Part shown: one piece after another, positions 1 through 64,000 of the stretch | How positions within the stretch are numbered: position 1 is the first letter of the stretch | How the letters are laid out: every line of letters begins with the position of its first letter | Assembly (NCBI GenBank): GCA_900771805.1 | Contig: CAAGPL010000045.1 | Span: 70,856-134,855, forward strand | Source of the DNA: Bacilli bacterium | GTDB lineage: Bacteria; Bacillota_I; Bacilli_A; RF39; UBA660 | Length of the DNA: 64,000 bases | Reading direction: 5' to 3' | Notes under the pieces: generated by a model | Seen by the model: the letters and a program-made list of their open reading frames with translations, nothing else | The model's database searches: none | What the model was told of the DNA's origin: nothing | Position numbers and translations under genes: made by a program

Positions 1-1420
1 TTTTTCTTTTTACTTCATCTCTAGAATTACCTTCAATTGTATAAACCTCTTTTCCATCACTAGTTTCTACAATACCAACATGATCAACATGACCATCTTG
101 TTCCCAATCAAAAAATATTACATCACCAGATTTTGGTACATATCCCTTTTCTTTCCAAAGTCCTAAAGTTTTAAACCATGGTACTCCCTGTGTATGACAA
201 GTTGAAAATTTTGGTACTGCTATATTTAGTTCTCCTACTTGATTGTAAACCCAAGATACAAAAACAGCACACCACTCTATTCTTGAATTAAATCCGTACC
301 ATCTCCAATATGGTTCTCCGCCCTTATTTCCAACTTGCGATAATGCAACATCGACAACATTAGAATTACCAGTACTATTTCCGTATACAACGTTTGACCA
401 TAAACTTTCATATTTATCATCCAATAATTCATTTAATTGTTTTTTCTGTTCATTATTAAGTGCATACTCATTAATCATCTCTTCAACAGTTTTACTATTA
501 ATGTTTATATATAGTATTTTTTTAGTATTACCATTATCATCTAACTCGTCTGCAACATAATAAGACAACTCATTCATTTTCCAAAATATTTCTTTAAGTA
601 TTACCGTTTTTTCTTCCGTTATGGTCATTACATCACTACCATTTTTTCCGGAAGATACTACTACTGCATAAACGCTTAAAACGGCTTTCCATTCTGGTCT
701 CTTCAAATTCAAAACATAATCATCATGAACATTTTCATTTTGGATGTTATTTATTTTATCCGCTAATTCATTATTTAATTCAACAATAACACTACTCATG
801 GTTTTATTTCCAGTATTTTCACTACTGAAAAATATTCCATACACAGAATTAAATAAAAAGCCAATCAAGCATAAAACTACTATTATAACAACAACAATCC
901 ATCCACCTGCTACTATTGCTGAAATAAGAGCTTTCGCTCCTGATATTACAGCTTTTGCTATTTTTATTAATGCTTTAGCTAATGTCTTAACTGCTTTAAT
1001 AGTCTTTTTGGTTGTTGCAATAATTCTTCTTGGCATCTTAGCTGTTTCTTTGGCTAATCTTTTACCATTTTTTATAGTTTTTTTAGTTGTTGTTTTAGCC
1101 TGTTTTTTAACTCTCTTTAAATTTCTTTTTTTATTTTCCTTTTCTCTTAAAAGCTTAAGATTATTTTTTAATTTTATTGCATTATTCTTTGTATCTAAAA
1201 CGGCTTTTTCGCCATTGCTATATAAAATCTTACCGGTTTTATTATAAATATTTTTTGTAGTTTCTTCTATCTTATTGACTCCATAAGAATTTGTAGACTC
1301 ACCTCCGTTTCCTTCCTTGGTTTGAATAATATTATTTTTTAATTTTTCTTGCACTACTTCTTTTTTATTTAGGCTTTTTATGGTTTTATCCTTCTTATAC
1401 CTTTGTTTTATTGTGTGCAT
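1..1420 (-). CDS. Conjugation cell-wall hydrolase, N-terminal TM segment plus C-terminal CHAP/NlpC-P60-like domain (3' end off window)
   Basis: Absent from the ORF track because it is open to the window edge. My translation from ATG at 1420 is stop-free. It reaches YGFNSRIEWCAVFVSWVYNQ...GDVIFFDWEQDGHVDHVGIVE...TIEGNS (CHAP Cys and His motifs). It sits next to VirB4. Confidence 0.8.
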   Translation of the reverse strand, partial: MHTIKQRYKKDKTIKSLNKKEVVQEKLKNNIIQTKEGNGGESTNSYGVNKIEETTKNIYNKTGKILYSNGEKAVLDTKNNAIKLKNNLKLLREKENKKRNLKRVKKQAKTTTKKTIKNGKRLAKETAKMPRRIIATTKKTIKAVKTLAKALIKIAKAVISGAKALISAIVAGGWIVVVIIVVLCLIGFLFNSVYGIFFSSENTGNKTMSSVIVELNNELADKINNIQNENVHDDYVLNLKRPEWKAVLSVYAVVVSSGKNGSDVMTITEEKTVILKEIFWKMNELSYYVADELDDNGNTKKILYININSKTVEEMINEYALNNEQKKQLNELLDDKYESLWSNVVYGNSTGNSNVVDVALSQVGNKGGEPYWRWYGFNSRIEWCAVFVSWVYNQVGELNIAVPKFSTCHTQGVPWFKTLGLWKEKGYVPKSGDVIFFDWEQDGHVDHVGIVETSDGKEVYTIEGNSRDEVKRK

Positions 1421-1424
1421 AGTA

Positions 1425-3740
1425 TTATTCCCCTGGTTTTGTGGTCATTAATTTATATAACTTGGTTTCTTTAGGAAATTTATTTATGAATGGTACAAGA
1501 CTACTACCATATTTAATAAGTCCACAACCAGCATCAGAATTTGTAATATATGACATTTGTTCATCAGATATATTCAATAATTTTGCTAATTCCTTTCTAT
1601 CTGATGAGGCTTGATTAAGCATAACTATAAATTCACTGTTAGATAGCATCGTAGATGCATCAACTGATGATAACAAATATTCAACATTTTGAGTTATTGC
1701 AGTTGGATATGCATTTCTTTTTCTAAACTGTCTCCATGCAGAATTAAAAAATGTTGCTGAATATTCATTAGCAAACATAACATGTATTTCATCAATAAAT
1801 ATATGTGTTCTTTTACCTTTTTTAAAATTATCCGATACACGATTAATCATAGCATCAGTTATTACTAAAAGTCCCATAGTTTTTAATTGTTTACCAAGTT
1901 TATAAATATCATATGAAATTATTCTGCTACTTGTATTAACATTTGTTTCATGTGAAAAAACATTCAATGAACCATTTGTAAACAACTCTAAAGATAATGC
2001 TAAATTTTTTGCTTCTTTTTCAGGTTGTTGTAATAATTTTTCCCTCAGATCAATCAGTGTAGGCATTTTACCCGAATCATGATAATCTTCATATACCAAA
2101 GCCGTACATCTATCTATAATTGATTTTTCACGAGGACCTAAACCATTTTTATCCAACTGCTCAAACAATGATAAAATAAACTCAGATTTATCACTTACCG
2201 GATTAACACCATCCCCATATCCTTCTGTCATATCCATTGCGTTTATATGATCTTTACTACTAGCGGATATTTCTATTACTTCACCACCCATAGCATTAAC
2301 TAATGCGGAGTACTCTCCTTCCGGATCACATATTAATATATCATCGTTTGTTGATAGCGACAAAAAGGTTATAAGTTCCTTTGCACTAAATGATTTTCCA
2401 GATCCAGGTACTCCGAGTAAAAACGCAGATTGATTTAATAAGTTTTCTTTATTAACCATAATTAAATTATTGCTAATAGCATTTTCTCCATAGTAAATTC
2501 CTCCCTCATCCATTATTTCTTGAACTCTAAAAGGATTTAAAACTGCTAAACTTTCAGTCGTTAAAGTTCTTAAGGTTTCAATATTTCTAACACCTATTGG
2601 AAGAACTGTATTTAAACCATCCATTTGTTGATACTTTAAAGGAACTATTTGGCAAAGATGTTTTCTTGCTGTTAATAAAACTGTTTCTGTATCTGCATCT
2701 AATTGCTCTTTTGTATCTGAAGTTATAACCATTGTTAAATTAGCAAACATCATCCTTTGATCTCTAGTAGTCAAATCATCTAAAAACTCTTTACTCTCTT
2801 TTCTTTGTTGTTCTAAATCATAAGGAACAACTGCACTAAAATTATTATTCGCATTTTGTTTTCTTTGCCAGTTTGTTATATTAGTTTCCACTCCAAGCAA
2901 CCTATTTTCTACTTCCTTTACAGCTTCATCAGTTGGTATTGGTATTACATCTATGCTCATCATCATATTTTGGTTCATATCCGTAAGCTCTGATACCATA
3001 CTATCTTTAATGTAACTAGCATAATCTTTTAAAAATAAAACTCTTCCTACTTTGTTTCCCATTTCAAAATAATCACTTTTAAAACTAAATGAATCTGGAC
3101 ATATATAATCCTTAAAATTATGACCTCTTTTCATTTCGTTCTTTAAATCAAAATTAAAATTCGATTCTTCCCCAATTCTATAAAAATCATGCAATATTTT
3201 TAATCTATCATTCAAATTTAATTGACAACATTTTGAACCCAATTTAGATAAGTGGGAAATAATATCATTTGAAATTCTTCTAAAATATATTTTAGCATCC
3301 TCATAACTTTTTTTAAATATTGAAATAGTTAAATAAATTTCCCTAACCATACCATTTGCATTTACTGATTTATCAAGTAACATTTGATTATATTCTTGTC
3401 TATAAATATCTAATCCATCTTCTTTAAACTTAAGTAAGATGTCTTTCTTAAAATCTTGTTTATTAATTCTTCTTAACGCTATTGTTATTTTTGTAGTAGC
3501 ACCACTATCAAATGAGTTTAATAATTCTGAATAATCCAAAAACATTGTTTCTTTATCTTCCTTTGATGCTACCGCATAATTAATATCAGTAAATCTATAC
3601 ATTATTGAATATTTATTTTTACCAACTAAAAATATACCATCAGAATATATCTTTTTTATTGGTATTACTTCCTGAACACTTTTAGGTATAGTACTCTTCC
3701 CTTTCTCTTGATTTTTTATATTTTTAAGCGTTTTTATCAT
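1425..3740 (-). CDS. VirB4-family conjugative ATPase
   Basis: 771 aa; Walker A GVPGSGKS and Walker B-like HIFIDEIH; size and position are typical of Gram-positive T4SS VirB4 (Tn916 Orf16/TcpF class). Confidence 0.85.
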   Translation of the reverse strand: MIKTLKNIKNQEKGKSTIPKSVQEVIPIKKIYSDGIFLVGKNKYSIMYRFTDINYAVASKEDKETMFLDYSELLNSFDSGATTKITIALRRINKQDFKKDILLKFKEDGLDIYRQEYNQMLLDKSVNANGMVREIYLTISIFKKSYEDAKIYFRRISNDIISHLSKLGSKCCQLNLNDRLKILHDFYRIGEESNFNFDLKNEMKRGHNFKDYICPDSFSFKSDYFEMGNKVGRVLFLKDYASYIKDSMVSELTDMNQNMMMSIDVIPIPTDEAVKEVENRLLGVETNITNWQRKQNANNNFSAVVPYDLEQQRKESKEFLDDLTTRDQRMMFANLTMVITSDTKEQLDADTETVLLTARKHLCQIVPLKYQQMDGLNTVLPIGVRNIETLRTLTTESLAVLNPFRVQEIMDEGGIYYGENAISNNLIMVNKENLLNQSAFLLGVPGSGKSFSAKELITFLSLSTNDDILICDPEGEYSALVNAMGGEVIEISASSKDHINAMDMTEGYGDGVNPVSDKSEFILSLFEQLDKNGLGPREKSIIDRCTALVYEDYHDSGKMPTLIDLREKLLQQPEKEAKNLALSLELFTNGSLNVFSHETNVNTSSRIISYDIYKLGKQLKTMGLLVITDAMINRVSDNFKKGKRTHIFIDEIHVMFANEYSATFFNSAWRQFRKRNAYPTAITQNVEYLLSSVDASTMLSNSEFIVMLNQASSDRKELAKLLNISDEQMSYITNSDAGCGLIKYGSSLVPFINKFPKETKLYKLMTTKPGE

Positions 3741-4096
3741 TTTTTAAAATCCTCCTTTTTTCTTTTATTTAACCAGTCTTTCAAAGTTAAGTAATAAATA
3801 TCTTCGGATGAAAATTTTAAGTTTCTTGGTATTAATAATTCGGATTTAATTAAAGCAAAGATAAACTTTTCAATAGTCATTCCGTTATATGTTACAAAAC
3901 CTAAAACTACAAACGGTATAGCTCCTAACATACATATCCATGATAGAACTTCAGTATTTACCTTATTTCTTAACAAAAAATATAATAAAACTGCTGATAA
4001 ACACGATAATAAAGAAAAAATGAATTGTCTTACTGACAATCCAAAAAATATATTTTCTTTATAGTTTCGTATTTCTCTGTTTATTTTCACTTCCAC
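3737..4096 (-). CDS. PrgI/TcpE-family small T4SS membrane protein
   Basis: 119 aa; N-terminus NIFFGLSVRQF followed by two TM helices; overlaps the VirB4 start, as in Tn916 Orf17-Orf16. Confidence 0.65.
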   Translation of the reverse strand: MEVKINREIRNYKENIFFGLSVRQFIFSLLSCLSAVLLYFLLRNKVNTEVLSWICMLGAIPFVVLGFVTYNGMTIEKFIFALIKSELLIPRNLKFSSEDIYYLTLKDWLNKRKKEDFKK

Positions 4097-4098
4097 TT

Positions 4099-4611
4099 CT
4101 ATCTCTCCCTTTCAGAACCCCTAAACATTGAATCTTCTATATCTTCAAGTTTATTAGAATCTCTTACCACCATAGTTTGTAATCTAGTATCGCTTTTCGC
4201 CTCATCATAAGCCTCTATAATATCTGAACTTAAAAAATGAAAGTTTTTCTTTTCATAGTTTTTCTTATCATTAATAAAACTATCTATATATTCTATCGCT
4301 ATTTGTTCATTAATTCTTAAATCTTTTGGATTAAGACCAATATCCATACACAATAAAGCTTGATTAAAATATTTTTCATCTTCTTTTTTTAATGCATTTA
4401 ACTGGTTATACATAATAGTTAAAAATTGTCGTGATGTTATATCACTCATATATTTTTCCGTAACCTGATCTAATATCTTTTCGTAATGAACCGCAGGAAC
4501 TTTAGTGGGTTCTTGCGTATCAGGATTTATATACCTATAAGTCATATCACTTATACTCTTACTCATATCTTTTAATTTTAATTGTGTAAAATCATCATAT
4601 TGTTTTCTCAT
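4099..4611 (-). CDS. Hypothetical ICE protein, cytoplasmic, acidic
   Basis: 170-aa ORF tightly packed in the T4SS operon; no motif recognised. Confidence 0.6.
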   Translation of the reverse strand: MRKQYDDFTQLKLKDMSKSISDMTYRYINPDTQEPTKVPAVHYEKILDQVTEKYMSDITSRQFLTIMYNQLNALKKEDEKYFNQALLCMDIGLNPKDLRINEQIAIEYIDSFINDKKNYEKKNFHFLSSDIIEAYDEAKSDTRLQTMVVRDSNKLEDIEDSMFRGSERER

Positions 4612-4637
4612 ATTTTCATCTCTCCTTTTTTCTTATT

Positions 4638-5474
4638 TTATAATCCCATCATTTCTTTAACTACTCTATCAGATAGTTTAACAGTTCCAACCAACACAAG
4701 CATATTAAAAATTAATTCACTTATGTACTTCCATGATTGTGCCACAACTGATGCATTAGAATCTACAACCGGAGCGGATGATGCAAACAATGAAAATATA
4801 ATGCAAGAGAGAACTATTATGACGCCCTCTAAACATACTGCACTATATGATTTCAAAAAGTTTCTTCCTACGCTTTGAGTTGGTTCTCCTGCAAATGCCG
4901 ACAATGGAATTGGTGCTATTGCTGTGTATAAATAAAGTTTAAAAAACCTTCCATAAACAGTCATTATCATTATGAATGATAACACCGTAACAACTAAGCT
5001 TCCTATTAAGCCAACTATCCATAATGGAATTGAATCTAAAAAACTGCAACTTTCAATTGCAGTTATAAGTTCACTTGGTAATGTCGTTTTCGTATCAATA
5101 CCAATACTTGCAGTTTTTATTATTGTTGTTATTATTCCTTGAACAATTTTTATAATTGATAGCATAAGATCTAAACCATATGTCACAACTCCCTTAGCAA
5201 TAGCAAATCTTAAAAATAATTTCAGGGCATGTTCTGGTTTCTTTACCTCAGTTAAAGATGCACAAGTTTTCATTACACCAATAACAAAAAACAAAACTAA
5301 AAGGGCTAGCCCAATTGCTTGCATAGCCCCATGAATATCTTTTATTACATCCCAAATAACTCCATTTTTAAAAGTTTCTGGTGTTTGTGTGATTAAATTC
5401 CAAATTTCATTAAGTTTAGAATCCCATATATCTAATGCATTTTGTAATGCTTGTACAACCCAGTTATCACTCAT
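4638..5474 (-). CDS. Polytopic T4SS membrane protein (VirB6/TrbL-like)
   Basis: 278 aa with several hydrophobic helices; lies between the pilin-like gene and VirB4. Confidence 0.6.
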   Translation of the reverse strand: MSDNWVVQALQNALDIWDSKLNEIWNLITQTPETFKNGVIWDVIKDIHGAMQAIGLALLVLFFVIGVMKTCASLTEVKKPEHALKLFLRFAIAKGVVTYGLDLMLSIIKIVQGIITTIIKTASIGIDTKTTLPSELITAIESCSFLDSIPLWIVGLIGSLVVTVLSFIMIMTVYGRFFKLYLYTAIAPIPLSAFAGEPTQSVGRNFLKSYSAVCLEGVIIVLSCIIFSLFASSAPVVDSNASVVAQSWKYISELIFNMLVLVGTVKLSDRVVKEMMGL

Positions 5475-5492
5475 TATCTCACCTCCAAAACT

Positions 5493-5813
5493 TTATTTAG
5501 TTATCATATCTAGTATTTCTTTAGTAAATGTAATTACTATACCACCTGCAACGGTTAAAAATCCATTTGCTCTTTGGCTAGGATCATGTGCTTTTAAGGA
5601 TAAACCTATTTGCAATATACCGAAACCTAACAAAATTAATCCTATCGCCCTTATCAAACTAAAAATAAACGACGATAGATTATTTACTACTGCTAGTGGA
5701 TCATTGGTTGCAAAAACCGTCATACTAAATCCAAAGCTAACCAAAAATACCAAGGATGCAATTGTATAAATTTTATATATTTTTTTTATAATTTTTTCAT
5801 TTTTATTTTTCAT
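5493..5813 (-). CDS. Small secreted two-TM protein (VirB2/Maff2-like)
   Basis: 106 aa; signal-like N-terminus ending VFATNDP, then two TM helices separated by a short polar loop (KAHDPSQRANG). Confidence 0.5.
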   Translation of the reverse strand: MKNKNEKIIKKIYKIYTIASLVFLVSFGFSMTVFATNDPLAVVNNLSSFIFSLIRAIGLILLGFGILQIGLSLKAHDPSQRANGFLTVAGGIVITFTKEILDMITK

Positions 5814-7611
5814 TTCTTTCCCTCCGAATTAAATAGTCATTTATATTTTCAGAAGATACAATATCATATTCATCTTCATTTTCTTTATCTTCATAAATAT
5901 CTTCATTACCATTAATTTTATAATAATCAATATTTATTGTTGCAACTGCTTTAGTAACTTTCCCATGAATGTATGGGCAAGCACCACCTATTAAGGATTG
6001 TTTTACGTTTGGATGTTTTAAAACATCATACTTGTAATCCTTAATAGGCCTTTCACCCCTTATAAAAAGTAAAGCATACTTGTTATCCAATCTTGCTATT
6101 TCATCTGCTGTCATTAGTTCTCTTCCAGCAATCTGATAATTAGTCGAATAATTACCACTTCTTCCGCTAGACTTTCCATAAGTATTAGTATCAATTGTTT
6201 CTTTTCCTAAAAGTTCGCTTGCATATTTATGAACAGATTGTTCATTTCCACCAAGGTATAAAAATTCATCACAATTTCCTATAATACTTTCCCACTGCTT
6301 TTCAAATAAGGCTTTTAGTTGTGCTAGGTTTTGCAATATTATAGATACAAATACCTGCCTAGATCTCATTACAGACAAAATCTTTTCAAAATCATTAGGT
6401 AAACTAATATTAGCAAACTCGTCCATCAAGAAATGAACAGGTATTGGTAAACCGCCATCATATTTATAGTCTGCTAAATAAAACAATCTCTGAAACAGTT
6501 GGGTATATAATATACTTACCAAAAAATTAAAAGAAGAATCATTATCTGGTATTATTGCAAACAAAGCAACTTTTTTATCTCCAAAATCATCTAAATCCAG
6601 TTCATCTGTTGAAGTTAAAGATGCAACAGTGCTTAAATTAAATTTTTCCAATTTAGAAATTAAAGTTATTTGTATAGATTTTAATGTTTTACCCGAACCA
6701 CTATGATAATTTTTATAATATTTAACTGCTATGTGATCTGGATCTTTTTCTTCTAATCGTTGGAATAACATATCAAGAGGACTTACATACATATCATCGT
6801 CCTCTTTTACATCACCATATCGTAGCATTTCCATAACCATTGAAAAATTCTGTTCTTCTTCTGGGGCTTCATACTTAAGATAAAATATAAGTGCTGATAA
6901 TAACATAGAAGCAGCCGTATCCCAAAATGGATCAGAAGTAGTTCCTGTCTTAGGCGTTGTTGATTTAAATATATTTGTTACTAGTTTTTGAACATCATTA
7001 TCACTATTTACGTACTTAATAGGATTATAACAATGACTTTTGTCCATATTTATTAAGTCTAAAACTCTAACCTTGTAACCTTTTTGCTTTAAAAAACCTC
7101 CAACTGATCTTACAATTTCTCCTTTAGGATCTAAAACTACATATGAAGTATTTGCTTGAAGTATGTTAGGTATGCAGTAAAATCTAGTTTTACCTGCACC
7201 AGAACCTCCAATTACTACGGTATTTAAATTTCTTCTATGTATTTTCCCATTTAATCCAATAGCCACTCTTCTTGTTAAAATTTTATTATTGTTATATGGT
7301 TTTTGAAAATATTTATTTTTAACGTTGGATATTAAACCCCATTTTGCTGAGCCGTATTCTTCTGTTTTTCTATAATTTTTTCTTGTAAAAGTATATACTC
7401 CAATTATGAATACATATATTATTAAAAATAAAAATATCGTTTTTGGAGTAGTACTAGTCCATGTTATTTCAAATGGATTACTTATAATTATTGGAAATAC
7501 TCTCATTAGTTCCACTAGACCTTTATCAATGTATGGTGCTAGCCCAATTGCTAACCAAATACAAGGTATCATTCCAAAAAGATACAAAAACAAATCTTTA
7601 TTATCTTTCAT
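5803..7611 (-). CDS. Type IV coupling protein (VirD4/TraG family)
   Basis: 602 aa; two N-terminal TM helices; Walker A GGSGAGKT; Walker B FLMDEF. Confidence 0.85.
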   Translation of the reverse strand: MKDNKDLFLYLFGMIPCIWLAIGLAPYIDKGLVELMRVFPIIISNPFEITWTSTTPKTIFLFLIIYVFIIGVYTFTRKNYRKTEEYGSAKWGLISNVKNKYFQKPYNNNKILTRRVAIGLNGKIHRRNLNTVVIGGSGAGKTRFYCIPNILQANTSYVVLDPKGEIVRSVGGFLKQKGYKVRVLDLINMDKSHCYNPIKYVNSDNDVQKLVTNIFKSTTPKTGTTSDPFWDTAASMLLSALIFYLKYEAPEEEQNFSMVMEMLRYGDVKEDDDMYVSPLDMLFQRLEEKDPDHIAVKYYKNYHSGSGKTLKSIQITLISKLEKFNLSTVASLTSTDELDLDDFGDKKVALFAIIPDNDSSFNFLVSILYTQLFQRLFYLADYKYDGGLPIPVHFLMDEFANISLPNDFEKILSVMRSRQVFVSIILQNLAQLKALFEKQWESIIGNCDEFLYLGGNEQSVHKYASELLGKETIDTNTYGKSSGRSGNYSTNYQIAGRELMTADEIARLDNKYALLFIRGERPIKDYKYDVLKHPNVKQSLIGGACPYIHGKVTKAVATINIDYYKINGNEDIYEDKENEDEYDIVSSENINDYLIRRERNEK

Positions 7612-7613
7612 AA

Positions 7614-8288
7614 TTATTTTTCTTTTACTTTCTTTATTCTTTTAGATTTAAAATCATTTGATTTAGATGATCCTCTTTTATCAATGGTTTTCTTCAACTC
7701 TTTTAAATCTTTTCTAACAGAAGGCTTTTCATCCTTCTTATAGCCCTCCCTTGAACAATCTGAGGAAATATCGGACTGAGGGCTTTTCTCCGTTTCCTTC
7801 TTGGGGTTTAATGGTTCATTTTTCTCTTTTGTTAGTTCTTCCTTTTCTTTTGATTTTTCAGACTTAATTGTTGCTGATTCGAAAAATCTTTCAAATATAC
7901 GATTGATTTTAGCAGCGTCTTCAGCTCTTACGATTATATCAACCATACCATCTTTTTTAGATTGTTTCTTATCAAACAAAACATTATATAAAACTCCATA
8001 TTTTTTTGCTTCTTTAACAAATGTTTTTAAGTCCTTTTCTGACAATGTAAACACCTTTAATTCTTTCCCTGATTTAATCATATTATTTAAAGTTGTTTTA
8101 CCTCTTGATTTTGTTTTATCTTTTGATATTGCAATTAATATTGCCCCAATATTTTTAGCTGCCGATCCAGTAACTTTAAGAGCCATTTCAGTTCCTTGTA
8201 ATGTCATTTTTACCATAGTTTCAGCAGCATCACTTGATGAGTTCATCTTTTTGCACCTCCTTACTATTTTCTTTCTCAAAGTCATCAA
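7614..8288 (-). CDS. PcfB-like (DUF3801) conjugation protein; real start probably an internal Met
   Basis: Lies between relaxase and coupling protein. N-terminal domain TLQGTEMALKVTGSAAKNIGAIL...YGVLY...DIIVRAEDAAKINRIFERF, then a Lys/Glu-rich tail. Confidence 0.6.
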   Translation of the reverse strand: MMTLRKKIVRRCKKMNSSSDAAETMVKMTLQGTEMALKVTGSAAKNIGAILIAISKDKTKSRGKTTLNNMIKSGKELKVFTLSEKDLKTFVKEAKKYGVLYNVLFDKKQSKKDGMVDIIVRAEDAAKINRIFERFFESATIKSEKSKEKEELTKEKNEPLNPKKETEKSPQSDISSDCSREGYKKDEKPSVRKDLKELKKTIDKRGSSKSNDFKSKRIKKVKEK

Positions 8289-9591
8289 TATTTTTCTTAA
8301 TTTTGCTTAAAGAATTATCTATTTCTTCACACATTTTCACCTTCTTTCTAATTTTCTTTATTTCTTCATATGTTGATTTAATTTCATTTTGAAGTTCATC
8401 TTTTTCAGTAAGATTTAAAGTTTTATTATACTTGATACATAATTTACTTCTTTTATCCACAAGCAAATTTAATTTCTCATCCACTTTCTTGAAATATGAA
8501 AAAAATTGCTCATAAGTTGTAATTTTATTACTTACAAGCAATTTCGTTTGATTAGATATACTTTCCATTTTTTTAATATCAGCTCTAATGTTTGCAGATA
8601 ATCTCTGACGGGGATATTGTTTTGGAAAAACCTTAAGCAAATAACAATAATACAGATATAATCCATATATTCCGTGATTTTTGTTTCTTTTCTTTGGCAA
8701 AAGATTTCTATTATTTTTCTTAATCCCATACTCCTCCATAAAAGGAATTCTTGTATGTTGCGTTTCTTCAATTCTTTCTTTAATTCTATTAATACTATAA
8801 TCTTTTCCAAAATTTCTTTCTAACCTGATATTTTTATTATATGGGGTTCTCCTTATACTCAAAATATTATTACCTCTATAAATAATCTTATAGTCCATCG
8901 CTTTCATTAGATTTTCAAAGTCTTTATATGAATAAGCTTGTCCGATTGCTCTATCTACATCAGCCTTTGCGGTAGTATAATAATTATCATTAGAAGTGTA
9001 TTTTAAATAATAGTTCTCATAATTTATCTTACTTCTTTTACAAGGTTTTTCTTTAAGAATTGATAATCCATACTCTTCACATAATTCATCTGATAATCGT
9101 CTTAATTTTGCATAATTAATTCTATTATCATAATACTTCTTACCATCTTTAAAAGATACTGAGTTTATTACAAAGTGATTATGTATATGATTGGTATTAA
9201 CGTGCGTAGATACCATAACTTCAAATCTATCACCCCACATTTCTTCAGCAAGTCTAACACCTATCTCATGTGATAATTCTGGTGTAACTTCATTTTCCTT
9301 AAATGATTGAAATGAATGAAAACCTAAAATTCCTTTTGTTTTATTATAACTTTTTTTAGTTAACATCATATCTTCATAAGCATTTTCTTCACAACAATTA
9401 ATTCCAGAAACATAATATTTTTTTTCATTCTTAATATCTATATTTGAATATTCATCAATAGAATGAAGTTCATTATACACATCCTTTATATAATCTTCAT
9501 TAATTGTTTTTTCGGGGTCTGTTATATAATCTATTACATGATCTAATCTTTTATCTATTTTCCATATACCAGTAGTTGCAATCATTATCAC
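8230..9591 (-). CDS. Relaxase/mobilisation nuclease
   Basis: 453 aa; histidine-triad motif STHVNTNHIHNHFVIN near the N-terminus; MobC gene upstream. Confidence 0.8.
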   Translation of the reverse strand: MIMIATTGIWKIDKRLDHVIDYITDPEKTINEDYIKDVYNELHSIDEYSNIDIKNEKKYYVSGINCCEENAYEDMMLTKKSYNKTKGILGFHSFQSFKENEVTPELSHEIGVRLAEEMWGDRFEVMVSTHVNTNHIHNHFVINSVSFKDGKKYYDNRINYAKLRRLSDELCEEYGLSILKEKPCKRSKINYENYYLKYTSNDNYYTTAKADVDRAIGQAYSYKDFENLMKAMDYKIIYRGNNILSIRRTPYNKNIRLERNFGKDYSINRIKERIEETQHTRIPFMEEYGIKKNNRNLLPKKRNKNHGIYGLYLYYCYLLKVFPKQYPRQRLSANIRADIKKMESISNQTKLLVSNKITTYEQFFSYFKKVDEKLNLLVDKRSKLCIKYNKTLNLTEKDELQNEIKSTYEEIKKIRKKVKMCEEIDNSLSKIKKNIDDFEKENSKEVQKDELIK

Positions 9592-9633
9592 CTCTTTTCA
9601 AAGAAAAAAAGAACTCATCAATCTGATAAGTTC

Positions 9634-10053
9634 TTATAAGAATTTATATTGCATATATTTGCATTTTATATATATATTATTGTATTTGCTATAATCTTTT
9701 TCATTGCCTTTAAAACCACTTACATTAGAAAAATAATAATTTCCATTTTTGTATTCTAGAGTAACACCATTCATCTTTTCATTTTTATGTTTCATAGAGG
9801 GCAAATGACAAATCAATATATCTCCAAAAAATAATTGTAGATTTTTTCCATTACTTCCTTCTATATACATAACAGCTCGTGACTCTTCTTCATCATTAGC
9901 GTAACTCTTTCCTGTTATATAATGCAAACTCTGAATATATGCATCTCTAAAATCAAAATTATTAATAATGTTTTCAACACCTAACTTATGATTTATATCA
10001 TCCCATCCCATTTGTAAAATCTCCTTTTTAGATTCCCCATATATTCTTAACAA
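9634..10053 (-). CDS. Hypothetical 139-aa protein inserted between mobC and relaxase
   Basis: ORF with no recognised motif; same strand as its neighbours. Confidence 0.55.
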   Translation of the reverse strand: MLRIYGESKKEILQMGWDDINHKLGVENIINNFDFRDAYIQSLHYITGKSYANDEEESRAVMYIEGSNGKNLQLFFGDILICHLPSMKHKNEKMNGVTLEYKNGNYYFSNVSGFKGNEKDYSKYNNIYIKCKYMQYKFL

Positions 10054-10072
10054 TATAAGTATAACATTTTTT

Positions 10073-10435
10073 CTATCTATTATCTACGGGTAATAATATT
10101 TTCTTTCTAACCTCAATAATAAAATTATTTAGTTTTTTTACCTCATTTTTGTACGTATTGACATCAACAAAATTTAATGAATTAGCTCTCCTAGCTATTT
10201 GATTCAAATTATTTCCTATTGCTCGTAATTCCTTCATCATATCATAAAACCTATCATCGGGTTTTTCTTTTGGCTCATATCCAATTATAAGGTTTCTTAT
10301 TAATTCCGATTCGTTAATTCCAGCCTTTTTTGACTTCTTTTTTAAATATGTTGCCTCTTCTCTATTAAGCCATACTTGTTTTTTTATTTGTCTATTCCTC
10401 ATCGCTGGAATCCTCACTTGATTTATATTCTTCAT
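10073..10435 (-). CDS. mobC: MobC-family relaxosome accessory protein
   Basis: 120 aa; characteristic LRAIGNNLNQIARRAN motif. Confidence 0.8.
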   Translation of the reverse strand: MKNINQVRIPAMRNRQIKKQVWLNREEATYLKKKSKKAGINESELIRNLIIGYEPKEKPDDRFYDMMKELRAIGNNLNQIARRANSLNFVDVNTYKNEVKKLNNFIIEVRKKILLPVDNR

Positions 10436-10532
10436 ATTTATTTAATCTATTTATTTGTATACAACACATAAACATTGTTGCTATTATTCCTCCTATTAAA
10501 GTTCCAATCATAAAAAATAATAATTCTCTCAT
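10392..10532 (-). CDS. Possible 46-aa single-TM peptide (not in ORF track)
   Basis: My translation: MRELLFFMIGTLIGGIIATMFMCCIQINRLNKYEEYKSSEDSSDEE. A GAAAGGAAG Shine-Dalgarno lies 6 nt upstream. The 3' end overlaps the mobC start out of frame. Confidence 0.35.
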   Translation of the reverse strand: MRELLFFMIGTLIGGIIATMFMCCIQINRLNKYEEYKSSEDSSDEE

Positions 10533-10565
10533 TTTAATCTTCCTTTCTAATTTTATTTTTTTAAT

Positions 10566-10605
10566 AGTGGGGATTGGGGTTTCCCCATAAGAATATTTAT
10601 GGGAG
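10566..10605. promoter_or_regulatory. GC-rich overlapping hairpins, candidate oriT
   Basis: TGGGGA(10568-73)/TCCCCA(10582-87) and CCCATAA(10584-90)/TTATGGG(10597-603) share the CCCC run. They lie in the only sizeable non-coding gap of the relaxosome region. Confidence 0.35.
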
Positions 10606-10651
10606 TAAATATTCAGTGCTGGCTAGGACATAAAATACAACTATTCTAGTG

Positions 10652-11614
10652 TCATATTCTATCCCCAATATCTGTTTTTTGTAATTTATTATATTGTAAT
10701 GTCCTTAAAAGATAATCATTATAATCCTTACCATATAAAGGTGGATTATTAATTACATTATAAGATGTTGATAATGCAATTTTTATTGCACTCGCCGAAG
10801 AAATACCTGCTTTATCATTGTCAAGATGAAGTACTACATTTGATATTTCTTTATGATGGTTAAAAAATGTTTTTAATGCAGATGGTACTTTACTTTCTTC
10901 TATTTTTGCTGACGGGTTGTAAACTCCAGCTAAAGATAACATAAAATGCTCTCTCCAATTTTTATTATTCATTTTAAGAAGTGTAGCAAAAGATAACAAA
11001 TCTATTGCACTTTCAAATATATGAACAGTATCTGAGTTTTCCACAGCATTAATTTTAAATGAATAGTTTTTGTCACTACCATACGCATCCTTTAAATACC
11101 TTACACCTTTAGTGCCACGTATCCCAGCGTATCTTATTATGGAGCTATAATCAGCTCCAATAAATACAACGTTGTTATTTATATCTTCATAAATTGTTTC
11201 ATTATATATGCAATAATTTATTATCTCCCTATCTATACCTCTTTTTTCTAAATAAGAAATAGCAATATCATTATTAACATTACGTTTGGGTAATACTAAT
11301 TTATTTTTATTTTTTCTAATAATTGGTCTATTTTCTAGTGTTGGATTAATCTCTAAACAATTTAAAAGATGAGAAACGGCCTCAGTAAAACTATACTTCT
11401 CTACTTTTATTAAGTATTCTAATGCTGTTTTACCACCTATATTTTGTGAAAACCAATACCACATACCATTGCTTATTTTTAAACTATCATGACTTCTAGT
11501 AACGTAAGTATTTCTACTGAAATGAACTAATTCATCAACATTATAATTTTTCAAATAAGTATATAAATCCAATCGTTTTACCTTAATTATGTCTTCTTTA
11601 GAAAAATAACTCAT
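10652..11614 (-). CDS. Toprim-domain primase-like protein (DUF3991/Toprim type)
   Basis: 320 aa; Toprim-like HIFESAIDLLSF and LHLDNDKAG motifs; adjacent to SSB. Confidence 0.7.
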   Translation of the reverse strand: MSYFSKEDIIKVKRLDLYTYLKNYNVDELVHFSRNTYVTRSHDSLKISNGMWYWFSQNIGGKTALEYLIKVEKYSFTEAVSHLLNCLEINPTLENRPIIRKNKNKLVLPKRNVNNDIAISYLEKRGIDREIINYCIYNETIYEDINNNVVFIGADYSSIIRYAGIRGTKGVRYLKDAYGSDKNYSFKINAVENSDTVHIFESAIDLLSFATLLKMNNKNWREHFMLSLAGVYNPSAKIEESKVPSALKTFFNHHKEISNVVLHLDNDKAGISSASAIKIALSTSYNVINNPPLYGKDYNDYLLRTLQYNKLQKTDIGDRI

Positions 11615-11631
11615 TATTTATACCACTCTTT

Positions 11632-11973
11632 TTAGAATCTTTGACTCACTTCCGATTTGTGTCGGTCTTTTGAAGTTAAGAATGTTACTCTTTCACCTGT
11701 TATTACTATTTTTTTATTATTCTCGCTATCAAAATTTGGTTCTAGTTTTCCTCTTATTCCAAGCATATCTCCCTTCTTACAATAATTTGAAGTGGTTTCG
11801 GCTACATTATTCCACAATGTACAATCTATAAAATCAACATCATTCTCTCCATTAGAATTTTTATAATTTCTAGGGACTGCTATCGTTATATTTGATACTT
11901 TTTTTCCATTTTCTAATTCTACTATCTCTGGGTCCTTTGCAAGTCTTCCTATTAAAACAAATTGATTTAACAT
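11632..11973 (-). CDS. ssb: Single-stranded DNA-binding protein (short, ICE-borne)
   Basis: 113 aa; OB-fold start MLNQFVLIGRLAKDPE; no long acidic tail. Confidence 0.8.
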   Translation of the reverse strand: MLNQFVLIGRLAKDPEIVELENGKKVSNITIAVPRNYKNSNGENDVDFIDCTLWNNVAETTSNYCKKGDMLGIRGKLEPNFDSENNKKIVITGERVTFLTSKDRHKSEVSQRF

Positions 11974-11974
11974 A

Positions 11975-12301
11975 TTATAATTCCTCCTTTATTTGTCTAT
12001 TTTTTGTTAATAAGTCATAATAATCATAAGAAGTTTTTTCCTCTGATTTTAAATTATTAATTAATAAAAACATCAATTGTGATGCTTCTGATAAAAATAA
12101 TCTAATCACAACTGATGTCTTAGAACCTTCCTCGTTTGGAATGCTATATTTTAAAATTTTTTCTTTTAAGTTTTCGCCAACGTTGTTAGAATTATCTAAG
12201 ATTGATAAAACATTGTTAAACATATCAATAGTTAATTCTAATTTAATCGGCGGAATTCTTTTTTTATAAGATATAATATCACTTCCTTTCATTAATTTCA
12301 C
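11975..12301 (-). CDS. Hypothetical 108-aa ICE protein
   Basis: ORF packed between the sortase and ssb genes; no motif recognised. Confidence 0.55.
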   Translation of the reverse strand: MKLMKGSDIISYKKRIPPIKLELTIDMFNNVLSILDNSNNVGENLKEKILKYSIPNEEGSKTSVVIRLFLSEASQLMFLLINNLKSEEKTSYDYYDLLTKNRQIKEEL

Positions 12302-12902
12302 ATGTAATTATTAGTTGTTTATTAGTGTTGTGAACACATGTAACTAATATAAGTTCTTTTGAAGAAATAGAATTACTAATCTTTAATTTTCCCGTTTTTT
12401 CTATTTCTTTTATATTGTTAACCTTGTAAGAGTAACTTTTTCCTTTATAAAACACTATAACATTGTCATTAATATTAAGCCTATTTAAATTTTTAAAATA
12501 TGATATCTTACTAGTTCCGGAATGAGCATAAAGAATCAATCTTCCTTCTACATCAGGAAAAGTACTTGTTTGATCAGCACTTATTGCATAATTAATTGAT
12601 TTAAAGTTCTTCGTCGCCATGACAATGCCTTTTCTTAACTTTATTTTTGGTATTTCTAATACTGCTATATAATTTAACTTATTCGATTTTAAACTTACAT
12701 TCTTTTTAACATCTTGAGAAGTATTAATTATTTGATCATAATTATTTATGTAAGTTTCTATAATTTCTTTATCTTTTTTGTTACTTATATAATTAAAACC
12801 TATAATATATATAACAATAAAAATTCCAATTAGTAATAAAAGAACTCCTATTGAGTATAAAATACTATTTTTCTTTTTTAACATTCTTTTTGTGTTTAGC
12901 AT
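12279..12902 (-). CDS. Sortase (ICE-encoded)
   Basis: 207 aa; N-terminal TM anchor; catalytic His context LYAHSG and Cys context LILVTC. Confidence 0.8.
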   Translation of the reverse strand: MLNTKRMLKKKNSILYSIGVLLLLIGIFIVIYIIGFNYISNKKDKEIIETYINNYDQIINTSQDVKKNVSLKSNKLNYIAVLEIPKIKLRKGIVMATKNFKSINYAISADQTSTFPDVEGRLILYAHSGTSKISYFKNLNRLNINDNVIVFYKGKSYSYKVNNIKEIEKTGKLKISNSISSKELILVTCVHNTNKQLIITCEINERK

Positions 12903-15384
12903 AAGTTATAATTACAACTCCTAGTACTATTAAAGTACATGGTATTAAAATTTTTAAAAAGTTAAAACTTGCATCAGTATTTGGAACTTCGATTATCAAT
13001 TCATCTTCTAAAGTGGCTTTAATTATTTCACCATTTTCTTTAATGCTAAAATACTGACGTTCAGGATTTATTTTATAGTTCTTTGGTGCTTCTTTTTCAA
13101 TCAAATAATAGTCATTTACAGGTAAATCATCTATTACTATTTTGCCATTTGCATCAGTTATTCCAGAGAAAATCAATTCATCTTTAGTTGTATAAATTTC
13201 TATCTTAGTATTAGGTAATGGTTTTCCTGTGGATAAATCTATTTTAGTAAAATCTAAAGTTCCCTTCTTATATTTGTTTAATATATCAAATGATTTAGTC
13301 ACGACTTCTGTATATTGATCCTTATAAGTAAGCTCAAAATCATATTCTTTAGTATCTAATACCAAATTATCATTAGGTACTGATAGTTCTTTTATATAAT
13401 ATTTTCCAAGAAACAAGTTATCAAGTTCAGCAACACCTTCATCATTTGTATAAATTGTAGATATTAATTCATTCTTTTTGTAATGTTTTTTTCCATCTTT
13501 TGTTATAATATCTTCTCTTGCATATATACCGAATTTTACACCTTCTAGTGATACCTCTTCATAAGAATAAGATCCGTTTTTAATAATCAATTTTTCTCCA
13601 GTTTTATTTATTGTTACTTTCCCTTTAACTTGTTGATTTTTAAATTTAACTAGAATCATTGTTCCGTAATCGTTATCTGTTATAAGTTCGGAATTTTCTC
13701 CTATTTCAAACTCCATAGAATTTGAATTCCATAAATAACCATCAATTTTTTGATCTATTTCTTCAAGACGATATTTACCAGATTTAAGTGCATAAGGTGT
13801 AATAAACTCACCATTTTCATTTGTTTCAAATTCACATATTTTTTGAGCATTTGGATAAGTAACATTTTGACATACATATTCATTGTTTTGTAAATCAAAT
13901 ATTTTGAATTTAATACCGGACATTTTTATTACCTCTTTAGAATCAGCGTCTATTTTAACAACTTTTAATTTTGCTTTAATTTCAGCATTTGATATTAAAT
14001 GATAATATGGTTCTTCGGTATTTTCGTTTATAGTTATTTCAAAATCTTCTATTTTTTCATGATTTAATGTAGATGATACTTGTTTAACAATGTATTTCCC
14101 ATAAGGTAACACTGCTTCAGCATATCCTTTCTCATTGGTTGTAATTCTTGCTACTTTTTTATTTGATGATTTTAAATAAATATCAAAAGAAACGTTTGGT
14201 TCACCAATTAAGAAACCCGTTTTATCTGTTGCAAAAACCTTAAATAAATCAAAATGTCTTTCGATTACTTTTTCATAAACAGTAACTGTTGGATATAAAT
14301 TATCTTTTGTAATTACAAAATAATATCTATTATCAGTATCTAATTCATAACCTTGTGAGGGTGTCTCTTCTTGTAAATAATATCTACCTTGAGATGGTAA
14401 AGTTCCACTTGTTACAATTCCCTTATCATTGGTTGTAATAGAAGATACTTTTGTACCATCTTCTTTATAAATACCATAAGTTGCACCTTTTAATGTTGCA
14501 TCACCTTGAGGTACTGATAACTTTGTATCTTTATCAACTTTATTTATTGTTACTTTACCACCAATTGATTTAATCTTTAAAGATACTCTATATGGATCTA
14601 TGTTACCCGCGGTCATCAAATTTTGAACTCCATCCGCAACAAAAACAAATGCACTCTTTCCAAATCGATTAGAATTTTTAGATAACTGAATTGTAATATC
14701 TCCAACTTTATTAGGCGTAATATAAAGTTTATTACCATCTTTTTTTATTGTTGCGTTATCATTTGTTGATACTTCATAATTACTTAATACATTATTTGTA
14801 TCATCTAAAACTATCGTATCATTTACTACAACAGTATTATTACTATTTGCAAATGATGGTGCTTTATAATGATTATTTACTAAATTCAATAATTCTGCTG
14901 ATTCAGATTCAAACTGTGAAATATTATTTCCATGAAAACTATCAGCCCAATACGTATCCCAACCTAAAGGGTTTGCTTTCCAAATTTCATATTGAGTTAT
15001 TGCGTACCATTTACTATCAGTATGATTACCATATCCATATCCATAATAAGCTAGTAACGTAATTCTACGCCAAGTATCTATACTCATTCCAGATACATCA
15101 GATTGATTATAATCATATCCTGTAAGTGTTGCACTATCTGAAAAATCAATACCTGGTTCAATACAATATGCAATCTCCGAATCACTACGTTTGTGATAAA
15201 CTTGGATTCTCTCTGATCTTTCTACTCCATTTTTATATTTATTTACATAAATCTTTGGTGTAATCCATTCAAAATAGAATGAATCACTAGTTAATGCTTT
15301 AGCTTTTGTAGTTGCAATTAGCGAAACTATTCCAAACAAAAAAATGGGAAATACCCATTTTAATTTTTTTATAATTTTTTTCAT
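12865..15384 (-). CDS. Cell-wall-anchored thioester-domain adhesin with repeated CnaB/SpaA-like domains
   Basis: 839 aa. It has a signal peptide, then AYCIEP and AITQYEIW (Cys-Gln thioester motifs). Repeated GKVTINK/VVKIDADS modules follow. The C-terminus is VPNTDAS, a hydrophobic helix and a KHKKNVKKEK tail. Confidence 0.75.
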   Translation of the reverse strand: MKKIIKKLKWVFPIFLFGIVSLIATTKAKALTSDSFYFEWITPKIYVNKYKNGVERSERIQVYHKRSDSEIAYCIEPGIDFSDSATLTGYDYNQSDVSGMSIDTWRRITLLAYYGYGYGNHTDSKWYAITQYEIWKANPLGWDTYWADSFHGNNISQFESESAELLNLVNNHYKAPSFANSNNTVVVNDTIVLDDTNNVLSNYEVSTNDNATIKKDGNKLYITPNKVGDITIQLSKNSNRFGKSAFVFVADGVQNLMTAGNIDPYRVSLKIKSIGGKVTINKVDKDTKLSVPQGDATLKGATYGIYKEDGTKVSSITTNDKGIVTSGTLPSQGRYYLQEETPSQGYELDTDNRYYFVITKDNLYPTVTVYEKVIERHFDLFKVFATDKTGFLIGEPNVSFDIYLKSSNKKVARITTNEKGYAEAVLPYGKYIVKQVSSTLNHEKIEDFEITINENTEEPYYHLISNAEIKAKLKVVKIDADSKEVIKMSGIKFKIFDLQNNEYVCQNVTYPNAQKICEFETNENGEFITPYALKSGKYRLEEIDQKIDGYLWNSNSMEFEIGENSELITDNDYGTMILVKFKNQQVKGKVTINKTGEKLIIKNGSYSYEEVSLEGVKFGIYAREDIITKDGKKHYKKNELISTIYTNDEGVAELDNLFLGKYYIKELSVPNDNLVLDTKEYDFELTYKDQYTEVVTKSFDILNKYKKGTLDFTKIDLSTGKPLPNTKIEIYTTKDELIFSGITDANGKIVIDDLPVNDYYLIEKEAPKNYKINPERQYFSIKENGEIIKATLEDELIIEVPNTDASFNFLKILIPCTLIVLGVVIITYAKHKKNVKKEK

Positions 15385-15420
15385 CCTTTCCTCCTTAAAA
15401 AAAATGCTCTTATATGAGCA

Positions 15421-15978
15421 TTAATTAACATTGTGCCAATCTATTGTACTATTATTATCATCATACAAAGATAGCATCCAATAAGTTTTTCCACATTCAT
15501 CAGTTAAACTATCACAATTATATCCATATCTACCTAAATATGAATTTCCTTTATTAACACATTCACCTCTTGATTCAAAATCAGGTCTAAACCAAGAAAA
15601 TGCAAACTTTTTAGGTGTACATGATTTTGTTGTAGTAACAATTTTTGTAGTAGTAACTGGTTGTGTAGTAGTCTGTTGTTGTTTTCTTTTTACAGTTGTT
15701 GTTTTATTGGCTTTAACCGTTGTTTTATTTTTTTCTGATGTTGTCTTAGAAACCTGATCATCATTCTTTTTTGTAGTTGATATTGTCGATTCTTTGGTAT
15801 CTTCACTATCAGGTTTTTCAATATTTTTGCTTGTTTTTTCTTTATTTGTTTTTGATGTTGTAGTTTTATTTTGAATAGATGAGGTTGTTTTTTTTGAATC
15901 AACACACAATAGAATTACACCCAATATTGCAAATAACAAAAATATTGTTATAACTATAATCAAAATTTTCTTTTTCAT
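15421..15978 (-). CDS. Membrane-anchored/secreted Thr/Lys-rich protein with Cys-containing C-terminal domain
   Basis: 185 aa; N-terminal TM, low-complexity linker, and a C-terminal ~70 aa with 4 Cys. Confidence 0.6.
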   Translation of the reverse strand: MKKKILIIVITIFLLFAILGVILLCVDSKKTTSSIQNKTTTSKTNKEKTSKNIEKPDSEDTKESTISTTKKNDDQVSKTTSEKNKTTVKANKTTTVKRKQQQTTTQPVTTTKIVTTTKSCTPKKFAFSWFRPDFESRGECVNKGNSYLGRYGYNCDSLTDECGKTYWMLSLYDDNNSTIDWHNVN

Positions 15979-16138
15979 AAAATTTCTCCTTGTCTTTAAT
16001 TAGTTAGAGCATAACATTAAAATTTCTTTTTTGTCAAACTTTGTAATGAATTTAATATCTTTTTCAGTTAGTAATATATAGTTAGTAATAATATAGGGGT
16101 AGGTTGTAGGGAGGGGAAATATGTAAATAATACTCCCA

Positions 16139-17071
16139 CTATCTTTCCCTATCTTTACATCTTTGTAAATACTTATTGTAATAATCCAATGCTTTAAATA
16201 TATACTCCTTATACTTTGTCGGTGGCATATTTTTTGGCATCTTACTTTTTAAACTTCTCATTTCCAATTTTAGTTTTTCAACTTGATTAGCTTTCTCTTG
16301 AGATAATATTTCATCCACTTTTTGTTGAGTTAAATTACCATCCTGACTTAATCTTTTTAACTGCTGGGATTGTGATAAAGATGGTGTAGCTAAATTTTCT
16401 TCTATACTATCTAAAAACCAATCTTGTTCTTCTTTAGTAAGAAATGATATTTCAACTGCTGGAGAAAAAGCTATTTTTTCTTCATCTACCATATCAAGTA
16501 AGGGTTTAATTAATTTAGTAAGACGTATATATCTTTGAATTTGTCTAGCACTATCTCCAACCTGATTAGCTATTTTAGAATCAGTACGATACTTCGTGCC
16601 AACTTGGCACGAAGATAAATATGTCTTCTTCCCTTGATGTTTTTCAGCTTCTAATTTCATTTGATAAGCAAAGGCTTTTTCACTTGGTAAGATATGTTCT
16701 CTTTGCAAATTACTATCTACCATTGCAATTATTGCTTCATCATTACTTAAATTTCTAACAATGCAAGGAATTGTATATTTATCTGCTAATTTACTTGCGT
16801 ACATTCTTCTATGACCAGAAATCACTTCATACCTACCATTATTTTTTGGTCTAACTAATATAGGTGAAATAACTCCTTTTTCAACAATACTATCACGCAA
16901 GTTATATAAATCTTCGTTTTCTACGACATTAAAAGGATGATTTGGAAAACTATCTATATCATCAATATTAATATCTTTAATCCTTTCTAGATCTTTTTCT
17001 TGTCTTTCCTGTTCTGTTGTAAATATGTCATCTAATCTCGAAAGTGGCATTCTTTGATAGCTCTTTTCCAT
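16139..17071 (-). CDS. parB: ParB/Spo0J-superfamily protein, ICE/plasmid type
   Basis: 310 aa; ParB N-terminal box ISGHRR; overlaps the parA end. Confidence 0.8.
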
Positions 17072-17852
17072 TATCTAAAACCTCCTTTGCAAACGACGAA
17101 TAAGCGTCTGCAACTTTACTTTTCTTTTGGTACGAAAATATACTTTTTCCATAAGAAGTTGACTCCGCTGTCTTTATTGCTATTGGAATATAAGTGTTAT
17201 AAATCTTTAAATGATCTCCATAATCTCTTTTCAATTGTGTTTTAACTTGTTTTGATAAATTTGTTCTATCATTAACTAATGTGAATAGAATACCATCTAT
17301 CTTTAATTTTGGGTTTATACGGCGTTTAACACGCGAAATTGTATTAATTAGATGTATCATACCTTTAGCAGCTAAAAACTGGCTCTGAACCGGTATTATT
17401 ACACTATCAGCACATGCAAGTGCATTAATAGTTATCATTCCTAAACTAGGCATACAATCTATAATTATATAATCATATTTTTCCTTTAATGGAATTAAAC
17501 AATTTTTCAATGTATATTCTCTACTCATAGCATTAACTAAAGACATTTCTAATGCAGATAAATCTAAATTAGATGGTATTAAGTTAACACCTTCTTTATG
17601 ATGCAATATAGATTTACTTATTTGTATATCCTTATCTTCAATAGCTTGTCCCATTATATCAGCCAATGTAATTGGTATTTCATCTTGTTTATACCAACCC
17701 ATACAGGTTGTTAGATCACCTTGAGGATCAGCATCTACTAAAAGTACCTTTTTACCTTGTGATGCTAAAGCAACACCCAAATTAAAAGTGGTTGTCGTTT
17801 TTCCAACTCCTCCTTTTTGGTTTGCAATAGCTATAATTTTACAGTTTTTCAT
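17028..17852 (-). CDS. parA: ParA/Soj-family ATPase, ICE-borne
   Basis: 274 aa; deviant Walker A KGGVGKTT. Confidence 0.85.
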
Positions 17853-17931
17853 ATATTAATTACCTCCTTGTATAACTCAAAAATACTTACTTAACAAACA
17901 TCAGCCTTTGTTACTTAGTGCAGAATTTATG

Positions 17932-17966
17932 AAAAAAACACCAATTTTTATTAAATTTGGTGTTTT
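17932..17966 (-). terminator. Rho-independent terminator at the ICE right end
   Basis: Minus strand reads AAAACACCAAATTT-loop-AAATTGGTGTTTTTTT; lies between the yabG fragment and parA. Confidence 0.7.
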
Positions 17967-18019
17967 GATACATATAATCTATATTTTAGAATTTCCTTAT
18001 TTTATAAGGGTTTCAGGGC

Positions 18020-18352
18020 TTATTTTGAAACTGAACTTGTTAAAATATCAGCGTCTATATGCAAAATTTTTCCAGGAATATAAAAAAAATCACTTCTTTC
18101 AAAATTTCTAATGGTTCTCATTTTTTCATAAAAAACAAGGTCGTCATCTAAATCAATATTATCAACTAAAACCAAATCATTTATTTTACTATCAGCACAT
18201 AATCTCACATTTATTCCTTTTAAATAAGCAGTATCTTCTTCTATTTTATATATTTTAAATATTACATCATTTTCATAAGATTTTCTTGTAACCACGCTAC
18301 CTACTTGAAACAACTTTATCACCCAATTAAATATATGCAAAAAAAAAATCAA
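18020..18352 (-). pseudogene. yabG: yabG (sporulation cysteine protease) 5' fragment, truncated by the ICE
   Basis: VGSVVTRKSYENDVIFKIYKIEE... and FFYIPGKILHIDAD parallel B. subtilis YabG GDMVARKSYQMDVLF and FHMPGKVLHLDGD. The frame then gives 8 unrelated residues and a stop. The position after rsmA matches Bacillus synteny. Confidence 0.75.
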
Positions 18353-18355
18353 ACA

Positions 18356-19177
18356 TTACTGTTTGATTAATTCGTTTGAAATTTCTATAAATTCTTCTAT
18401 TGTTATATTCTCCGCTCTATAATTAATATCCTTACCAAATTTATTTAAAGTATAATTTATTTTGTCTATATCAAAATCCTTTAAATTATTTTTCAAAGTT
18501 TTTCTTTTTTGCTTAAACGCTTTTCTTACAATTAAGAAAAACATATTTTCATCTATAGCCTTTAATTTATTTTTCTTTTTATTAAATAAAACAACTGCTG
18601 AATCAACATTTGGTTTAGGATAAAAAACATTTCTACTTACCATAAATGCTTTTTTTATATCAAAGTAATAATTTAAAAATATTGTTAAAGAATTGTAATT
18701 CTTACTTCCTATTACCGCACTAAAACGATCTGCAACTTCATTTTGAACCATTACTATTATCTTTGATACATCTATTTTTTCATTTATGAATTTAGATATT
18801 ATAGGAGTTGTTATATAATATGGTAAATTAGCAACTACCATTAAATTATCATATTTATATTTTTGTAAATCTTGCTTTATATTTCTATTTAAAAAGTCAT
18901 CAAAAACAACATCAACATTTTCATACTCATCTAATATTATTTTTAAAGGATCTTTTAAAGTTTTATCTATTTCATAGCCTAATACATTTTTTGCTTTAAG
19001 ACTTAATTTTTTGGTCAATGCTGCTGCTCCAACACCTATTTCAATAACAAGTGTATCTTTTGTTATTTCTGCTAAATCAACAATATTATTTAAAACATTT
19101 TGATCAAGCAAAAAATTCTGACCAAATTTTTTTTTAAAAGTAAAATTATTCTTATTTAAAATATCTTTAGTATTCAT
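18356..19177 (-). CDS. rsmA: 16S rRNA (adenine1518/1519-N6)-dimethyltransferase
   Basis: 273 aa; FKKKFGQNFL start and IEIGVG SAM motif. Confidence 0.9.
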   Translation of the reverse strand: MNTKDILNKNNFTFKKKFGQNFLLDQNVLNNIVDLAEITKDTLVIEIGVGAAALTKKLSLKAKNVLGYEIDKTLKDPLKIILDEYENVDVVFDDFLNRNIKQDLQKYKYDNLMVVANLPYYITTPIISKFINEKIDVSKIIVMVQNEVADRFSAVIGSKNYNSLTIFLNYYFDIKKAFMVSRNVFYPKPNVDSAVVLFNKKKNKLKAIDENMFFLIVRKAFKQKRKTLKNNLKDFDIDKINYTLNKFGKDINYRAENITIEEFIEISNELIKQ

Positions 19178-19234
19178 AAAAGCTCCTTATAATTAAAAAA
19201 CAAATAACTAATCTTATTTGTTTTTTATAATTAG

Positions 19235-19849
19235 TTACCTCCAAGTAACTGCTATATCTATTTGTGTTGGGTTATTTTTTACAAATCCACCGGTATCACA
19301 AACTATTGCTTCACCTAAAGAACTTTCTATTATAGTCCCCTTTGGTCTAATTTCATAATTTGCAGCAACCATAACATATTTACCTAACATTTTAACACCA
19401 TCTTCTCTTACCCAGTATGGATAATCAGTTTCAGTGTATCCCATATTTCTCATTGCCTTAATTACTCTATTCATATTCAAATTATAATATGTTTCTCTTC
19501 CTGAAGGTCCATGCACAACACCTTTACTTTTAGATAATACATCTCCCGACCAAGTACTCTTAGTTGTTGTAGTATTTACTGTAGTTGTCGTTTTAGATGT
19601 TGTTATTTGTTTGTGTGTTGTTTCATTTTCCTTTGTAGTTACTATATTATTTTTATTACTATTAATTATAGAATTCATTGAAGCAACATAATTATTAGGG
19701 TCAAATGTTTTTTTTGTTGTAGACACTGTTATTACATCTACATTTGAAGCTGAAAATAATATTCCAACCTTTGAAAAACCAATAAATGCAACTAAACTTA
19801 TAGTTAATACTATTAAGGCATTTTTAATTTTTCTATTAAAATTTTTCAC
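19235..19849 (-). CDS. Secreted 3D-domain protein (YabE-like position)
   Basis: 204 aa; signal/TM, Thr-rich linker, and C-terminal VCDTGGF...IDIAV (3D-domain Asp pattern). Confidence 0.6.
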   Translation of the reverse strand: MKNFNRKIKNALIVLTISLVAFIGFSKVGILFSASNVDVITVSTTKKTFDPNNYVASMNSIINSNKNNIVTTKENETTHKQITTSKTTTTVNTTTTKSTWSGDVLSKSKGVVHGPSGRETYYNLNMNRVIKAMRNMGYTETDYPYWVREDGVKMLGKYVMVAANYEIRPKGTIIESSLGEAIVCDTGGFVKNNPTQIDIAVTWR

Positions 19850-19904
19850 TTTTTCACCTCACACCCATAACCTGGGTTCGTATATAATGATAACATATAT
19901 GCAT

Positions 19905-20657
19905 CTATAAGTCAAATTTAGACATTACGTTGCACGACGTTTTTGAAATTACATATGAACTTGTAAGCCCTTTTATAGCTGCTATTTGATTTATTATATA
20001 TTTTAAATTCATAGGATTATTTGGTGTTCCTCTTAAAGGTTCTGGGGTAAGATATGGACTATCAGTTTCTAAGGAAATGCTTTCAATTGGTATTTCTTTT
20101 ACTATTTCTTTTATTTTTTTAGCGTTTTTAAATGTCACTATGCCGCCTATTCCAATTAAAAAACCTAATTTAATAAATTCTTTTGCCATTTGTAGGCTTC
20201 CAGAATAACAATGCATTATACCTCTTACATTATACTCCTTTAATAAATTATATGTATCCATAATAGAATCTCTACTATGAACTATAACTGGCAAATCATT
20301 TTCCTTTGCAATAGATAACATCGTTTTAAAAACCTCTATTTGTTTTTCTTTATTTTCTTTAGTCCAATAATAATCAAGTCCTATTTCACCAATTGCAACA
20401 ATTTTGCCTATATTTAATAATTTCTTTATCTCATCTTCATAATTAGATGGTAAATCATCTATATTTTGTGGCCCTATTCCAATGGAAGCATAAACCTCAT
20501 CATACTGTAAAGATAAATAAACAGCTTCAATACTTGTTTTAATATCATATCCATTTATAATAATTTTACTTATTCCATTATTTGTTGCCTTTTTTATTTC
20601 ATAATCTACATTTTCATATAAATCACTTAAAATATGACAATGTGAATCTATAATCAT
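19905..20657 (-). CDS. tatD: TatD-family metal-dependent hydrolase
   Basis: MIIDSHCHI start with a GGTGA SD. The track ORF begins 27 nt upstream, but the ATG at 20657 fits better. Confidence 0.85.
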   Translation of the reverse strand: MIIDSHCHILSDLYENVDYEIKKATNNGISKIIINGYDIKTSIEAVYLSLQYDEVYASIGIGPQNIDDLPSNYEDEIKKLLNIGKIVAIGEIGLDYYWTKENKEKQIEVFKTMLSIAKENDLPVIVHSRDSIMDTYNLLKEYNVRGIMHCYSGSLQMAKEFIKLGFLIGIGGIVTFKNAKKIKEIVKEIPIESISLETDSPYLTPEPLRGTPNNPMNLKYIINQIAAIKGLTSSYVISKTSCNVMSKFDL

Positions 20658-20683
20658 TTTATCACCAAAAAAATTATACCACA

Positions 20684-20866
20684 CTAATGATATAATTTAA
20701 TTAATAAAAATCTTATAAATAATACAAAAACTATAACAAAGTAAAATAAATCTTTTAGCAAATTACTTTCTAAATAAATTAATAAAGCAAATGCTAATAA
20801 AACCAAAAAGAAAGTTACTTTGCAAAAAAAGCTCTTTTTATTTTCTATTAAATTGTTATGATGCAT
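20684..20866 (-). CDS. Small two-TM hypothetical protein
   Basis: 60-aa hydrophobic ORF, co-oriented with its neighbours. Confidence 0.4.
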   Translation of the reverse strand: MHHNNLIENKKSFFCKVTFFLVLLAFALLIYLESNLLKDLFYFVIVFVLFIRFLLIKLYH

Positions 20867-20986
20867 AATTATCTTGCCTTTCTTATATTTTTACTACATC
20901 AACAACAAGAAAAAATATATCATAATTAGTCACCTTATGTAAATAGTTTTGACAAATTGATTTAAAATTAGACAAAATTTTACAGT

Positions 20987-21487
20987 TTATTCTTCGAAAT
21001 AACTTTCTAATATATTTAAAGTAAATGAAATTAGATCTATTTCACTAGTAATTTTTGAAGTATCATCTATAATAAGATATCCTACTAAATCCCCACAAGG
21101 ACATATTTTATATAATTTATAATTTTTACTTAATTTTAAATCTTTACAAAATAATACACCAGATTCTTTTGGTTGAAACATTTTATTTTCAAAATCTAAA
21201 ATCAGTTTTTTTCCTACCGCATTATATAAATTTGAAAATACAATTTCATCTAAATTAGTAATAAAAACATTTGTTTTTATTTTGCTAGCTAAAACTTTTA
21301 CAATTTTATTAATAAAATCTTGTTTTTCATTTATTGTATTATGTTTCCTTAAAGATATAACATTTATATCTTCCATATATATTTCTAACAATTCTCCTTT
21401 TTTTATATGCATTTTATTTCTTATTTCTTTTGGTATTACAATTCTTCCTAACTCATCTATTCTTCTAGTTATTCCTGATATTTTCAT
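20987..21487 (-). CDS. spoVT: Stage V sporulation regulator SpoVT (AbrB-type N-domain plus sensor domain)
   Basis: GITRRIDELGRIVIPKEIR matches the SpoVT/AbrB swapped-hairpin motif; 166 aa; lies downstream of mfd as in B. subtilis. Confidence 0.8.
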   Translation of the reverse strand: MKISGITRRIDELGRIVIPKEIRNKMHIKKGELLEIYMEDINVISLRKHNTINEKQDFINKIVKVLASKIKTNVFITNLDEIVFSNLYNAVGKKLILDFENKMFQPKESGVLFCKDLKLSKNYKLYKICPCGDLVGYLIIDDTSKITSEIDLISFTLNILESYFEE

Positions 21488-21531
21488 ATAATTCTTTCCC
21501 TTCTTTTTTAGAATGTATAAATTATATGATT

Positions 21532-24500
21532 TTATTCAATTACATCAAGCATTTTTACTAAATAATGTAAAAAATGCTTTTCCAAGTCACTTGTTTTTAG
21601 TGATATCCTTAAAATATTATTAATATATCTGATTTCAAAATTTTGATTTATCCTAAATAAACCAGATAAAAGTTTTGCACCATCTTGTCTTTTTGACACA
21701 ACACTCGTTATAAAAACAGATATTTCCCTTTCTGTTTGGACTACTTTAAATACACCCTTTTTCTTAGCATTATATTCAAATAATTCTTCTAACATATAAA
21801 TAATTATGTCATCATCAAGATTTCCAAATCTATCTGTTAATTCTTCTTTTACTTTAATAAATTTATCATAACTATCAATTGTATTTATTTTCTTATGAAT
21901 CTCTATTTTTAAATCCTCACTGTCAGCATATTTATCACTAATATGAGTTGCAACTTCTATAAATGGTTTTTCATTTATATCTTTTTCTTCATCTTCTTCT
22001 ACAGAAACATTATTTTTAAGTCTTTCTACTTCTTCATTTAATATTTTAAGATACATATCATAACCAATAGTATCTATAAATCCAGATTGTTCAGCTCCTA
22101 AAATGTCACCTGCTCCTCTAATTGCTAAATCACGCATTGCAAGTGCATAACCACTTCCTAATTCCGTAAATTCCTTTATAGCATCTAACCTTTTTACTGC
22201 TATATCATTTAACTCTTTATTTTTTTTATACATAAGATAAGCATATGCTATTACCTTTCCTCTTCCTATTCTACCTCTTATTTGATATAACTGACTAAGT
22301 CCAAAATGATCAGCATCCAAAACTATTAAAGTATTTGTATTTTCAATATCAATTCCTGTTTCTATTATAGTTGTACATACTAATACATTATAAGTTTTAT
22401 CAACAAAACTTTCCATTGTTTTTTCAATTTGATCTTTTGTCATTCTACCATGTATATAAGTTATCTTAGCTTCTGGAACTAATTTTTTTATTTTTACTAG
22501 TTTATCTTCTATATCTAATACCTTATTATATAAAACAAACACTTGTCCATCTCTTGCTAATTCTTTATAAATAGCATCTCTTATAACCTGGTCATTTTCT
22601 TTTAAAACATAGGTTTGAATTGGATATCTATAAGCAGGTGGTGTTTCAATTAAAGATAAACCTCTAACACCTGTTAAAGACATTTGAAGAGTTCTTGGAA
22701 TTGGTGTTGCAGATAATGTTAAAACATCTATATTTTCCTTATATTCCTTTATTTTTTCCTTATGAGTTACACCAAAACGTTGTTCCTCATCTACTACTAA
22801 TAAGCCCAAATCTTTATAAATAACATCACGGCTTAATAATCTATGAGTTCCAACTATCAAATCTACCTTACCACTTTTTAGTTCATCTAATATAATTTCC
22901 TTTTGCTTTAAAGTAACAAACCTATTAAGCATTCTTATATTTATGCCAAAACCATCAAATCTTACAACAGCATTATCATAATGTTGCTTAGATAATATTG
23001 TTGTAGGACATAAAAACGCTACTTGTTTACCACTTTTTATTGCTTTAAAAATAGCTCTAAAAGCAACTTCCGTCTTACCATAACCAACATCACCACATAA
23101 TAACCTGTCCATTGGATGAGGCTGTTCCATATCTTCTTTTATATCATTAATTGCTTTTAATTGATCTTTTGTTTCTGTATACGGAAATTTACTTTCAAAT
23201 AAAGTTTGATCCTCATCGTCAGCAAAGAAAGCAAAACCTTTTACTAATTTTCTTTTAGCAGAAGTTTCAAGTAATTTTTTTGCTATATCTTTTACTTTTC
23301 CTTTTACTCTTGCCTTTTGTTTAACCCACTCAGTTCCCCCTAATTTGTTCAATCTAGGCTTTATACCTTCGTTAGATGAATACTTGCTAATATATTCTAT
23401 TTTTGAGGCTGGAATATATAATTTATCCCCATCCTTATATTCTATATTTAAATAATCCTTTTTAAGACCTTTTGATGTAAGAGTTATAATTCCTAAATAT
23501 CTTCCAATACCATGAGACATATGAACTACATAATCACCAACTTTTAGCTTATTGATATCTTTTATTTTAGAACCATATTTAAATTTACTTTTATAAGAAT
23601 TAATATCAGTTGCTTTATATAATTCATTTTTTGTTAAACAAACTAAGTCATTAATGATAAAACCATTTGGAATTTCATCTTTTATAATATTTATAATATC
23701 TTTTTTTAAATCCAATTTATTTGTTATAACACTTGGTAATGTTATATTACTAATAAAACTTGCTATTGCATGATCATCATTTAAATATAAAACTATCATT
23801 TTTTTAGAATCTAACATATTCTTAAGAAAATGATTAATTCTATCATAATTACCATTAAATTTATCAATTTCTGCAGATGAATAAATTTCTTTTTTTCCAT
23901 CTTTCACATCATAATTATCTAATTTTAAAATGTCTACATATTTATCTTTTATAATATCATTTAAATCAAACATGTATTTATCTATATTAAATTGATCAGT
24001 CTCTTTAAATTCTAATACTTCATTAATAGTATTTTCATATGCAAGTTTAATACTATTTAAATCTACATAAATAGTTATATTATCATCTAAGTAATCTTCT
24101 ATTTTACTTACATTTTTAACAACTCTTGGCAACAGACTCTGTCTTTCGATAATCCCTTCTATATTTTTTTCATTTATAAACTCAGTAAAAGGACATATTT
24201 CTATTGTTTCCTTTTTTTGCATCGAAAGTTGCGTATCTGGATTAAATTCACGAATACTTTCTATTTCATTATCAAAAAATTCTATTCTAATTGGATTTTC
24301 ATTGCCATAAGGAAAAACATCTAATATATAACCTCTATTTGCATATTCACCTGTTTTTGTTACTATACTATCTTTTTTGTAACCAATCATATTTAACTTT
24401 TGAATTAATAAATCTCTATTGATTTCATCTTTTTCTTTTAGATTTATATTTAAATTACTCCATAATTTTTTACTAGGTAAAAACCTTAAATAACCCATAA

Positions 24501-24831
24501 AATTAGTTATAACTATTTTACCAACATTATTTTTAACAAGTTCATTTAATGTTTCTATCCTCTTAGACATTAAATCTGGAGATATTGCAACAGCTTCACT
24601 AACTAAAAAATCATCCATTGGAAACAATAAAACTTTATCTTTATCATATTGATTTAATGTTTTATAAAGCATATTAGCTTCATATAAAGTATTTGTAACT
24701 ACCAGTAAATTCTTTTTACTTACACAAAAAAGATCCCAAACATAAATAGGTTGGGTTACTTTATTAATACCAAGTACCATCACTTTTGTATTATTAGTTA
24801 AAATTTTATGTTCAAAAATTTCTTCAAACAT
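21532..24831 (-). CDS. mfd: Transcription-repair coupling factor
   Basis: 1099 aa; helicase motifs GDVGYGKTEV and DEEQRFG. Confidence 0.95.
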   Translation of the reverse strand: MFEEIFEHKILTNNTKVMVLGINKVTQPIYVWDLFCVSKKNLLVVTNTLYEANMLYKTLNQYDKDKVLLFPMDDFLVSEAVAISPDLMSKRIETLNELVKNNVGKIVITNFMGYLRFLPSKKLWSNLNINLKEKDEINRDLLIQKLNMIGYKKDSIVTKTGEYANRGYILDVFPYGNENPIRIEFFDNEIESIREFNPDTQLSMQKKETIEICPFTEFINEKNIEGIIERQSLLPRVVKNVSKIEDYLDDNITIYVDLNSIKLAYENTINEVLEFKETDQFNIDKYMFDLNDIIKDKYVDILKLDNYDVKDGKKEIYSSAEIDKFNGNYDRINHFLKNMLDSKKMIVLYLNDDHAIASFISNITLPSVITNKLDLKKDIINIIKDEIPNGFIINDLVCLTKNELYKATDINSYKSKFKYGSKIKDINKLKVGDYVVHMSHGIGRYLGIITLTSKGLKKDYLNIEYKDGDKLYIPASKIEYISKYSSNEGIKPRLNKLGGTEWVKQKARVKGKVKDIAKKLLETSAKRKLVKGFAFFADDEDQTLFESKFPYTETKDQLKAINDIKEDMEQPHPMDRLLCGDVGYGKTEVAFRAIFKAIKSGKQVAFLCPTTILSKQHYDNAVVRFDGFGINIRMLNRFVTLKQKEIILDELKSGKVDLIVGTHRLLSRDVIYKDLGLLVVDEEQRFGVTHKEKIKEYKENIDVLTLSATPIPRTLQMSLTGVRGLSLIETPPAYRYPIQTYVLKENDQVIRDAIYKELARDGQVFVLYNKVLDIEDKLVKIKKLVPEAKITYIHGRMTKDQIEKTMESFVDKTYNVLVCTTIIETGIDIENTNTLIVLDADHFGLSQLYQIRGRIGRGKVIAYAYLMYKKNKELNDIAVKRLDAIKEFTELGSGYALAMRDLAIRGAGDILGAEQSGFIDTIGYDMYLKILNEEVERLKNNVSVEEDEEKDINEKPFIEVATHISDKYADSEDLKIEIHKKINTIDSYDKFIKVKEELTDRFGNLDDDIIIYMLEELFEYNAKKKGVFKVVQTEREISVFITSVVSKRQDGAKLLSGLFRINQNFEIRYINNILRISLKTSDLEKHFLHYLVKMLDVIE

Positions 24832-24845
24832 ATAATCACCATCTT

Positions 24846-25421
24846 TTATTTTTTTGCTTTCATATTATATTTATTCATTGCTAATTCAAAAGGATGACCT
24901 ATTGAAAATAAAACTGCATCTGCCGCTTTTTCTATTATAGGAGTTAATTTTCTTTTTTCAGTAGGAGTTAATTTTCCTAATACATAATCTTTTGTATCAA
25001 TATTCTTATCATTTGATATTCCTATTTTTATTCTTTTATATTCATTTGTTTTTAATTGATTTTCAATATTTTTTAAACCATTATGTCCACCTGATGAGCC
25101 TTTTTCTTTTAATTTAATTGAACCGAGTGGCAAATCCAAATCATCACTTACTACTAAAATATCTTCTGTTTTTATATCTAAAAAATTAACAAACTTAATC
25201 ATTACATCACCAGATAAATTAATATATTTTTGTGGTTTTATAAAAATAACATGAGCCATTTCTAAATAACAATCAAAATATAAAGCTCCATCCCTTTCTT
25301 TCCATTTATATATGTCCAGCTTTTTAGCTAATTCATCAATTACCATAAATCCCATATTATGCCTAGTATTTTGATATTCTTTTCCAGGATTACCTAATCC
25401 AACCACTAATTTTATTTTCAT
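24846..25421 (-). CDS. pth: Peptidyl-tRNA hydrolase
   Basis: VGLGNPG...TRHNMGF motif; 191 aa. Confidence 0.95.
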   Translation of the reverse strand: MKIKLVVGLGNPGKEYQNTRHNMGFMVIDELAKKLDIYKWKERDGALYFDCYLEMAHVIFIKPQKYINLSGDVMIKFVNFLDIKTEDILVVSDDLDLPLGSIKLKEKGSSGGHNGLKNIENQLKTNEYKRIKIGISNDKNIDTKDYVLGKLTPTEKRKLTPIIEKAADAVLFSIGHPFELAMNKYNMKAKK

Positions 25422-26147
25422 TTACATTCCTCCATTAAAAATTTTATTAATATTTTCAGTATATGAGCCATCATTATTATGAACAATAATATCATTTTCT
25501 ACTATGACACCTGGATTTCCATTTTTGCTGCCTTCTATTAATACTAAATTTGAATTAGATAAAACAAATGGAAAAATAAACTGTAATCTTTTTGGTTCTA
25601 TATTATTTTGTTTCATACTATTTATTATTTCAATTAATCTTTCCGTTCTGTGAACAATTGCTATTTTACCATTATTTTTAAGTAACTTTCTGGCACATTT
25701 AAAAACATCATCCAAACATAATTCTACTTCATGTCTTGCTTTTCTTTTTATTTCATTATCATTAGTTAAGCTTTTTTCTTCTAATTTAAAATATGGTGGA
25801 TTACAAGTTATAAGATCAAAACTATCCGTTTCAAAAACATTATTTAGTTCTTTTACATTCATATTAAGAATATTAATTTGATCATCAAGCTTATTTATAT
25901 TAATACTCTTTTTAGCTAAATCATATACTTCTTTTTGAAGTTCAACCGCTACTATTTTTGATTTTGTTTTTGTACTTAAAAATAGTGGTATTGGTGCATT
26001 TCCAGTACACATATCTAAAATTTTCATCTTATTATTTAATCTAACAAAATTTGCAAGTAAAACTGAATCTATAGAAAAATTAAACCATTCTGTATTTTGA
26101 TATATTTTAAGGTTATTATAATTTAATAAATCATTAATTACCTCCAT
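25422..26147 (-). CDS. N6-adenine tRNA methyltransferase (YabB/TrmN6-like)
   Basis: 241 aa; NPPY motif (CNPPYF); SAM-binding LDMCTGN. Confidence 0.75.
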   Translation of the reverse strand: MEVINDLLNYNNLKIYQNTEWFNFSIDSVLLANFVRLNNKMKILDMCTGNAPIPLFLSTKTKSKIVAVELQKEVYDLAKKSININKLDDQINILNMNVKELNNVFETDSFDLITCNPPYFKLEEKSLTNDNEIKRKARHEVELCLDDVFKCARKLLKNNGKIAIVHRTERLIEIINSMKQNNIEPKRLQFIFPFVLSNSNLVLIEGSKNGNPGVIVENDIIVHNNDGSYTENINKIFNGGM

Positions 26148-26926
26148 TATAAATTTACCTCTATTTCTTCATTTTCTTCTGTTTTTATTTTATAACTTCT
26201 TTTTAAAATATTTAATTCTGTTACATGTCCTATCTTGCCATGATAAGTAATTGTTTCACCAAGTTTTGGTAAATCTTTTTTATATTCTATATAAGTACTA
26301 TCTTCATATCCTAAACAACATAATAATCTTCCGCAAACTCCATTTATTTTTGTTGGATTTAAAGCAATTCCTTGATTTTTTGCCATATTTATAGAAACAC
26401 TATCAAAATTTGTTAAGAATTCCGAACAACATAGTGGTCTTCCGCAAGGACCAAAGCCACCTATTTCTTTTGCTTTATCCCTTACTCCTATTTGTCTTAA
26501 TTCTATTCTAGTTTTATATTTTGTTGCTAAAATTTTTGCAAGTTCTCTAAAATCAACTCTTTCATCAGCAATAAATTTAAAAACAAGTTTTTTTCTATCA
26601 AAAGTGTATGATGCCTCATATAATTTCATATCAAGTTGTTCTTTTTCAACTACTTTTTTTGCATATTCTAAAGCTTTATTAGCATCTTTAATATTTTTTA
26701 AATTTATATTTATATCTTCTTTTGTTGCAATTCGAATTACATCCTTTAATGGTAAAAAAACTTTTTCTGCATCCTGATTAATAATATCAGTTGTTGCTGT
26801 TGCAAATTGTGTTCCTCTTTCTGTTTCAACAATAACATTATCACTTATTTTAACATTTAATTTTCCTGGTGAAAAATAATAAATTCTACCACCATCTGTA
26901 AATTTAACTCCTACAACCTTCACCAT
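26147..26926 (-). CDS. ricT: PSP1-domain protein (RicT/YaaT)
   Basis: 259 aa; Cys cluster GPCGRPLCC...GVCGRLLCC; lies next to holB. Confidence 0.8.
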   Translation of the reverse strand: MVKVVGVKFTDGGRIYYFSPGKLNVKISDNVIVETERGTQFATATTDIINQDAEKVFLPLKDVIRIATKEDININLKNIKDANKALEYAKKVVEKEQLDMKLYEASYTFDRKKLVFKFIADERVDFRELAKILATKYKTRIELRQIGVRDKAKEIGGFGPCGRPLCCSEFLTNFDSVSINMAKNQGIALNPTKINGVCGRLLCCLGYEDSTYIEYKKDLPKLGETITYHGKIGHVTELNILKRSYKIKTEENEEIEVNL

Positions 26927-27836
26927 GATTTATATCTCCTATTCCTAATATTACATTTAATGTAAATAAAGTTATATTTACATTGTACTCTATTTTATTT
27001 AAATTTTCTAAAATAAAATTAATTTTTTTTATTAATATTTCTACACTATTTTTTTCTGATACATTTTTTATTCCTGTTTCATTATTAAAAAATTGCATTT
27101 CTTTAAATATTTTATAATTTAAACAATCTTTATATATTAATAAAAGTACCATTAATAAAGATTTTAGTAATTCCTTATTATTAAAGGTTTCTAATACTTT
27201 ATCTTTAAAATAAATTATTGCTTCTTTGTTATTATTTTCTATATCAGAAAAAAAATCTAAAACTTTAAATATATTATATTCATCTAAATTGGTAACCTTA
27301 GAAACATAAGATAAATTTGTTTTCTCAATTTTACCATTTAATTTTATCGTTTGACATCTTGATATAATAGTACTAATTACTTTATTTAAATTTGTACTAG
27401 TAAAAATTGCAACAACATCACTATCTGGTTCTTCTAGAAATTTTAATAAAGAATTGGCAGCCGCCTGATTTAATAACTCTACGCTTTTTATTATATATAC
27501 TTGTTTTTTTCCTTCTATAGGACTTGTTTGAAATTTTTCTCTTAGTTTTATAATACTTTCTTTTTTTATAATTCCATTTGTTGGTTCTATTATTTCTAAT
27601 TCAGAATAACTATTTGTATCTATTCTTGAACAAATATTACATTTTTTACAATTAAAACAAAAAGTTTTTGGACATGCCAAAACCTTTGCAAACAAAATAG
27701 ATTGCAAACTTAATTCATTTTCATCATCACTAACTAATAAATATGCTTGAACAGATTGTGAAGTATTATTTATCTTTGTTAGAAATTTACTTAAAATTGG
27801 TTGATTTGCTACTACTATATCATTCAATAATATCAC
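26904..27836 (-). CDS. holB: DNA polymerase III delta' subunit
   Basis: 310 aa; clamp-loader-like Zn module CxxCxxC and LLKFLEEP motif. Confidence 0.8.
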   Translation of the reverse strand: MILLNDIVVANQPILSKFLTKINNTSQSVQAYLLVSDDENELSLQSILFAKVLACPKTFCFNCKKCNICSRIDTNSYSELEIIEPTNGIIKKESIIKLREKFQTSPIEGKKQVYIIKSVELLNQAAANSLLKFLEEPDSDVVAIFTSTNLNKVISTIISRCQTIKLNGKIEKTNLSYVSKVTNLDEYNIFKVLDFFSDIENNNKEAIIYFKDKVLETFNNKELLKSLLMVLLLIYKDCLNYKIFKEMQFFNNETGIKNVSEKNSVEILIKKINFILENLNKIEYNVNITLFTLNVILGIGDINHGEGCRS

Positions 27837-27841
27837 CTCTA

Positions 27842-28030
27842 TTAATAATTAAAGAGAAGAAATAAGGCTAATCCTAGCATTCCAGGTACATCAAAAAGAC
27901 TTGCTATAATTATAGTAATTATATTTATAGGAATCATCAAGTTAAGTGATGATAAAAAAGTATTGTAAACAAACAATAAAATCATTCCTATAATTATTTT
28001 TTTAATAATCTTAAATAAAATTTTAAACAT
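27842..28030 (-). CDS. bofA: BofA-family sigma-K processing regulator
   Basis: 62 aa, two TM helices; IPINIITIIIASLFDVPGMLGLALF parallels B. subtilis BofA VPINLVTTAISGILGIPG; near recR as in Bacillus. Confidence 0.65.
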   Translation of the reverse strand: MFKILFKIIKKIIIGMILLFVYNTFLSSLNLMIPINIITIIIASLFDVPGMLGLALFLLFNY

Positions 28031-28069
28031 ATTATCACCTATTAAAAAAATATGTTTAAATATTAAAAT

Positions 28070-28669
28070 TTATGATAATTCACTTCTATTTTCAAGAGCT
28101 AATTCAAGCGTTAAACTATCCAAATATTCCATGTCTGTACCAATTGGAACACCTTGAGCAATTTGTGTAACTTTAACATTTGTATTTTGAAGTAGTTTTT
28201 TTATATATAATGACGTTGTATTACCTTCTATACCTGATCTTAAAGCTAATATAACTTCTTTTATTTCTTCATTTTTTATTCTATCAATAAGCTTGTCAAT
28301 CGATAAATCATCAGGATTAATTCCATCCATTGGTGATATAAGACCGCCTAAAACATGATATTTTGTTTTAAAAATGCCTAATTTTTCAAATATAAATACA
28401 TTTTTTTGATTTTCAACAACACATATTATAGATTGTTCTCTACTAGTATCATCACAAATTAAACATTTGTTCGAATCGGTCATACATCCACAATTAGGGC
28501 AAGTTGTAATATACTGATTAATATTTAATATTAAATCACTAAGTTCTTTTATTTTTGATTCTTCCAAATTCAATATTGAAAATGCATATCTCTCAGCAGT
28601 TTTTTCACCTACTCCAGGTAATAGTTTTAAAATATCTATAAGTCTTTGAAAAGATTTCGGATAATTCAT
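28070..28669 (-). CDS. recR: Recombination protein RecR
   Basis: LPGVGEKTAER HhH, a C4 zinc finger and a Toprim domain. Confidence 0.95.
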   Translation of the reverse strand: MNYPKSFQRLIDILKLLPGVGEKTAERYAFSILNLEESKIKELSDLILNINQYITTCPNCGCMTDSNKCLICDDTSREQSIICVVENQKNVFIFEKLGIFKTKYHVLGGLISPMDGINPDDLSIDKLIDRIKNEEIKEVILALRSGIEGNTTSLYIKKLLQNTNVKVTQIAQGVPIGTDMEYLDSLTLELALENRSELS

Positions 28670-28684
28670 TTTTTCTCCTTCTAT

Positions 28685-28984
28685 TTATAGAAGTCCACCT
28701 AACGCTCCAGCTTGACTACCTAATTTATTATTTATTTCTTTTTCTACTTTTTTCAAAGCATCATTCATAGCTAAAATTATCATATCTTCTAATATTTCAA
28801 TATCTTCTTGTTCTAAATTCATATTTTCTTTTATTTTAACAGATATCACTTCTCTTTTTCCATTAATTTTCACTGTAACTAATTCTGAAATACCTTCAAA
28901 TGTCATTTCTTCTATTTTTTTCTTTGAATCCATTAGATTTTTTTGCATAGCTTGTGCTTGCTTCATTAAAGCTTGTATATTCAT
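28685..28984 (-). CDS. ybaB: Nucleoid-associated protein YbaB/EbfC
   Basis: 99 aa; MKQAQAMQ start; lies between dnaX and recR. Confidence 0.9.
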   Translation of the reverse strand: MNIQALMKQAQAMQKNLMDSKKKIEEMTFEGISELVTVKINGKREVISVKIKENMNLEQEDIEILEDMIILAMNDALKKVEKEINNKLGSQAGALGGLL

Positions 28985-30600
28985 TATTTTTCCTCCATTT
29001 CAATTAAATCATCAAATTCATTAACAGAATTATTTTGTTGTATTTTTTTTATTTTTGATAATAAAAATTCTTCATCTTTTATATCTAATTCATTATTTTT
29101 AACTAAATTAACATATTTAGGTCTTATTTCTTTCCAATAATCAAGGGTTATACTCACAATTTTATATTTATGATTAAATCTTTTTTGTACTATCATTTTA
29201 CATTTATCATAATTTGATTCTATTTTATTTAATAGTCCTTCTGTTGGGATAGTTAGTATAATACCATCTGATGATGCTGCAACTGGAACGGCATCAAGTA
29301 ACAAACCAACAGATTTTTTTAAACTTTCATCAAGTAAATATTCTTTTATATTTTTCCATTCTTTTTGAATTCTATTAAATTCTTGCTTAGTAGATTTTTT
29401 TAAAATATTATTAATTCTTATATCTTTTAATTTTTTAATATTATTATTTAAATTTTCTTGTTGTAAATCCTTTTTATTTTTATCTTTTTCAGTATTTTTA
29501 ATTAATGTTTCACGTGAAACATTAATTTCATCCATCATTTTAAGTATATATACCTCAAAAATCAATTCTTTTTGTGAAGTTTGATTTAATTTTTTGTTTA
29601 ACTCAGACGTATCATCTAATAATTTATATAATATTCTTTCATCTATTGATTTAAATTCAGAAAAATCAAAATCATTTAATTTTTCATTATTATCTTGTAA
29701 AACATTTTTTTTATATAATATAATTTTATATAAGCAATCTATAATTTTTTGTAAAATTAAATTAAAATCTTTTCCTTTATTTGATAATTCTTTTATATAT
29801 TTTATTGTTTCAGCATATTTTTTATTAATAATATTTATTAAAAATTCAAAAATTTGTTTGTTTGATATAGTTCCAGATAATTCTTGTACATTAATTAATG
29901 TTATTTTATCATCAGAAAAAGCAAAAGCTTGATCCAACATACCTATTGCATCTCTCATTCCTCCATTTGAATTTAAAATTATTTCATCAAGTGCTGATGA
30001 TTCAATATTTATATTTTCTTTTTCTATAACATTTTTTAAACATTTTTTCATACTTTCTTTTGAAATACTTTTAAAATCAAATCTTTGACATCTTGAAATT
30101 ACTGTTGTAGGCAATTTTTGAGGTTCTGTGGTTGCTAATATAAAAATTATATATTCTGGCGGTTCTTCAAGTGTTTTTAATAAAGCATTAAATGCTCCTA
30201 TAGATAACATATGAACTTCATCTATAATATATACTTTATATTTTGACATTGCTGGAACTAAGTTAACTTTATTTCTTATTTCTCTTATTTCATCTACACC
30301 ATTATTTGATGCAGCATCTATTTCTATGATATCAGGATTACTATTATTATTGAATGACAAACAATTTTCACACTCATTACAAGCATCACCTGTTGTCATA
30401 TTGTTTAAACAATTTATAGCTTTTGCAAATAATTTTGCACAACTAGTTTTTCCTGTACCTCTTGGACCCGTAAATAAATATGCATGACTTAATTTGTTGT
30501 TTTTTATAACATTTTTCAACGTTTTTACAATTGTATCTTGTCCATATACCAAATCAAATGATTTTGGTCTATATTTTCTATATAATGTTTGATATGCCAT
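28984..30600 (-). CDS. dnaX: DNA polymerase III subunit tau/gamma
   Basis: 538 aa; GPRGTGKTS Walker A, a Zn module, and IIDEVHML. Confidence 0.95.
   Translation of the reverse strand: MAYQTLYRKYRPKSFDLVYGQDTIVKTLKNVIKNNKLSHAYLFTGPRGTGKTSCAKLFAKAINCLNNMTTGDACNECENCLSFNNNSNPDIIEIDAASNNGVDEIREIRNKVNLVPAMSKYKVYIIDEVHMLSIGAFNALLKTLEEPPEYIIFILATTEPQKLPTTVISRCQRFDFKSISKESMKKCLKNVIEKENINIESSALDEIILNSNGGMRDAIGMLDQAFAFSDDKITLINVQELSGTISNKQIFEFLINIINKKYAETIKYIKELSNKGKDFNLILQKIIDCLYKIILYKKNVLQDNNEKLNDFDFSEFKSIDERILYKLLDDTSELNKKLNQTSQKELIFEVYILKMMDEINVSRETLIKNTEKDKNKKDLQQENLNNNIKKLKDIRINNILKKSTKQEFNRIQKEWKNIKEYLLDESLKKSVGLLLDAVPVAASSDGIILTIPTEGLLNKIESNYDKCKMIVQKRFNHKYKIVSITLDYWKEIRPKYVNLVKNNELDIKDEEFLLSKIKKIQQNNSVNEFDDLIEMEEK
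29506..29521. promoter_or_regulatory. parS: parS site 1 (perfect TGTTTCACGTGAAACA), inside dnaX
   Basis: Exact 16-mer read in the sequence; part of a 24-bp palindrome; encodes NVSRET of DnaX. Confidence 0.8.
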
Positions 30601-30660
30601 GCAATCACCTCTGATAAGTATTATAACATTTTAAAACATATTTTAAAACAAAAACGATAA

Positions 30661-30676
30661 TGTTTCACGTGAAACA
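30661..30676. promoter_or_regulatory. parS: parS site 2, at the tadA stop in the tadA-dnaX gap
   Basis: Exact 16-mer within a 26-bp perfect palindrome, GATAATGTTTCACGTGAAACATTATC. Confidence 0.8.
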
Positions 30677-31087
30677 TTATCTTACTTTTTTAAAAAAAGA
30701 TTGTAATAAATTTAGTGATTCTTTCGTATATAAATTATTTTTATAAATATATTTATTTTTATCAATTAATATTTGTTTATCTTTTTTTACTAAATAATAT
30801 ATTCTTTTTATTCTTGATAATTCTATTGCAGAAGAACACATTTTGCAAGGTTCCAAAGTTACATACATTTCACATTCATTTAATCTCCAATTTTTTAATT
30901 TTTTTGAAGCTTTTTTTATTGCTAATATTTCAGCATGCATAGTTGCGTCATGATTTTTTTCTATTTTATTATATGCTTTTGCAATTATTTTATTATTCTT
31001 TACAATTATTGCTCCTATTGGAACTTCGTTTTTTTTATAAGCTTTTTTTGATAATTTTATTATTTCTCTATAAAATCTTTCTTGCAT
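30677..31087 (-). CDS. tadA: tRNA-specific adenosine deaminase
   Basis: HAE...PCKMC deaminase zinc motifs; 136 aa. Confidence 0.9.
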   Translation of the reverse strand: MQERFYREIIKLSKKAYKKNEVPIGAIIVKNNKIIAKAYNKIEKNHDATMHAEILAIKKASKKLKNWRLNECEMYVTLEPCKMCSSAIELSRIKRIYYLVKKDKQILIDKNKYIYKNNLYTKESLNLLQSFFKKVR

Positions 31088-31101
31088 TATATCTTTATTA
31101 A

Positions 31102-31117
31102 TGTTTCACGTGAAACA
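31102..31117. promoter_or_regulatory. parS: parS site 3, immediately upstream of tadA
   Basis: Exact 16-mer read in the sequence. Confidence 0.8.
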
Positions 31118-31146
31118 TTCCCTTCTTTTTTTAATTTTTATATTTA

Positions 31147-31162
31147 TGTTTCACGTGAAACA
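31147..31162. promoter_or_regulatory. parS: parS site 4, just downstream of the SRP RNA 3' end
   Basis: Exact 16-mer read in the sequence. Confidence 0.8.
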
Positions 31163-31182
31163 TTATTTTTTTATGTAAAATA

Positions 31183-31258
31183 AAAGCACACACAAAAAGG
31201 GGTTATTAAGGCTGCTATCTTTCAATCCTGACCTAATTCTAACATTTTTGTTGTGCAA
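31183..31258 (-). ncRNA. ffs: Small (4.5S-type) signal recognition particle RNA
   Basis: Minus strand reads GCACAACAAAAATGTTAGAATTAGGTCAGGATTGAAAGATAGCAGCCTTAATAACCCCTTTTTGTGTGTGC. It contains the domain IV signature GGTCAGG...GAAA...AGCAGCC. The terminal helix is GCACAACAAAAA/TTTTTGTGTGTGC, followed by a T-run. Ends are approximate. Confidence 0.75.
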
Positions 31259-31308
31259 TTACATTTTATTATAATATTAAAAAATAATCAAGTTATTTTA
31301 AACAAATA

Positions 31309-31324
31309 TGTTTCACGTGAAACA
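31309..31324. promoter_or_regulatory. parS: parS site 5, between the gyrA stop and the SRP RNA promoter
   Basis: Exact 16-mer read in the sequence. Confidence 0.8.
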
Positions 31325-31338
31325 TATTAAAAGAGACT

Positions 31339-33810
31339 TTATTCTGTCTCTTTTATTTCATTATTATCTTTTGAATCTTCTATATTTTCATCATCTTTTT
31401 CTACCACTGATACTGTTGCAACTTTTTGTCCTTCTCTTAAATTCATTAGTTTAACTCCCTGCGTTACTCTACTCATTCTTGATACTTTATCAGCTGAGAT
31501 TCTTATAACAATGCCTTGATCAGTAATGATCATTAAATCTTTATCATCAGTTACAGTTTTAAATGCTACTATTGTTCCGTTTTTATCAGTAATATTTAGT
31601 GTTTTAACACCCTTACTTCCACGGTGAGTTAATCTATATTCATTTACATCTGTTCTTTTGCCATAACCTTTTTCAGTAACAACTAATATATCTTGATTTT
31701 CCTTGGCTATTTCAGAACCAACACAGAAATAATTATCAGATAATTCAATACCTTTGACTCCACTTGCAGTTCTACCCATAACTCTTATTTCATTTTCATT
31801 AAATCTTATCATTCTACCATTGTTCGATGCTATAACAACATCCTCATTACCATTAGTAAAATGAACAGACAATACTTCATCATTTTCTTTTAAAGTTATT
31901 GCAATTTTACCATTTTTTCTAATATTTTCAAATTCACAAACATTTGTACGTTTTATAATTCCATATTTTGTTGTGATTACTAAATATTTATTTTTTTCAT
32001 TTCCATTATCTAATAAAATATTATTTACTTTTTCATCTTTTTCTATTGGTAATAAATTAATTATTGGTAATCCTTTTGATTGTCTTGAAAATTCAGGTAT
32101 TTCATAACCTTTTATTCTATAAACTTTACCTTTATTAGTAAAGAATAACACATGATTATGAGTGGTTCCTGACTTAAGTATTTCAACAAAATCCTCATCA
32201 TTTGTAGACATACCTTTAATTCCTACTCCACCTTTGTTTTGAAGCTTGTAAGTATCTGTTGGCATTCTCTTAATGTATCCTTTGTGAGTTAATGCAACAA
32301 CTATATCTTCAACAGGAATTAATGATTCATCTTCAATATAATCAATAGCTGTCATATCAATAGAAGTTTTTCTTTCATCACCAAATTTATTTTTAACTTC
32401 AAGTAATTCTTTTCTTACAACTGCTAAAACATTTGCGTCACTTGATAATATTGTCTTTAATTCTTCAATTAACTTTAATAAATCTTGTAATTCTGCTTCA
32501 ATTTTACTTCTCTCTAGTCCTGTTAATCTACGAAGCTTTAATTCTAGGATATTATCTGCTTGAACTTGTGAAAAACCAAATCTACTTATTAATTTTTCTT
32601 TAGCTACTACATCACTTTCAGCTTCTTTAATGATTTTAATAACTTCGTCGATATTATCTAAAGCTATTTTATAACCTTCTAATATATGAACTCTATTTTC
32701 AGCTTTTTTAAGATCAAATCTAGTTCTTCTTATTATAACTTCTTTTTGATAATCAATATATTTTGAAATTATATCTCTTAATCCTAATGTTTTTGGTGTT
32801 CCGTTATCTAACATTAAGAAAATAATACCAAAATTTGATTGAAAAGCAGTATGTTTATATAAATTATTTAATACAACTTGTGGATTTGCATCTTTCTTTA
32901 GTGTAATTGTTATTTTTACACCATCTTTAAGGTCAGTATGATAATCAGATATACCATCTAAAACCTTATTGTGTACTAAATCTGCAACTTTATTTTTAAG
33001 TTCTTGAGTATTTACACCATAAGGAACTTCATCAACAATTATATAATTACGACCATTTTTTTCTTCTATTTTAGCCTTACTTCTTATAGTAATTGAGCCC
33101 CGTCCTGTTTCATATGCTTGTCTTATACCTTTATTTCCAAGAATTATACCTCCGGTTGGAAAGTCAGGTCCTTTTACATATTGCATTAATCCTAGTGTAT
33201 CTATTTCAGGATTATCAATATAAGCAACACATCCATCTATAACTTCCGATAAATTGTGTGGTGGAATATTAGTTGCCATACCAACTGCTATACCCATTGT
33301 TCCGTTTACTAATATATTAGGAAATCTTGAAGGTAAAATGGCTGGTTCTTTTTCAGATTCATCAAAGTTTGGAACAAAATCTACTGTATCTTTATTAATA
33401 TCTCTTAATAATTCTAATGATATTTTTGATAATCTAGATTCTGTATAACGCATTGCAGCTGCTCCATAACCTTCTATATTACCAAAGTTTCCGTGTCCAT
33501 CAACTAACATATAACGATATGAAAAGTCTTGAGCCATACGTACCATTGCTTCATATATTGAAGAATCACCATGTGGATGGTATTTACCCATTACATCACC
33601 GACGATTCTCGCCGATTTTTTATGTGGTTTATCAGGTGTATATCCAGATTCATACATAGAATATAATATTCTTCTATGAACAGGTTTTAAACCATCTCTT
33701 AAATCTGGTAGGGCACGTGATACTATTACACTCATTGAATATTCCAAGAATGAAGTTTTTACTTCATCTACTATATTATTATGCTCTAATCTATCTCTAC
33801 TATGATCCAT
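31339..33810 (-). CDS. gyrA: DNA gyrase subunit A
   Basis: 823 aa; [17 protein letters not shown] and active-site AAMRYTE. Confidence 0.97.
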
Positions 33811-33823
33811 TTTAATTCACCCC

Positions 33824-35749
33824 CTAAACATCCAAATTCTCTACATATACAGCATTTTCTTCAATAAATTTACGTCTAGGTTCTACTTCTTCACCCATTA
33901 ATTTATTAAATACTTCATCTGCTGCCATAGCATCTTCAACAGTTATTTTTCTTAATACACGTGTATTTATATCCATAGTTGTTTCATTTAGTTCTTCAGC
34001 ATCCATTTCACCTAAACCTTTCATACGCATCATATCATATTTCGTATTTGGATTTAAGGTTGCTAAATATGCATCTCTTTCTTCTTCATTTAGTACATAT
34101 TTAATTGTTTTACCATGCTTTATACAGAAAAGTGGTGGTTGTGCTGCATATACGTGTCCTGCTTCAACAATTGGTTTAAAAAATCTATAAAATAATGTTA
34201 ATAATAATACTCTAATATGAGAACCATCAACATCAGCATCGGTCATTATTATTATTTTATCATATCTTAATTTACTAAGATTAAAATCTTCTCCAATACC
34301 TGTACCAAAAGCAGTAATAATAGTTCTTATTTCTTCATTAGATAAAGCTCTATCTAATCTTGCTTTTTCAACATTTAATATTTTACCTCTTAAAGGAAGG
34401 ATTGCTTGTGTCATACTATTTCTACCTTTTATAGCACTTCCCCCTGCTGAATCACCTTCGACTAAGAAGATTTCACATACAGATGGATCTTTATCTTTAC
34501 AATCAACTAGTTTTCCGCCAAAGTTTATAACATCTAAATCACCTTTACGACGAGTAAGTTCTCTTGCTTTTTTAGCGGCAACCCTAGCTCGTGCAGCAGT
34601 CATTGCTTTTTCCATAATTAATTTAGCTTCATCTGGATTTTCAAGTAAAAATCTTTCAAATCCTTTACTAAATACATCATCTGCTATTTTTCTTACCTCA
34701 CTATTACCTAATTTTGTCTTTGTTTGACCTTCAAATTGTGGATCTGGATGTTTACACGAAATAATCATTGTAATTCCTTCTCTTACATCATCTCCGGTAA
34801 GTAGTGCATCATTTTCCTTTAAAAATTTATTTTTCTTTCCATAATTATTAATTATTCTTGTTAAAGCTCTTTTTACACCATCTTCATGAGTTCCTCCCTC
34901 GTGAGTATTAATATTATTTGTAAATGAATAAACATTTGATGTGTAACCTGTATTATATTGTAAGGCAACTTCAACAGCAATATTATCTTCTTCACCTGAT
35001 AAATGAACTATTTGCTCATGTATTGGAGTTTTTCCTTTATTTAAAAATTTAACGTACTCACTTATACCACCTTCATAAACAAATGTTTCTTTTTTAGGTT
35101 CTATTTCTCTATCATCAACTAATATAATTCTTAATCCTTTATTTAGAAAAGCAAGCTCTCTTACTCTTTGTTTTAAAATTTCATAATCGTAAACAGTAGT
35201 TTCTTTAAATATTTCAGGATCTGCTTTAAAAGTTACGGTAGTACCAGTTCTATCAGGAGAACATTTATCAATTACCTTAAGTGGTTCAACTGTATGACCA
35301 CCATTTTCAAACCTTATATAGTATACCTGACTATTTTGGTATACTTTTACTTCTACCCAGCTTGATAAAGCATTAACAACCGATGCACCAACACCGTGAA
35401 GTCCTCCAGATACTTTATATCCTCCTCCACCAAACTTACCACCAGCATGAAGTACTGTATAAACTGTTTCTACAGTTGAAATACCAGTTTTTTTATGAAT
35501 ACCTGTTGGTATACCACGTCCATCATCTTTTACTGTTATTGAATTATCTTTATTTATAATTATTTCTATATCATCACAATATCCTGCAAGTGATTCATCA
35601 ATTGCATTATCAACTATTTCCCATACTAAATGGTGAAGTCCAACTGATGAGGTTGAACCTATATACATACCTGGTCTTTTTCTTACTGCTTCAAGTCCTT
35701 CTAAAACTTGTATATCCGAGGCATCATAATGTTCTTTATTTTCTTCCAT
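33824..35749 (-). CDS. gyrB: DNA gyrase subunit B
   Basis: 641 aa; GHKL ATPase, Toprim EGDSAGG, and [12 protein letters not shown]. Confidence 0.97.
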
Positions 35750-35752
35750 AAT

Positions 35753-36865
35753 TTATTTCTCCTTATTAAAATTACCATTATCCACAACATAAATATCAGA
35801 TTTAGCTTTTAATTCATCATTTATGTCTTTTATATCAGTAGTAGTAATAAATATTTGTATATCTTCTTTAAAATAATCTATAATGTTATTTTTCTTTATT
35901 TCATCTAGTTCACTAAATATATCATCTAGTAAAATAATAGGTTTTGTATGTTTTTCTTTAACAAAAACTTCTATTTCTGCTAATTTTAAACTTAAAATAG
36001 ATAATCTTTGTTGTCCTTGGGAAGAAAACTCTGTTACATCAAGATCATTTAAATACATCTTAAAATCATCCTTGTGACAGCCTAAAAGAGTTGTTTTTTG
36101 AAGTAATTCATTCATAAATATAGAATTATATTTATTTATAATAAAGTCCTTTAAATCGGCTTTATTTAAGTCTTGTTCATTTATAAAACTTTTATATTTA
36201 ATTTCTAAATTACCAAATCCTGCTATTTTATCAAAAACATCTTTTAAATATTCATTTATTTTATTTATAAAATCATACCTAATTTTTACTAATTCTATGT
36301 TTTTAACAGCAAGTTTTTCAGTTAAAATGCTAAAGTAAGTTTTATCAAATTTAGCATTATTTTTTTGTTTTAAATATTCGTTTCTTTGTTTTAAAATTTG
36401 ATTATATTCTTTAAGTAAAAAAACATAATCTTTTCTAAATTGTGAAAGTTCTATATTTAAAAATTTTCTTCTAGTAGCAGGAGTTCCCTTTATTATTTCT
36501 AAATCATCAGGACAAAACATAATAACATTTAATCTAGATAAATAATTACTTATCTTTTTTTGCATAATATTATCAACAGATACTTTTTTTCCATCTTTAT
36601 TTAATAAAATGGATAACATATGAATATCATTATTATCATTTGAAAAAGTACATGAAATTTTAGTACATAATTCATTATTTTTTATTAAATTAAGTTCGTT
36701 ATGAGTTCTATGTGATCTTGTTATTGCAAGAAAATAGATACTTTCTAATATATTGGTTTTTCCTTGGGCATTATTTCCAATAAAAATGTTTATATTTTTA
36801 TTAAAATCAAAATCAACTTTAGAAATATTTCTAAAATTATTTAAATTAAGTTTCCTTAAAAACAT
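35753..36865 (-). CDS. recF: DNA replication/repair protein RecF
   Basis: 370 aa; Walker A GNNAQGKTN and signature SQGQQR. Confidence 0.93.
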   Translation of the reverse strand: MFLRKLNLNNFRNISKVDFDFNKNINIFIGNNAQGKTNILESIYFLAITRSHRTHNELNLIKNNELCTKISCTFSNDNNDIHMLSILLNKDGKKVSVDNIMQKKISNYLSRLNVIMFCPDDLEIIKGTPATRRKFLNIELSQFRKDYVFLLKEYNQILKQRNEYLKQKNNAKFDKTYFSILTEKLAVKNIELVKIRYDFINKINEYLKDVFDKIAGFGNLEIKYKSFINEQDLNKADLKDFIINKYNSIFMNELLQKTTLLGCHKDDFKMYLNDLDVTEFSSQGQQRLSILSLKLAEIEVFVKEKHTKPIILLDDIFSELDEIKKNNIIDYFKEDIQIFITTTDIKDINDELKAKSDIYVVDNGNFNKEK

Positions 36866-36963
36866 AATTAAGTATTTTAAAGCCCATTTAAACCACCTAC
36901 ACCTATTTTCAGTATACTACTACATACATACTAATTATATCACAAAATAAGGCTTATTTTTAA

Positions 36964-37428
36964 TTATTTGTTATTTTTTTCAAAATTAATTAACCTTTTT
37001 GAAAATAAAGACTCTAATCTTGAAGATCTTAGTATTTGATTATCAATTATTCCATATGAAATTTCAAGTTTTATCTTTTTTCCACAATTAAATTTTATAA
37101 TTGTATCCCCATATAATTTATAATAATCACTGATATTATTTAAAGATATCCAACTACAACGTTCTAATCTAGGTGATGTTGTTGGAAAAAAAATCATTTT
37201 ACTACTTTCTTCTATTATTATTGGCGATTTGTGTGATATTCCAAGTATACTTTTTGTACCACTAAATCTACCATCATAACTACTTCCAAAATATTTACAA
37301 CTATTATCAATTATTTTTAATGGTGATAAATTAATATAAATTTCTTTATCCTCTTCTATTATTTTAGATTTATCTTTTCCACAAGATAAAATTGCTAAAG
37401 TACTTCTATTAATTTCATAATTTTTCAT
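36964..37428 (-). CDS. comK: ComK-family competence transcription factor
   Basis: YEINRSTLAIL, PLKIIDNSCKYFGSSYDGR, ISHKSPIII, IFFPTTSP and CSWIS align block by block with B. subtilis ComK. The start is taken at the internal ATG 37428, which has an AGGGGGA SD. Confidence 0.8.
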   Translation of the reverse strand: MKNYEINRSTLAILSCGKDKSKIIEEDKEIYINLSPLKIIDNSCKYFGSSYDGRFSGTKSILGISHKSPIIIEESSKMIFFPTTSPRLERCSWISLNNISDYYKLYGDTIIKFNCGKKIKLEISYGIIDNQILRSSRLESLFSKRLINFEKNNK

Positions 37429-37461
37429 AAAATTCCCCCTAAAATTAAAATATTGCAATTA

Positions 37462-37470
37462 TTATCCACA
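37462..37470 (+). promoter_or_regulatory. Consensus DnaA box (TTATCCACA) in the comK upstream region
   Basis: Exact 9-mer, 34 nt upstream of the comK ATG; overlaps a GATAAT -10-like hexamer on the minus strand. Confidence 0.6.
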
Positions 37471-37503
37471 GTATTTTTAAAAAAAATGTCAAATTATAGG
37501 AAT

Positions 37504-37531
37504 TAATAAAAAAAACTAGTTAATAACTAGT
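37504..37531 (-). terminator. dnaN terminator
   Basis: Minus strand reads AAACTAG-TTATTAA-CTAGTTT followed by TTTTT, directly after the dnaN stop. Confidence 0.65.
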
Positions 37532-38653
37532 TTAATATGTTTTTATAGGTAAAATAAGTTGTAACAAACTATTATCATTTTCATCTAATACTATTATTGG
37601 ATTAATATCATTGTTAAAATTTAAAATTACATTTTTACTTTCTATTGTTTTTATAGCATCCATCATAAATTTTGATGAAAAAGCAATTTTTATGTTCTCT
37701 TCATTATTTTTTTCTATTTCTATTTTTTCTTCAACCTTTCCAATTTCAGGTGAATTTGAAGAAACTATTACATTATTATTATCACATTCAAATTTTATAA
37801 TATTTTTATCTTTTTCACTTGTTAATAAAGATGCTCTATCTATAACATTATATAATTCTGATGTATTTGCTTTAATAGAAAGATTAAAATTACTTGGTAT
37901 TAATCTATTAACATCTGGAAAAGTTCCTGAAAGTACCCTTGTTTGAAATAAAGTATTATCAAATTTAAATAAAACCTTATTATTAAAAATATGCATTTCT
38001 ATATCATTATCTTTTTCTTCTATTATTTTAGTTAATTCTATTAAATTTTTTCCAGGAATAACTATATTTATTTCCTCTTTTATATTATCATTTAAAATAA
38101 TGTGTTTTTTTGCTAATCTATAAGAATCGGTTGCAATACATTCTAATTTATTATCAACAATTTTAAAATTGATACCTGTTAATACTGGTCTTGTTTCTTG
38201 AGTAGATATGGCAAAAGATGTTTTATTTATTAATTCTTTAAAATCATCTTTTTTAATTATTATTGGATTTTTCTTTTCTTCTAAATTTAAATTAGGAAAT
38301 TCTAAAGCATCCATAGAATTTAAATTAAATTCTGAATTACAACATGATATTAATACTTTTATACCATCAAGTAATTCAATATTAACTATTCTTCCTTCTA
38401 ATTTTCTTATTATTTCTAATATATATTTACCTTGTATTACAGTAGAACCTATATTTTCAATATTTTCTAACTTTTCTTTTGGAATAAAAGATTCAATACT
38501 AATATCATTATCACTTGCACTTAAAAATAAACCTTCATTTGTTAAATTAAATTTTATTCCAGATAATATTGGTATTAAATTTTTACTAGATAAAGCCTTA
38601 CTAACAGAATTTAAACTTTGAAGTAATACTTCTTTTTTTATACTAAATTTCAT
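37532..38653 (-). CDS. dnaN: DNA polymerase III beta sliding clamp
   Basis: MKFSIKKEVLL start with an AAGGAG SD. The track ORF's 20-codon N-terminal extension would run through DnaA boxes. Confidence 0.93.
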   Translation of the reverse strand: MKFSIKKEVLLQSLNSVSKALSSKNLIPILSGIKFNLTNEGLFLSASDNDISIESFIPKEKLENIENIGSTVIQGKYILEIIRKLEGRIVNIELLDGIKVLISCCNSEFNLNSMDALEFPNLNLEEKKNPIIIKKDDFKELINKTSFAISTQETRPVLTGINFKIVDNKLECIATDSYRLAKKHIILNDNIKEEINIVIPGKNLIELTKIIEEKDNDIEMHIFNNKVLFKFDNTLFQTRVLSGTFPDVNRLIPSNFNLSIKANTSELYNVIDRASLLTSEKDKNIIKFECDNNNVIVSSNSPEIGKVEEKIEIEKNNEENIKIAFSSKFMMDAIKTIESKNVILNFNNDINPIIVLDENDNSLLQLILPIKTY

Positions 38654-38679
38654 TTTTATTTCTCCTTTTATATATAGTT

Positions 38680-38791
38680 TTATTATTATTACTGTGGATA
38701 ATGTGGAAAACATTGTTTTTTATTATAATATAAAGTATTTTTATTAATTTTTTTCCACATAATAATTTGTAAAACTTATAATTATTCCACA
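38680..38791. promoter_or_regulatory. oriC: oriC part 2 (dnaA-dnaN intergenic): four DnaA boxes plus a (TAA)4 trio-like repeat
   Basis: TGTGGATAA at 38693-701 is tandem with TGTGGAAAA at 38702-710. Further boxes are TTTTCCACA at 38751-759 and TATTCCACA at 38783-791. On the minus strand the tandem boxes are followed by G-TAA-TAA-TAA-TAA (38680-38691). Confidence 0.75.
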
Positions 38792-38797
38792 GGCTAA

Positions 38798-40147
38798 TTA
38801 TAATTTGCTTTTTAAACCATTAATAATTTCTTTAAATTGAGGATTTGTTTTTATTTCATTTTCAATTTTATCAACAGAATGCATTATTGTAGAATGATCT
38901 CTTCCTCCAAATTGAATACCAATTTTAGGAAAAGATTCATCTGTTGTTGTTCTACATAAATATATAGCAACTTGTCTTGGAAAAGCAATAGATGCTTTTC
39001 TTTTTTTAGATTTTAAATCTTCAACTGTTATATTGTAATATTCAGCAACAACTTGTTGTATTTTTTGGATGTTATTTTTTATAAAAGAAGATTTAGAAAG
39101 ATAATCTTTTAAAGCATCTATTGCTAAATTAAGATTAATATCTCTTATATTAAACATAGTAGCATAAGCTATTACCCTTGTTAAAGCTCCTTCTAATTGT
39201 CTTACGTCTGAATCACAATTATTAGCAATGTATGCTATAACATCATCATTAATTGTTCCATCCATATTTTGACCAATAATTTTTTTTCTTAATATTTCTA
39301 CCCTCATCTCGTAATCAGGTGGATAAATATTTACACTAAGTCCCCAATTAAATCTAGTTCTTAATCTATCTTCTAATTTTTTTAAATCATCAGGTGATCT
39401 ATCAGAAGATATAATTATTTGTTTATTATCATCATATAAATTATTAAAGGTATTAAAAAATTCTTGTTGTGTTTGAGTAGCACCACCTAAAAATTGAATA
39501 TCGTCAATTATTAGAACGTCAACTCCCCTATATTTATTCTTAAAACTATCAATATAACTAAAATTAGTACCGGATTCATCTTTTTTATTAATATTTAAAA
39601 AATCTGATATAAACTGTTCACTTGTTACATATAGAACTTTTTTATTTGAATTTTCAATAATAAAATTTCCGATTGCATGCATAAGATGGGTTTTACCAAG
39701 TCCACTATTTCCATATAAAAATAGTGGATTATAAGTCTTTCCTGGGTTTTCCGCAACAGATACAGCAGCCATATAAGCAAATTTATTGCTCTCACCTACT
39801 ATAAATGAATCAAAAGTATATTTAAAATTTAAATTAGATTTTAAAGGTGTATTAAGTGGAACACCAATATTATCAATAGGAATATTAATGTTTTTATTTA
39901 CTTCATCTTCAAAAACAAATTCAAAATCAAAACTAGTATTTGTTATTTCACTAAATACATCAGATATTGTTTGATACCATGTTTCTTGTAAGCTTTTCTT
40001 TTGAAGTGGCGAATCAACAAGAATTTTAGCTATATTATTATCAAGTGATACTAATTTAGTATTTTTAAACCAAGTATCATATGATAAAGAAGATATTCTT
40101 GGTTTAATTTTTTCTAGGAAATTATCCCACAGATTATCTATGTTCAT
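38798..40147 (-). CDS. dnaA: Chromosomal replication initiator DnaA
   Basis: 449 aa; GNSGLGKTHL Walker A and C-terminal DNA-binding motif GGRDHSTIMH. Confidence 0.97.
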   Translation of the reverse strand: MNIDNLWDNFLEKIKPRISSLSYDTWFKNTKLVSLDNNIAKILVDSPLQKKSLQETWYQTISDVFSEITNTSFDFEFVFEDEVNKNINIPIDNIGVPLNTPLKSNLNFKYTFDSFIVGESNKFAYMAAVSVAENPGKTYNPLFLYGNSGLGKTHLMHAIGNFIIENSNKKVLYVTSEQFISDFLNINKKDESGTNFSYIDSFKNKYRGVDVLIIDDIQFLGGATQTQQEFFNTFNNLYDDNKQIIISSDRSPDDLKKLEDRLRTRFNWGLSVNIYPPDYEMRVEILRKKIIGQNMDGTINDDVIAYIANNCDSDVRQLEGALTRVIAYATMFNIRDINLNLAIDALKDYLSKSSFIKNNIQKIQQVVAEYYNITVEDLKSKKRKASIAFPRQVAIYLCRTTTDESFPKIGIQFGGRDHSTIMHSVDKIENEIKTNPQFKEIINGLKSKL

Positions 40148-40204
40148 AATAACCTCCTTTCCCCCTATAAAACGAGTTATTTACATATATTTTATCAAAA
40201 ATGC

Positions 40205-40474
40205 TGTGGAAAAACAATGTTTAATAATAAATATTATTTATCCACAATAGTTTTCCACAATATAAAACGTTATTTTACAACAAAATTCGACATAATTCAC
40301 ATATCCACAAATTTAATCATTATAAAAAAAGTAATAAACAAAAATAGTTTTCCACAGCTTGTTAATAAATCCTTATATTATTTAGATAATTGATAAAAAA
40401 AGTATTTTAACTGTGGAAAACATTGTGATTAAACAATTAAACATATTTTTTTTTAAATATAAAGTAGTGGAAAA
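40205..40474. promoter_or_regulatory. oriC: oriC part 1 (upstream of dnaA): DnaA-box cluster followed by a very AT-rich stretch
   Basis: Boxes are at 40205-213, 40238-246 (perfect TTATCCACA), 40251-259, 40301-309, 40348-356, 40412-420 and 40466-474 (imperfect). A nearly pure A/T run spans 40440-40540. Confidence 0.8.
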
Positions 40475-40544
40475 AAATTATAATAATTATTTAAAATAAG
40501 ATTTAATAATTAAAAAAATATAAGTGCAGTGTATATTAAAAAGG

Positions 40545-40573
40545 TTGACAATTATTTAAATAACACTTATAAT
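40545..40573 (+). promoter_or_regulatory. rpmH promoter, consensus sigma-A
   Basis: TTGACA (40545-50), a 17-nt spacer, then TATAAT (40568-73). Confidence 0.75.
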
Positions 40574-40605
40574 AGTCGTGTTTAAAAAGAGCTGGAGGTG
40601 TAAAT

Positions 40606-40734
40606 ATGAAAAGAACATTTCAACCAAACAATCATAAAAAGAAAAAAGTTCATGGTTTTTTTGCAAGAAAATTAGCTGATACTGGTATTTTAAATAAAAG
40701 AAGAGCAAAAGGACGTAAAAAATTATCAGCATAA
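40606..40734 (+). CDS. rpmH: 50S ribosomal protein L34 (not in ORF track)
   Basis: My translation: [42 protein letters not shown]; GGAGGTG SD upstream. Confidence 0.93.
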
Positions 40735-40736
40735 TT

Positions 40737-40764
40737 CCACTTATTTATGTATAAGTGGTTTTTT
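40737..40764 (+). terminator. Hairpin/attenuator between rpmH and rnpA
   Basis: CCACTTAT-loop-ATAAGTGG followed by TTTTTT. Confidence 0.65.
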
Positions 40765-40789
40765 ATTATTAATTATTAGAGGTTAACTT

Positions 40790-41116
40790 ATGAAAAAAAT
40801 AAATATAGTTAAAGAAAAAAAAGATTTTGATAAAGCTTTCAAGTTAAAAAAACAAGTACATTCTAAATATTCTTATATATATATTAAGGATAATGATGTA
40901 GAAAATTATAGATTTGGAATATGTGTTTCTAAAAAATTGGGAAATGCAGTTACAAGAAATTTAATAAAACGAAGAGTAAAAGATATAATTGATAAATCTA
41001 AGTTGCATTTTGCAAATAAAGATTATATAATTGTATTAAAGAAAAGTGCGGTAAGCACCCAGTATTTAGAATTAAAGGAAGATTTAATTAGTGTTTTAAA
41101 AAAATTTGATAGATAG
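40790..41116 (+). CDS. rnpA: RNase P protein component
   Basis: 108 aa, basic; GNAVTRNLIKRR motif. Confidence 0.9.
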   Translation: MKKINIVKEKKDFDKAFKLKKQVHSKYSYIYIKDNDVENYRFGICVSKKLGNAVTRNLIKRRVKDIIDKSKLHFANKDYIIVLKKSAVSTQYLELKEDLISVLKKFDR

Positions 41117-41130
41117 GAGAAAATAGCTAG

Positions 41131-42123
41131 ATGAAAAAACTAAAGAAAATAGGGAAGGTATTGATAGTTTTTTTACTAGTTTTTTTATTAACTGGTTGCA
41201 CTAAACAATTAGTTGTTGAAAAAACAAATGATAAAGGTAAAAAAACAAAAACAGTAGTAAGATATATAGAAGGCAAAAATGCAACAGGTCAATCATTAAC
41301 TGAAAATATAATTTGTAAGCCAACTGAAAAAGAACTTATAAAGGTTTATAAAAATAATAAAGTTAATACTGATAAGTTAGTTAATTGTAAAAACTTTACA
41401 CCAAAGATAAAAGCAAATGAAGGATTATGGGATAATATTTTTATAAAACCTCTTGCTTGGGTAATATTAAAGTTAGGTTATTTAGTTAAAAACTTTGGTC
41501 TTGCTGTAATACTTGCGGGTCTTGTTATAAGATTAATTTTATATCCAGTAACAAAGAAAAGTGCAATGCAATCTGAAAATTTAAAAAAGGCACAACCAGA
41601 ATTACAAAGGCTAGAAAAAAAATATGCTAACAAAATGGATGATCAACAAGCTATGATGGCTAAGTCACAAGAAATGATGGCAATTTATAAAAAATATAAT
41701 ATATCATTATTTTCTGGATGCTTAATTGCAATTATTCAGTTACCACTATTTATTGCTTTCTTAGAAGCAATAAACAGAACTCCAGCAATATTTGAAGGTA
41801 AATTCTTAGGATTACAACTTGGAACAACACCTTGGTTTGCTTTATCTAAAGGAAACTTCTGGTATTTAATTATTCCAGTAATCGTATTTATTGCAACTTT
41901 CTTATCATTAAAACTAAACGGAACACAAGCTACAGATAATTCAAATCCAGCAGCAGGTTCTACAAAAATGATGATGAATATGATGACAGTTATAATAACT
42001 ATAAGTTCATTTCAACTATCAACAGCAATTGGTTTATATTGGATAACTTCAAGTTTATTTACTGTTATTCAAAATTTACTAGTAGCAAGGAGTGGTAATA
42101 GTGCAAAAATTAAAAAGTCATAA
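41131..42123 (+). CDS. yidC: YidC/SpoIIIJ membrane protein insertase (lipoprotein type)
   Basis: Lipobox LLTGC; conserved PLFIAF and WITSSL regions. Confidence 0.9.
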   Translation: MKKLKKIGKVLIVFLLVFLLTGCTKQLVVEKTNDKGKKTKTVVRYIEGKNATGQSLTENIICKPTEKELIKVYKNNKVNTDKLVNCKNFTPKIKANEGLWDNIFIKPLAWVILKLGYLVKNFGLAVILAGLVIRLILYPVTKKSAMQSENLKKAQPELQRLEKKYANKMDDQQAMMAKSQEMMAIYKKYNISLFSGCLIAIIQLPLFIAFLEAINRTPAIFEGKFLGLQLGTTPWFALSKGNFWYLIIPVIVFIATFLSLKLNGTQATDNSNPAAGSTKMMMNMMTVIITISSFQLSTAIGLYWITSSLFTVIQNLLVARSGNSAKIKKS

Positions 42124-42724
42124 ATATGAAGGAAAAAATAGTGAAGAAATATTAAATAAGGCTTTAAATGAACTTAATGCATCTACTGAAGAAGTATATA
42201 CAAGTATTAAAGAAGAGGCTAAAACAGGATTATTTAAGTCTAAAAAATATGAATTGACAGTTGTTTTAAAAGATGATGTAGTAGAATATATAAAATCTTA
42301 CTTAAAAGAAATAACAAATCTTATGGGAATAAGTGTTGAATTTGAAACACAAAAAAGACCAAATTATATAAAAGTTAATATGATGTCTGATAATAGTTCT
42401 ATTTTAATTGGAAAAAATGGTAGAACAATGTCTTCACTTCAAGATTTATTAAAACAATCAATTCAAAATAATTTAGGAATTAGAATAAATATTATTTTAG
42501 ATGCTAATGATTATAAAGAAAAACAAGAAAAAAACATTGAACGTTTAGCAGTTAAATTAGCTAAAGATGTTGTAAAAACTAATATAGAAGTTAAAATGGA
42601 TAGAATGAACTCTTATGAAAGAAGATTAGTTCATAACAGATTATCTAATTTTAAAGGAGTTATAACAGAAAGTACTGGCCAGGAGCCAAATAGATGTGTT
42701 GTAATTAAACCTGTGGAGAAATAG
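42092..42724 (+). CDS. jag: Jag/KhpB RNA-binding protein (KH plus R3H)
   Basis: GKNGRTMSSLQ (KH GXXG) and C-terminal SYERRLVH (R3H). The start may instead be the GTG near 42101. Confidence 0.85.
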   Translation: MVIVQKLKSHKYEGKNSEEILNKALNELNASTEEVYTSIKEEAKTGLFKSKKYELTVVLKDDVVEYIKSYLKEITNLMGISVEFETQKRPNYIKVNMMSDNSSILIGKNGRTMSSLQDLLKQSIQNNLGIRINIILDANDYKEKQEKNIERLAVKLAKDVVKTNIEVKMDRMNSYERRLVHNRLSNFKGVITESTGQEPNRCVVIKPVEK

Positions 42725-42788
42725 AAATATTTCTTCTTTTTATTTACTTATATGTTATAATACTTTTAACAAAGGGATGTGATTTAAA

Positions 42789-44132
42789 GTGAATGATACA
42801 ATAGTTGCTATATCAACAGCACTTGGAGAAGGTGCAATATCTATTATTAGAGTATCAGGAGATGATGCTATAAAAATAATTAATCCTTTATTTGATGGTA
42901 AAAATTTAGAAAAAGCATCAAGTCATACGATAAATTATGGTCATATAGTATATAATGGTGAAATTATAGATGAGGTATTATTATCAATTATGAAAGCACC
43001 TAAAACGTATACAAAAGAAGATGTAATAGAAATAAACACTCATGGCTCAATTGCAGTTGTTAATAAAATAATGGAAATATTACTTCTTGAAGGTTGCAGA
43101 TTAGCAGAACCTGGTGAATTTACTAAAAGAGCATTTTTAAATGGTAGAATAGATTTGACCGAATCAGAAGGAGTTATGGACTTAATAAATTCTGAAACAG
43201 AACTAACTAGAAAAATGGCTATTAATGAGTTATCTGGTAATGTTTCTAGGTTAATAGAAGATACAAGAGAAGATATAATAAGTTTAATATCTAATATAGA
43301 AGTAAATATAGATTATCCAGAATATGAAGATATAGAAGTAGTAACAATAAATAAAATAAGAGAAAAAGTAAGAGAAATAAAAGAAAAATTATTAAAGACA
43401 TTAAAATTATCAGAGGATGGAAAAATATTAAAAGATGGTATTAAAACGGTTATATTAGGAAAACCAAATGTAGGTAAATCAAGTCTTTTAAATGCTTTAT
43501 TAGAAGAAGAAAAAGCCATTGTAACAGATGTAAAAGGTACAACTCGTGATATAGTAGAGGGAAGTATTTTAGTAGGTGGTGTAAAACTTAATTTAATAGA
43601 TACAGCAGGTGTTAGAAAGTCTAGTGATATAGTTGAAAAAATAGGTATTGAAAAGAGTTTAAACTTAATAGATGAAGCAGAGTTAGTATTACTTATTTTG
43701 GATGCTAGTTGTCCTTTAAGTGAGGAAGATAAGTATTTGTTAGAAAAAACTAAAGATAAAAAAAGAATTATAATAATGAATAAAATAGATTTAAAGCTAA
43801 ATAATTCTTATATGGATGATGTTATAAAAATAAGTGCTAAAAATAACGAGGGAATAGAAGATATAAAAGATGCAATAAAAGAATTATTTAACGTTGGAAC
43901 ATTTATGAGCAAAAACTTAACATTTTTTACTAATGTAAGACAAATATCTTTATTAAAGTCTGCTATTAAATCATTAGAGGACGTAGAACAAGGTATTAAA
44001 GAAGAAAGAGAAATAGATATGATTGAAATAGATTTAAAATTAGTATGGGAAAAACTAGGAGATATAATAGGAGCTAATTACACGGAAGAATTAATTGATA
44101 ATTTGTTTAGTAGATTTTGTTTAGGAAAGTAA
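42789..44132 (+). CDS. mnmE: tRNA modification GTPase MnmE
   Basis: GKPNVGKSS, DTAGVR, NKIDL and C-terminal FCLGK; GTG start. Confidence 0.95.
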   Translation: MNDTIVAISTALGEGAISIIRVSGDDAIKIINPLFDGKNLEKASSHTINYGHIVYNGEIIDEVLLSIMKAPKTYTKEDVIEINTHGSIAVVNKIMEILLLEGCRLAEPGEFTKRAFLNGRIDLTESEGVMDLINSETELTRKMAINELSGNVSRLIEDTREDIISLISNIEVNIDYPEYEDIEVVTINKIREKVREIKEKLLKTLKLSEDGKILKDGIKTVILGKPNVGKSSLLNALLEEEKAIVTDVKGTTRDIVEGSILVGGVKLNLIDTAGVRKSSDIVEKIGIEKSLNLIDEAELVLLILDASCPLSEEDKYLLEKTKDKKRIIIMNKIDLKLNNSYMDDVIKISAKNNEGIEDIKDAIKELFNVGTFMSKNLTFFTNVRQISLLKSAIKSLEDVEQGIKEEREIDMIEIDLKLVWEKLGDIIGANYTEELIDNLFSRFCLGK

Positions 44133-44186
44133 ATGTGTTTTAAAAACTTGGGTTCTAACCAAGTTTTCCTAAATTGAAAATGTAAC

Positions 44187-44762
44187 CTAGATATAGGTTA
44201 CATTTTTTATTTTGGTATTACCAACTTTTTTGCATAAAAAATTATAAAATTCTTCTTTTTCTTTCTTTGTTTTGATTACATTTTTAGGAATAATTATAGC
44301 ACCTATAGAGTTTAAAAAAATATAATAGTAATTATCATTAATATCAATTTTTTCAATAGCTTTATATTTAAATATATTCTTTTTATTAGGATTTTCTTCT
44401 ATTATTTCATCACTATTAAAATTTATTGTATTGATAGTATCATAAGGTAAAGTTCCATTCTTTTTAGTATTTATAACGGTCATTTTAACAATTTTTTTTA
44501 TGTGATTTTTAAATGTAAAACCAAAAAAGCACATAAAAATAATCCATAATAGAAAATATAATATTGTACTAAAGATAATTGTTTTTAAGTTACAATCTAG
44601 GATAAATTTAAAAATACATATAAGCCAAATCATAATAGGTAGTTTAAATTTAAAAGTATAATAATTTTTTTTAAAAGATTTGTCATTATAAAATACGTAT
44701 TCATTAAAATTAATGAAATCTTTTTCACTTAAATTAAAGTTAAATGTAAACATATCTATCAC
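44187..44762 (-). CDS. Two-TM membrane protein (possibly YcxB-like), opposite strand to its neighbours
   Basis: 191-aa ORF inserted between mnmE and mnmG; the function call is weak. Confidence 0.55.
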   Translation of the reverse strand: MIDMFTFNFNLSEKDFINFNEYVFYNDKSFKKNYYTFKFKLPIMIWLICIFKFILDCNLKTIIFSTILYFLLWIIFMCFFGFTFKNHIKKIVKMTVINTKKNGTLPYDTINTINFNSDEIIEENPNKKNIFKYKAIEKIDINDNYYYIFLNSIGAIIIPKNVIKTKKEKEEFYNFLCKKVGNTKIKNVTYI

Positions 44763-44852
44763 CTAACTTAATATTATCATAATTTATATTAATATTCAAT
44801 TAACTTTTTTTTAATTATATTGTATAATACCAAAAGAAAAGCAGGTGAAAGT

Positions 44853-46667
44853 ATGAAATACGATGTTATAGTTGTTGGAGCAGGACACGCTGGATGTGAA
44901 GCAGCACTTGCGTGTGCTAGAATGAAAAAAAATACGCTTCTTATAACAATTAATATTGATAATATAGCAGATATGCCTTGTAATCCTTCTATAGGAGGTT
45001 CAGCTAAAGGTATTGTTGTAAGGGAAATTGATGCATTAGGTGGTGAAATGGGACGTAATGCAGATAAAACTCTTCTTCAAATGAAGATGCTTAACCAATC
45101 TAAAGGACCTGCTGTTAGAAGTTTAAGAAGTCAAGCTGATAAAGTAACTTACAAAAGAGAAATGTTAAAAACATTAAGAAATATAGAAAGTTTAACAATT
45201 AAAGAAGCAATAGTATCTGACCTTTTAGTAGAAAATAACAAAATTGTTGGTATAACAACTGAAGATGGAGAAACAATTTATTGTAAAGCTTGTATATTAA
45301 CTACTGGTACTTATTTAAAAGCTGATATATTAGTAGGAGATAAAAGAACTCCAGAGGGTCCACACGGAGAAAAAAGGGCTAATTTTTTAAGTGAGAATTT
45401 AAAAAAATTAGGTTTTAAGATACTTAGATTAAAAACTGGAACTCCACCTCGTATAGAAAGATCTTCAATTGATTTTAGCGTACTTAAAAGAGAAGACGGA
45501 GACGACTCTAAACTAACCTTTTCTTTTGATGATATAGCATATTACGATTATAAAAATCAGGTACCTTGCTATTTAACTTATACTAACTTAAAAACTCATA
45601 AAATAATTATGGATAACTTAAATAAATCTGCTATGTATGGTGGTTTTTATGAAAAATTAGGAACAGGTCCTAGGTACTGTCCTTCAATAGAAGATAAGGT
45701 GGTTCGTTTTAAAGATAAAGAAAGACATCAATTATTTTTGGAACCAGAAAGTATGTATTATGATGATATATATTTACAAGGTTTTTCAACTTCTATGCCG
45801 CACGACGTTCAAGAAGATATGGTTCACTCTTTAAAGGGATTAGAACACGCTAAAATATTAAGATATGCTTATGCAATAGAATATGATGCGATAGATCCAC
45901 TTCAATTAAAACCATCTTTAGAGACAAAGGTAGTAGAAAACTTATTTACTGCAGGTCAAATAAATGGTACCTCGGGGTATGAAGAGGCCGCAGGTCAAGG
46001 TATAGTAGCGGGTATTAATGCTAGTTTAAAACTAGATAATAAAGAACCACTAATTCTTTCTAGAAGTGATGCTTATATTGGTGTTTTAATAGATGACTTA
46101 GTAACAAAAGGAACTATAGAACCATATAGATTACTTACTTCTCGTGCAGAATTTAGACTTTTACTAAGAAGTGATAATGCCGATTTAAGATTAAGTGAAA
46201 AAGCTTATAAAATAGGTTTATTAAGTGAAGAAAGACATAATAAATTATTAAATAAAATAAAAGAAATAAAAGAAATAGAAGAAGATATTAAAAATATTAC
46301 TTTTCCTAAGGAAAAATGCAACTTATCAGAATATTTAAAAAGACCAGAAGTTAAAATAATAGATTATGTGGATAAATTAAATAAAAAATATAGTAAAGAA
46401 GCATTAGAACAAGTAGAAATTAATCATAAATATGAAGGTTATATTATTAAAGCTAAAAAAGAAGCTGAAAAAATGATTAAATTAGGTAAAAAACAGATAC
46501 CAGAAGATATAGATTATGAAAAAGTTGATAATTTAGCAACAGAAGCAAGACAAAAACTTGAAAAAATAAGACCAAGAACCATTGATCAGGCAACACGTAT
46601 TAGTGGTGTTAATCCATCAGATATAGCAATTTTAATGGTTTATTTAAAGAGGTTTTATAATGAATAA
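44853..46667 (+). CDS. mnmG: tRNA uridine 5-carboxymethylaminomethyl modification enzyme MnmG
   Basis: MKYDVIVVGAGHAGCEA FAD motif. ATG at 44853 with an AGGTGAAAG SD is preferred over the track's TTG start. Confidence 0.95.
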   Translation: MKYDVIVVGAGHAGCEAALACARMKKNTLLITINIDNIADMPCNPSIGGSAKGIVVREIDALGGEMGRNADKTLLQMKMLNQSKGPAVRSLRSQADKVTYKREMLKTLRNIESLTIKEAIVSDLLVENNKIVGITTEDGETIYCKACILTTGTYLKADILVGDKRTPEGPHGEKRANFLSENLKKLGFKILRLKTGTPPRIERSSIDFSVLKREDGDDSKLTFSFDDIAYYDYKNQVPCYLTYTNLKTHKIIMDNLNKSAMYGGFYEKLGTGPRYCPSIEDKVVRFKDKERHQLFLEPESMYYDDIYLQGFSTSMPHDVQEDMVHSLKGLEHAKILRYAYAIEYDAIDPLQLKPSLETKVVENLFTAGQINGTSGYEEAAGQGIVAGINASLKLDNKEPLILSRSDAYIGVLIDDLVTKGTIEPYRLLTSRAEFRLLLRSDNADLRLSEKAYKIGLLSEERHNKLLNKIKEIKEIEEDIKNITFPKEKCNLSEYLKRPEVKIIDYVDKLNKKYSKEALEQVEINHKYEGYIIKAKKEAEKMIKLGKKQIPEDIDYEKVDNLATEARQKLEKIRPRTIDQATRISGVNPSDIAILMVYLKRFYNE

Positions 46668-47361
46668 AGAAGAATTTGTAAAAGAAGTAGAAAAGTTAGG
46701 TATAAGTGTAGATGATAAAATACTTAAGAGTTTAAATACTTATTATGAAATGTTAATAGATTATAATAGTCATACAAATCTAACTAGAATAACTGATGAA
46801 GAAGAAGTATATTTAAAACATTTTTATGATAGTTTAACTCTAATTAAAGCTGTTAAATTAAATAACCAGACTCTTCTTGATGTAGGAACAGGGGCAGGAT
46901 TTCCTGGATTGGTTTTAAAAATAGTATTTCCAAACCTTAAAGTAACACTAGTTGACTCTTTAAATAAAAGAATTATATTCTTAAAAAGTGTTATAGAAAA
47001 GTTAAATTTAAAAGGTATTAATGCTATTCATGAAAGGATAGAAGACTATGCAAAAATAAATAGAGAATCCTTTGATATAGTAACTTCTCGTGCAGTAGCA
47101 TCCCTTCCTTTGTTATCAGAAATGTGCATCCCTTTAGTTTGTGAAAAAGGCTTATTTATTCCAATGAAAGCAGATGCAAAAGATGAAATAAAATCATCAA
47201 AAAATGCTATAAAAACACTAGGAGGAGTGTTAAGAGATACCATTTTATTTAAACTACCAAAGGATGCTGGAGAAAGAACTTTAATAATTATAGAAAAAAT
47301 CAATAAAACAAGTGTTAAGTATCCAAGAAAATTTAGTGAAATTAAGAAAAAGCCATTGTAA
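46660..47361 (+). CDS. rsmG: 16S rRNA G527 methyltransferase RsmG
   Basis: 233 aa; DVGTGAGFPG SAM motif. Confidence 0.93.
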   Translation: MNKEEFVKEVEKLGISVDDKILKSLNTYYEMLIDYNSHTNLTRITDEEEVYLKHFYDSLTLIKAVKLNNQTLLDVGTGAGFPGLVLKIVFPNLKVTLVDSLNKRIIFLKSVIEKLNLKGINAIHERIEDYAKINRESFDIVTSRAVASLPLLSEMCIPLVCEKGLFIPMKADAKDEIKSSKNAIKTLGGVLRDTILFKLPKDAGERTLIIIEKINKTSVKYPRKFSEIKKKPL

Positions 47362-47409
47362 TAAAGGCTTTTTTATTATATTATTATATTAAAGATAGGG
47401 GATGGCAAT

Positions 47410-48627
47410 ATGTTTAATAATGAAAATAATAATTTTAATAATAATGTACCTAATGCACCACTTTTTTCAAATGAATTTAATAATCCACAACAAAATGATA
47501 ACTATACACCTTATCCTCAACAAGATGGTTCATTAAATAATTCTTATGATAATACAATTCAAAATTCAAATGATCAAGTTGCACTTTTTTCAAATGAATT
47601 TAAACCAGTATCAAATGAATATGATAATTTATATCAAAATATACAGCCTCAAAATAATTTGAATTCTTATAGTCCACAAACACCACTTTTCTCAGAAAAT
47701 AATAGCAATATATTAAATCAAAATACAAATATGTATCAAAATAAAGAACCTATGGATATTCCCCCTCAATTAGGTGAAATTAAAAATTTAAGTGAAGCTA
47801 CAATTTCATATGCACCAACTATGGACGTTTTAGATCCAATGAATATTATGCCAGAAGAAAAAGCAGTACAAGATCCATTAGAAGCATATGATAACGGTTA
47901 TTTAAATTCTAACGCAAATGCAAATATTAATCAAAATGTAAATTCAAATATCAATACAAACATTAATCCAATTGATAATTATAATATGAATAATTTTTCT
48001 AATATGCAAATGAACTCAGATTTAAATAATAATCCAAATTTACAAAATATAAATAATAATCCTTTTTATAACCCAAATGTTTCTAACAATTTAAATTCTT
48101 CTATGTTTAGTCCTATTCAAAATGAACAAAATAACATATCAACAAATGAAAACTTCTCATCAAATATCAATTTAAGTAATAATGATATTAATAACAATAT
48201 AAATTTATCAAATTCATATGATAATAATTCAAATAATAATAACTTTTCATTAAAATCATCTGAAGAATTAAATCAAAATATTAACATGGATAAAACTATA
48301 AATAATAATGCTGAAAACACTTCATCACCATATGAAATTATTCAAAATGAAAAATTAAGTGATAATGAAAAAGATGAAACTTCATTTTTGGGATTAGATG
48401 ATGAATACAATAACGATTCATTAGATATAATGGATTTAAATGATGATAAAGAACAAGATGAAATCAAAGTAAATAATGATTCATCAGAAACTAATCAAAA
48501 TTCAAATGATGCATTAGATAGAATAAAAAAGTTAATAGAAGAGTTAAATAAAGAAGATAAAAAGATTGATGTACAAGAATTTAATTTTGATAATCTAGTT
48601 CAATTAGTAATAAAAATATATAATTAA
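47410..48627 (+). CDS. Asn/Gln-rich low-complexity protein with a short ordered C-terminal domain
   Basis: 405-aa uninterrupted ORF in an AT-rich genome; AGGGGA SD; repeated PLFSNEF/ALFSNEF/PLFSEN motifs. Confidence 0.7.
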   Translation: MFNNENNNFNNNVPNAPLFSNEFNNPQQNDNYTPYPQQDGSLNNSYDNTIQNSNDQVALFSNEFKPVSNEYDNLYQNIQPQNNLNSYSPQTPLFSENNSNILNQNTNMYQNKEPMDIPPQLGEIKNLSEATISYAPTMDVLDPMNIMPEEKAVQDPLEAYDNGYLNSNANANINQNVNSNINTNINPIDNYNMNNFSNMQMNSDLNNNPNLQNINNNPFYNPNVSNNLNSSMFSPIQNEQNNISTNENFSSNINLSNNDINNNINLSNSYDNNSNNNNFSLKSSEELNQNINMDKTINNNAENTSSPYEIIQNEKLSDNEKDETSFLGLDDEYNNDSLDIMDLNDDKEQDEIKVNNDSSETNQNSNDALDRIKKLIEELNKEDKKIDVQEFNFDNLVQLVIKIYN

Positions 48628-48676
48628 AAGACTAAATGTCTTTTTTTTGTTATAATAATTAGTGGAGGAATAAAAA

Positions 48677-49129
48677 ATGAAAATAGGTATAGCAAGTGAT
48701 CATAGAGGATTTGAAACAAAAGAAAAATTGACAAAATATTTAAAAGAAAAAGGTTATGATGTAATTGATTATGGAACATATAGCAAAGATAGGGTAGATT
48801 ATACAAAATATGGTTTTATCTTAGGTGAAAATGTTTCAAATAAAATAGTTGAATATGGTATTGCAATATGTGGTAGTGCAGTTGGCATATCAGTTGCTTG
48901 TAATAAAGTAAAAGGTATTAGATGCGGTAAGATTAATACTGAAAAAGAAGCTATTCATGCAAAAGAAAATGATTTTGTAAATATAATTGCAATATCAGGT
49001 GAAAACGATTTAGAAAATAATATTAAAATAGTAGATGCATTTTTTAATGCAAAAGAAAACTTAAGTGATCCTACATATAAATTAAGAGTAGATCAAATAA
49101 CAAGATATGAGGAAACCAATGAGTATTAA
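48677..49129 (+). CDS. rpiB: Ribose-5-phosphate isomerase B
   Basis: MKIGIASDHRGF start and CGSAVGISVACNK motif. Confidence 0.9.
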   Translation: MKIGIASDHRGFETKEKLTKYLKEKGYDVIDYGTYSKDRVDYTKYGFILGENVSNKIVEYGIAICGSAVGISVACNKVKGIRCGKINTEKEAIHAKENDFVNIIAISGENDLENNIKIVDAFFNAKENLSDPTYKLRVDQITRYEETNEY

Positions 49130-49316
49130 GGTTATTTTATATTGTATATCAATACCTTTTTGTATTTGGATTATAACATCAACTAATATTGATAGAGTAT
49201 TTAAAAAAAATAGTATAATGCAAATACATTCTTTTTATCTAATATTATCATTAATAATGTCTTATTTACTAGTGAATTTTTTAATGGATATTTATAATAC
49301 ACTTAGTTTTCTTTAA
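49107..49316 (+). CDS. DUF1146 (YwzB-like) small membrane protein
   Basis: 69 aa with two TM helices; lies upstream of spoIID as ywzB does in Bacillus. Confidence 0.55.
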   Translation: MRKPMSIKVILYCISIPFCIWIITSTNIDRVFKKNSIMQIHSFYLILSLIMSYLLVNFLMDIYNTLSFL

Positions 49317-49325
49317 GGAGAAAAT

Positions 49326-50249
49326 ATGAAAAAAATTTTACTATTAACATTATCAATAATATTAATTCCATTATTTATAATAGGTTTAACTAATAAAAAT
49401 AGTATATTAACTAAAATAAAGTATGGATTTTATATTAATAATACAATCAAGGTAAAAATAACAAAAACAAATGAAATAGTAAGTATTCCTATAGAAGATT
49501 ATGTTATTGGAGTAGTAGCAGGAGAAGTTCCTGCTTCATTTGATTTAGAAGCCTTAAAAGCACAAGCTGTAGCATCTAGAACTTATGCCTTAGAACATAA
49601 ACAAAGAAGTAAAACAAATTATGATGTAACAGATAATACACAAAATCAAGTTTATATAAATTTGGAAGATATGAAAAACAAATGGAAAAATAATTATGAT
49701 TCAAACTTAAATAAGATAATAAATGCAGTTAATTTAACTAAGGGAGAAGTAATTCTTTATGACAATAACTTAATAGATGCTATGTTTTTTTCAACTAGTA
49801 ATGGTTATACAGAAAATAGTGAAAATGTTTTTTCTTCAAAAAAACCATATTTAATTAGTGTGCCATCCCCTTGGGATAAACAAGAATCTCCAGTTTTTAA
49901 AACAACATCATCAATTTCAAAAAAAGAATTTTTATTTAATTTAGGATTATCAGATAATGATAAAATAAATATAACAGATATAAAAACCACTAATACAAAA
50001 AGAGTAATTAGTTTAAATATAAACGGTAAAAATTTTAAAGGGAGTGAAATAAAAGCTATTTTTAAATTAAGATCAACTAGTTTTACTATAGAAATAAAAG
50101 AAGATAAAGTAAACTTTATAGTAAATGGTTTTGGTCATGGGGTTGGAATGAGTCAATATGGTGCAAATGGAATGGCAAAAGAAGGATATAGCTATAAGGA
50201 TATTTTAAAACATTATTATAAAAATTGTGAAATAAAAAAAATAAATTAA
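49326..50249 (+). CDS. spoIID: Stage II sporulation protein D (lytic transglycosylase)
   Basis: VVAGEVPASF..EALKAQAVASRTYAL and GHGVGMSQYGA motifs. Confidence 0.88.
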   Translation: MKKILLLTLSIILIPLFIIGLTNKNSILTKIKYGFYINNTIKVKITKTNEIVSIPIEDYVIGVVAGEVPASFDLEALKAQAVASRTYALEHKQRSKTNYDVTDNTQNQVYINLEDMKNKWKNNYDSNLNKIINAVNLTKGEVILYDNNLIDAMFFSTSNGYTENSENVFSSKKPYLISVPSPWDKQESPVFKTTSSISKKEFLFNLGLSDNDKINITDIKTTNTKRVISLNINGKNFKGSEIKAIFKLRSTSFTIEIKEDKVNFIVNGFGHGVGMSQYGANGMAKEGYSYKDILKHYYKNCEIKKIN

Positions 50250-50300
50250 TGTATATTTTTTTCATCTTTTGTTCAAACTTAAAATGAGAGGTGATAAAAA

Positions 50301-50942
50301 ATGAAAAAAAGAAAATTAAAACCATTTGTAAAAATATCTGTTTTAGGAGTTACTTTATTTGTTTTTGTATTATCAGTTTTACTGTTAACTAATAATAAAA
50401 GTAAGCAAGTTATGAAAGAAGATAGTTCGTTTACTTATGTAAATGATTATATTTTTGATAATTATTATCCTGTAATTAATACAGAAGAAAAAATAGTAAA
50501 ACCATATAATAGTGAAAATGTAAGTTTATATAAGAACTTTTATGATAAAGATGCAACTGTAGAAGAACAAAAAAAATCTATAATTTATTATGAGGGAATT
50601 TATATGCAAAATTCAGGAGTAGATTATAAATCTGATGAAACATTTGATGTAGTAGCATCTGTATCAGGAACAGTAACTAATATTACAGAAGATACTTTGT
50701 TAGGAAAAACAATAGAAATTAAAAATTCAAATGAAATAACAACTATGTATCAATCTTTAGGAGAAGTAATAGTAAAAAAAGGTGATACAGTAACACAAGG
50801 ACAGGTAATAGCAAAAAGTGGTGCTTGTGTCTTAAACAGTGATATTAAACAAGGTTTGCACTTTGAAATGTATAAAAATGGTACCGTAATCAATCCAGAA
50901 AAAAGTTATGATAAAAATTTAAAAGATATAATAAATAACTAA
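50301..50942 (+). CDS. Membrane-anchored LytM/M23-domain protein with a degenerate metal site (SpoIIQ-like)
   Basis: N-terminal TM helix. The M23 fold ends GLHFEMYKNGTVINP. The usual HxxxD His is replaced (NSGVDY), as is the first His of HLH (GLH). Confidence 0.65.
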   Translation: MKKRKLKPFVKISVLGVTLFVFVLSVLLLTNNKSKQVMKEDSSFTYVNDYIFDNYYPVINTEEKIVKPYNSENVSLYKNFYDKDATVEEQKKSIIYYEGIYMQNSGVDYKSDETFDVVASVSGTVTNITEDTLLGKTIEIKNSNEITTMYQSLGEVIVKKGDTVTQGQVIAKSGACVLNSDIKQGLHFEMYKNGTVINPEKSYDKNLKDIINN

Positions 50943-50956
50943 TAAGAAGTATAAAA

Positions 50957-51931
50957 GTGAGAACTAAAGATATAGGAATTGATTTGGGTACTGCAAACAT
51001 ATTAATATATGTTAAAGGAGAAGGAATTGTTCTTTCTGAACCAAGTGTTGTTGCAATTGATAAAGAAACAGGTAAAGTTTTGGCAATAGGTAAAAAAGCT
51101 CATGAAATGATTGGTCGTACACCATTAAGTGTAATTGCAATTAAACCATTAAAAGATGGTGTAATAGCTGATTTTGATAAAACTGAAATAATGCTTGATT
51201 ATTTTATAAAAAAAATAAAGGGTAAAACAATTTTTTCAAAACCAAGAATATTGATATGTTGTCCATCAAATACAACACAAGTTGAAAAAAATGCAATAAG
51301 AGAAGTAGCAGAAAGAACTGGTGCAAAAAAGGTGTATGTAGAAGAAGAACCTAAAGTAGCAGCAATAGGAGCGGGTTTAGAAATAAAAAATCCAACTGGA
51401 AACATGGTAATTGATATTGGAGGCGGAACAACAGATATAGCAGTTTTATCACTAAATGGTATTGTTTATAGTGAATCAATAAAAATTGCTGGAAATACGC
51501 TAGATATAGATATTATAAAGTATATAAAATCTAAATATAAATTATTAATTGGAGAAGTAACTGCAGAAAACATAAAAGTAAAAATAGGAACAACAATGAG
51601 TGAAACTAAAAATAAGTCTATGAAAGTAAGAGGAAGAGATCTATTAACAGGTCTACCTAAAACTATTGAAATAACATCAAAAGAAGTAAAAGAAGCAATT
51701 TATGATAGTTTAGAGATGATTATTCACGCAACAAAAACAGTACTTGAGAAAATAGAGCCAGAAATTTCTGCTGATATAATAGATAAAGGAATTGTATTAA
51801 CTGGTGGTGGTGCATTATTAGATGGACTTGATAAACTTATTGAAAAAGAAATAAAAGTACCTGTTAAAGTAGCAGAAAGACCACTTACTTGTGTAGTAGA
51901 AGGAACTGGTATAATTCTTGATAATATATAA
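50957..51931 (+). CDS. mreB: Rod-shape actin homologue MreB/Mbl
   Basis: DIGIDLGTANILIY and DIGGGTTDIA motifs; GTG start. Confidence 0.93.
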   Translation: MRTKDIGIDLGTANILIYVKGEGIVLSEPSVVAIDKETGKVLAIGKKAHEMIGRTPLSVIAIKPLKDGVIADFDKTEIMLDYFIKKIKGKTIFSKPRILICCPSNTTQVEKNAIREVAERTGAKKVYVEEEPKVAAIGAGLEIKNPTGNMVIDIGGGTTDIAVLSLNGIVYSESIKIAGNTLDIDIIKYIKSKYKLLIGEVTAENIKVKIGTTMSETKNKSMKVRGRDLLTGLPKTIEITSKEVKEAIYDSLEMIIHATKTVLEKIEPEISADIIDKGIVLTGGGALLDGLDKLIEKEIKVPVKVAERPLTCVVEGTGIILDNI

Positions 51932-52004
51932 TAAGAAGAATTTAAAAATTCTTCTTTTTTGTTATTACATATATGTGGTATAATCATATTTGGGTGAGTA
52001 AATA

Positions 52005-52715
52005 GTGATTAATTTTATAATTTGTGAGGATAACAATCATGTAAGAGAATTTGATAAAAAAATTATTTCTAAAATAGCTATGCCTTATGATTTTGATTAT
52101 ACAATTCATTCTTTCGATAGATATAATATAAAATTAAAAAATTTGATAAATACTCCATCAGATATAAAAATATACATATTAGATTTAGAATTGCCTAACA
52201 AATCCGGAACTGAAATTGCAAATGAAATAAGGAAGATAGACTGGGAAAGTATAATTATAATTTTAACATCGCATGATGAATTGGAGTTTAAATTGCTAAA
52301 GGAAAAATTATTGATATTTGATTTTATATCAAAATTTGATGATTATGAAAATCGTTTAACAAATACATTAAAAATGATAGTAGAAAAAGTTAATACAAAG
52401 AAAATAATAAGTTTTAAAAGCAATAAAGAACTTCATCATGTTAAATTAAATAATATTTTATATGTTAATAAAGATACTTTTACGAAGAAAACAAAAATAG
52501 TTACAACTGATAATGAGTATTTTGTAAGAGAAAGTTTATGTAATATAGTTTCTAAATTAGATTCAAATTTTTATCAAACTCATCGTGCTTGTTTTGTTAA
52601 TATATCAAAAATAAAAACAGTAGATTTTAAAAATAATATTATATATTTTACAAATGAAAAAACTACTGACTATTTATCAAGAAATTATAAGAAAAGGATA
52701 AGGGAAATATTATGA
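52005..52715 (+). CDS. agrA: LytTR-family response regulator (AgrA-like)
   Basis: Receiver domain with CEDN and ILDLELP Asp; C-terminal LytTR-type domain; overlaps the kinase start. Confidence 0.75.
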   Translation: MINFIICEDNNHVREFDKKIISKIAMPYDFDYTIHSFDRYNIKLKNLINTPSDIKIYILDLELPNKSGTEIANEIRKIDWESIIIILTSHDELEFKLLKEKLLIFDFISKFDDYENRLTNTLKMIVEKVNTKKIISFKSNKELHHVKLNNILYVNKDTFTKKTKIVTTDNEYFVRESLCNIVSKLDSNFYQTHRACFVNISKIKTVDFKNNIIYFTNEKTTDYLSRNYKKRIREIL

Positions 52716-54022
52716 GTATAGAAAAAGTTTTAGTAAGTGCAGTAGCTTCAATAGCACAATCGATAGCAGCAACTGTAATAGTTTTTAATCAACTAGATAA
52801 TAAAAAAATCAAGGATAAAATAATATTTTTTATATTAATGTTTACATATTGCTTTTTAGCAATTTTATTTGTAACAAATCAATTACGACTTATATTATGC
52901 ATAATTGCTTTATCATTAATATTATATTTTGTTATAGGAATAAAAGATAGAACTGTAATTTTATATTCATTTAATACAGAAATAATATTGGGTGTTTGTG
53001 AGATTATGGTTTCATTAGTACTTGTTATAATAGGAATTAATTCTGTGGATATAGTTAATAGTATAAAGTATAATTTATTAGCAAATATACTTATTGCAAT
53101 TTTTGCAATAGGTTTATCATATATTCCAATTGTGAAAAAAGCAATGAATAAAATAATAACTATATTTAAAAATAAAAAACTGATAAATTATTTGTACGTT
53201 TTACTTCTTATTTTATATTTAGTAGTTTCAAAAAATGGATTAGAATTTATTCTTAAATCAAATTATTATGTAAATATATTATTTGTTGTAAGTATAATAA
53301 TTATATTTGGTATAATAATTAAAAACGAAAGTAAATATGAAAGATTAAAAGAAGAAAATAAACAAATGTATAATCATGTTACAAAGTATGAAAAAATAAT
53401 TACTGAGCAAGGCAAAGTTAATCATGAATTTAAAAATCAACTTATGGTAATTCGTGGTTATGCACAAATGAAATCAGACAAATTACTTGATTATATTGAT
53501 TCAATAACACAAGATGCTAATAAAACACATAGTAGTTATTTAATAAGTCAGTTAAACAAATTTCCTGAAGGTGGTATAAAAGGTCTTTTATATTATAAAT
53601 TATCTATAATGGAAGATGAAAATATTAAATATGAATTAGATGTTCAAGCAGGAGTTAAAACAAAATTAAATTCACTATCTATTAATATGTATAAAAATAT
53701 TACTAAAATTTTAGGAGTTTTATTAGATAATGCAATAGATGCTAGTAAACGAAGTAAAGAAAAGCATATAATTATATCTGTTTTAAAAGATAAATCAAAT
53801 GTTATATTTAGTATTTCTAATTCGTATAAAGGAAAATTAAATTTAGATAAGATGGGTACTGGTTTTACGACTAAAGGTTTAGGACATGGATATGGTTTAA
53901 GATTAGTAAATGATATAATGAAAGAAACTAATTCATTTGAAGTTACTGGTGAAGTTAAAGATAAGTATTATGTATCAAATTTAATTATAAAAATAGGAAA
54001 AAAGAAAAAAGTCTTAAAATAG
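52712..54022 (+). CDS. agrC: AgrC-like (HPK10) membrane histidine kinase
   Basis: About 200-aa polytopic N-terminus; H-box NHEFKNQL; ATPase N-box LLDNAIDA and G-box GLGHGYGL. Confidence 0.75.
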   Translation: MSIEKVLVSAVASIAQSIAATVIVFNQLDNKKIKDKIIFFILMFTYCFLAILFVTNQLRLILCIIALSLILYFVIGIKDRTVILYSFNTEIILGVCEIMVSLVLVIIGINSVDIVNSIKYNLLANILIAIFAIGLSYIPIVKKAMNKIITIFKNKKLINYLYVLLLILYLVVSKNGLEFILKSNYYVNILFVVSIIIIFGIIIKNESKYERLKEENKQMYNHVTKYEKIITEQGKVNHEFKNQLMVIRGYAQMKSDKLLDYIDSITQDANKTHSSYLISQLNKFPEGGIKGLLYYKLSIMEDENIKYELDVQAGVKTKLNSLSINMYKNITKILGVLLDNAIDASKRSKEKHIIISVLKDKSNVIFSISNSYKGKLNLDKMGTGFTTKGLGHGYGLRLVNDIMKETNSFEVTGEVKDKYYVSNLIIKIGKKKKVLK

Positions 54023-54037
54023 GACTTTTTTCTTTTT

Positions 54038-54163
54038 TTATCTTTCAAGCAATGATTTTGGCATAGTAGGTTCATCTATCCAAACAAGAATACAACCACT
54101 AGTAGCAGAAGCAGCAACTAAAGCACCAACAGCTGAAATTAAAGAAACAAATAAAGCTTTCAT
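54038..54163 (-). CDS. agrD: Autoinducing peptide precursor AgrD (41 aa, not in ORF track)
   Basis: My translation: MKALFVSLISAVGALVAASATSGCILVWIDEPTMPKSLLER. A GGAGGA SD lies upstream, and the start is 39 nt downstream of agrB. It has Cys plus 4 residues followed by an IDEPxMPK recognition motif, like S. aureus CDFIM-DEVEVPKEL. Confidence 0.75.
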   Translation of the reverse strand: MKALFVSLISAVGALVAASATSGCILVWIDEPTMPKSLLER

Positions 54164-54202
54164 TTAAATATCCTCCTTTCATAAACTTATTTAATCACTT
54201 TG

Positions 54203-54808
54203 TTAAGTGTTTAAACCATAATTTTTATAATTCTTATATGGCATATGAAATGCCTTGTATGTAATTGGTAATATTAAGATACATTCTATAGTAATTCCTA
54301 TTATTAGGCTATTTATAATTAGATTGTTTTTTATAAATAAAGTTAATATAAAATAAAGTATAACAATTATTAAAGAAAGAATTTTAAACTTTATTCTTTT
54401 ATTCTTTTTAATAAGAGGTCTTTTTTTTGTATCAGCAGGTGCATACATCATAATTATTAAAAAAGTTATAATATAAAGAATATATAGTATAGATTTATTA
54501 AATATTATATATTTGCACATAAATGCACCAAAAAGAAATAATAAACTTGAAAATATAAGACAAATATAACTTTTATTTGCGTGCATTCCGAAAGCAAATA
54601 ACCTTATAAAATTAAAAGATATAAGTAAATATAAAAGTTCTTTAAAGATTCCTAGTATCATTGCCAAAACAAATATAATAATAGTTTTAGTTATAAGTAG
54701 ATAAATACCTTCTATACCATACATTATTTCATCTATTTTATCTTTTGAATAATTTGGATATTGTTTGGTAATACTATTTTTTATTTTATCTAGAAAACGT
54801 TTTTTCAT
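54203..54808 (-). CDS. agrB: AgrB peptidase (AIP maturation)
   Basis: FIRLFAFGMHA and YAPADTKKRPL match the conserved AgrB R-x-G-x-HA and YAP-x-TKK-P motifs. Confidence 0.85.
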   Translation of the reverse strand: MKKRFLDKIKNSITKQYPNYSKDKIDEIMYGIEGIYLLITKTIIIFVLAMILGIFKELLYLLISFNFIRLFAFGMHANKSYICLIFSSLLFLFGAFMCKYIIFNKSILYILYIITFLIIMMYAPADTKKRPLIKKNKRIKFKILSLIIVILYFILTLFIKNNLIINSLIIGITIECILILPITYKAFHMPYKNYKNYGLNT

Positions 54809-55117
54809 TAATTCCTCCGTTTAAATTTTACATACATATTTTAATATAAATAAATTCTTAATAAAAAAACATCAATTTAGAAGTTATATAATTATTTTTA
54901 TTTGAAGGTAAAATTAAAAATAAAAAGGTATATTTGCATTTTAAACACAAAAAATGACATTTTAGAATATAAAACATTTCTAAAATAGGAAAAAAGTTTA
55001 TTATAAAGTCACTCACTAAAAAATTTGTCGAAATTTGATGAACGATTTAGTGTTGAATTTATTTGCTTACAGCGGTATAGTAGAAGTGTAAACAATAAGG
55101 GAAGTGAGGTGTATCGA

Positions 55118-55339
55118 GTGGTAAAAGTGGGTAAGATGAAGTGGTTTAATAACGAAAAAGGTTATGGATTCATCGAAGGCGAAAATGGTGAAGACATATT
55201 TGTTCATTATACCGCTATAAAACAAGATGGTTATAAAAGCCTTTGTGAAGATCAAATAGTTGAATACAAACTATTAGAAACTGAAAAAGGCTTGCAAGCC
55301 ATCAATGTAAAAGAAGTATCAAATGCTACTGTTCACTAG
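55118..55339 (+). CDS. csp: Cold-shock protein (CspA family)
   Basis: [12 protein letters not shown] and DIFVHYTAI (RNP1/RNP2). The start is uncertain: GTG 55118 or ATG 55136. The track's longer extension is unlikely. Confidence 0.85.
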
Positions 55340-55390
55340 TAGCATTTGTTTTTATATTATGATATAATTTATTTAAGGAGGATTGATAAA

Positions 55391-55921
55391 ATGAGGTATA
55401 ACATTAGAGGAGAAAAAGTAGAAATAACAAATTCAATAAAATCTTATATAGAAGATAAGATAGGAAAGTTGGATAAGTATTTTGAAAATGCTGATGATAT
55501 TTTGGCAAATGTGGTAATTAAGGTTCGTGGAAAAGAACAAAAAATTGAAATAACAGTACCAGCTATGCATTATACATTAAGAAGTGAAGAATCCAACGAT
55601 GATTTATATGCTGCAATTGATCTTACGGTAGATAAGTTAGAAAGGCAAATAAGAAAACATAAGACTAAATTAAATAACAGAATAAAGAAAAATATTATTC
55701 AAAACTTTGATATTGATTTAGAAGATGATTTGGAAGAAGAAAATTCAAAAATAATAAAAAGAAAAGAAATTGATATGAAACCTATGGATGAAGAAGAAGC
55801 AATTCTTCAAATGAATATGTTAGGTCATTCATTCTTTGTTTTCAAAAATTCTTCTAATGGATTAATTTGTGTTCTTTATTTAAGAAAAGATGGAACTTAT
55901 GGAATAATTGAAGCAAAATAA
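55391..55921 (+). CDS. hpf: Ribosome hibernation promoting factor (long form)
   Basis: MRYNIRGEKVEIT start with an AAGGAGG SD; C-terminal dimerisation region KPM..EEAILQM..LGHSFFVF. Confidence 0.9.
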   Translation: MRYNIRGEKVEITNSIKSYIEDKIGKLDKYFENADDILANVVIKVRGKEQKIEITVPAMHYTLRSEESNDDLYAAIDLTVDKLERQIRKHKTKLNNRIKKNIIQNFDIDLEDDLEEENSKIIKRKEIDMKPMDEEEAILQMNMLGHSFFVFKNSSNGLICVLYLRKDGTYGIIEAK

Positions 55922-56003
55922 GAATAAAGTTAAGAAAATAATTATTATTACTTTAATTATTTTCTTTTTTTTGTTACAATTATTCTTATAGGAGATGATA
56001 TAA

Positions 56004-58499
56004 ATGTTAAAAATACTAAAAAGAATTTTTGATCATGAATATAAAGAATTAGAAAAATTTAAATTAATTGCAGATAAGGTATTTGAATTAGAAGATAAAT
56101 ATTCTAAATTAACTGATAAACAGTTAAAAGATTCAACAAAAAAATTAAAAAAGAGATTAAGTAATGGTGAGTCATTAGATGATATAATTCCTGATGCTTT
56201 TGCAACAGTTAGGGAAGCTGCATTTCGTGTTATTGGTGAGAAACCATTTTATGTACAAGTATTAGGTGCTCTTGCAATTCATTTTGGTAATATAGCAGAA
56301 ATGAAAACTGGAGAAGGTAAGACTTTAACTTGTGTTATGCCAGCATATTTAAATGCATTAACAGAAAAAGGTGTTCATGTTGTAACAGTAAATGAATACT
56401 TAGCAACTCGTGATTCTAATTGGATGGGTCAAATATATAATTTCTTAGGATTAACAGTAGCTGTTAATTTAAGAGAAATGACTTCTAAAGAAAAAAAGGA
56501 AGCTTATAATTGTGATATATTATATTCAACAAATAATGAACTAGGCTTTGACTATTTAAGAGATAATATGGTTGTTAATGCAGAAGATAGGGTTCAAAGA
56601 CCACTTAATTTTGCCATTATAGATGAAGTTGATTCTGTATTAATTGATGAAGCTAGAACACCACTTATAATTTCTGGTGGTGTTATGAAGTCAGCAAATC
56701 TTTATAAAGATGCTGATAGATTTGTTAAATCATTAAAAGAAAATGAAGATTATACTATAGATGAAAAAACAAAAGATATAACTCTAACAGATCAAGGAAC
56801 CATAAAAGGAGAAAAATATTTTAGATTAAGTAATTTATATGATATTGAACATTCAGCTTTAGTTCATCATATAAATCAAGCTTTAAAAGCAAATTATACA
56901 ATGCATAATGATGTTGATTATGTAGTTCAAGAAGGTAAAGTTGTAATAGTAGATCAATTTACAGGAAGATTAATGCCAGGTAGAGCCTTTTCTGATGGAC
57001 TTCATCAAGCAATAGAAGCTAAAGAAAACGTAGAAATACAAGAAGAAACTAAAACACTTGCAACAATTACATTCCAAAATTACTTTAGAATGTATGAAAA
57101 ATTATCTGGTATGACAGGTACTGCAAAAACAGAAGAAGAAGAATTTAGAAATATATATAATATGTTTGTTATAGAAATTCCAACTAATTTACCCGTAATA
57201 AGAGTTGATGCTGCAGATTTAATTTATTCAACAAAAGAGGAAAAATATAAAGCTATAATTGCTGAAATTAAAAGAAGACATGAAAAGGGACAACCTGTTT
57301 TAGTTGGTACAATTGCTATAGAAACAAACGAACTATTAAGTGATATGCTTAAAAAAGCTCATATAAAGCATGAAGTTTTAAATGCAAAAAATCACGCAAG
57401 AGAAGCAGAAATAATTGCAAAAGCAGGAGAAAAAGGTTCTGTTACAATAGCAACTAATATGGCAGGACGTGGTACTGACATTAAATTAGGTGAAGGAATA
57501 AAAGAATTAGGTGGTCTATGTGTAATAGGAACTGAAAGACATGAATCACGTCGTATAGATAATCAGCTAAGAGGTCGTTCAGGACGTCAAGGAGATCCAG
57601 GATATAGTCAATTTTTTGTATCTTTTGAAGATGAATTAATGGTAAGATTTGGTACAGATAGATTTAAGACAATTTTAGAAATGGCTGGATTAGATAGTGA
57701 AAGAAATATGCGTAGTAAAACCATTACAAGATCGGTTGAAACAGCACAAAAAAGAGTAGAAGGAAATAACTTTGATGCACGTAAACATTTATTACAATAT
57801 GATGATGTAATGGGTAAACACCGTGAAATAATGTATGCAAAGAGAAATGAAATATTAGATAGTGATGATGTTCACAACTATGTTATAAATATTATTAAAG
57901 AGCATGTTGATATAGTTGTTAGAAGACATACAAATGAACATGGTATTATTTTAGAAAATGATTGTAATGAAATAGTAGAGTACGTAAATGAAAATTTAAT
58001 AAATAAATCAAATTTGAAATTATCAGAAATATTAAATAAAGATGTTGATGAGATAATAAGTGTAATTGAAGCAAAGGTTTTAAGTGAATATGAAGATAAA
58101 ATCAAATCTTTACCAGAAGAAATAAGAAAAGATTTTGAAAAAGCAATAAGTTTACAAGTTATAGATAACTACTGGATGGAACACATTAATACAATGGATC
58201 ATTTAAGAGAAGGTGTTTCGTTAAGAGGTTATGCTAATGAAGATCCGCTTCAAGCTTATATAAGAGAAGGTTTTGAATTATTTGATAAAATGTTAGATAA
58301 TATTTGTAAAGATACTACCTTATATTTATTAAAAGCTGAAATAAGACAAAATTTACAAGTAAAGCAAGTAAAAGGAAAGACTAACGAAGCAAAAGATTCT
58401 ACTTCAAAGAAAACTATAAAAAACAGTAAAAAAGTAGGTCGTAATGATCCTTGTCCTTGTGGCTCTGGTAAGAAGTACAAACAATGCTGTGGTAAATAG
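56004..58499 (+). CDS. secA: Preprotein translocase ATPase SecA
   Basis: 831 aa; MKTGEGKTL Walker A; C-terminal zinc motif CPCGSGKKYKQCCG. Confidence 0.97.
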   Translation: MLKILKRIFDHEYKELEKFKLIADKVFELEDKYSKLTDKQLKDSTKKLKKRLSNGESLDDIIPDAFATVREAAFRVIGEKPFYVQVLGALAIHFGNIAEMKTGEGKTLTCVMPAYLNALTEKGVHVVTVNEYLATRDSNWMGQIYNFLGLTVAVNLREMTSKEKKEAYNCDILYSTNNELGFDYLRDNMVVNAEDRVQRPLNFAIIDEVDSVLIDEARTPLIISGGVMKSANLYKDADRFVKSLKENEDYTIDEKTKDITLTDQGTIKGEKYFRLSNLYDIEHSALVHHINQALKANYTMHNDVDYVVQEGKVVIVDQFTGRLMPGRAFSDGLHQAIEAKENVEIQEETKTLATITFQNYFRMYEKLSGMTGTAKTEEEEFRNIYNMFVIEIPTNLPVIRVDAADLIYSTKEEKYKAIIAEIKRRHEKGQPVLVGTIAIETNELLSDMLKKAHIKHEVLNAKNHAREAEIIAKAGEKGSVTIATNMAGRGTDIKLGEGIKELGGLCVIGTERHESRRIDNQLRGRSGRQGDPGYSQFFVSFEDELMVRFGTDRFKTILEMAGLDSERNMRSKTITRSVETAQKRVEGNNFDARKHLLQYDDVMGKHREIMYAKRNEILDSDDVHNYVINIIKEHVDIVVRRHTNEHGIILENDCNEIVEYVNENLINKSNLKLSEILNKDVDEIISVIEAKVLSEYEDKIKSLPEEIRKDFEKAISLQVIDNYWMEHINTMDHLREGVSLRGYANEDPLQAYIREGFELFDKMLDNICKDTTLYLLKAEIRQNLQVKQVKGKTNEAKDSTSKKTIKNSKKVGRNDPCPCGSGKKYKQCCGK

Positions 58500-58544
58500 C
58501 TTATTTTATAAGGGTTTGTACAATTGGAATTAGTCAAAAAAGCA

Positions 58545-58658
58545 CTAAATTGTGTGCAAAAACGCTAAATTGTGTGCAATTTGTGTGCGAAAAATAAAAA
58601 ATCATGCACACAAATCAATTTAACCCATATAAATAAAGGGTTTGTGTTATGCACACAA
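58545..58658. repeat. Array of five TTGTGTGCA motifs (three direct, two inverted), candidate integrase arm-type sites
   Basis: CTAAATTGTGTGCAA is repeated exactly at 58545-59 and 58565-79. TTGTGTGC is at 58581-88. TGCACACAA is at 58605-13 and 58650-58. Confidence 0.6.
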
Positions 58659-58725
58659 AATCATGAAATCAACATTCGTGTTGATTTTTTTCGTTCTCTA
58701 AAAGATTTAGAGGAGGAAAAAATTT

Positions 58726-60045
58726 ATGGCACAAGTGAACACAATGAAAAGGGGGAATTACTATCAATACAGATTCGAAATAGCACCACAAGATGGAAAA
58801 AGGAAGTTTATTAACAAGTCTGGTTTTAAGACAAAACAAGAAGCGTATGAAGCTGGTATGAAAGCATACAACGAATATACAAATACAGGTAATATTTTTA
58901 AGCCATCAACAGTATCATTTTCTGATTATCTTGATTATTGGATGAAAATGTATTGCAACATTAATTTAAGATACGCAACTATAATTACCTATGAGAATAT
59001 TATTAAAAATCATATAAAACCTAGATTAGGGTTTTATAGATTATCACAAATAACGTCAGCAACGATACAAGAATTTATAAATAATATTTATGTAGAAAAA
59101 GGATTTTCTAAAAGTTTTTTACGAACAATTTTAAAAGTGTTAAAAGGAGCATTAGGATATGCAACTGATGTAGTTGGATTCATTAAAATTAATCCTGCAT
59201 TAAAAGTCAAAATACCAAAGTATGATGCACCCCAAGCTGATCCTGCACATATATTTACACCAGAAGAAATAGAGATTATTTTTAATAGGTTTAGAAATAG
59301 TCATACTATCTATTATGCTTTTTTAACTGCATATTATACTGGATTACGTATATCAGAGGTATTTGGGTTAACATGGGAAGATATAGATTTTGAAAACAAA
59401 ACATTGAGAGTAGATAGAAATATTATCAAAAAAAATCAATCTGGTGGAACAAAAAGGAGATTGATAGAAGGAAATTCAACCACAGTTTGGTATTTTGGCA
59501 ATTGTAAAACTCCATCAAGTCATAGAGTAATTGAAATCGGTGATACATTATTAAATGCTCTAAAAGAATTTAAATATGAACAAGAAATATTTAGAGAACA
59601 ATATGGTGATTCATATATGAAACATTATGCTAAGGAAGTTATGAATCCTTACACAAATAAACCAGAAACAAAAATAGTAAATGCTTATGCAGAAATTGAT
59701 GTAGCATTACCAGAAGTTCATCTAATATTTGTAAAGAACAATGGAGTATTTGAAGGGACAGATACATGTAAACATCCATTTAAAGTAATACATTACGAAT
59801 TAGGTATACCTTGTAGATTTCATGACTTTAGAGATACACACGCTACAAGATTAATTGAAGCTGGTGCTGATATAAAAGCAGTATCAAAAAGGTTAGGACA
59901 TAGCACAATAGAAACTACATATAATATCTATGTTCGTGTGACTGTTAAGATGGAAGAAGAAGTTGTAAGTAAATTTGAAGATTATGCAAATTCGTTAGAA
60001 ATTTCAATTTTAAAAAAGCCAAAAGAACTAATGCAGGAATACTGA
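58726..60045 (+). CDS. int: Tyrosine site-specific integrase with AP2-like arm-binding N-domain
   Basis: 439 aa; N-terminus YYQYRFEI...GFKTKQEA; catalytic region GLRISE...HDFRDTHAT...LGHSTIETTYNIY. Confidence 0.88.
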   Translation: MAQVNTMKRGNYYQYRFEIAPQDGKRKFINKSGFKTKQEAYEAGMKAYNEYTNTGNIFKPSTVSFSDYLDYWMKMYCNINLRYATIITYENIIKNHIKPRLGFYRLSQITSATIQEFINNIYVEKGFSKSFLRTILKVLKGALGYATDVVGFIKINPALKVKIPKYDAPQADPAHIFTPEEIEIIFNRFRNSHTIYYAFLTAYYTGLRISEVFGLTWEDIDFENKTLRVDRNIIKKNQSGGTKRRLIEGNSTTVWYFGNCKTPSSHRVIEIGDTLLNALKEFKYEQEIFREQYGDSYMKHYAKEVMNPYTNKPETKIVNAYAEIDVALPEVHLIFVKNNGVFEGTDTCKHPFKVIHYELGIPCRFHDFRDTHATRLIEAGADIKAVSKRLGHSTIETTYNIYVRVTVKMEEEVVSKFEDYANSLEISILKKPKELMQEY

Positions 60046-60069
60046 TAACACATGTTATTTATATTAATT

Positions 60070-60094
60070 GAACTGATAATTCAGTTCTTTTTTT
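60070..60094 (+). terminator. int terminator
   Basis: GAACTGA-TAAT-TCAGTTC followed by TTTTTTT. Confidence 0.7.
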
Positions 60095-60123
60095 ATGTCG
60101 TAAAACAGAAAGGATGATGTAAA

Positions 60124-60942
60124 ATGGCAGTGTTTAAAATCGAAAAACAGAAGAATTATACTGTTATGAGCAATTATCATTTACAAGATAGAAATTTATC
60201 ATACAAAGCGAAAGGATTATTATCATTCATGCTTAGTTTACCAGAGGACTGGGATTACTCTTTGAATGGTTTAGTTGCTGTTAGTAAAGAAAGGAAGAAA
60301 GCAATTAGAAATATATTGAGTGAATTAATAAATAAAGGATATGTGGTAAGAGAACAAGGCAGAGGAGAAAAAGGGTATTATAAGTATGATTACATAATTA
60401 GAGAAATTCCTGTTAATGTATTAGAGAAGGATCATCCAGATACCCAAAAGGGAGATGCCGTTAAAGGAGATGCCGAAAAAGGCACACAAATAAATACTAA
60501 TAAAGAAAATACTAAAGAACAAATAGATAAAATAGATAAAACCATAAATGAAAAAAATTTTTCAAAATCAGATGATTTAAACTCAAATAAAACACACCAT
60601 TCTATTACCAAAGATTTGATTAAAAGAAAATATTTAAAAGATGATGATATAGAACTATATAAGTATGATAAATTATTTAAACAGTTATTAAAACAATATG
60701 AATTTACAAATATAGTGACAATAACACATTACATTGCATCAAGTGTGGTTAAAAGACATTTTTTAGATGAATATAATGAGATTATAGATAATAAATTTGG
60801 ATATTTAAAAAAATCTATCATGAACAATATTGATAGATTTAATAAAAATGAAATAGAATGGGACGAAGAGCTAGGATGGTTTAAAGAAAAAGAACAAGAC
60901 TATGATAGGGATTTTTATGATGACTATGAAATATCGTATTAA
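60124..60942 (+). CDS. Replication-initiator/replisome-organiser-like protein (winged-helix N-domain)
   Basis: N-terminus FKIEKQKNYTVMSNYHLQDRNLSYKAKGLLSFMLSLPEDWDYSLNGL is typical of MGE Rep/DnaD-like N-domains; the assignment rests on motif memory only. Confidence 0.6.
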   Translation: MAVFKIEKQKNYTVMSNYHLQDRNLSYKAKGLLSFMLSLPEDWDYSLNGLVAVSKERKKAIRNILSELINKGYVVREQGRGEKGYYKYDYIIREIPVNVLEKDHPDTQKGDAVKGDAEKGTQINTNKENTKEQIDKIDKTINEKNFSKSDDLNSNKTHHSITKDLIKRKYLKDDDIELYKYDKLFKQLLKQYEFTNIVTITHYIASSVVKRHFLDEYNEIIDNKFGYLKKSIMNNIDRFNKNEIEWDEELGWFKEKEQDYDRDFYDDYEISY

Positions 60943-60959
60943 AAAATAAAAAATATGTT

Positions 60960-61382
60960 TTATTGCATATTTTTCATATTCTTAATTATTATGTCTAAAC
61001 TTTTTAGAGTCTTTTTATCAACTTCTAAAATAATACTATGTAGAATTTTTAATTCTTCAACATCTAATTTTTTAATATTATCGGATATAAGAGCGACTAT
61101 TTTGTCTTTATCAGTATACGTTTTTTGTTTTACTTCACCATTTTGGTATGCAGTTTGATATTCAATAATTTTTTCTTCTAGTTCAGGCAAATCCATACAC
61201 ATACCATTTGCTATAAGTCCTAAAATTACACCAGATATTCCTATCTTACCATATTTATTATTTAATAGTTTACTTAATGTTGCTTTGTTTACTTTTGATT
61301 TTCTCCCGAATTCTGATAAACTCATATTATGCAGTTCTAAATATTCAATCAAAATAAGTCTTACAGCAGATTCCCTACTCAT
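60960..61382 (-). CDS. XRE-type HTH regulator (putative element repressor)
   Basis: HTH segment MSLSEFGRKSKVNKATLSKLL; transcribed divergently from the downstream module. Confidence 0.7.
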   Translation of the reverse strand: MSRESAVRLILIEYLELHNMSLSEFGRKSKVNKATLSKLLNNKYGKIGISGVILGLIANGMCMDLPELEEKIIEYQTAYQNGEVKQKTYTDKDKIVALISDNIKKLDVEELKILHSIILEVDKKTLKSLDIIIKNMKNMQ

Positions 61383-61419
61383 TATTTATCTCCTTTCATA
61401 AAAAATTAACTTCAATATT

Positions 61420-61527
61420 ATTTTACTATTTTTTTGTAAAAATGTCTACTAGTATAAACAATTTTATAACTGATTTCAAACTATATCGTTTATACTAGTA
61501 GACAATTTAAGATATTTTTGATAAAAT
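61420..61527. promoter_or_regulatory. Mirror-symmetric divergent promoter/operator switch
   Basis: The 17-bp inverted repeats TGTCTACTAGTATAAAC (61443-59) and GTTTATACTAGTAGACA (61488-504) each supply a TAGACA -35. Each -35 is followed by a 17-nt spacer and a TAAAAT -10 (61522-27 on plus, 61420-25 on minus). Confidence 0.65.
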
Positions 61528-61638
61528 ATTTTCTATATAACGTAGTTATATTTTAGCAGTAGGAGGTTGTGCAATATGACATATATGATTAGGGTGATGT
61601 TTTCATCCTGACTTATAGTAAGGAAGGCAGGTGAAATT

Positions 61639-61854
61639 TTGTATAGACGACAGTCTTCAGTAGGACAAGTGAAAAGTATTAAAATTCTCGTAGTAGAAGG
61701 TGAGAAAGATTTTACTTTATCTACCCAATTGGATGATGAATCTACGATTCGGATATTAGAGGTGTGTCTAAATAAACTTAGGGATAAGACATCACTAAAT
61801 GTAGTGCCAATTATGGGAAAGGAAAGTATATATGATCAAAGAAAAAAGAAATGA
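61639..61854 (+). CDS. Hypothetical 71-aa protein (TTG start)
   Basis: First ORF of the rightward operon; AAGGAAGGCAGGTG SD-like sequence upstream. Confidence 0.45.
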   Translation: MYRRQSSVGQVKSIKILVVEGEKDFTLSTQLDDESTIRILEVCLNKLRDKTSLNVVPIMGKESIYDQRKKK

Positions 61855-62131
61855 AGTAGAAGTAGTTTTAGCAGTAGTAAATGAATATCTAAATGAGGGA
61901 AAAGATATTCCTTGTGAAGTAATGAAATACGTTGTACAAGAATTAAACAAGTTAGAGGAAAATTACAATAAAACTATTAATGATTTAATGAATTGTAATT
62001 CTTTGGTAGTAAAAATGGAACAATTATTTAATTTAATTGGTACTATCGGTACTATTTCAATTGAAGACGAAGACAAACTGGATAAAACATTATTTAATTT
62101 AGAAAATTATGTTAAATCTATTAAGGATTGA
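61832..62131 (+). CDS. Hypothetical 99-aa acidic coiled-coil protein
   Basis: ORF overlapping the previous one; followed by the hairpin 62143-62165. Confidence 0.55.
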   Translation: MIKEKRNEVEVVLAVVNEYLNEGKDIPCEVMKYVVQELNKLEENYNKTINDLMNCNSLVVKMEQLFNLIGTIGTISIEDEDKLDKTLFNLENYVKSIKD

Positions 62132-62198
62132 AATGAGTATCGGCTGTATAGAAAAACTATACAGCAATTTATTTGAATATAATTTTTTTAATAGGGTA

Positions 62199-62227
62199 TT
62201 GACTTTTATAAAAATAAAGGTTATTAT
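62199..62227 (+). promoter_or_regulatory. Promoter of the MazF-containing operon
   Basis: TTGACT (62199-204), a 17-nt spacer, then TATTAT (62222-27). Confidence 0.6.
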
Positions 62228-62240
62228 TTTAATAGAAAGT

Positions 62241-62381
62241 GTTTACTAGTGTAAACGACTTTGGAAGTAGCTTGGAGGTGGTGTGGTATAATGCTGAAAG
62301 TAATTTGAAGTGTTTTTATGTAGTAAATTTCTAGTAGTATATATTTTATTTTTTTTAATCATATCGTTTACTAGTGTAAAC
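62241..62381. repeat. Two identical 16-mers, GTTTACTAGTGTAAAC (operator-like)
   Basis: Exact copies at 62241-56 (just downstream of the predicted TSS) and 62366-81 (just upstream of the 62406 ORF). Each has GTTTAC/GTAAAC inverted arms. Confidence 0.6.
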
Positions 62382-62405
62382 ATTATATTAAAAAAGTAAA
62401 GTGAG

Positions 62406-62594
62406 GTGATAGTGATTTTTAAAGAAAAAGAAAGGTATCGTATTTATAATGCATTATCTGAAGATCACGGCTATTTTCTTACCATCATTAAGATTTGTAA
62501 TAATACTATTTATTACTTGTTTGATGGTATTGATGAGGTTAAATGTTTTGATGTCAGAAGTAACTTTGCAGTAGATTTAATAAAGGTAGTTTAA
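62406..62594 (+). CDS. Hypothetical 62-aa protein
   Basis: ORF with a GTGAGGTGA SD; GTG start. Confidence 0.5.
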   Translation: MIVIFKEKERYRIYNALSEDHGYFLTIIKICNNTIYYLFDGIDEVKCFDVRSNFAVDLIKVV

Positions 62595-62612
62595 ATTTAG
62601 TTCATCAGTTTT

Positions 62613-62897
62613 ATGGGAGGAGCAACTGTTATGAGATTTTCTAATGATAATACTGTCATTCCTAAATGGATTTTGTATCATCTGAGAAAGTATGGGAACT
62701 GTTGCTGTGGTAGAGAAATAGTAAAAAAATTAGGAAGGGAAAAGATTTTACAATTATTAAGAAAAGAGGGGTATCCTTGTATATTACGTATTGTATATGA
62801 TGATATGTTTCATAAACCCAGAAGAAAAGTAAAATATCCTCGTGATGCTTATTATATTTTAGAGATTGAATGTGTAGTTAAGAGTTATTTTATATGA
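62613..62897 (+). CDS. Hypothetical 94-aa Cys-containing basic protein, translationally coupled to mazF (candidate antitoxin)
   Basis: GGGAGGAG SD; its stop overlaps the MazF start (ATGA); no MazE/AbrB or RHH motif recognised. Confidence 0.55.
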   Translation: MGGATVMRFSNDNTVIPKWILYHLRKYGNCCCGREIVKKLGREKILQLLRKEGYPCILRIVYDDMFHKPRRKVKYPRDAYYILEIECVVKSYFI

Positions 62898-63244
62898 ATG
62901 AAATTAGAAGAGGAAAGGTATATGATGTAGAATTAAAAAATATATCATCACATGTTCAATTCGGAAGACGTCCATGTTTGGTTGTTCAAAATAATTTAGG
63001 AAATACATTTTCTCCTACAATCATTGTTGTCCCATTAACAACTAAACTCAAAAAAACACATTTACCTGTTCATGTTATAACTGCTAAAAATCAAATGGCA
63101 TTATGCGAGTGCGTTTTAACTATTTCAAAGGAGCAAATAATTTCTTATATTAAAACTTTAGATGAGAAAACTATGAAACTAATAGACAGAGCTTTATCCA
63201 TTTCGTTAGAATTAGAAAAGGAGGGAACAGTATTAAAAAAGTAA
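62894..63244 (+). CDS. mazF: PemK/MazF-family type II toxin (endoribonuclease)
   Basis: RGKVYDVEL...GRRPCLVVQNNLGNTFSPTIIVVPLTT matches the MazF/PemK core. Confidence 0.8.
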   Translation: MNEIRRGKVYDVELKNISSHVQFGRRPCLVVQNNLGNTFSPTIIVVPLTTKLKKTHLPVHVITAKNQMALCECVLTISKEQIISYIKTLDEKTMKLIDRALSISLELEKEGTVLKK

Positions 63245-63261
63245 AACAAATTTATGAAGAT

Positions 63262-63813
63262 TTGTGTAGTGAAAGTTCTGAGAAGTATTGGTGTGACGAA
63301 GGAAATAATAAAAGAATGAGAAGTTATTATAAGTTATCTAAAATATTAAAAGTAATCAAATACTTATTAATATTAGGGTTAATACTTTATTTTATAATAT
63401 TAGCAACAAATAGTATCTTCTGCTTATTTGATAAATATATCTGTTGTGAAAAAGAACTAACATTGTTAAGTTATGTTGATTTTAAAAAGTTTATTTTAGA
63501 TATTTATATTGTCACTTTTATTATAACTTTATTTGTAGTTCTATATTTAAGTAGAAAACAAAGATATTCATTAAATAAAATTTTTTGTATTTTGGTGAGT
63601 GGTTTGTTATTTCTACCTGTTAGTGCATTGTTAATTTATAACTTTGTAGAGTTAAAAAGTTTAATGAGTAGTTTTTATTTATTAGTAGTATTTAGTGTTT
63701 TAATGATTATAATCAATCAATTAACAAACAGAATTGATAGATTATATGATATAGCAGTAGGTAGTAATGAAATAAAAGAAAAGAAAGGAAAGAAAATATG
63801 CAAGGAAAAGTAA
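63262..63813 (+). CDS. Hypothetical four-TM membrane protein
   Basis: 183-aa ORF with hydrophobic helices; TTG start in the track, so the true start is uncertain. Confidence 0.5.
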
Positions 63814-64000
63814 AATGGTTTAGCAGTGAGAAAGGATATGGATTCATATCATCAAGTGAAAAGGAGCAAGATATATATGTTCATTTTTCAGATATTGTGA
63901 TGAAAGGATTTAAAACATTAGATGAAAATGATATAGTAGAATTTGATTATGATGAAGAGATGAATAAAGCAGTAAATGTTCACAAAATCTCAGTTTCTGA
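63798..64000 (+). CDS. csp: Second cold-shock protein, element-borne (3' end at the window edge)
   Basis: My translation: [54 protein letters not shown]...; overlaps the end of the previous ORF. Confidence 0.8.

Follow-up and report, generated by a model that had tools for sequence, protein, structure and literature searches.

Intervening elements of sporulation are known almost only from mother-cell genes (PMC6957869), and comprise skin (in sigK, with SpoIVCA-Skr), SPbeta (in spsM, with SprA/SprB), gin (in gerE, with GirC/GirX) and skinCd (PMC4191935, PMC5499854, PMC5595907, PMC5025042, PMC6957869). Sporulation-specific excision has been demonstrated for all of them; each is a prophage, a defective prophage or a small non-viral element of cultured Bacillus or Clostridium, with a single large serine recombinase (LSR). 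The yabG gene, which encodes a spore-coat protease of the σK class, is the site of yin, a prophage-like LSR element of a single isolate, C. botulinum V73; excision and circularisation of yin were detected by PCR and rise on entry into sporulation, excision restores yabG, and the authors found no other insertion in yabG in public genomes (Douillard et al. 2023, PMC10747680). A natural integrative and conjugative element (ICE) acting as a sporulation intervening element did not come up in our full-text searches of the literature.

Conjugative or mobilisable transposons moved by LSRs through a 2-bp crossover are represented by Tn4451 (TnpX), Tn5397 (TndX) and the CTn elements of C. difficile, and SCCmec carries the paired recombinases CcrA and CcrB. 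To our knowledge, no report describes any of these as inserting specifically into a sporulation gene or as rebuilding a gene. Our comparison with the clostridial LSR elements and with CcrAB draws in part on one study (PMC3714108) as it is cited within another (PMC12286644).

Here, we describe an ICE with a recombinase pair in yabG, in a new host clade and widespread in human-gut metagenomes, together with a skin-like decayed derivative. As with yin, yabG is interrupted, an LSR with Resolvase, Recombinase and Zn-ribbon domains is found at one end, the att core is short and excision is precise (in the present case, in silico). Whereas yin has one LSR beside the 5′ half of the gene and comes from one isolate, the present element is an ICE with a type IV secretion system (T4SS), has two tandem LSRs beside the 3′ half, and occurs in uncultured gut Bacilli, in many metagenomes and several host species. 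Like skin, SPbeta, gin and skinCd, it interrupts the reading frame of a mother-cell gene and has an LSR unit and, adjacent to it, a small ORF as candidate recombination directionality factor (RDF); it differs from them as a complete conjugative element, of a family with a conserved LSR pair, and in that its excision during sporulation is a proposal. With Tn4451, Tn5397 and CTn it has in common that it is a Firmicute element with LSRs, which match the TnpX catalytic domain, and a 2-bp crossover, and with SCCmec CcrAB that two different LSRs are encoded in tandem.

The window, that is, the whole stretch of 64,000 nucleotides that was analysed, carries host genes on the minus strand in the order mfd, an AbrB/SpoVT-like gene, tatD, a 204-aa ORF, rsmA and an ORF at 18020..18352, read in a first-pass annotation as the N-terminal part of YabG. 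The features on the host side and at the junction are the following.

21532..24831, minus strand: mfd.
20987..21487, minus strand: AbrB/SpoVT-like gene.
18356..19177, minus strand: rsmA (PF00398, E 1e-59), the upstream neighbour that fixes the rsmA-yabG-veg synteny.
18328..18337, minus strand: conserved -10-like motif CATATATTTA, a putative mother-cell-type yabG promoter, between the rsmA terminator and the yabG RBS.
18054..18313, minus strand: host-derived 5′ part of yabG, with codons 1-87, beginning at the TTG start and reaching the GA of codon 87 (Asp) (PF05582, tblastn).
18026..18055, no strand: attL, with the crossover GA (18055-18054) and the P′ arm CGCTGATATTTTAACAAGTTCAGTTTCA, from comparison of the attB, attL and attR junctions.
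18020..18053, minus strand: element-encoded tail of the ORF (the C of codon 87, ADILTSSVSK and the stop); the same tail is found on divergent fragments.
17925..17975, minus strand: terminator-like hairpin with U7, inside the element edge (dG -12.3 kcal/mol, z -3.81 against shuffles).

A profile search bears out the reading of the ORF as YabG: it matches positions 1-111 of the 280 of the Pfam family Peptidase_U57 (YabG, PF05582; E 2.8e-17). The likely start is the TTG at 18313 (MFQVGS.., MFQVGSVVTRKSY..), in a register that agrees with intact homologs, and with the intact YabG of CAG:594 as tblastn query, residues 1-89, and only these, align to the window (18313..18047). Of the family-conserved columns covered by the fragment, 23 out of 24 are kept. 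The YabG-like reading stops at ..PGKILHID, the YabG-derived DNA extending to the GA at 18055-18054; the letters after GA are C + GCT GAT ATT TTA ACA AGT TCA GTT TCA AAA TAA, with the stop at 18022-18020. The eight unrelated codons before a stop at 18020 that had been noted earlier are thus correctly placed, although strictly 10 codons are element-encoded. A tblastn search of the 64-kb window with full-length YabG revealed neither a 3′ part nor a second copy of the gene, so the C-terminal part is indeed missing on this side and an intact yabG elsewhere, which would have spoken against the earlier reading, is absent from the window. The yabG ORF of the window is a gene fragment that lacks the C-terminal catalytic region, and is no functional member of the family. 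As to the terminator that had been called strong, the hairpin with its U-tract is present, but the adjective is slightly overstated, and a simple terminator scan made no call at 17975..17925; the hairpin would stop transcripts arriving from the yabG promoter.

Next to the hairpin lies parA, as the first-pass annotation had it, and from there the left part of an ICE extends to the edge of the window.

1..18053, minus strand: left ~18 kb of the ICE, running off the window at position 1 (DNA identity to other contigs, gene content).
17028..17852, minus strand: parA, P-loop partition ATPase, the first gene within attL (PF13614 AAA_31, E 3e-61).
16139..17071, minus strand: parB (PF02195 ParB_N, E 4e-20).
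12279..15384, minus strand: adhesin with SpaA repeats and a thioester domain, and sortase (PF17802, PF08341; PF04203 on the identical L001/L003 protein).
10073..10435, minus strand: MobC/NikA-like accessory gene (PF21983/PF05713 on the same-length L003/L006 proteins).
8230..9591, minus strand: relaxase (MOB) (PF03432 on the same-length L003/L006 proteins, whose DNA is 100% identical to the window).
5803..7611, minus strand: VirD4/TraG-like coupling protein (PF02534, PF10412 and PF12696 on a protein of identical length).
4638..5474: TrbL-like gene.
3737..4096: PrgI-like gene.
1425..3740, minus strand: VirB4-like T4SS ATPase (PF19044, PF01935, PF12846).

Genes for SSB, a DUF3991-Toprim primase and DUF3801 are also present. 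The conjugation machinery is represented by PF03432, PF02534, PF19044/PF12846, TrbL_2, PrgI and a CHAP hydrolase, and the exact VirB4-like protein of the window occurs on 16 contigs. Chromosomal integration between att sites with an integrase is seen in the attL of the window, in attR with an LSR pair in the same species (see below) and in empty attB sites of sister genomes. The window ends within the ICE, and both ends are found on one contig only in a decayed derivative, here called L103; from composite loci, we estimate the full ICE at about 35-40 kb.

A scan of GTDB species genomes, in which the best 80 loci were all intact genes and from which 79 intact copies were extracted, showed uninterrupted yabG in related uncultured gut Bacilli, such as 'Clostridium sp. 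CAG:594', UMGS957 and Candidatus Aphodocola. The intact gene of this clade codes for 248 aa and is flanked by rsmA and veg in at least 79 related genomes, as yabG is in Bacillus. The host lineage, gut bacteria close to Clostridium sp. CAG:594, is uncultured and poorly known, and the chromosomal flank of the window is 84% identical to that of locus L052 and 81.5% to the CAG:594 group. The insertion is polymorphic, intact alleles being common in the CAG:594 species group (cluster P0033, 258 members).

Nearly all matches in a first homology search were of about 97 aa, their N-terminal parts being 63-81% identical to the window fragment. Though divergent in the N-terminal part, these fragments share the end DADI[LPS]TSSVSK and the stop, whereas a few fragments at contig ends read on as true YabG (..HxDGDKEYLxRCLxFYKKANVLAFG..). 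A stand-alone short gene for the YabG N-domain was considered and rejected, as the shared C-terminal tail is element DNA. The DNA downstream of GA is identical across L011-L020, and a 62-aa alignment of the region just past the junction gave one match when used as query. Through the exact truncated-fragment proteins, the context rsmA-yabG′-parA-parB-adhesin was recovered on 18 contigs of the CAG:594 group; the same context is found on five contigs of one further host and on one contig of another, with flanks 70% and 77% identical to the window, respectively. Altogether, over 30 independent contigs, spread across several host species, have the identical attL junction. The ICE left-end DNA is 100% identical to L003/L006, 97-100% identical over L001-L020, and 97.6-98.7% identical among hosts whose flanks match the window at 70%, 77% and 81%; the ICE is present in no fewer than four host lineages, always at the same GA dinucleotide. 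The identity of the element, set against that of the flanks, indicates horizontal transfer, and near-identical ICEs in hosts with 70-81% chromosome identity imply that the element has recently been spreading by conjugation, with strict site specificity. L107 (eight contigs), a less closely related variant of the ICE, occupies the same yabG codon in another species; its parA, parB and adhesin genes are about 69% identical and it has SNF2 cargo.

The far end of the element was read from related contigs rather than from the window's own genome, exact copies of the window's YabG fragment, of P0001 and of RsmA being absent from the protein records searched. When the C-terminal 161 residues of YabG were used as query, fragments were found that start MSAD/GDKEYL.. 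(P0094, P0137) or ..YQKTAD/GDPEYL.. (P0096), the slash here and below marking the junction. From the contexts of these fragments, and from a metagenome scan for an adjacent recombinase, we obtained the attR contigs L101, L102 and L110-L113. In related contigs, the yabG 3′ half (161 codons, with the GHD and GACQS motifs) and veg adjoin two tandem LSRs, the pair abutting attR in L110-L113, L101 and L103; homology to the intact chromosome begins exactly at the junction in L111 (268 kb) and L113 (164 kb), and the L113 host is 99.4% identical to L021, which has the intact allele. The 3′ part of yabG and the recombinase that the first-pass annotation had proposed to look for beyond the far end of the element thus both exist in related contigs (the 3′ part in L102, L110-L113 and L103), with 161 codons instead of about 180 and with two recombinases. 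In L113, LSR1 has 547 aa and LSR2 525 aa; each has the Pfam domains Resolvase, Recombinase and Zn_ribbon, and the YxRxS serine motif is seen as GYVRLS and SYARLS. Sequence matches in the PDB are TnpX, TP901-1 Int and SPbeta SprA: the whole of LSR1 aligns with SprA, and the best match of both LSRs is the catalytic domain of TnpX. Relatives of LSR2 were not found in IMG/VR.

Upstream of LSR1 lie a conserved ORF of about 40 aa, two small ORFs, a sigma70_r4-like gene, Xre-type regulators and variable cargo; the ~40-aa ORF is kept in all four element variants (see below), the remnant included. L113 begins in an RHS toxin gene that is 53% identical to the RHS gene following the T4SS genes in L001/L002, which end at that gene, and L111 has a regulatory module that is 36-63% identical; these identities show that the element family is modular. 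The pairing of the window-type left end with the LSR-pair right end is suggested by the attL and attR contigs of the same species and by the symmetry of attP.

The insertion falls in codon 87 of yabG (Asp), in the motif HxD/GDKEYL. At the junctions, attB (L021) reads CATGTTGA / TGGTGATAAAGAA, attL (window and L011-L020) CATRTWGA / CGCTGATATTTTAACAAGTTCAG and attR (L113) AAATGTCAGCAGA / TGGTGATAAAGAA; in other extents, attR is ..AAATGTCAGCAGA / YGGTGATAAAGA.., attB ..CATRTWGAYGGTGATAAAGA.. and attP ..AAATGTCAGCAGACGCTGATATTTTAAC... The base after GA is the host T or C in attR and always the element C in attL, even where attB has T. As the third base of codon 87 is host-like in attR and element-like in attL, exchange takes place at or within GA, and we infer from these comparisons that the strands are probably cleaved at the GA itself. 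The deduced attP, CTTTCGACTTACTTAGTAAATGTCAGCA-GA-CGCTGATATTTTAACAAGTTCAGTTTCA, has inner arms that are symmetric at 9 of 11 positions, a value reached by none of 20000 random 28-mers; this dyad symmetry ties the attL arm of the window to the attR arm of the other contigs. The attB arms are asymmetric (1/11). A symmetric attP with an asymmetric attB is the usual LSR layout, and the 2-bp crossover is non-palindromic and attB unrelated to attP, as is expected of an LSR. An attP junction as such was present neither in any fetched locus nor in IMG/VR.

Joining the two halves at GA restores the gene. The 5′ half of L011 and the 3′ half of L113 give 248 aa, 247 of which are identical to the intact L021 allele; the 5′ part from the window and the 3′ part from L102 give an open 248-aa ORF that covers positions 1-280 of the 280 of Peptidase_U57; and the halves of L103, taken from a single contig, cover positions 1-275 of 280 (303 bits). 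The prediction that joining would yield one peptidase U57 ORF is thus upheld, but the full protein of this clade has 248 aa, not about 290. As in skin, the insertion interrupts the reading frame of a sporulation gene of the mother cell (σK control being taken from other species), a recombinase of the element's own lies beside the att site, in related contigs, and precise excision, in silico, leaves one intact ORF. Sister empty sites, more than 30 attL contigs, attR with its LSR pair and the exact restoration of the ORF all support the earlier view that a T4SS-bearing ICE splits yabG, and we regard a reversible, LSR-mediated insertion of the ICE into yabG as almost certain.

L103 is the one locus with the whole element on one contig. 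Found on 10 contigs and 9,543 bp long, it comes from a distantly related species whose flanks show ~67-69% identity to the others. Its genes run from yabG 5′ (104 aa) through a parA remnant, genes for an AMP-binding enzyme and a hybrid histidine kinase, a small ORF, LSR1 (535 aa) and LSR2 (520 aa) to yabG 3′; conjugation genes, the T4SS among them, are absent. Only 143 nt of parA, 71% identical to parA of the window, are left and the remainder is deleted; the P-loop has changed from KGGVGKTT to KGRVDKIT, and there is a 1-nt frameshift. In contrast to these mobility genes, LSR1, LSR2, the small ORF upstream of them and both halves of yabG are intact. Of the 75 columns with a conservation of at least 95% among the 79 intact homologs, the joined L103 yabG keeps 73, and the two that differ fall in the first six residues. 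That the mobility genes have decayed while the LSRs and the split yabG are intact indicates that selection has kept the recombination unit and the split gene. L103 thereby parallels skin, a decayed mobile element whose recombination unit is kept; by analogy, this pattern argues for an excision-dependent reuse of yabG. Together with the window type, L107 and L101, L103 makes up four deeply diverged variants at this one site (LSR2 46-57% identical).

The first-pass annotation had taken the host to be, or to have been recently, a spore-former. The window has an equivalog of SpoIID at 49326..50249 (TIGR02870, 325 bits against a cutoff of 234.75), a YidC/SpoIIIJ-type insertase and the AbrB/SpoVT-like gene; bofA is present in sister loci and yabG is strongly conserved across the clade. 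On this gene content, we take the uncultured host lineage to be one that probably sporulates. [quoted passage not shown] The yabG gene of C. difficile is also σK-controlled (PMC3789822). The CATATATTTA-type motif upstream of yabG is conserved in about 25 related loci, and CATANNTTTA occurs only seven times in the window; the motif would belong to a mother-cell sigma factor. A CATAnnTTTA -10-like motif, of a type with only seven occurrences within the window, lies 3-4 nt before the RBS of the ~40-aa ORF and resembles the motif upstream of yabG. It is the only trace of the σE/σK-type motifs that had been looked for ahead of the recombinases: a canonical -35 of σE (ATA) or σK (AC) was not found upstream of the LSR operon or of the candidate RDF, and a sigma-70 promoter scan was at background. 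CATANNNT was considered as a promoter signal and set aside, as its frequency equals chance; on these results, we claim no promoter.

We think it somewhat probable (about 0.55), by analogy with the known systems, that excision is coupled to sporulation and rebuilds yabG. In the manner of skin, SPbeta, gin and yin, the ICE would be cut out of the chromosome of the terminally differentiating mother cell by the LSR pair and a directionality factor, for which the conserved ~40-aa ORF upstream of LSR1 is the candidate. Recombination of attL with attR at GA would give the exact 248-aa ORF; YabG would then be produced at a late stage of sporulation, and the ICE would stay in the forespore chromosome. 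The same reaction, under the element's own Xre and sigma-like regulators, might also serve conjugative transfer. The main rival, and a serious one although we find it rather doubtful, is a plain knock-out, in which the LSRs recognise a conserved yabG sequence, the element excises at low frequency for transfer only, and carriers sporulate without YabG at a cost offset by cargo and spread. It fits the very recent spread of the ICE between species (97.6-98.7% identity, against 70-81% for the flanks), and since that spread is so recent, the intact yabG halves in hosts of the window type say nothing about selection. It fits equally the polymorphism of the insertion with its many intact alleles, the ICE-type regulators (Xre HTH, sigma70_r4-like), cargo such as RHS toxins and adhesins, the failure to find a recognisable σE/σK promoter ahead of the candidate RDF or the LSR operon, and the fact that yabG mutants of model species still make spores. 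What a knock-out leaves unexplained is L103, with two intact recombinases of ~530 aa and undamaged yabG halves beside a decayed parA, and the fidelity of four diverged variants to one mother-cell gene; moreover, the described intervening elements in mother-cell genes, yin included, excise in sporulation (PMC10747680, PMC5595907, PMC4191935).

The split gene might instead work unexcised, with a 97-aa N fragment made from the yabG promoter and the catalytic C fragment from a start within the element, the two acting jointly or the C part alone. An in-frame ATG does precede the 3′ half in every variant (it opens MSAD/GD in L102/L113, a leader of 21 codons with a good RBS in L101 and one of 71 codons with a strong RBS in L103), but the ATG of the window type has no convincing RBS and sits within the inverted repeat of attP, the L103 leader, with its YLRLSQE motif, looks less like a designed leader than like what is left of a third resolvase gene, and expression would stem from the recombinase operon and not from a mother-cell promoter. 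We know of no precedent for a split protein of this kind, and consider its use here very unlikely. Still less credible, to the point of being negligible, is that no real insertion exists and that the locus reflects either mis-assembly of an ICE with a fragment of yabG or a naturally short gene for the YabG N-domain; nearly all close homologs in the first search are indeed of ~97 aa, but the same junction recurs in over 30 independent assemblies, which differ in sample and assembler, the gene is uninterrupted in genomes of the same species, and the complementary 3′ junction exists.

Sporulation-coupled excision thus being the reading that we prefer, we would add, more tentatively and at rather less than even odds, that a family of active conjugative elements has been adopted as a developmental switch in uncultured human-gut Bacilli: on leaving the mother-cell chromosome, the ICE would restore yabG and simultaneously become a transfer-competent circle as the cell nears lysis, the spore would keep the integrated copy, and L103 would represent the 'skin' stage of this same lineage, with conjugation lost but the switch retained. 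A complete and currently spreading conjugative element, with a two-recombinase unit, stands here in an intervening position, and the likely path is from an active ICE to a switch-only remnant. A natural LSR pair for which attB, attP and the GA crossover are defined is also of practical interest for the discovery of recombinase tools. The yabG gene would become a recurrent target, not the single-isolate curiosity reported in 2023, and, if sporulation-coupled excision holds true, horizontal transfer would be tied to the maturation of the spore coat and perhaps to germination and host-to-host transmission.

Directly upstream of LSR1, the first of the two tandem large serine recombinases, an ORF of about 40 amino acids is common to all element variants, including the decayed, non-conjugative derivative (L103); its pattern is ME/N..ELVLCIYDE..I.E.F.KY..S.VQN.., and it is preceded by TCATAnnTTTAA and an RBS. 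This ORF is a candidate recombination directionality factor. It was located at:

L113 (contig with the attR end), 7400-7520: ~40-aa ORF
L101 (contig with the attR end), 5968-6102: ~40-aa ORF
L103, 16146-16271: ~40-aa ORF

In some element variants, a short third ORF consisting of a resolvase domain only lies between LSR2 and attR, the element/host junction at the 3′ half of yabG:

L101, 9356-9802: third resolvase ORF, 148 aa, reading YIRVA at the serine position of YxRxS
L103, 19598-19810: remnant of the third resolvase ORF (..VILYLRLSQE..), joined in frame with the 3′ half of yabG

On the host side (window 18328-18400, minus strand, and the equivalent stretch of the related loci L021-L053), the rsmA terminator hairpin (CTAAAC..GTTTAG followed by a T run) is directly abutted by GCATATATTTA, which is conserved, and then by the RBS of yabG; thus, the entire yabG control region lies within about 45 nt, and it is kept across species. 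An ORF lies between tatD and rsmA:

19235-19849, minus strand: 204-aa ORF

The product begins with a signal-like N-terminus, continues through a Thr-rich linker and ends in a conserved C-terminal domain. It had no match in Pfam or NCBIfam, and a counterpart of 188-207 aa occupies the equivalent position in most related loci.

The cargo of the ICE is modular from copy to copy. RHS/YD-repeat toxins of about 2050 aa, with differing C-terminal ends, are encoded at:

L001 (near-identical ICE copy), 17645-22316: RHS/YD-repeat toxin
L002 (near-identical ICE copy), 13801-18472: RHS/YD-repeat toxin
L113, 1-3050: RHS/YD-repeat toxin

After the toxin, L113 carries small genes, putatively for immunity, and an M23 peptidase, and in L111, also an attR-end contig, sugar-nucleotide genes occupy the toxin slot.

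The GC skew computed on the window switches sign at about 40 kb which, together with the following cluster, places the replication origin inside the window (region 38800-47400):

from 40790, plus strand: rnpA-yidC/spoIIIJ-jag-mnmE-mnmG-rsmG
38798..40147, minus strand: ORF, presumably dnaA
37532..38713, minus strand: ORF, presumably dnaN

Only about 22 kb separate the origin from yabG and the ICE.

A SpoIID equivalog (49326-50249, plus strand) scored 325 bits against the NCBIfam curated cutoff of 234.75; this prediction is evidence that the engulfment machinery is retained in this reduced, 25% G+C uncultured gut lineage. In C. difficile, expression of the Tn1549-like conjugative-transposon genes CD1845 and CD1846 is lowered in mother-cell sigma-factor mutants (regulon table, PMC3789822), which hints that sporulation control may extend to genes of conjugative elements.

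Follow-up and report, generated by a model that had tools for sequence, protein, structure and literature searches.

The 64-kb window, by which we mean the whole stretch of DNA that was analysed, shares with Bacillus subtilis the gene order dnaA-dnaN-recF-gyrB-gyrA ... tadA-scr-dnaX-ybaB-recR. On its minus strand lie, in the interval of interest, gyrA (31339-33810), the gene for the small SRP RNA (31172-31267; RF00169, 54.1 bits), tadA, coding for a tRNA adenosine deaminase (30677-31087), and dnaX, coding for DNA polymerase III gamma/tau (28984-30600). Five copies of one 16-bp palindrome are found in and between these genes. The first copy (29506-29521) is located inside dnaX, in the variable linker that follows domain III, and is translated in frame as N-V-S-R-E-T; the parS site within B. 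subtilis spo0J is translated in this same frame, the shared reading being N-V-(S/P)-R-E-T. The second (30661-30676) directly adjoins the stop codon of tadA, with 60 bp between it and the dnaX start; it is central to a perfect palindrome of 26 bp that has a T-run next to it on both strands, and 13 bp downstream of the site comes the -35 box of a dnaX promoter-like site that is conserved in three species. The third (31102-31117) precedes the ATG of tadA by 15 bp, so that the second and third copies lie on either side of this gene. The remaining two similarly bracket the SRP RNA gene: the fourth (31147-31162) is 10 bp downstream of the 3' end of the RNA, and the fifth (31309-31324) is situated between an intrinsic-terminator-like hairpin of gyrA on the minus strand (31328-31355), which directly precedes it, and an SRP RNA promoter-like site, again conserved in three species, whose -35 box is 17 bp away downstream. 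The origin of replication is marked by a cluster of six DnaA boxes with at most 1 mismatch (40205-40420), upstream of dnaA and at the GC-skew switch, and by a further cluster of such boxes in the dnaA-dnaN spacer (38693-38759); measured to these features, oriC is 7.4-10.9 kb away from the five palindromes, which lie on its dnaA-gyrA side. The initial annotation was thus right in calling them origin-proximal, but its distance of 9-11 kb has to be replaced by the computed one, while its placement of copies at the tadA stop, upstream of tadA and on both sides of the SRP RNA gene agrees with the coordinates.

An exact search for TGTTTCACGTGAAACA recovered all five positions that had been reported, 29506, 30661, 31102, 31147 and 31309, which fall within 1.8 kb (29506-31324); in dinucleotide-preserving shuffles the expected number of exact copies was 0.00. 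In all five the 16-mer is preceded by A and followed by T, giving the common 18-mer ATGTTTCACGTGAAACAT as previously noted. ParB reads parS, the universal bacterial centromere site, and each of the five is a perfect match to the 16-bp parS palindrome consensus TGTTNCACGTGAAACA, which is identical to that of the B. subtilis Spo0J-parS system; together with the position near the origin this bears out the earlier identification as the symmetric Spo0J/ParB site. When up to 3 mismatches were allowed across the 64 kb, the sole extra match was a 2-mismatch site at 1944 within a conjugation gene. No further exact site occurs outside the cluster in the ~80 kb surveyed, which comprises the window, ~10 kb past its right end and the left flank of another strain lacking an integrated conjugative element, the latter two likewise containing none. 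A dispersed repeat of the REP or MITE kind was rejected, as no copy occurs elsewhere in these ~80 kb and the five copies resemble one another over no more than 18-26 bp, which leaves no conserved body. The Noc-binding sites (NBS) of Bacillota are a related 16-bp palindrome bound by a paralogous CTP-dependent clamp; however, the NBS core ATTTCCCGGGAAAT has no match with up to 3 mismatches in the window, which also lacks a noc gene, and hence the five sites are parS rather than NBS.

Comparison with related genomes, which had been proposed as a check at the outset, revealed that the gyrA-SRP RNA-tadA-dnaX interval carries 2-10 parS sites in 10 of the 11 loci from low-GC uncultured Bacilli that keep the gene order (L001, L002, L005, L008, L015, L021, L024, L028, L032 and L048); the eleventh, L009, has one degenerate site only. 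Two additional loci, L029 and L054, whose contigs end upstream of tadA, likewise bear arrays, bringing the array-bearing relatives to twelve, with DnaX proteins 39-64% identical to that of the window. In every related locus that keeps the gene order gyrA forms the upstream boundary of the interval, and in distant relatives 4-6 copies are packed into a gene-free spacer of 0.4-1 kb. Across 57 sites compared, the base ahead of the 16-mer is A in 57 and the base behind it T in 55. Almost all variation falls at positions 5 and 12, i.e. the N of TGTTNCACGTGNAACA, which is the degenerate position that also varies in B. subtilis. The flanks show a symmetric preference, with a pyrimidine at -3 and a purine at +18. 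Among the window, L001 and L002, 92% of parS columns are invariant, as against 56% in other intergenic DNA, 81% in the SRP RNA gene and 60% in tadA. Intact sites number 5 in the window and 7 in L001, while L002 has 9 with no more than 1 mismatch and one symmetric variant with 2 mismatches; the position of the fourth site is kept in both relatives, and a single orthologous site has decayed in L001. At the level of DNA conservation this comparison shows strong purifying selection on the parS cluster throughout a clade of low-GC gut Bacilli that have not been cultured, and shows the gyrA-SRP RNA-tadA-dnaX interval to be the conserved address of the predicted centromere in this clade.

The arrays also differ between lineages in ways that record their growth. 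Tandem duplication units of 44, 62, 125 and 167 bp are present, the clearest being the L002 array of 44 bp x 3.6 with a unit identity of 99%; within dnaX the copies vary by lineage between 1, 2 and 3, having been inserted in frame into the disordered linker of the protein. Thus, the number of sites is shown to change via tandem duplication. NBS sites are common in the relatives, and in four genomes a single spacer holds both NBS and parS in an interleaved arrangement; a literature search for composite parS/NBS arrays returned nothing relevant. In the window, L001 and L002 the NBS are absent, in step with the loss of noc, but the parS sites have persisted.

We then turn to the protein that would read these sites. 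Searches with tblastn using B. subtilis Spo0J and Soj detected in the window only a pair of genes belonging to the integrated conjugative element, a ParB-family gene (16139-17071) and a ParA-family gene (17028-17852), both on the minus strand; the same queries gave no matches in the dnaX loci of the clade or in same-species loci around mnmG. No canonical ParB was found in the 64-kb window or in ~17 kb of extensions (~10 kb on the right and the element-free left flank), which were obtained by exact-protein matches to other records (RsmA matched none), nor was one found within ~30 kb on either side of oriC. The chromosomal Spo0J/ParB with a matching HTH, on which the initial annotation made its interpretation depend, was thus not recovered in the DNA covered. 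Relatives whose MnmG is 61-67% identical to that of the window encode a canonical ParB, with the GKSR and GHAR motifs, in a noc-soj-spo0J operon after rsmG; an RsmG with 73% identity to that of the window carries the NCBI name Candidatus Aphodocola sp. In the window species and the L001 contig, the two in which the loss was read at rsmG, this operon is absent, its place in the window being taken, after rsmG, by a 405-aa Asn-rich protein (46660-48627 for the two genes, plus strand). This protein occupies the same position as a 479-aa Noc-like protein of L108 and has a similar layout of low complexity plus a short C-terminus, but its interpretation as a Noc remnant is unsupported (BLASTP E = 0.48 against the L108 protein; nothing in Pfam). 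The genus appears to have deleted the ancestral noc-soj-spo0J operon, yet its perfect parS array is preserved and continues to gain copies by duplication; we infer that the gene for a canonical ParB lies at another place in the genome.

These observations leave room for several explanations other than that of a working chromosomal centromere. With a ParA-ParB pair encoded 12-14 kb from them within the window, the sites might serve the integrated conjugative element as its centromere and be read by the ParB of the element. This we regard as having almost no chance of being correct, since a conspecific strain that lacks the element, with yabG and veg intact, retains all five sites without the element ParB, and related genomes have the arrays while lacking the element. 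Moreover, the helix-turn-helix of the element ParB reads GDSA...R...SPAV in place of the canonical GKSR...N...GHxR, with no equivalents of K171, R173, N178, G201 and R204, making it an unlikely reader of parS, and the interior of the element holds only the 2-mismatch match in a coding gene. A repeat search around the element parAB for a centromere of its own found nothing convincing. Alternatively, the palindromes could act mainly in RNA or in transcription, as terminator or insulator hairpins around the transcription units of the SRP RNA, tadA and dnaX or as the operator of a different regulator there, their identity to parS being secondary. The second site, with its 26-bp palindrome and T-runs right after the tadA stop, would form an RNA hairpin of -15.7 kcal/mol; the promoter-like -35 boxes 13-17 bp downstream of the second and fifth sites are conserved; and palindromy beyond the 18-mer exceeds chance (mean extension 1.9 versus 0.46 pairs, p = 1.5e-5). 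However, Rho-independent terminator features are confined to the second site, the other four having a hairpin but no minus-strand U-tract, so that the idea of all five as terminators was dropped. A terminator stem requires pairing rather than 18 fixed bases, while here the sequence is invariant and identical to the universal ParB site; repeated terminators would make little sense in the gene-free spacers of distant relatives; the first site is within a coding region; and the symmetric flank preference is what is expected of a dimeric DNA-binding protein. On these grounds a primary role of this kind appears very unlikely. The neighboring YbaB/EbfC and ComK were also considered as readers and dropped, as the ComK box (AAAA-N5-TTTT) and the site of Borrelia EbfC (GTnAC) do not match the 16-mer.

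The absence of a nearby reader raises the further alternative that ParB disappeared from the genus along with noc and soj when the operon behind rsmG was deleted, and that the parS sites are decaying, functionless leftovers. Consistent with this, the window species and L001 have no such operon behind rsmG, though relatives do, the ~30 kb on each side of oriC lack a canonical ParB, and one site in L001 has decayed. Against it, the operon-less window species and L001 have 5 and 7 intact sites and L002 has its 9 with no more than 1 mismatch, and parS is more conserved than even the SRP RNA gene. The complete disappearance of the NBS shows how true relics fare in this genus. The lineage-specific expansions, namely the nearly identical units of the L002 array and the varying copies inside dnaX, are likewise contrary to decay, and we hold the relic explanation to be very improbable. 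It is very improbable too, if slightly less so, that the array is read by something other than an orthologous Spo0J, be it an orphan ParB that has relocated and acts without Soj, or a parS-binding protein that is not an ortholog.

Hence, we favor, with a probability of about 0.8, the interpretation of the five palindromes as functional chromosomal parS sites that together constitute one compact centromere close to the origin, 7-11 kb away from oriC, i.e. an ordinary chromosomal ParB loading centre as predicted from sequence. The second of them probably doubles as the terminator hairpin of tadA. Based on the established biology of ParABS systems, CTP-bound ParB dimers would load at each parS site, close into clamps and slide onto the flanking DNA; because the five sites fall within 1.8 kb, a single dense partition complex would be expected to form, probably reaching oriC. 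Such a complex would drive segregation of the origin and, if the genome has SMC-ScpAB, which was not seen in the DNA covered, also the loading of condensin. It is by analogy with these systems that we infer occupancy by ParB, its spreading and the loading of SMC.

The closest parallel is offered by Caulobacter crescentus, in which parS1-7 form one ParB nucleation zone and the five strongest sites lie within 5 kb, ~8 kb from ori and on one arm (PMC5815017). The present cluster differs in that its five sites span 1.8 kb, are all perfect and belong to a low-GC member of the Bacillota; further, they surround the SRP RNA gene and tadA with no parAB found nearby, unlike the Caulobacter sites, which are beside parAB. 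Several parS sites near oriC are the rule in most species (PMC7022226), and Corynebacterium glutamicum, with ten (parS1-10) in 35 kb (PMC7083940), and Pseudomonas aeruginosa, with parS1-4 in ~15 kb, resemble the window in having clustered, mostly intergenic consensus sites near oriC, but at a density far below five per 1.8 kb. In these two organisms a single parS suffices for function (PMC7083940, PMC7022226), which implies that the extra copies are redundant. In B. subtilis distances of 5-39 kb separate the strongest parS sites (PMC5815017), and most sites fall within coding sequence; the species also has noc-soj-spo0J beside rsmG, while the genus described here does not. With respect to adjacent genes, intergenic parS can repress them in P. 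aeruginosa; in B. subtilis, loss of Spo0J left expression beside parS unchanged (PMC7022226). Thus, the dense cluster on one replichore described by the initial annotation does exist, but its unusualness was overstated in view of Caulobacter (PMC5815017) and C. glutamicum (PMC7083940): tight one-arm parS clusters are already known, and the cluster itself is unsurprising to a specialist.

The significance of these results lies rather in mapping the predicted centromere of a prevalent, uncultured lineage of gut Bacilli. The growth of its arrays bears on the question of how bacterial centromere regions expand, and two loose ends merit a genome-wide check: that parS was kept in a genus which has lost noc-soj-spo0J from its customary position, and that in the sister lineages the loading sites of ParB are interleaved with those of Noc within a single array. 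Should the reader of the array prove to be other than an orthologous Spo0J, this would be a reduced genome whose centromere has outlived the canonical partition operon.

A pattern search of the window with shuffle controls recovered the 16-mer TGTTTCACGTGAAACA in five exact copies, at 29506, 30661, 31102, 31147 and 31309, all five sharing the 18-mer ATGTTTCACGTGAAACAT, as the initial annotation had stated. Dinucleotide-preserving shuffles of the window gave a chance expectation of 0.00 for exact copies, and allowing up to 3 mismatches added only one match, with 2 mismatches, at 1944 within a conjugation gene. These parS sites are real and under selection, and we consider it probable (about 0.8) that they form a functional ParB centromere. 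The window (G+C ~25%) reads well under the standard genetic code and encodes on the minus strand dnaA (38798-40147), then dnaN, a ComK-family gene, recF and gyrB, followed by gyrA (31339-33810), the small SRP RNA (31172-31267; RF00169, 54 bits), tadA (30677-31087), dnaX (28984-30600), ybaB, recR and holB. The GC skew switches sign near 40 kb, and DnaA boxes cluster at 40205-40420 and 38693-38759; hence oriC flanks dnaA, at a distance of 7.4-10.9 kb from the parS cluster, which is located on the dnaA-gyrA arm. The ComK-family gene (36964-37458, minus strand; PF06338, E = 7e-45) is flanked by dnaN and recF within the core origin cluster, and an agr-like quorum-sensing set (52005-54808), with a LytTR response regulator, a histidine kinase (HATPase_c_5) and AgrB (54203-54808), is found ~12-14 kb from oriC.

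Gene coordinates bear out the earlier placement of copies at the tadA stop, upstream of tadA and on both sides of the SRP RNA gene: site 5 (31309) falls between the gyrA terminator hairpin and a promoter-like site of the SRP RNA, site 4 (31147) 10 bp beyond the 3' end of this RNA, site 3 (31102) precedes the tadA ATG by 15 bp, and site 2 (30661) adjoins the tadA stop codon, while site 1 (29506-29521) lies within dnaX, where it is read as N-V-S-R-E-T. Site 2 lies at the centre of a perfect 26-bp palindrome flanked on each side by a T-run; it is scored as a terminator on either strand (RNA hairpin of -15.7 kcal/mol) and probably terminates tadA. Sites 1, 3, 4 and 5 form hairpins, as any palindrome does, and lack a U-tract on the transcribed strand. 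Promoter-like -35 boxes occur 13 bp downstream of site 2 for dnaX and 17 bp downstream of site 5 for the SRP RNA, and these promoter-like sequences are kept in all three aligned species (the window and its nearest relatives, L001 and L002). ParB has no effect on genes near parS in B. subtilis, and in P. aeruginosa it affects genes at two intergenic parS sites (PMC7022226).

A DnaX query against species-representative genomes yielded 80 loci. The order gyrA-SRP RNA-tadA-dnaX-ybaB-recR is common to 11 loci from uncultured low-GC Bacilli, and comparison of the same intergenic regions, as had been suggested, found arrays of 2-10 parS sites in ten of them (L001, L002, L005, L008, L015, L021, L024, L028, L032 and L048), all exactly within the gyrA-to-dnaX interval; the eleventh, L009, has a single degenerate site left. 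Loci L029 and L054, which end at a contig edge, also have arrays upstream of tadA. In distant members every site lies in the gene-poor gyrA-SRP RNA spacer (0.4-1.0 kb, 15-23% G+C). Across 57 sites with at most 1 mismatch each, the base preceding the 16-mer is always A and that following it is T in 55, and variation inside is almost limited to positions 5 (T/C) and 12 (A/G), corresponding to the position that is free in the B. subtilis parS consensus. Further outward there is a symmetric preference for a pyrimidine at -3 and a purine at +18, which explains the frequent palindromy beyond the 18-mer (mean extension of 1.9 pairs vs 0.46 by chance, p = 1.5e-5). GyrA of L001 and L002 is 79% and 92% identical to that of the window, and DnaX just 64% and 60%; in the three-species alignment of the interval, invariant columns make up 92% of parS vs 56% of other intergenic sequence, with 81% for the SRP RNA and 60% for tadA. 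A second strain of the window species, 98.8% identical at the cluster, has the same five sites. On these comparisons, the conservation pattern is that expected of sites bound by a dimeric, sequence-specific DNA-binding protein that has canonical ParB specificity, and the parS sites are under purifying selection. The closest genome record, that of L001 (CAYOWI010000005.1), carries the title 'uncultured Muribaculaceae bacterium'; judged by gene order, G+C and proteins it is a low-GC Bacillota, and the MAG seems to have been assigned to the wrong taxon. An RsmG with 73% identity to that of the window is named Candidatus Aphodocola sp. at NCBI.

Tandem Repeats Finder showed the arrays to be tandem duplications of whole units, of 44 bp in L001 and L002 (unit identity of 99% in L002), 62 bp in L029, ~125 bp in L008 and 167 bp in L028. 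In the subclade of the window parS also entered the variable, disordered DnaX linker just after domain III, always in the one frame (N/D)-V-(S/P)-R-(E/G)-T, with one copy in the window (29506-29521), two in L001 (11068, 11137) and three in L002 (11101, 11146, 11191) at 45-bp (15-codon) spacing. In some relatives the centromere spacer consists of tandem repeats whose unit combines a parS with a perfect Noc-binding site, ATTTCCCGGGAAAT (L008, 8622-9327, 125-bp unit in 5.6 copies; L029, 18-435, 62-bp unit in 6.7 copies; also L021, 9280-9394, and L032, 9350-9418), so that predicted ParB and Noc loading sites alternate beside the SRP RNA gene; we found no report of such composite arrays in the literature. 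A 63% G+C Clostridiales MAG (L067, 52-383) has three perfect parS in 330 bp at a contig edge; thus, dense parS arrays are not confined to the low-GC clade.

In six relatives (L106, L108, L109, L110, L111 and L113; MnmG 61-67% identical) rsmG is followed by the usual noc-soj-spo0J operon of a Noc-type gene (GKSQ...RHAR), soj and a ParB-type gene (GKSR...GHAR). In the window rsmG is instead followed by a 405-aa Asn-rich protein, rpiB and spoIID, and the contig of L001 has the same arrangement; hence, the genus has lost the operon at its usual location. Neither the 64-kb window nor the 10 kb past its right end nor the element-free left flank from the same species yielded a canonical ParB. The stretch with rsmG and the Asn-rich protein covers 46660-48627 in the window and 10001-12030 in L092; the protein (405-437 aa) has no family match, and shares a conserved motif, MDIPPxLGEIKxLxEAT...APTMDVLDPMN, as well as a short domain at the C terminus. 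At 479 aa, the Noc-like protein of L108 (region 11858-15773) is exceptionally long and has a comparable low-complexity tail; BLASTP gives no significant similarity between these two proteins (E = 0.48). Noc-binding sites are frequent in relatives, but the window has none even with 3 mismatches allowed, nor do L001 and L002 with up to 1 mismatch, which fits a loss of Noc. These three genomes provide an internal control, as parS persists under selection where the Noc-binding sites vanished. Since parS was kept despite the loss of the operon, we infer that some other part of the genome encodes a canonical ParB.

The other candidate reader is the ParB (16139-17071, minus strand) encoded beside a ParA (17028-17852, minus strand) in an integrated conjugative element spanning ~1-18035 (ParA-ParB pair: TIGR00180, 99 bits; PF02195). 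Its remaining genes include a VirB4-like ATPase, a type IV coupling protein, a MobA/VirD2 relaxase, NikA/MobC, a DUF3991-Toprim protein, SSB, a sortase and a SpaA/thioester adhesin. This ParB aligns with canonical ParBs in the N-terminal domain only, and where these contact parS through G170-K171-S172-R173, N178, G201 and R204 (Jalal et al., PMC7383237) it has G-D-S-A, R and S-P-A-V. The insertion splits yabG, leaving a 110-aa fragment (18020-18352); in element-free strains (L085, L086) yabG is intact (242 aa) and veg comes after it, with no ParAB at that position, and all five parS are still present. The differing contact residues and the retention of the sites rule this protein out as the reader. 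A second mobile element follows secA (58726-64000 plus ~5 kb beyond the window; L081-L084). It encodes a tyrosine integrase (58726-60045), a PemK-family toxin (62894-63244), a cold-shock protein and a CAP-domain protein together with HTH regulators; the public collection contains the identical PemK protein in 1977 blocks, so this element or its host is very common across gut metagenomes.

The density of the cluster had been regarded as unusual by reference to B. subtilis, which is the less clustered case. [quoted passage not shown] As tight clusters are already established, that of the window is another case of a known type and, as a cluster, is ordinary. What is particular to this lineage is the conserved centromere address beside the SRP RNA gene, the very high density of five parS in 1.8 kb, the growth of the array via tandem duplication and the missing partition operon noc-soj-spo0J.
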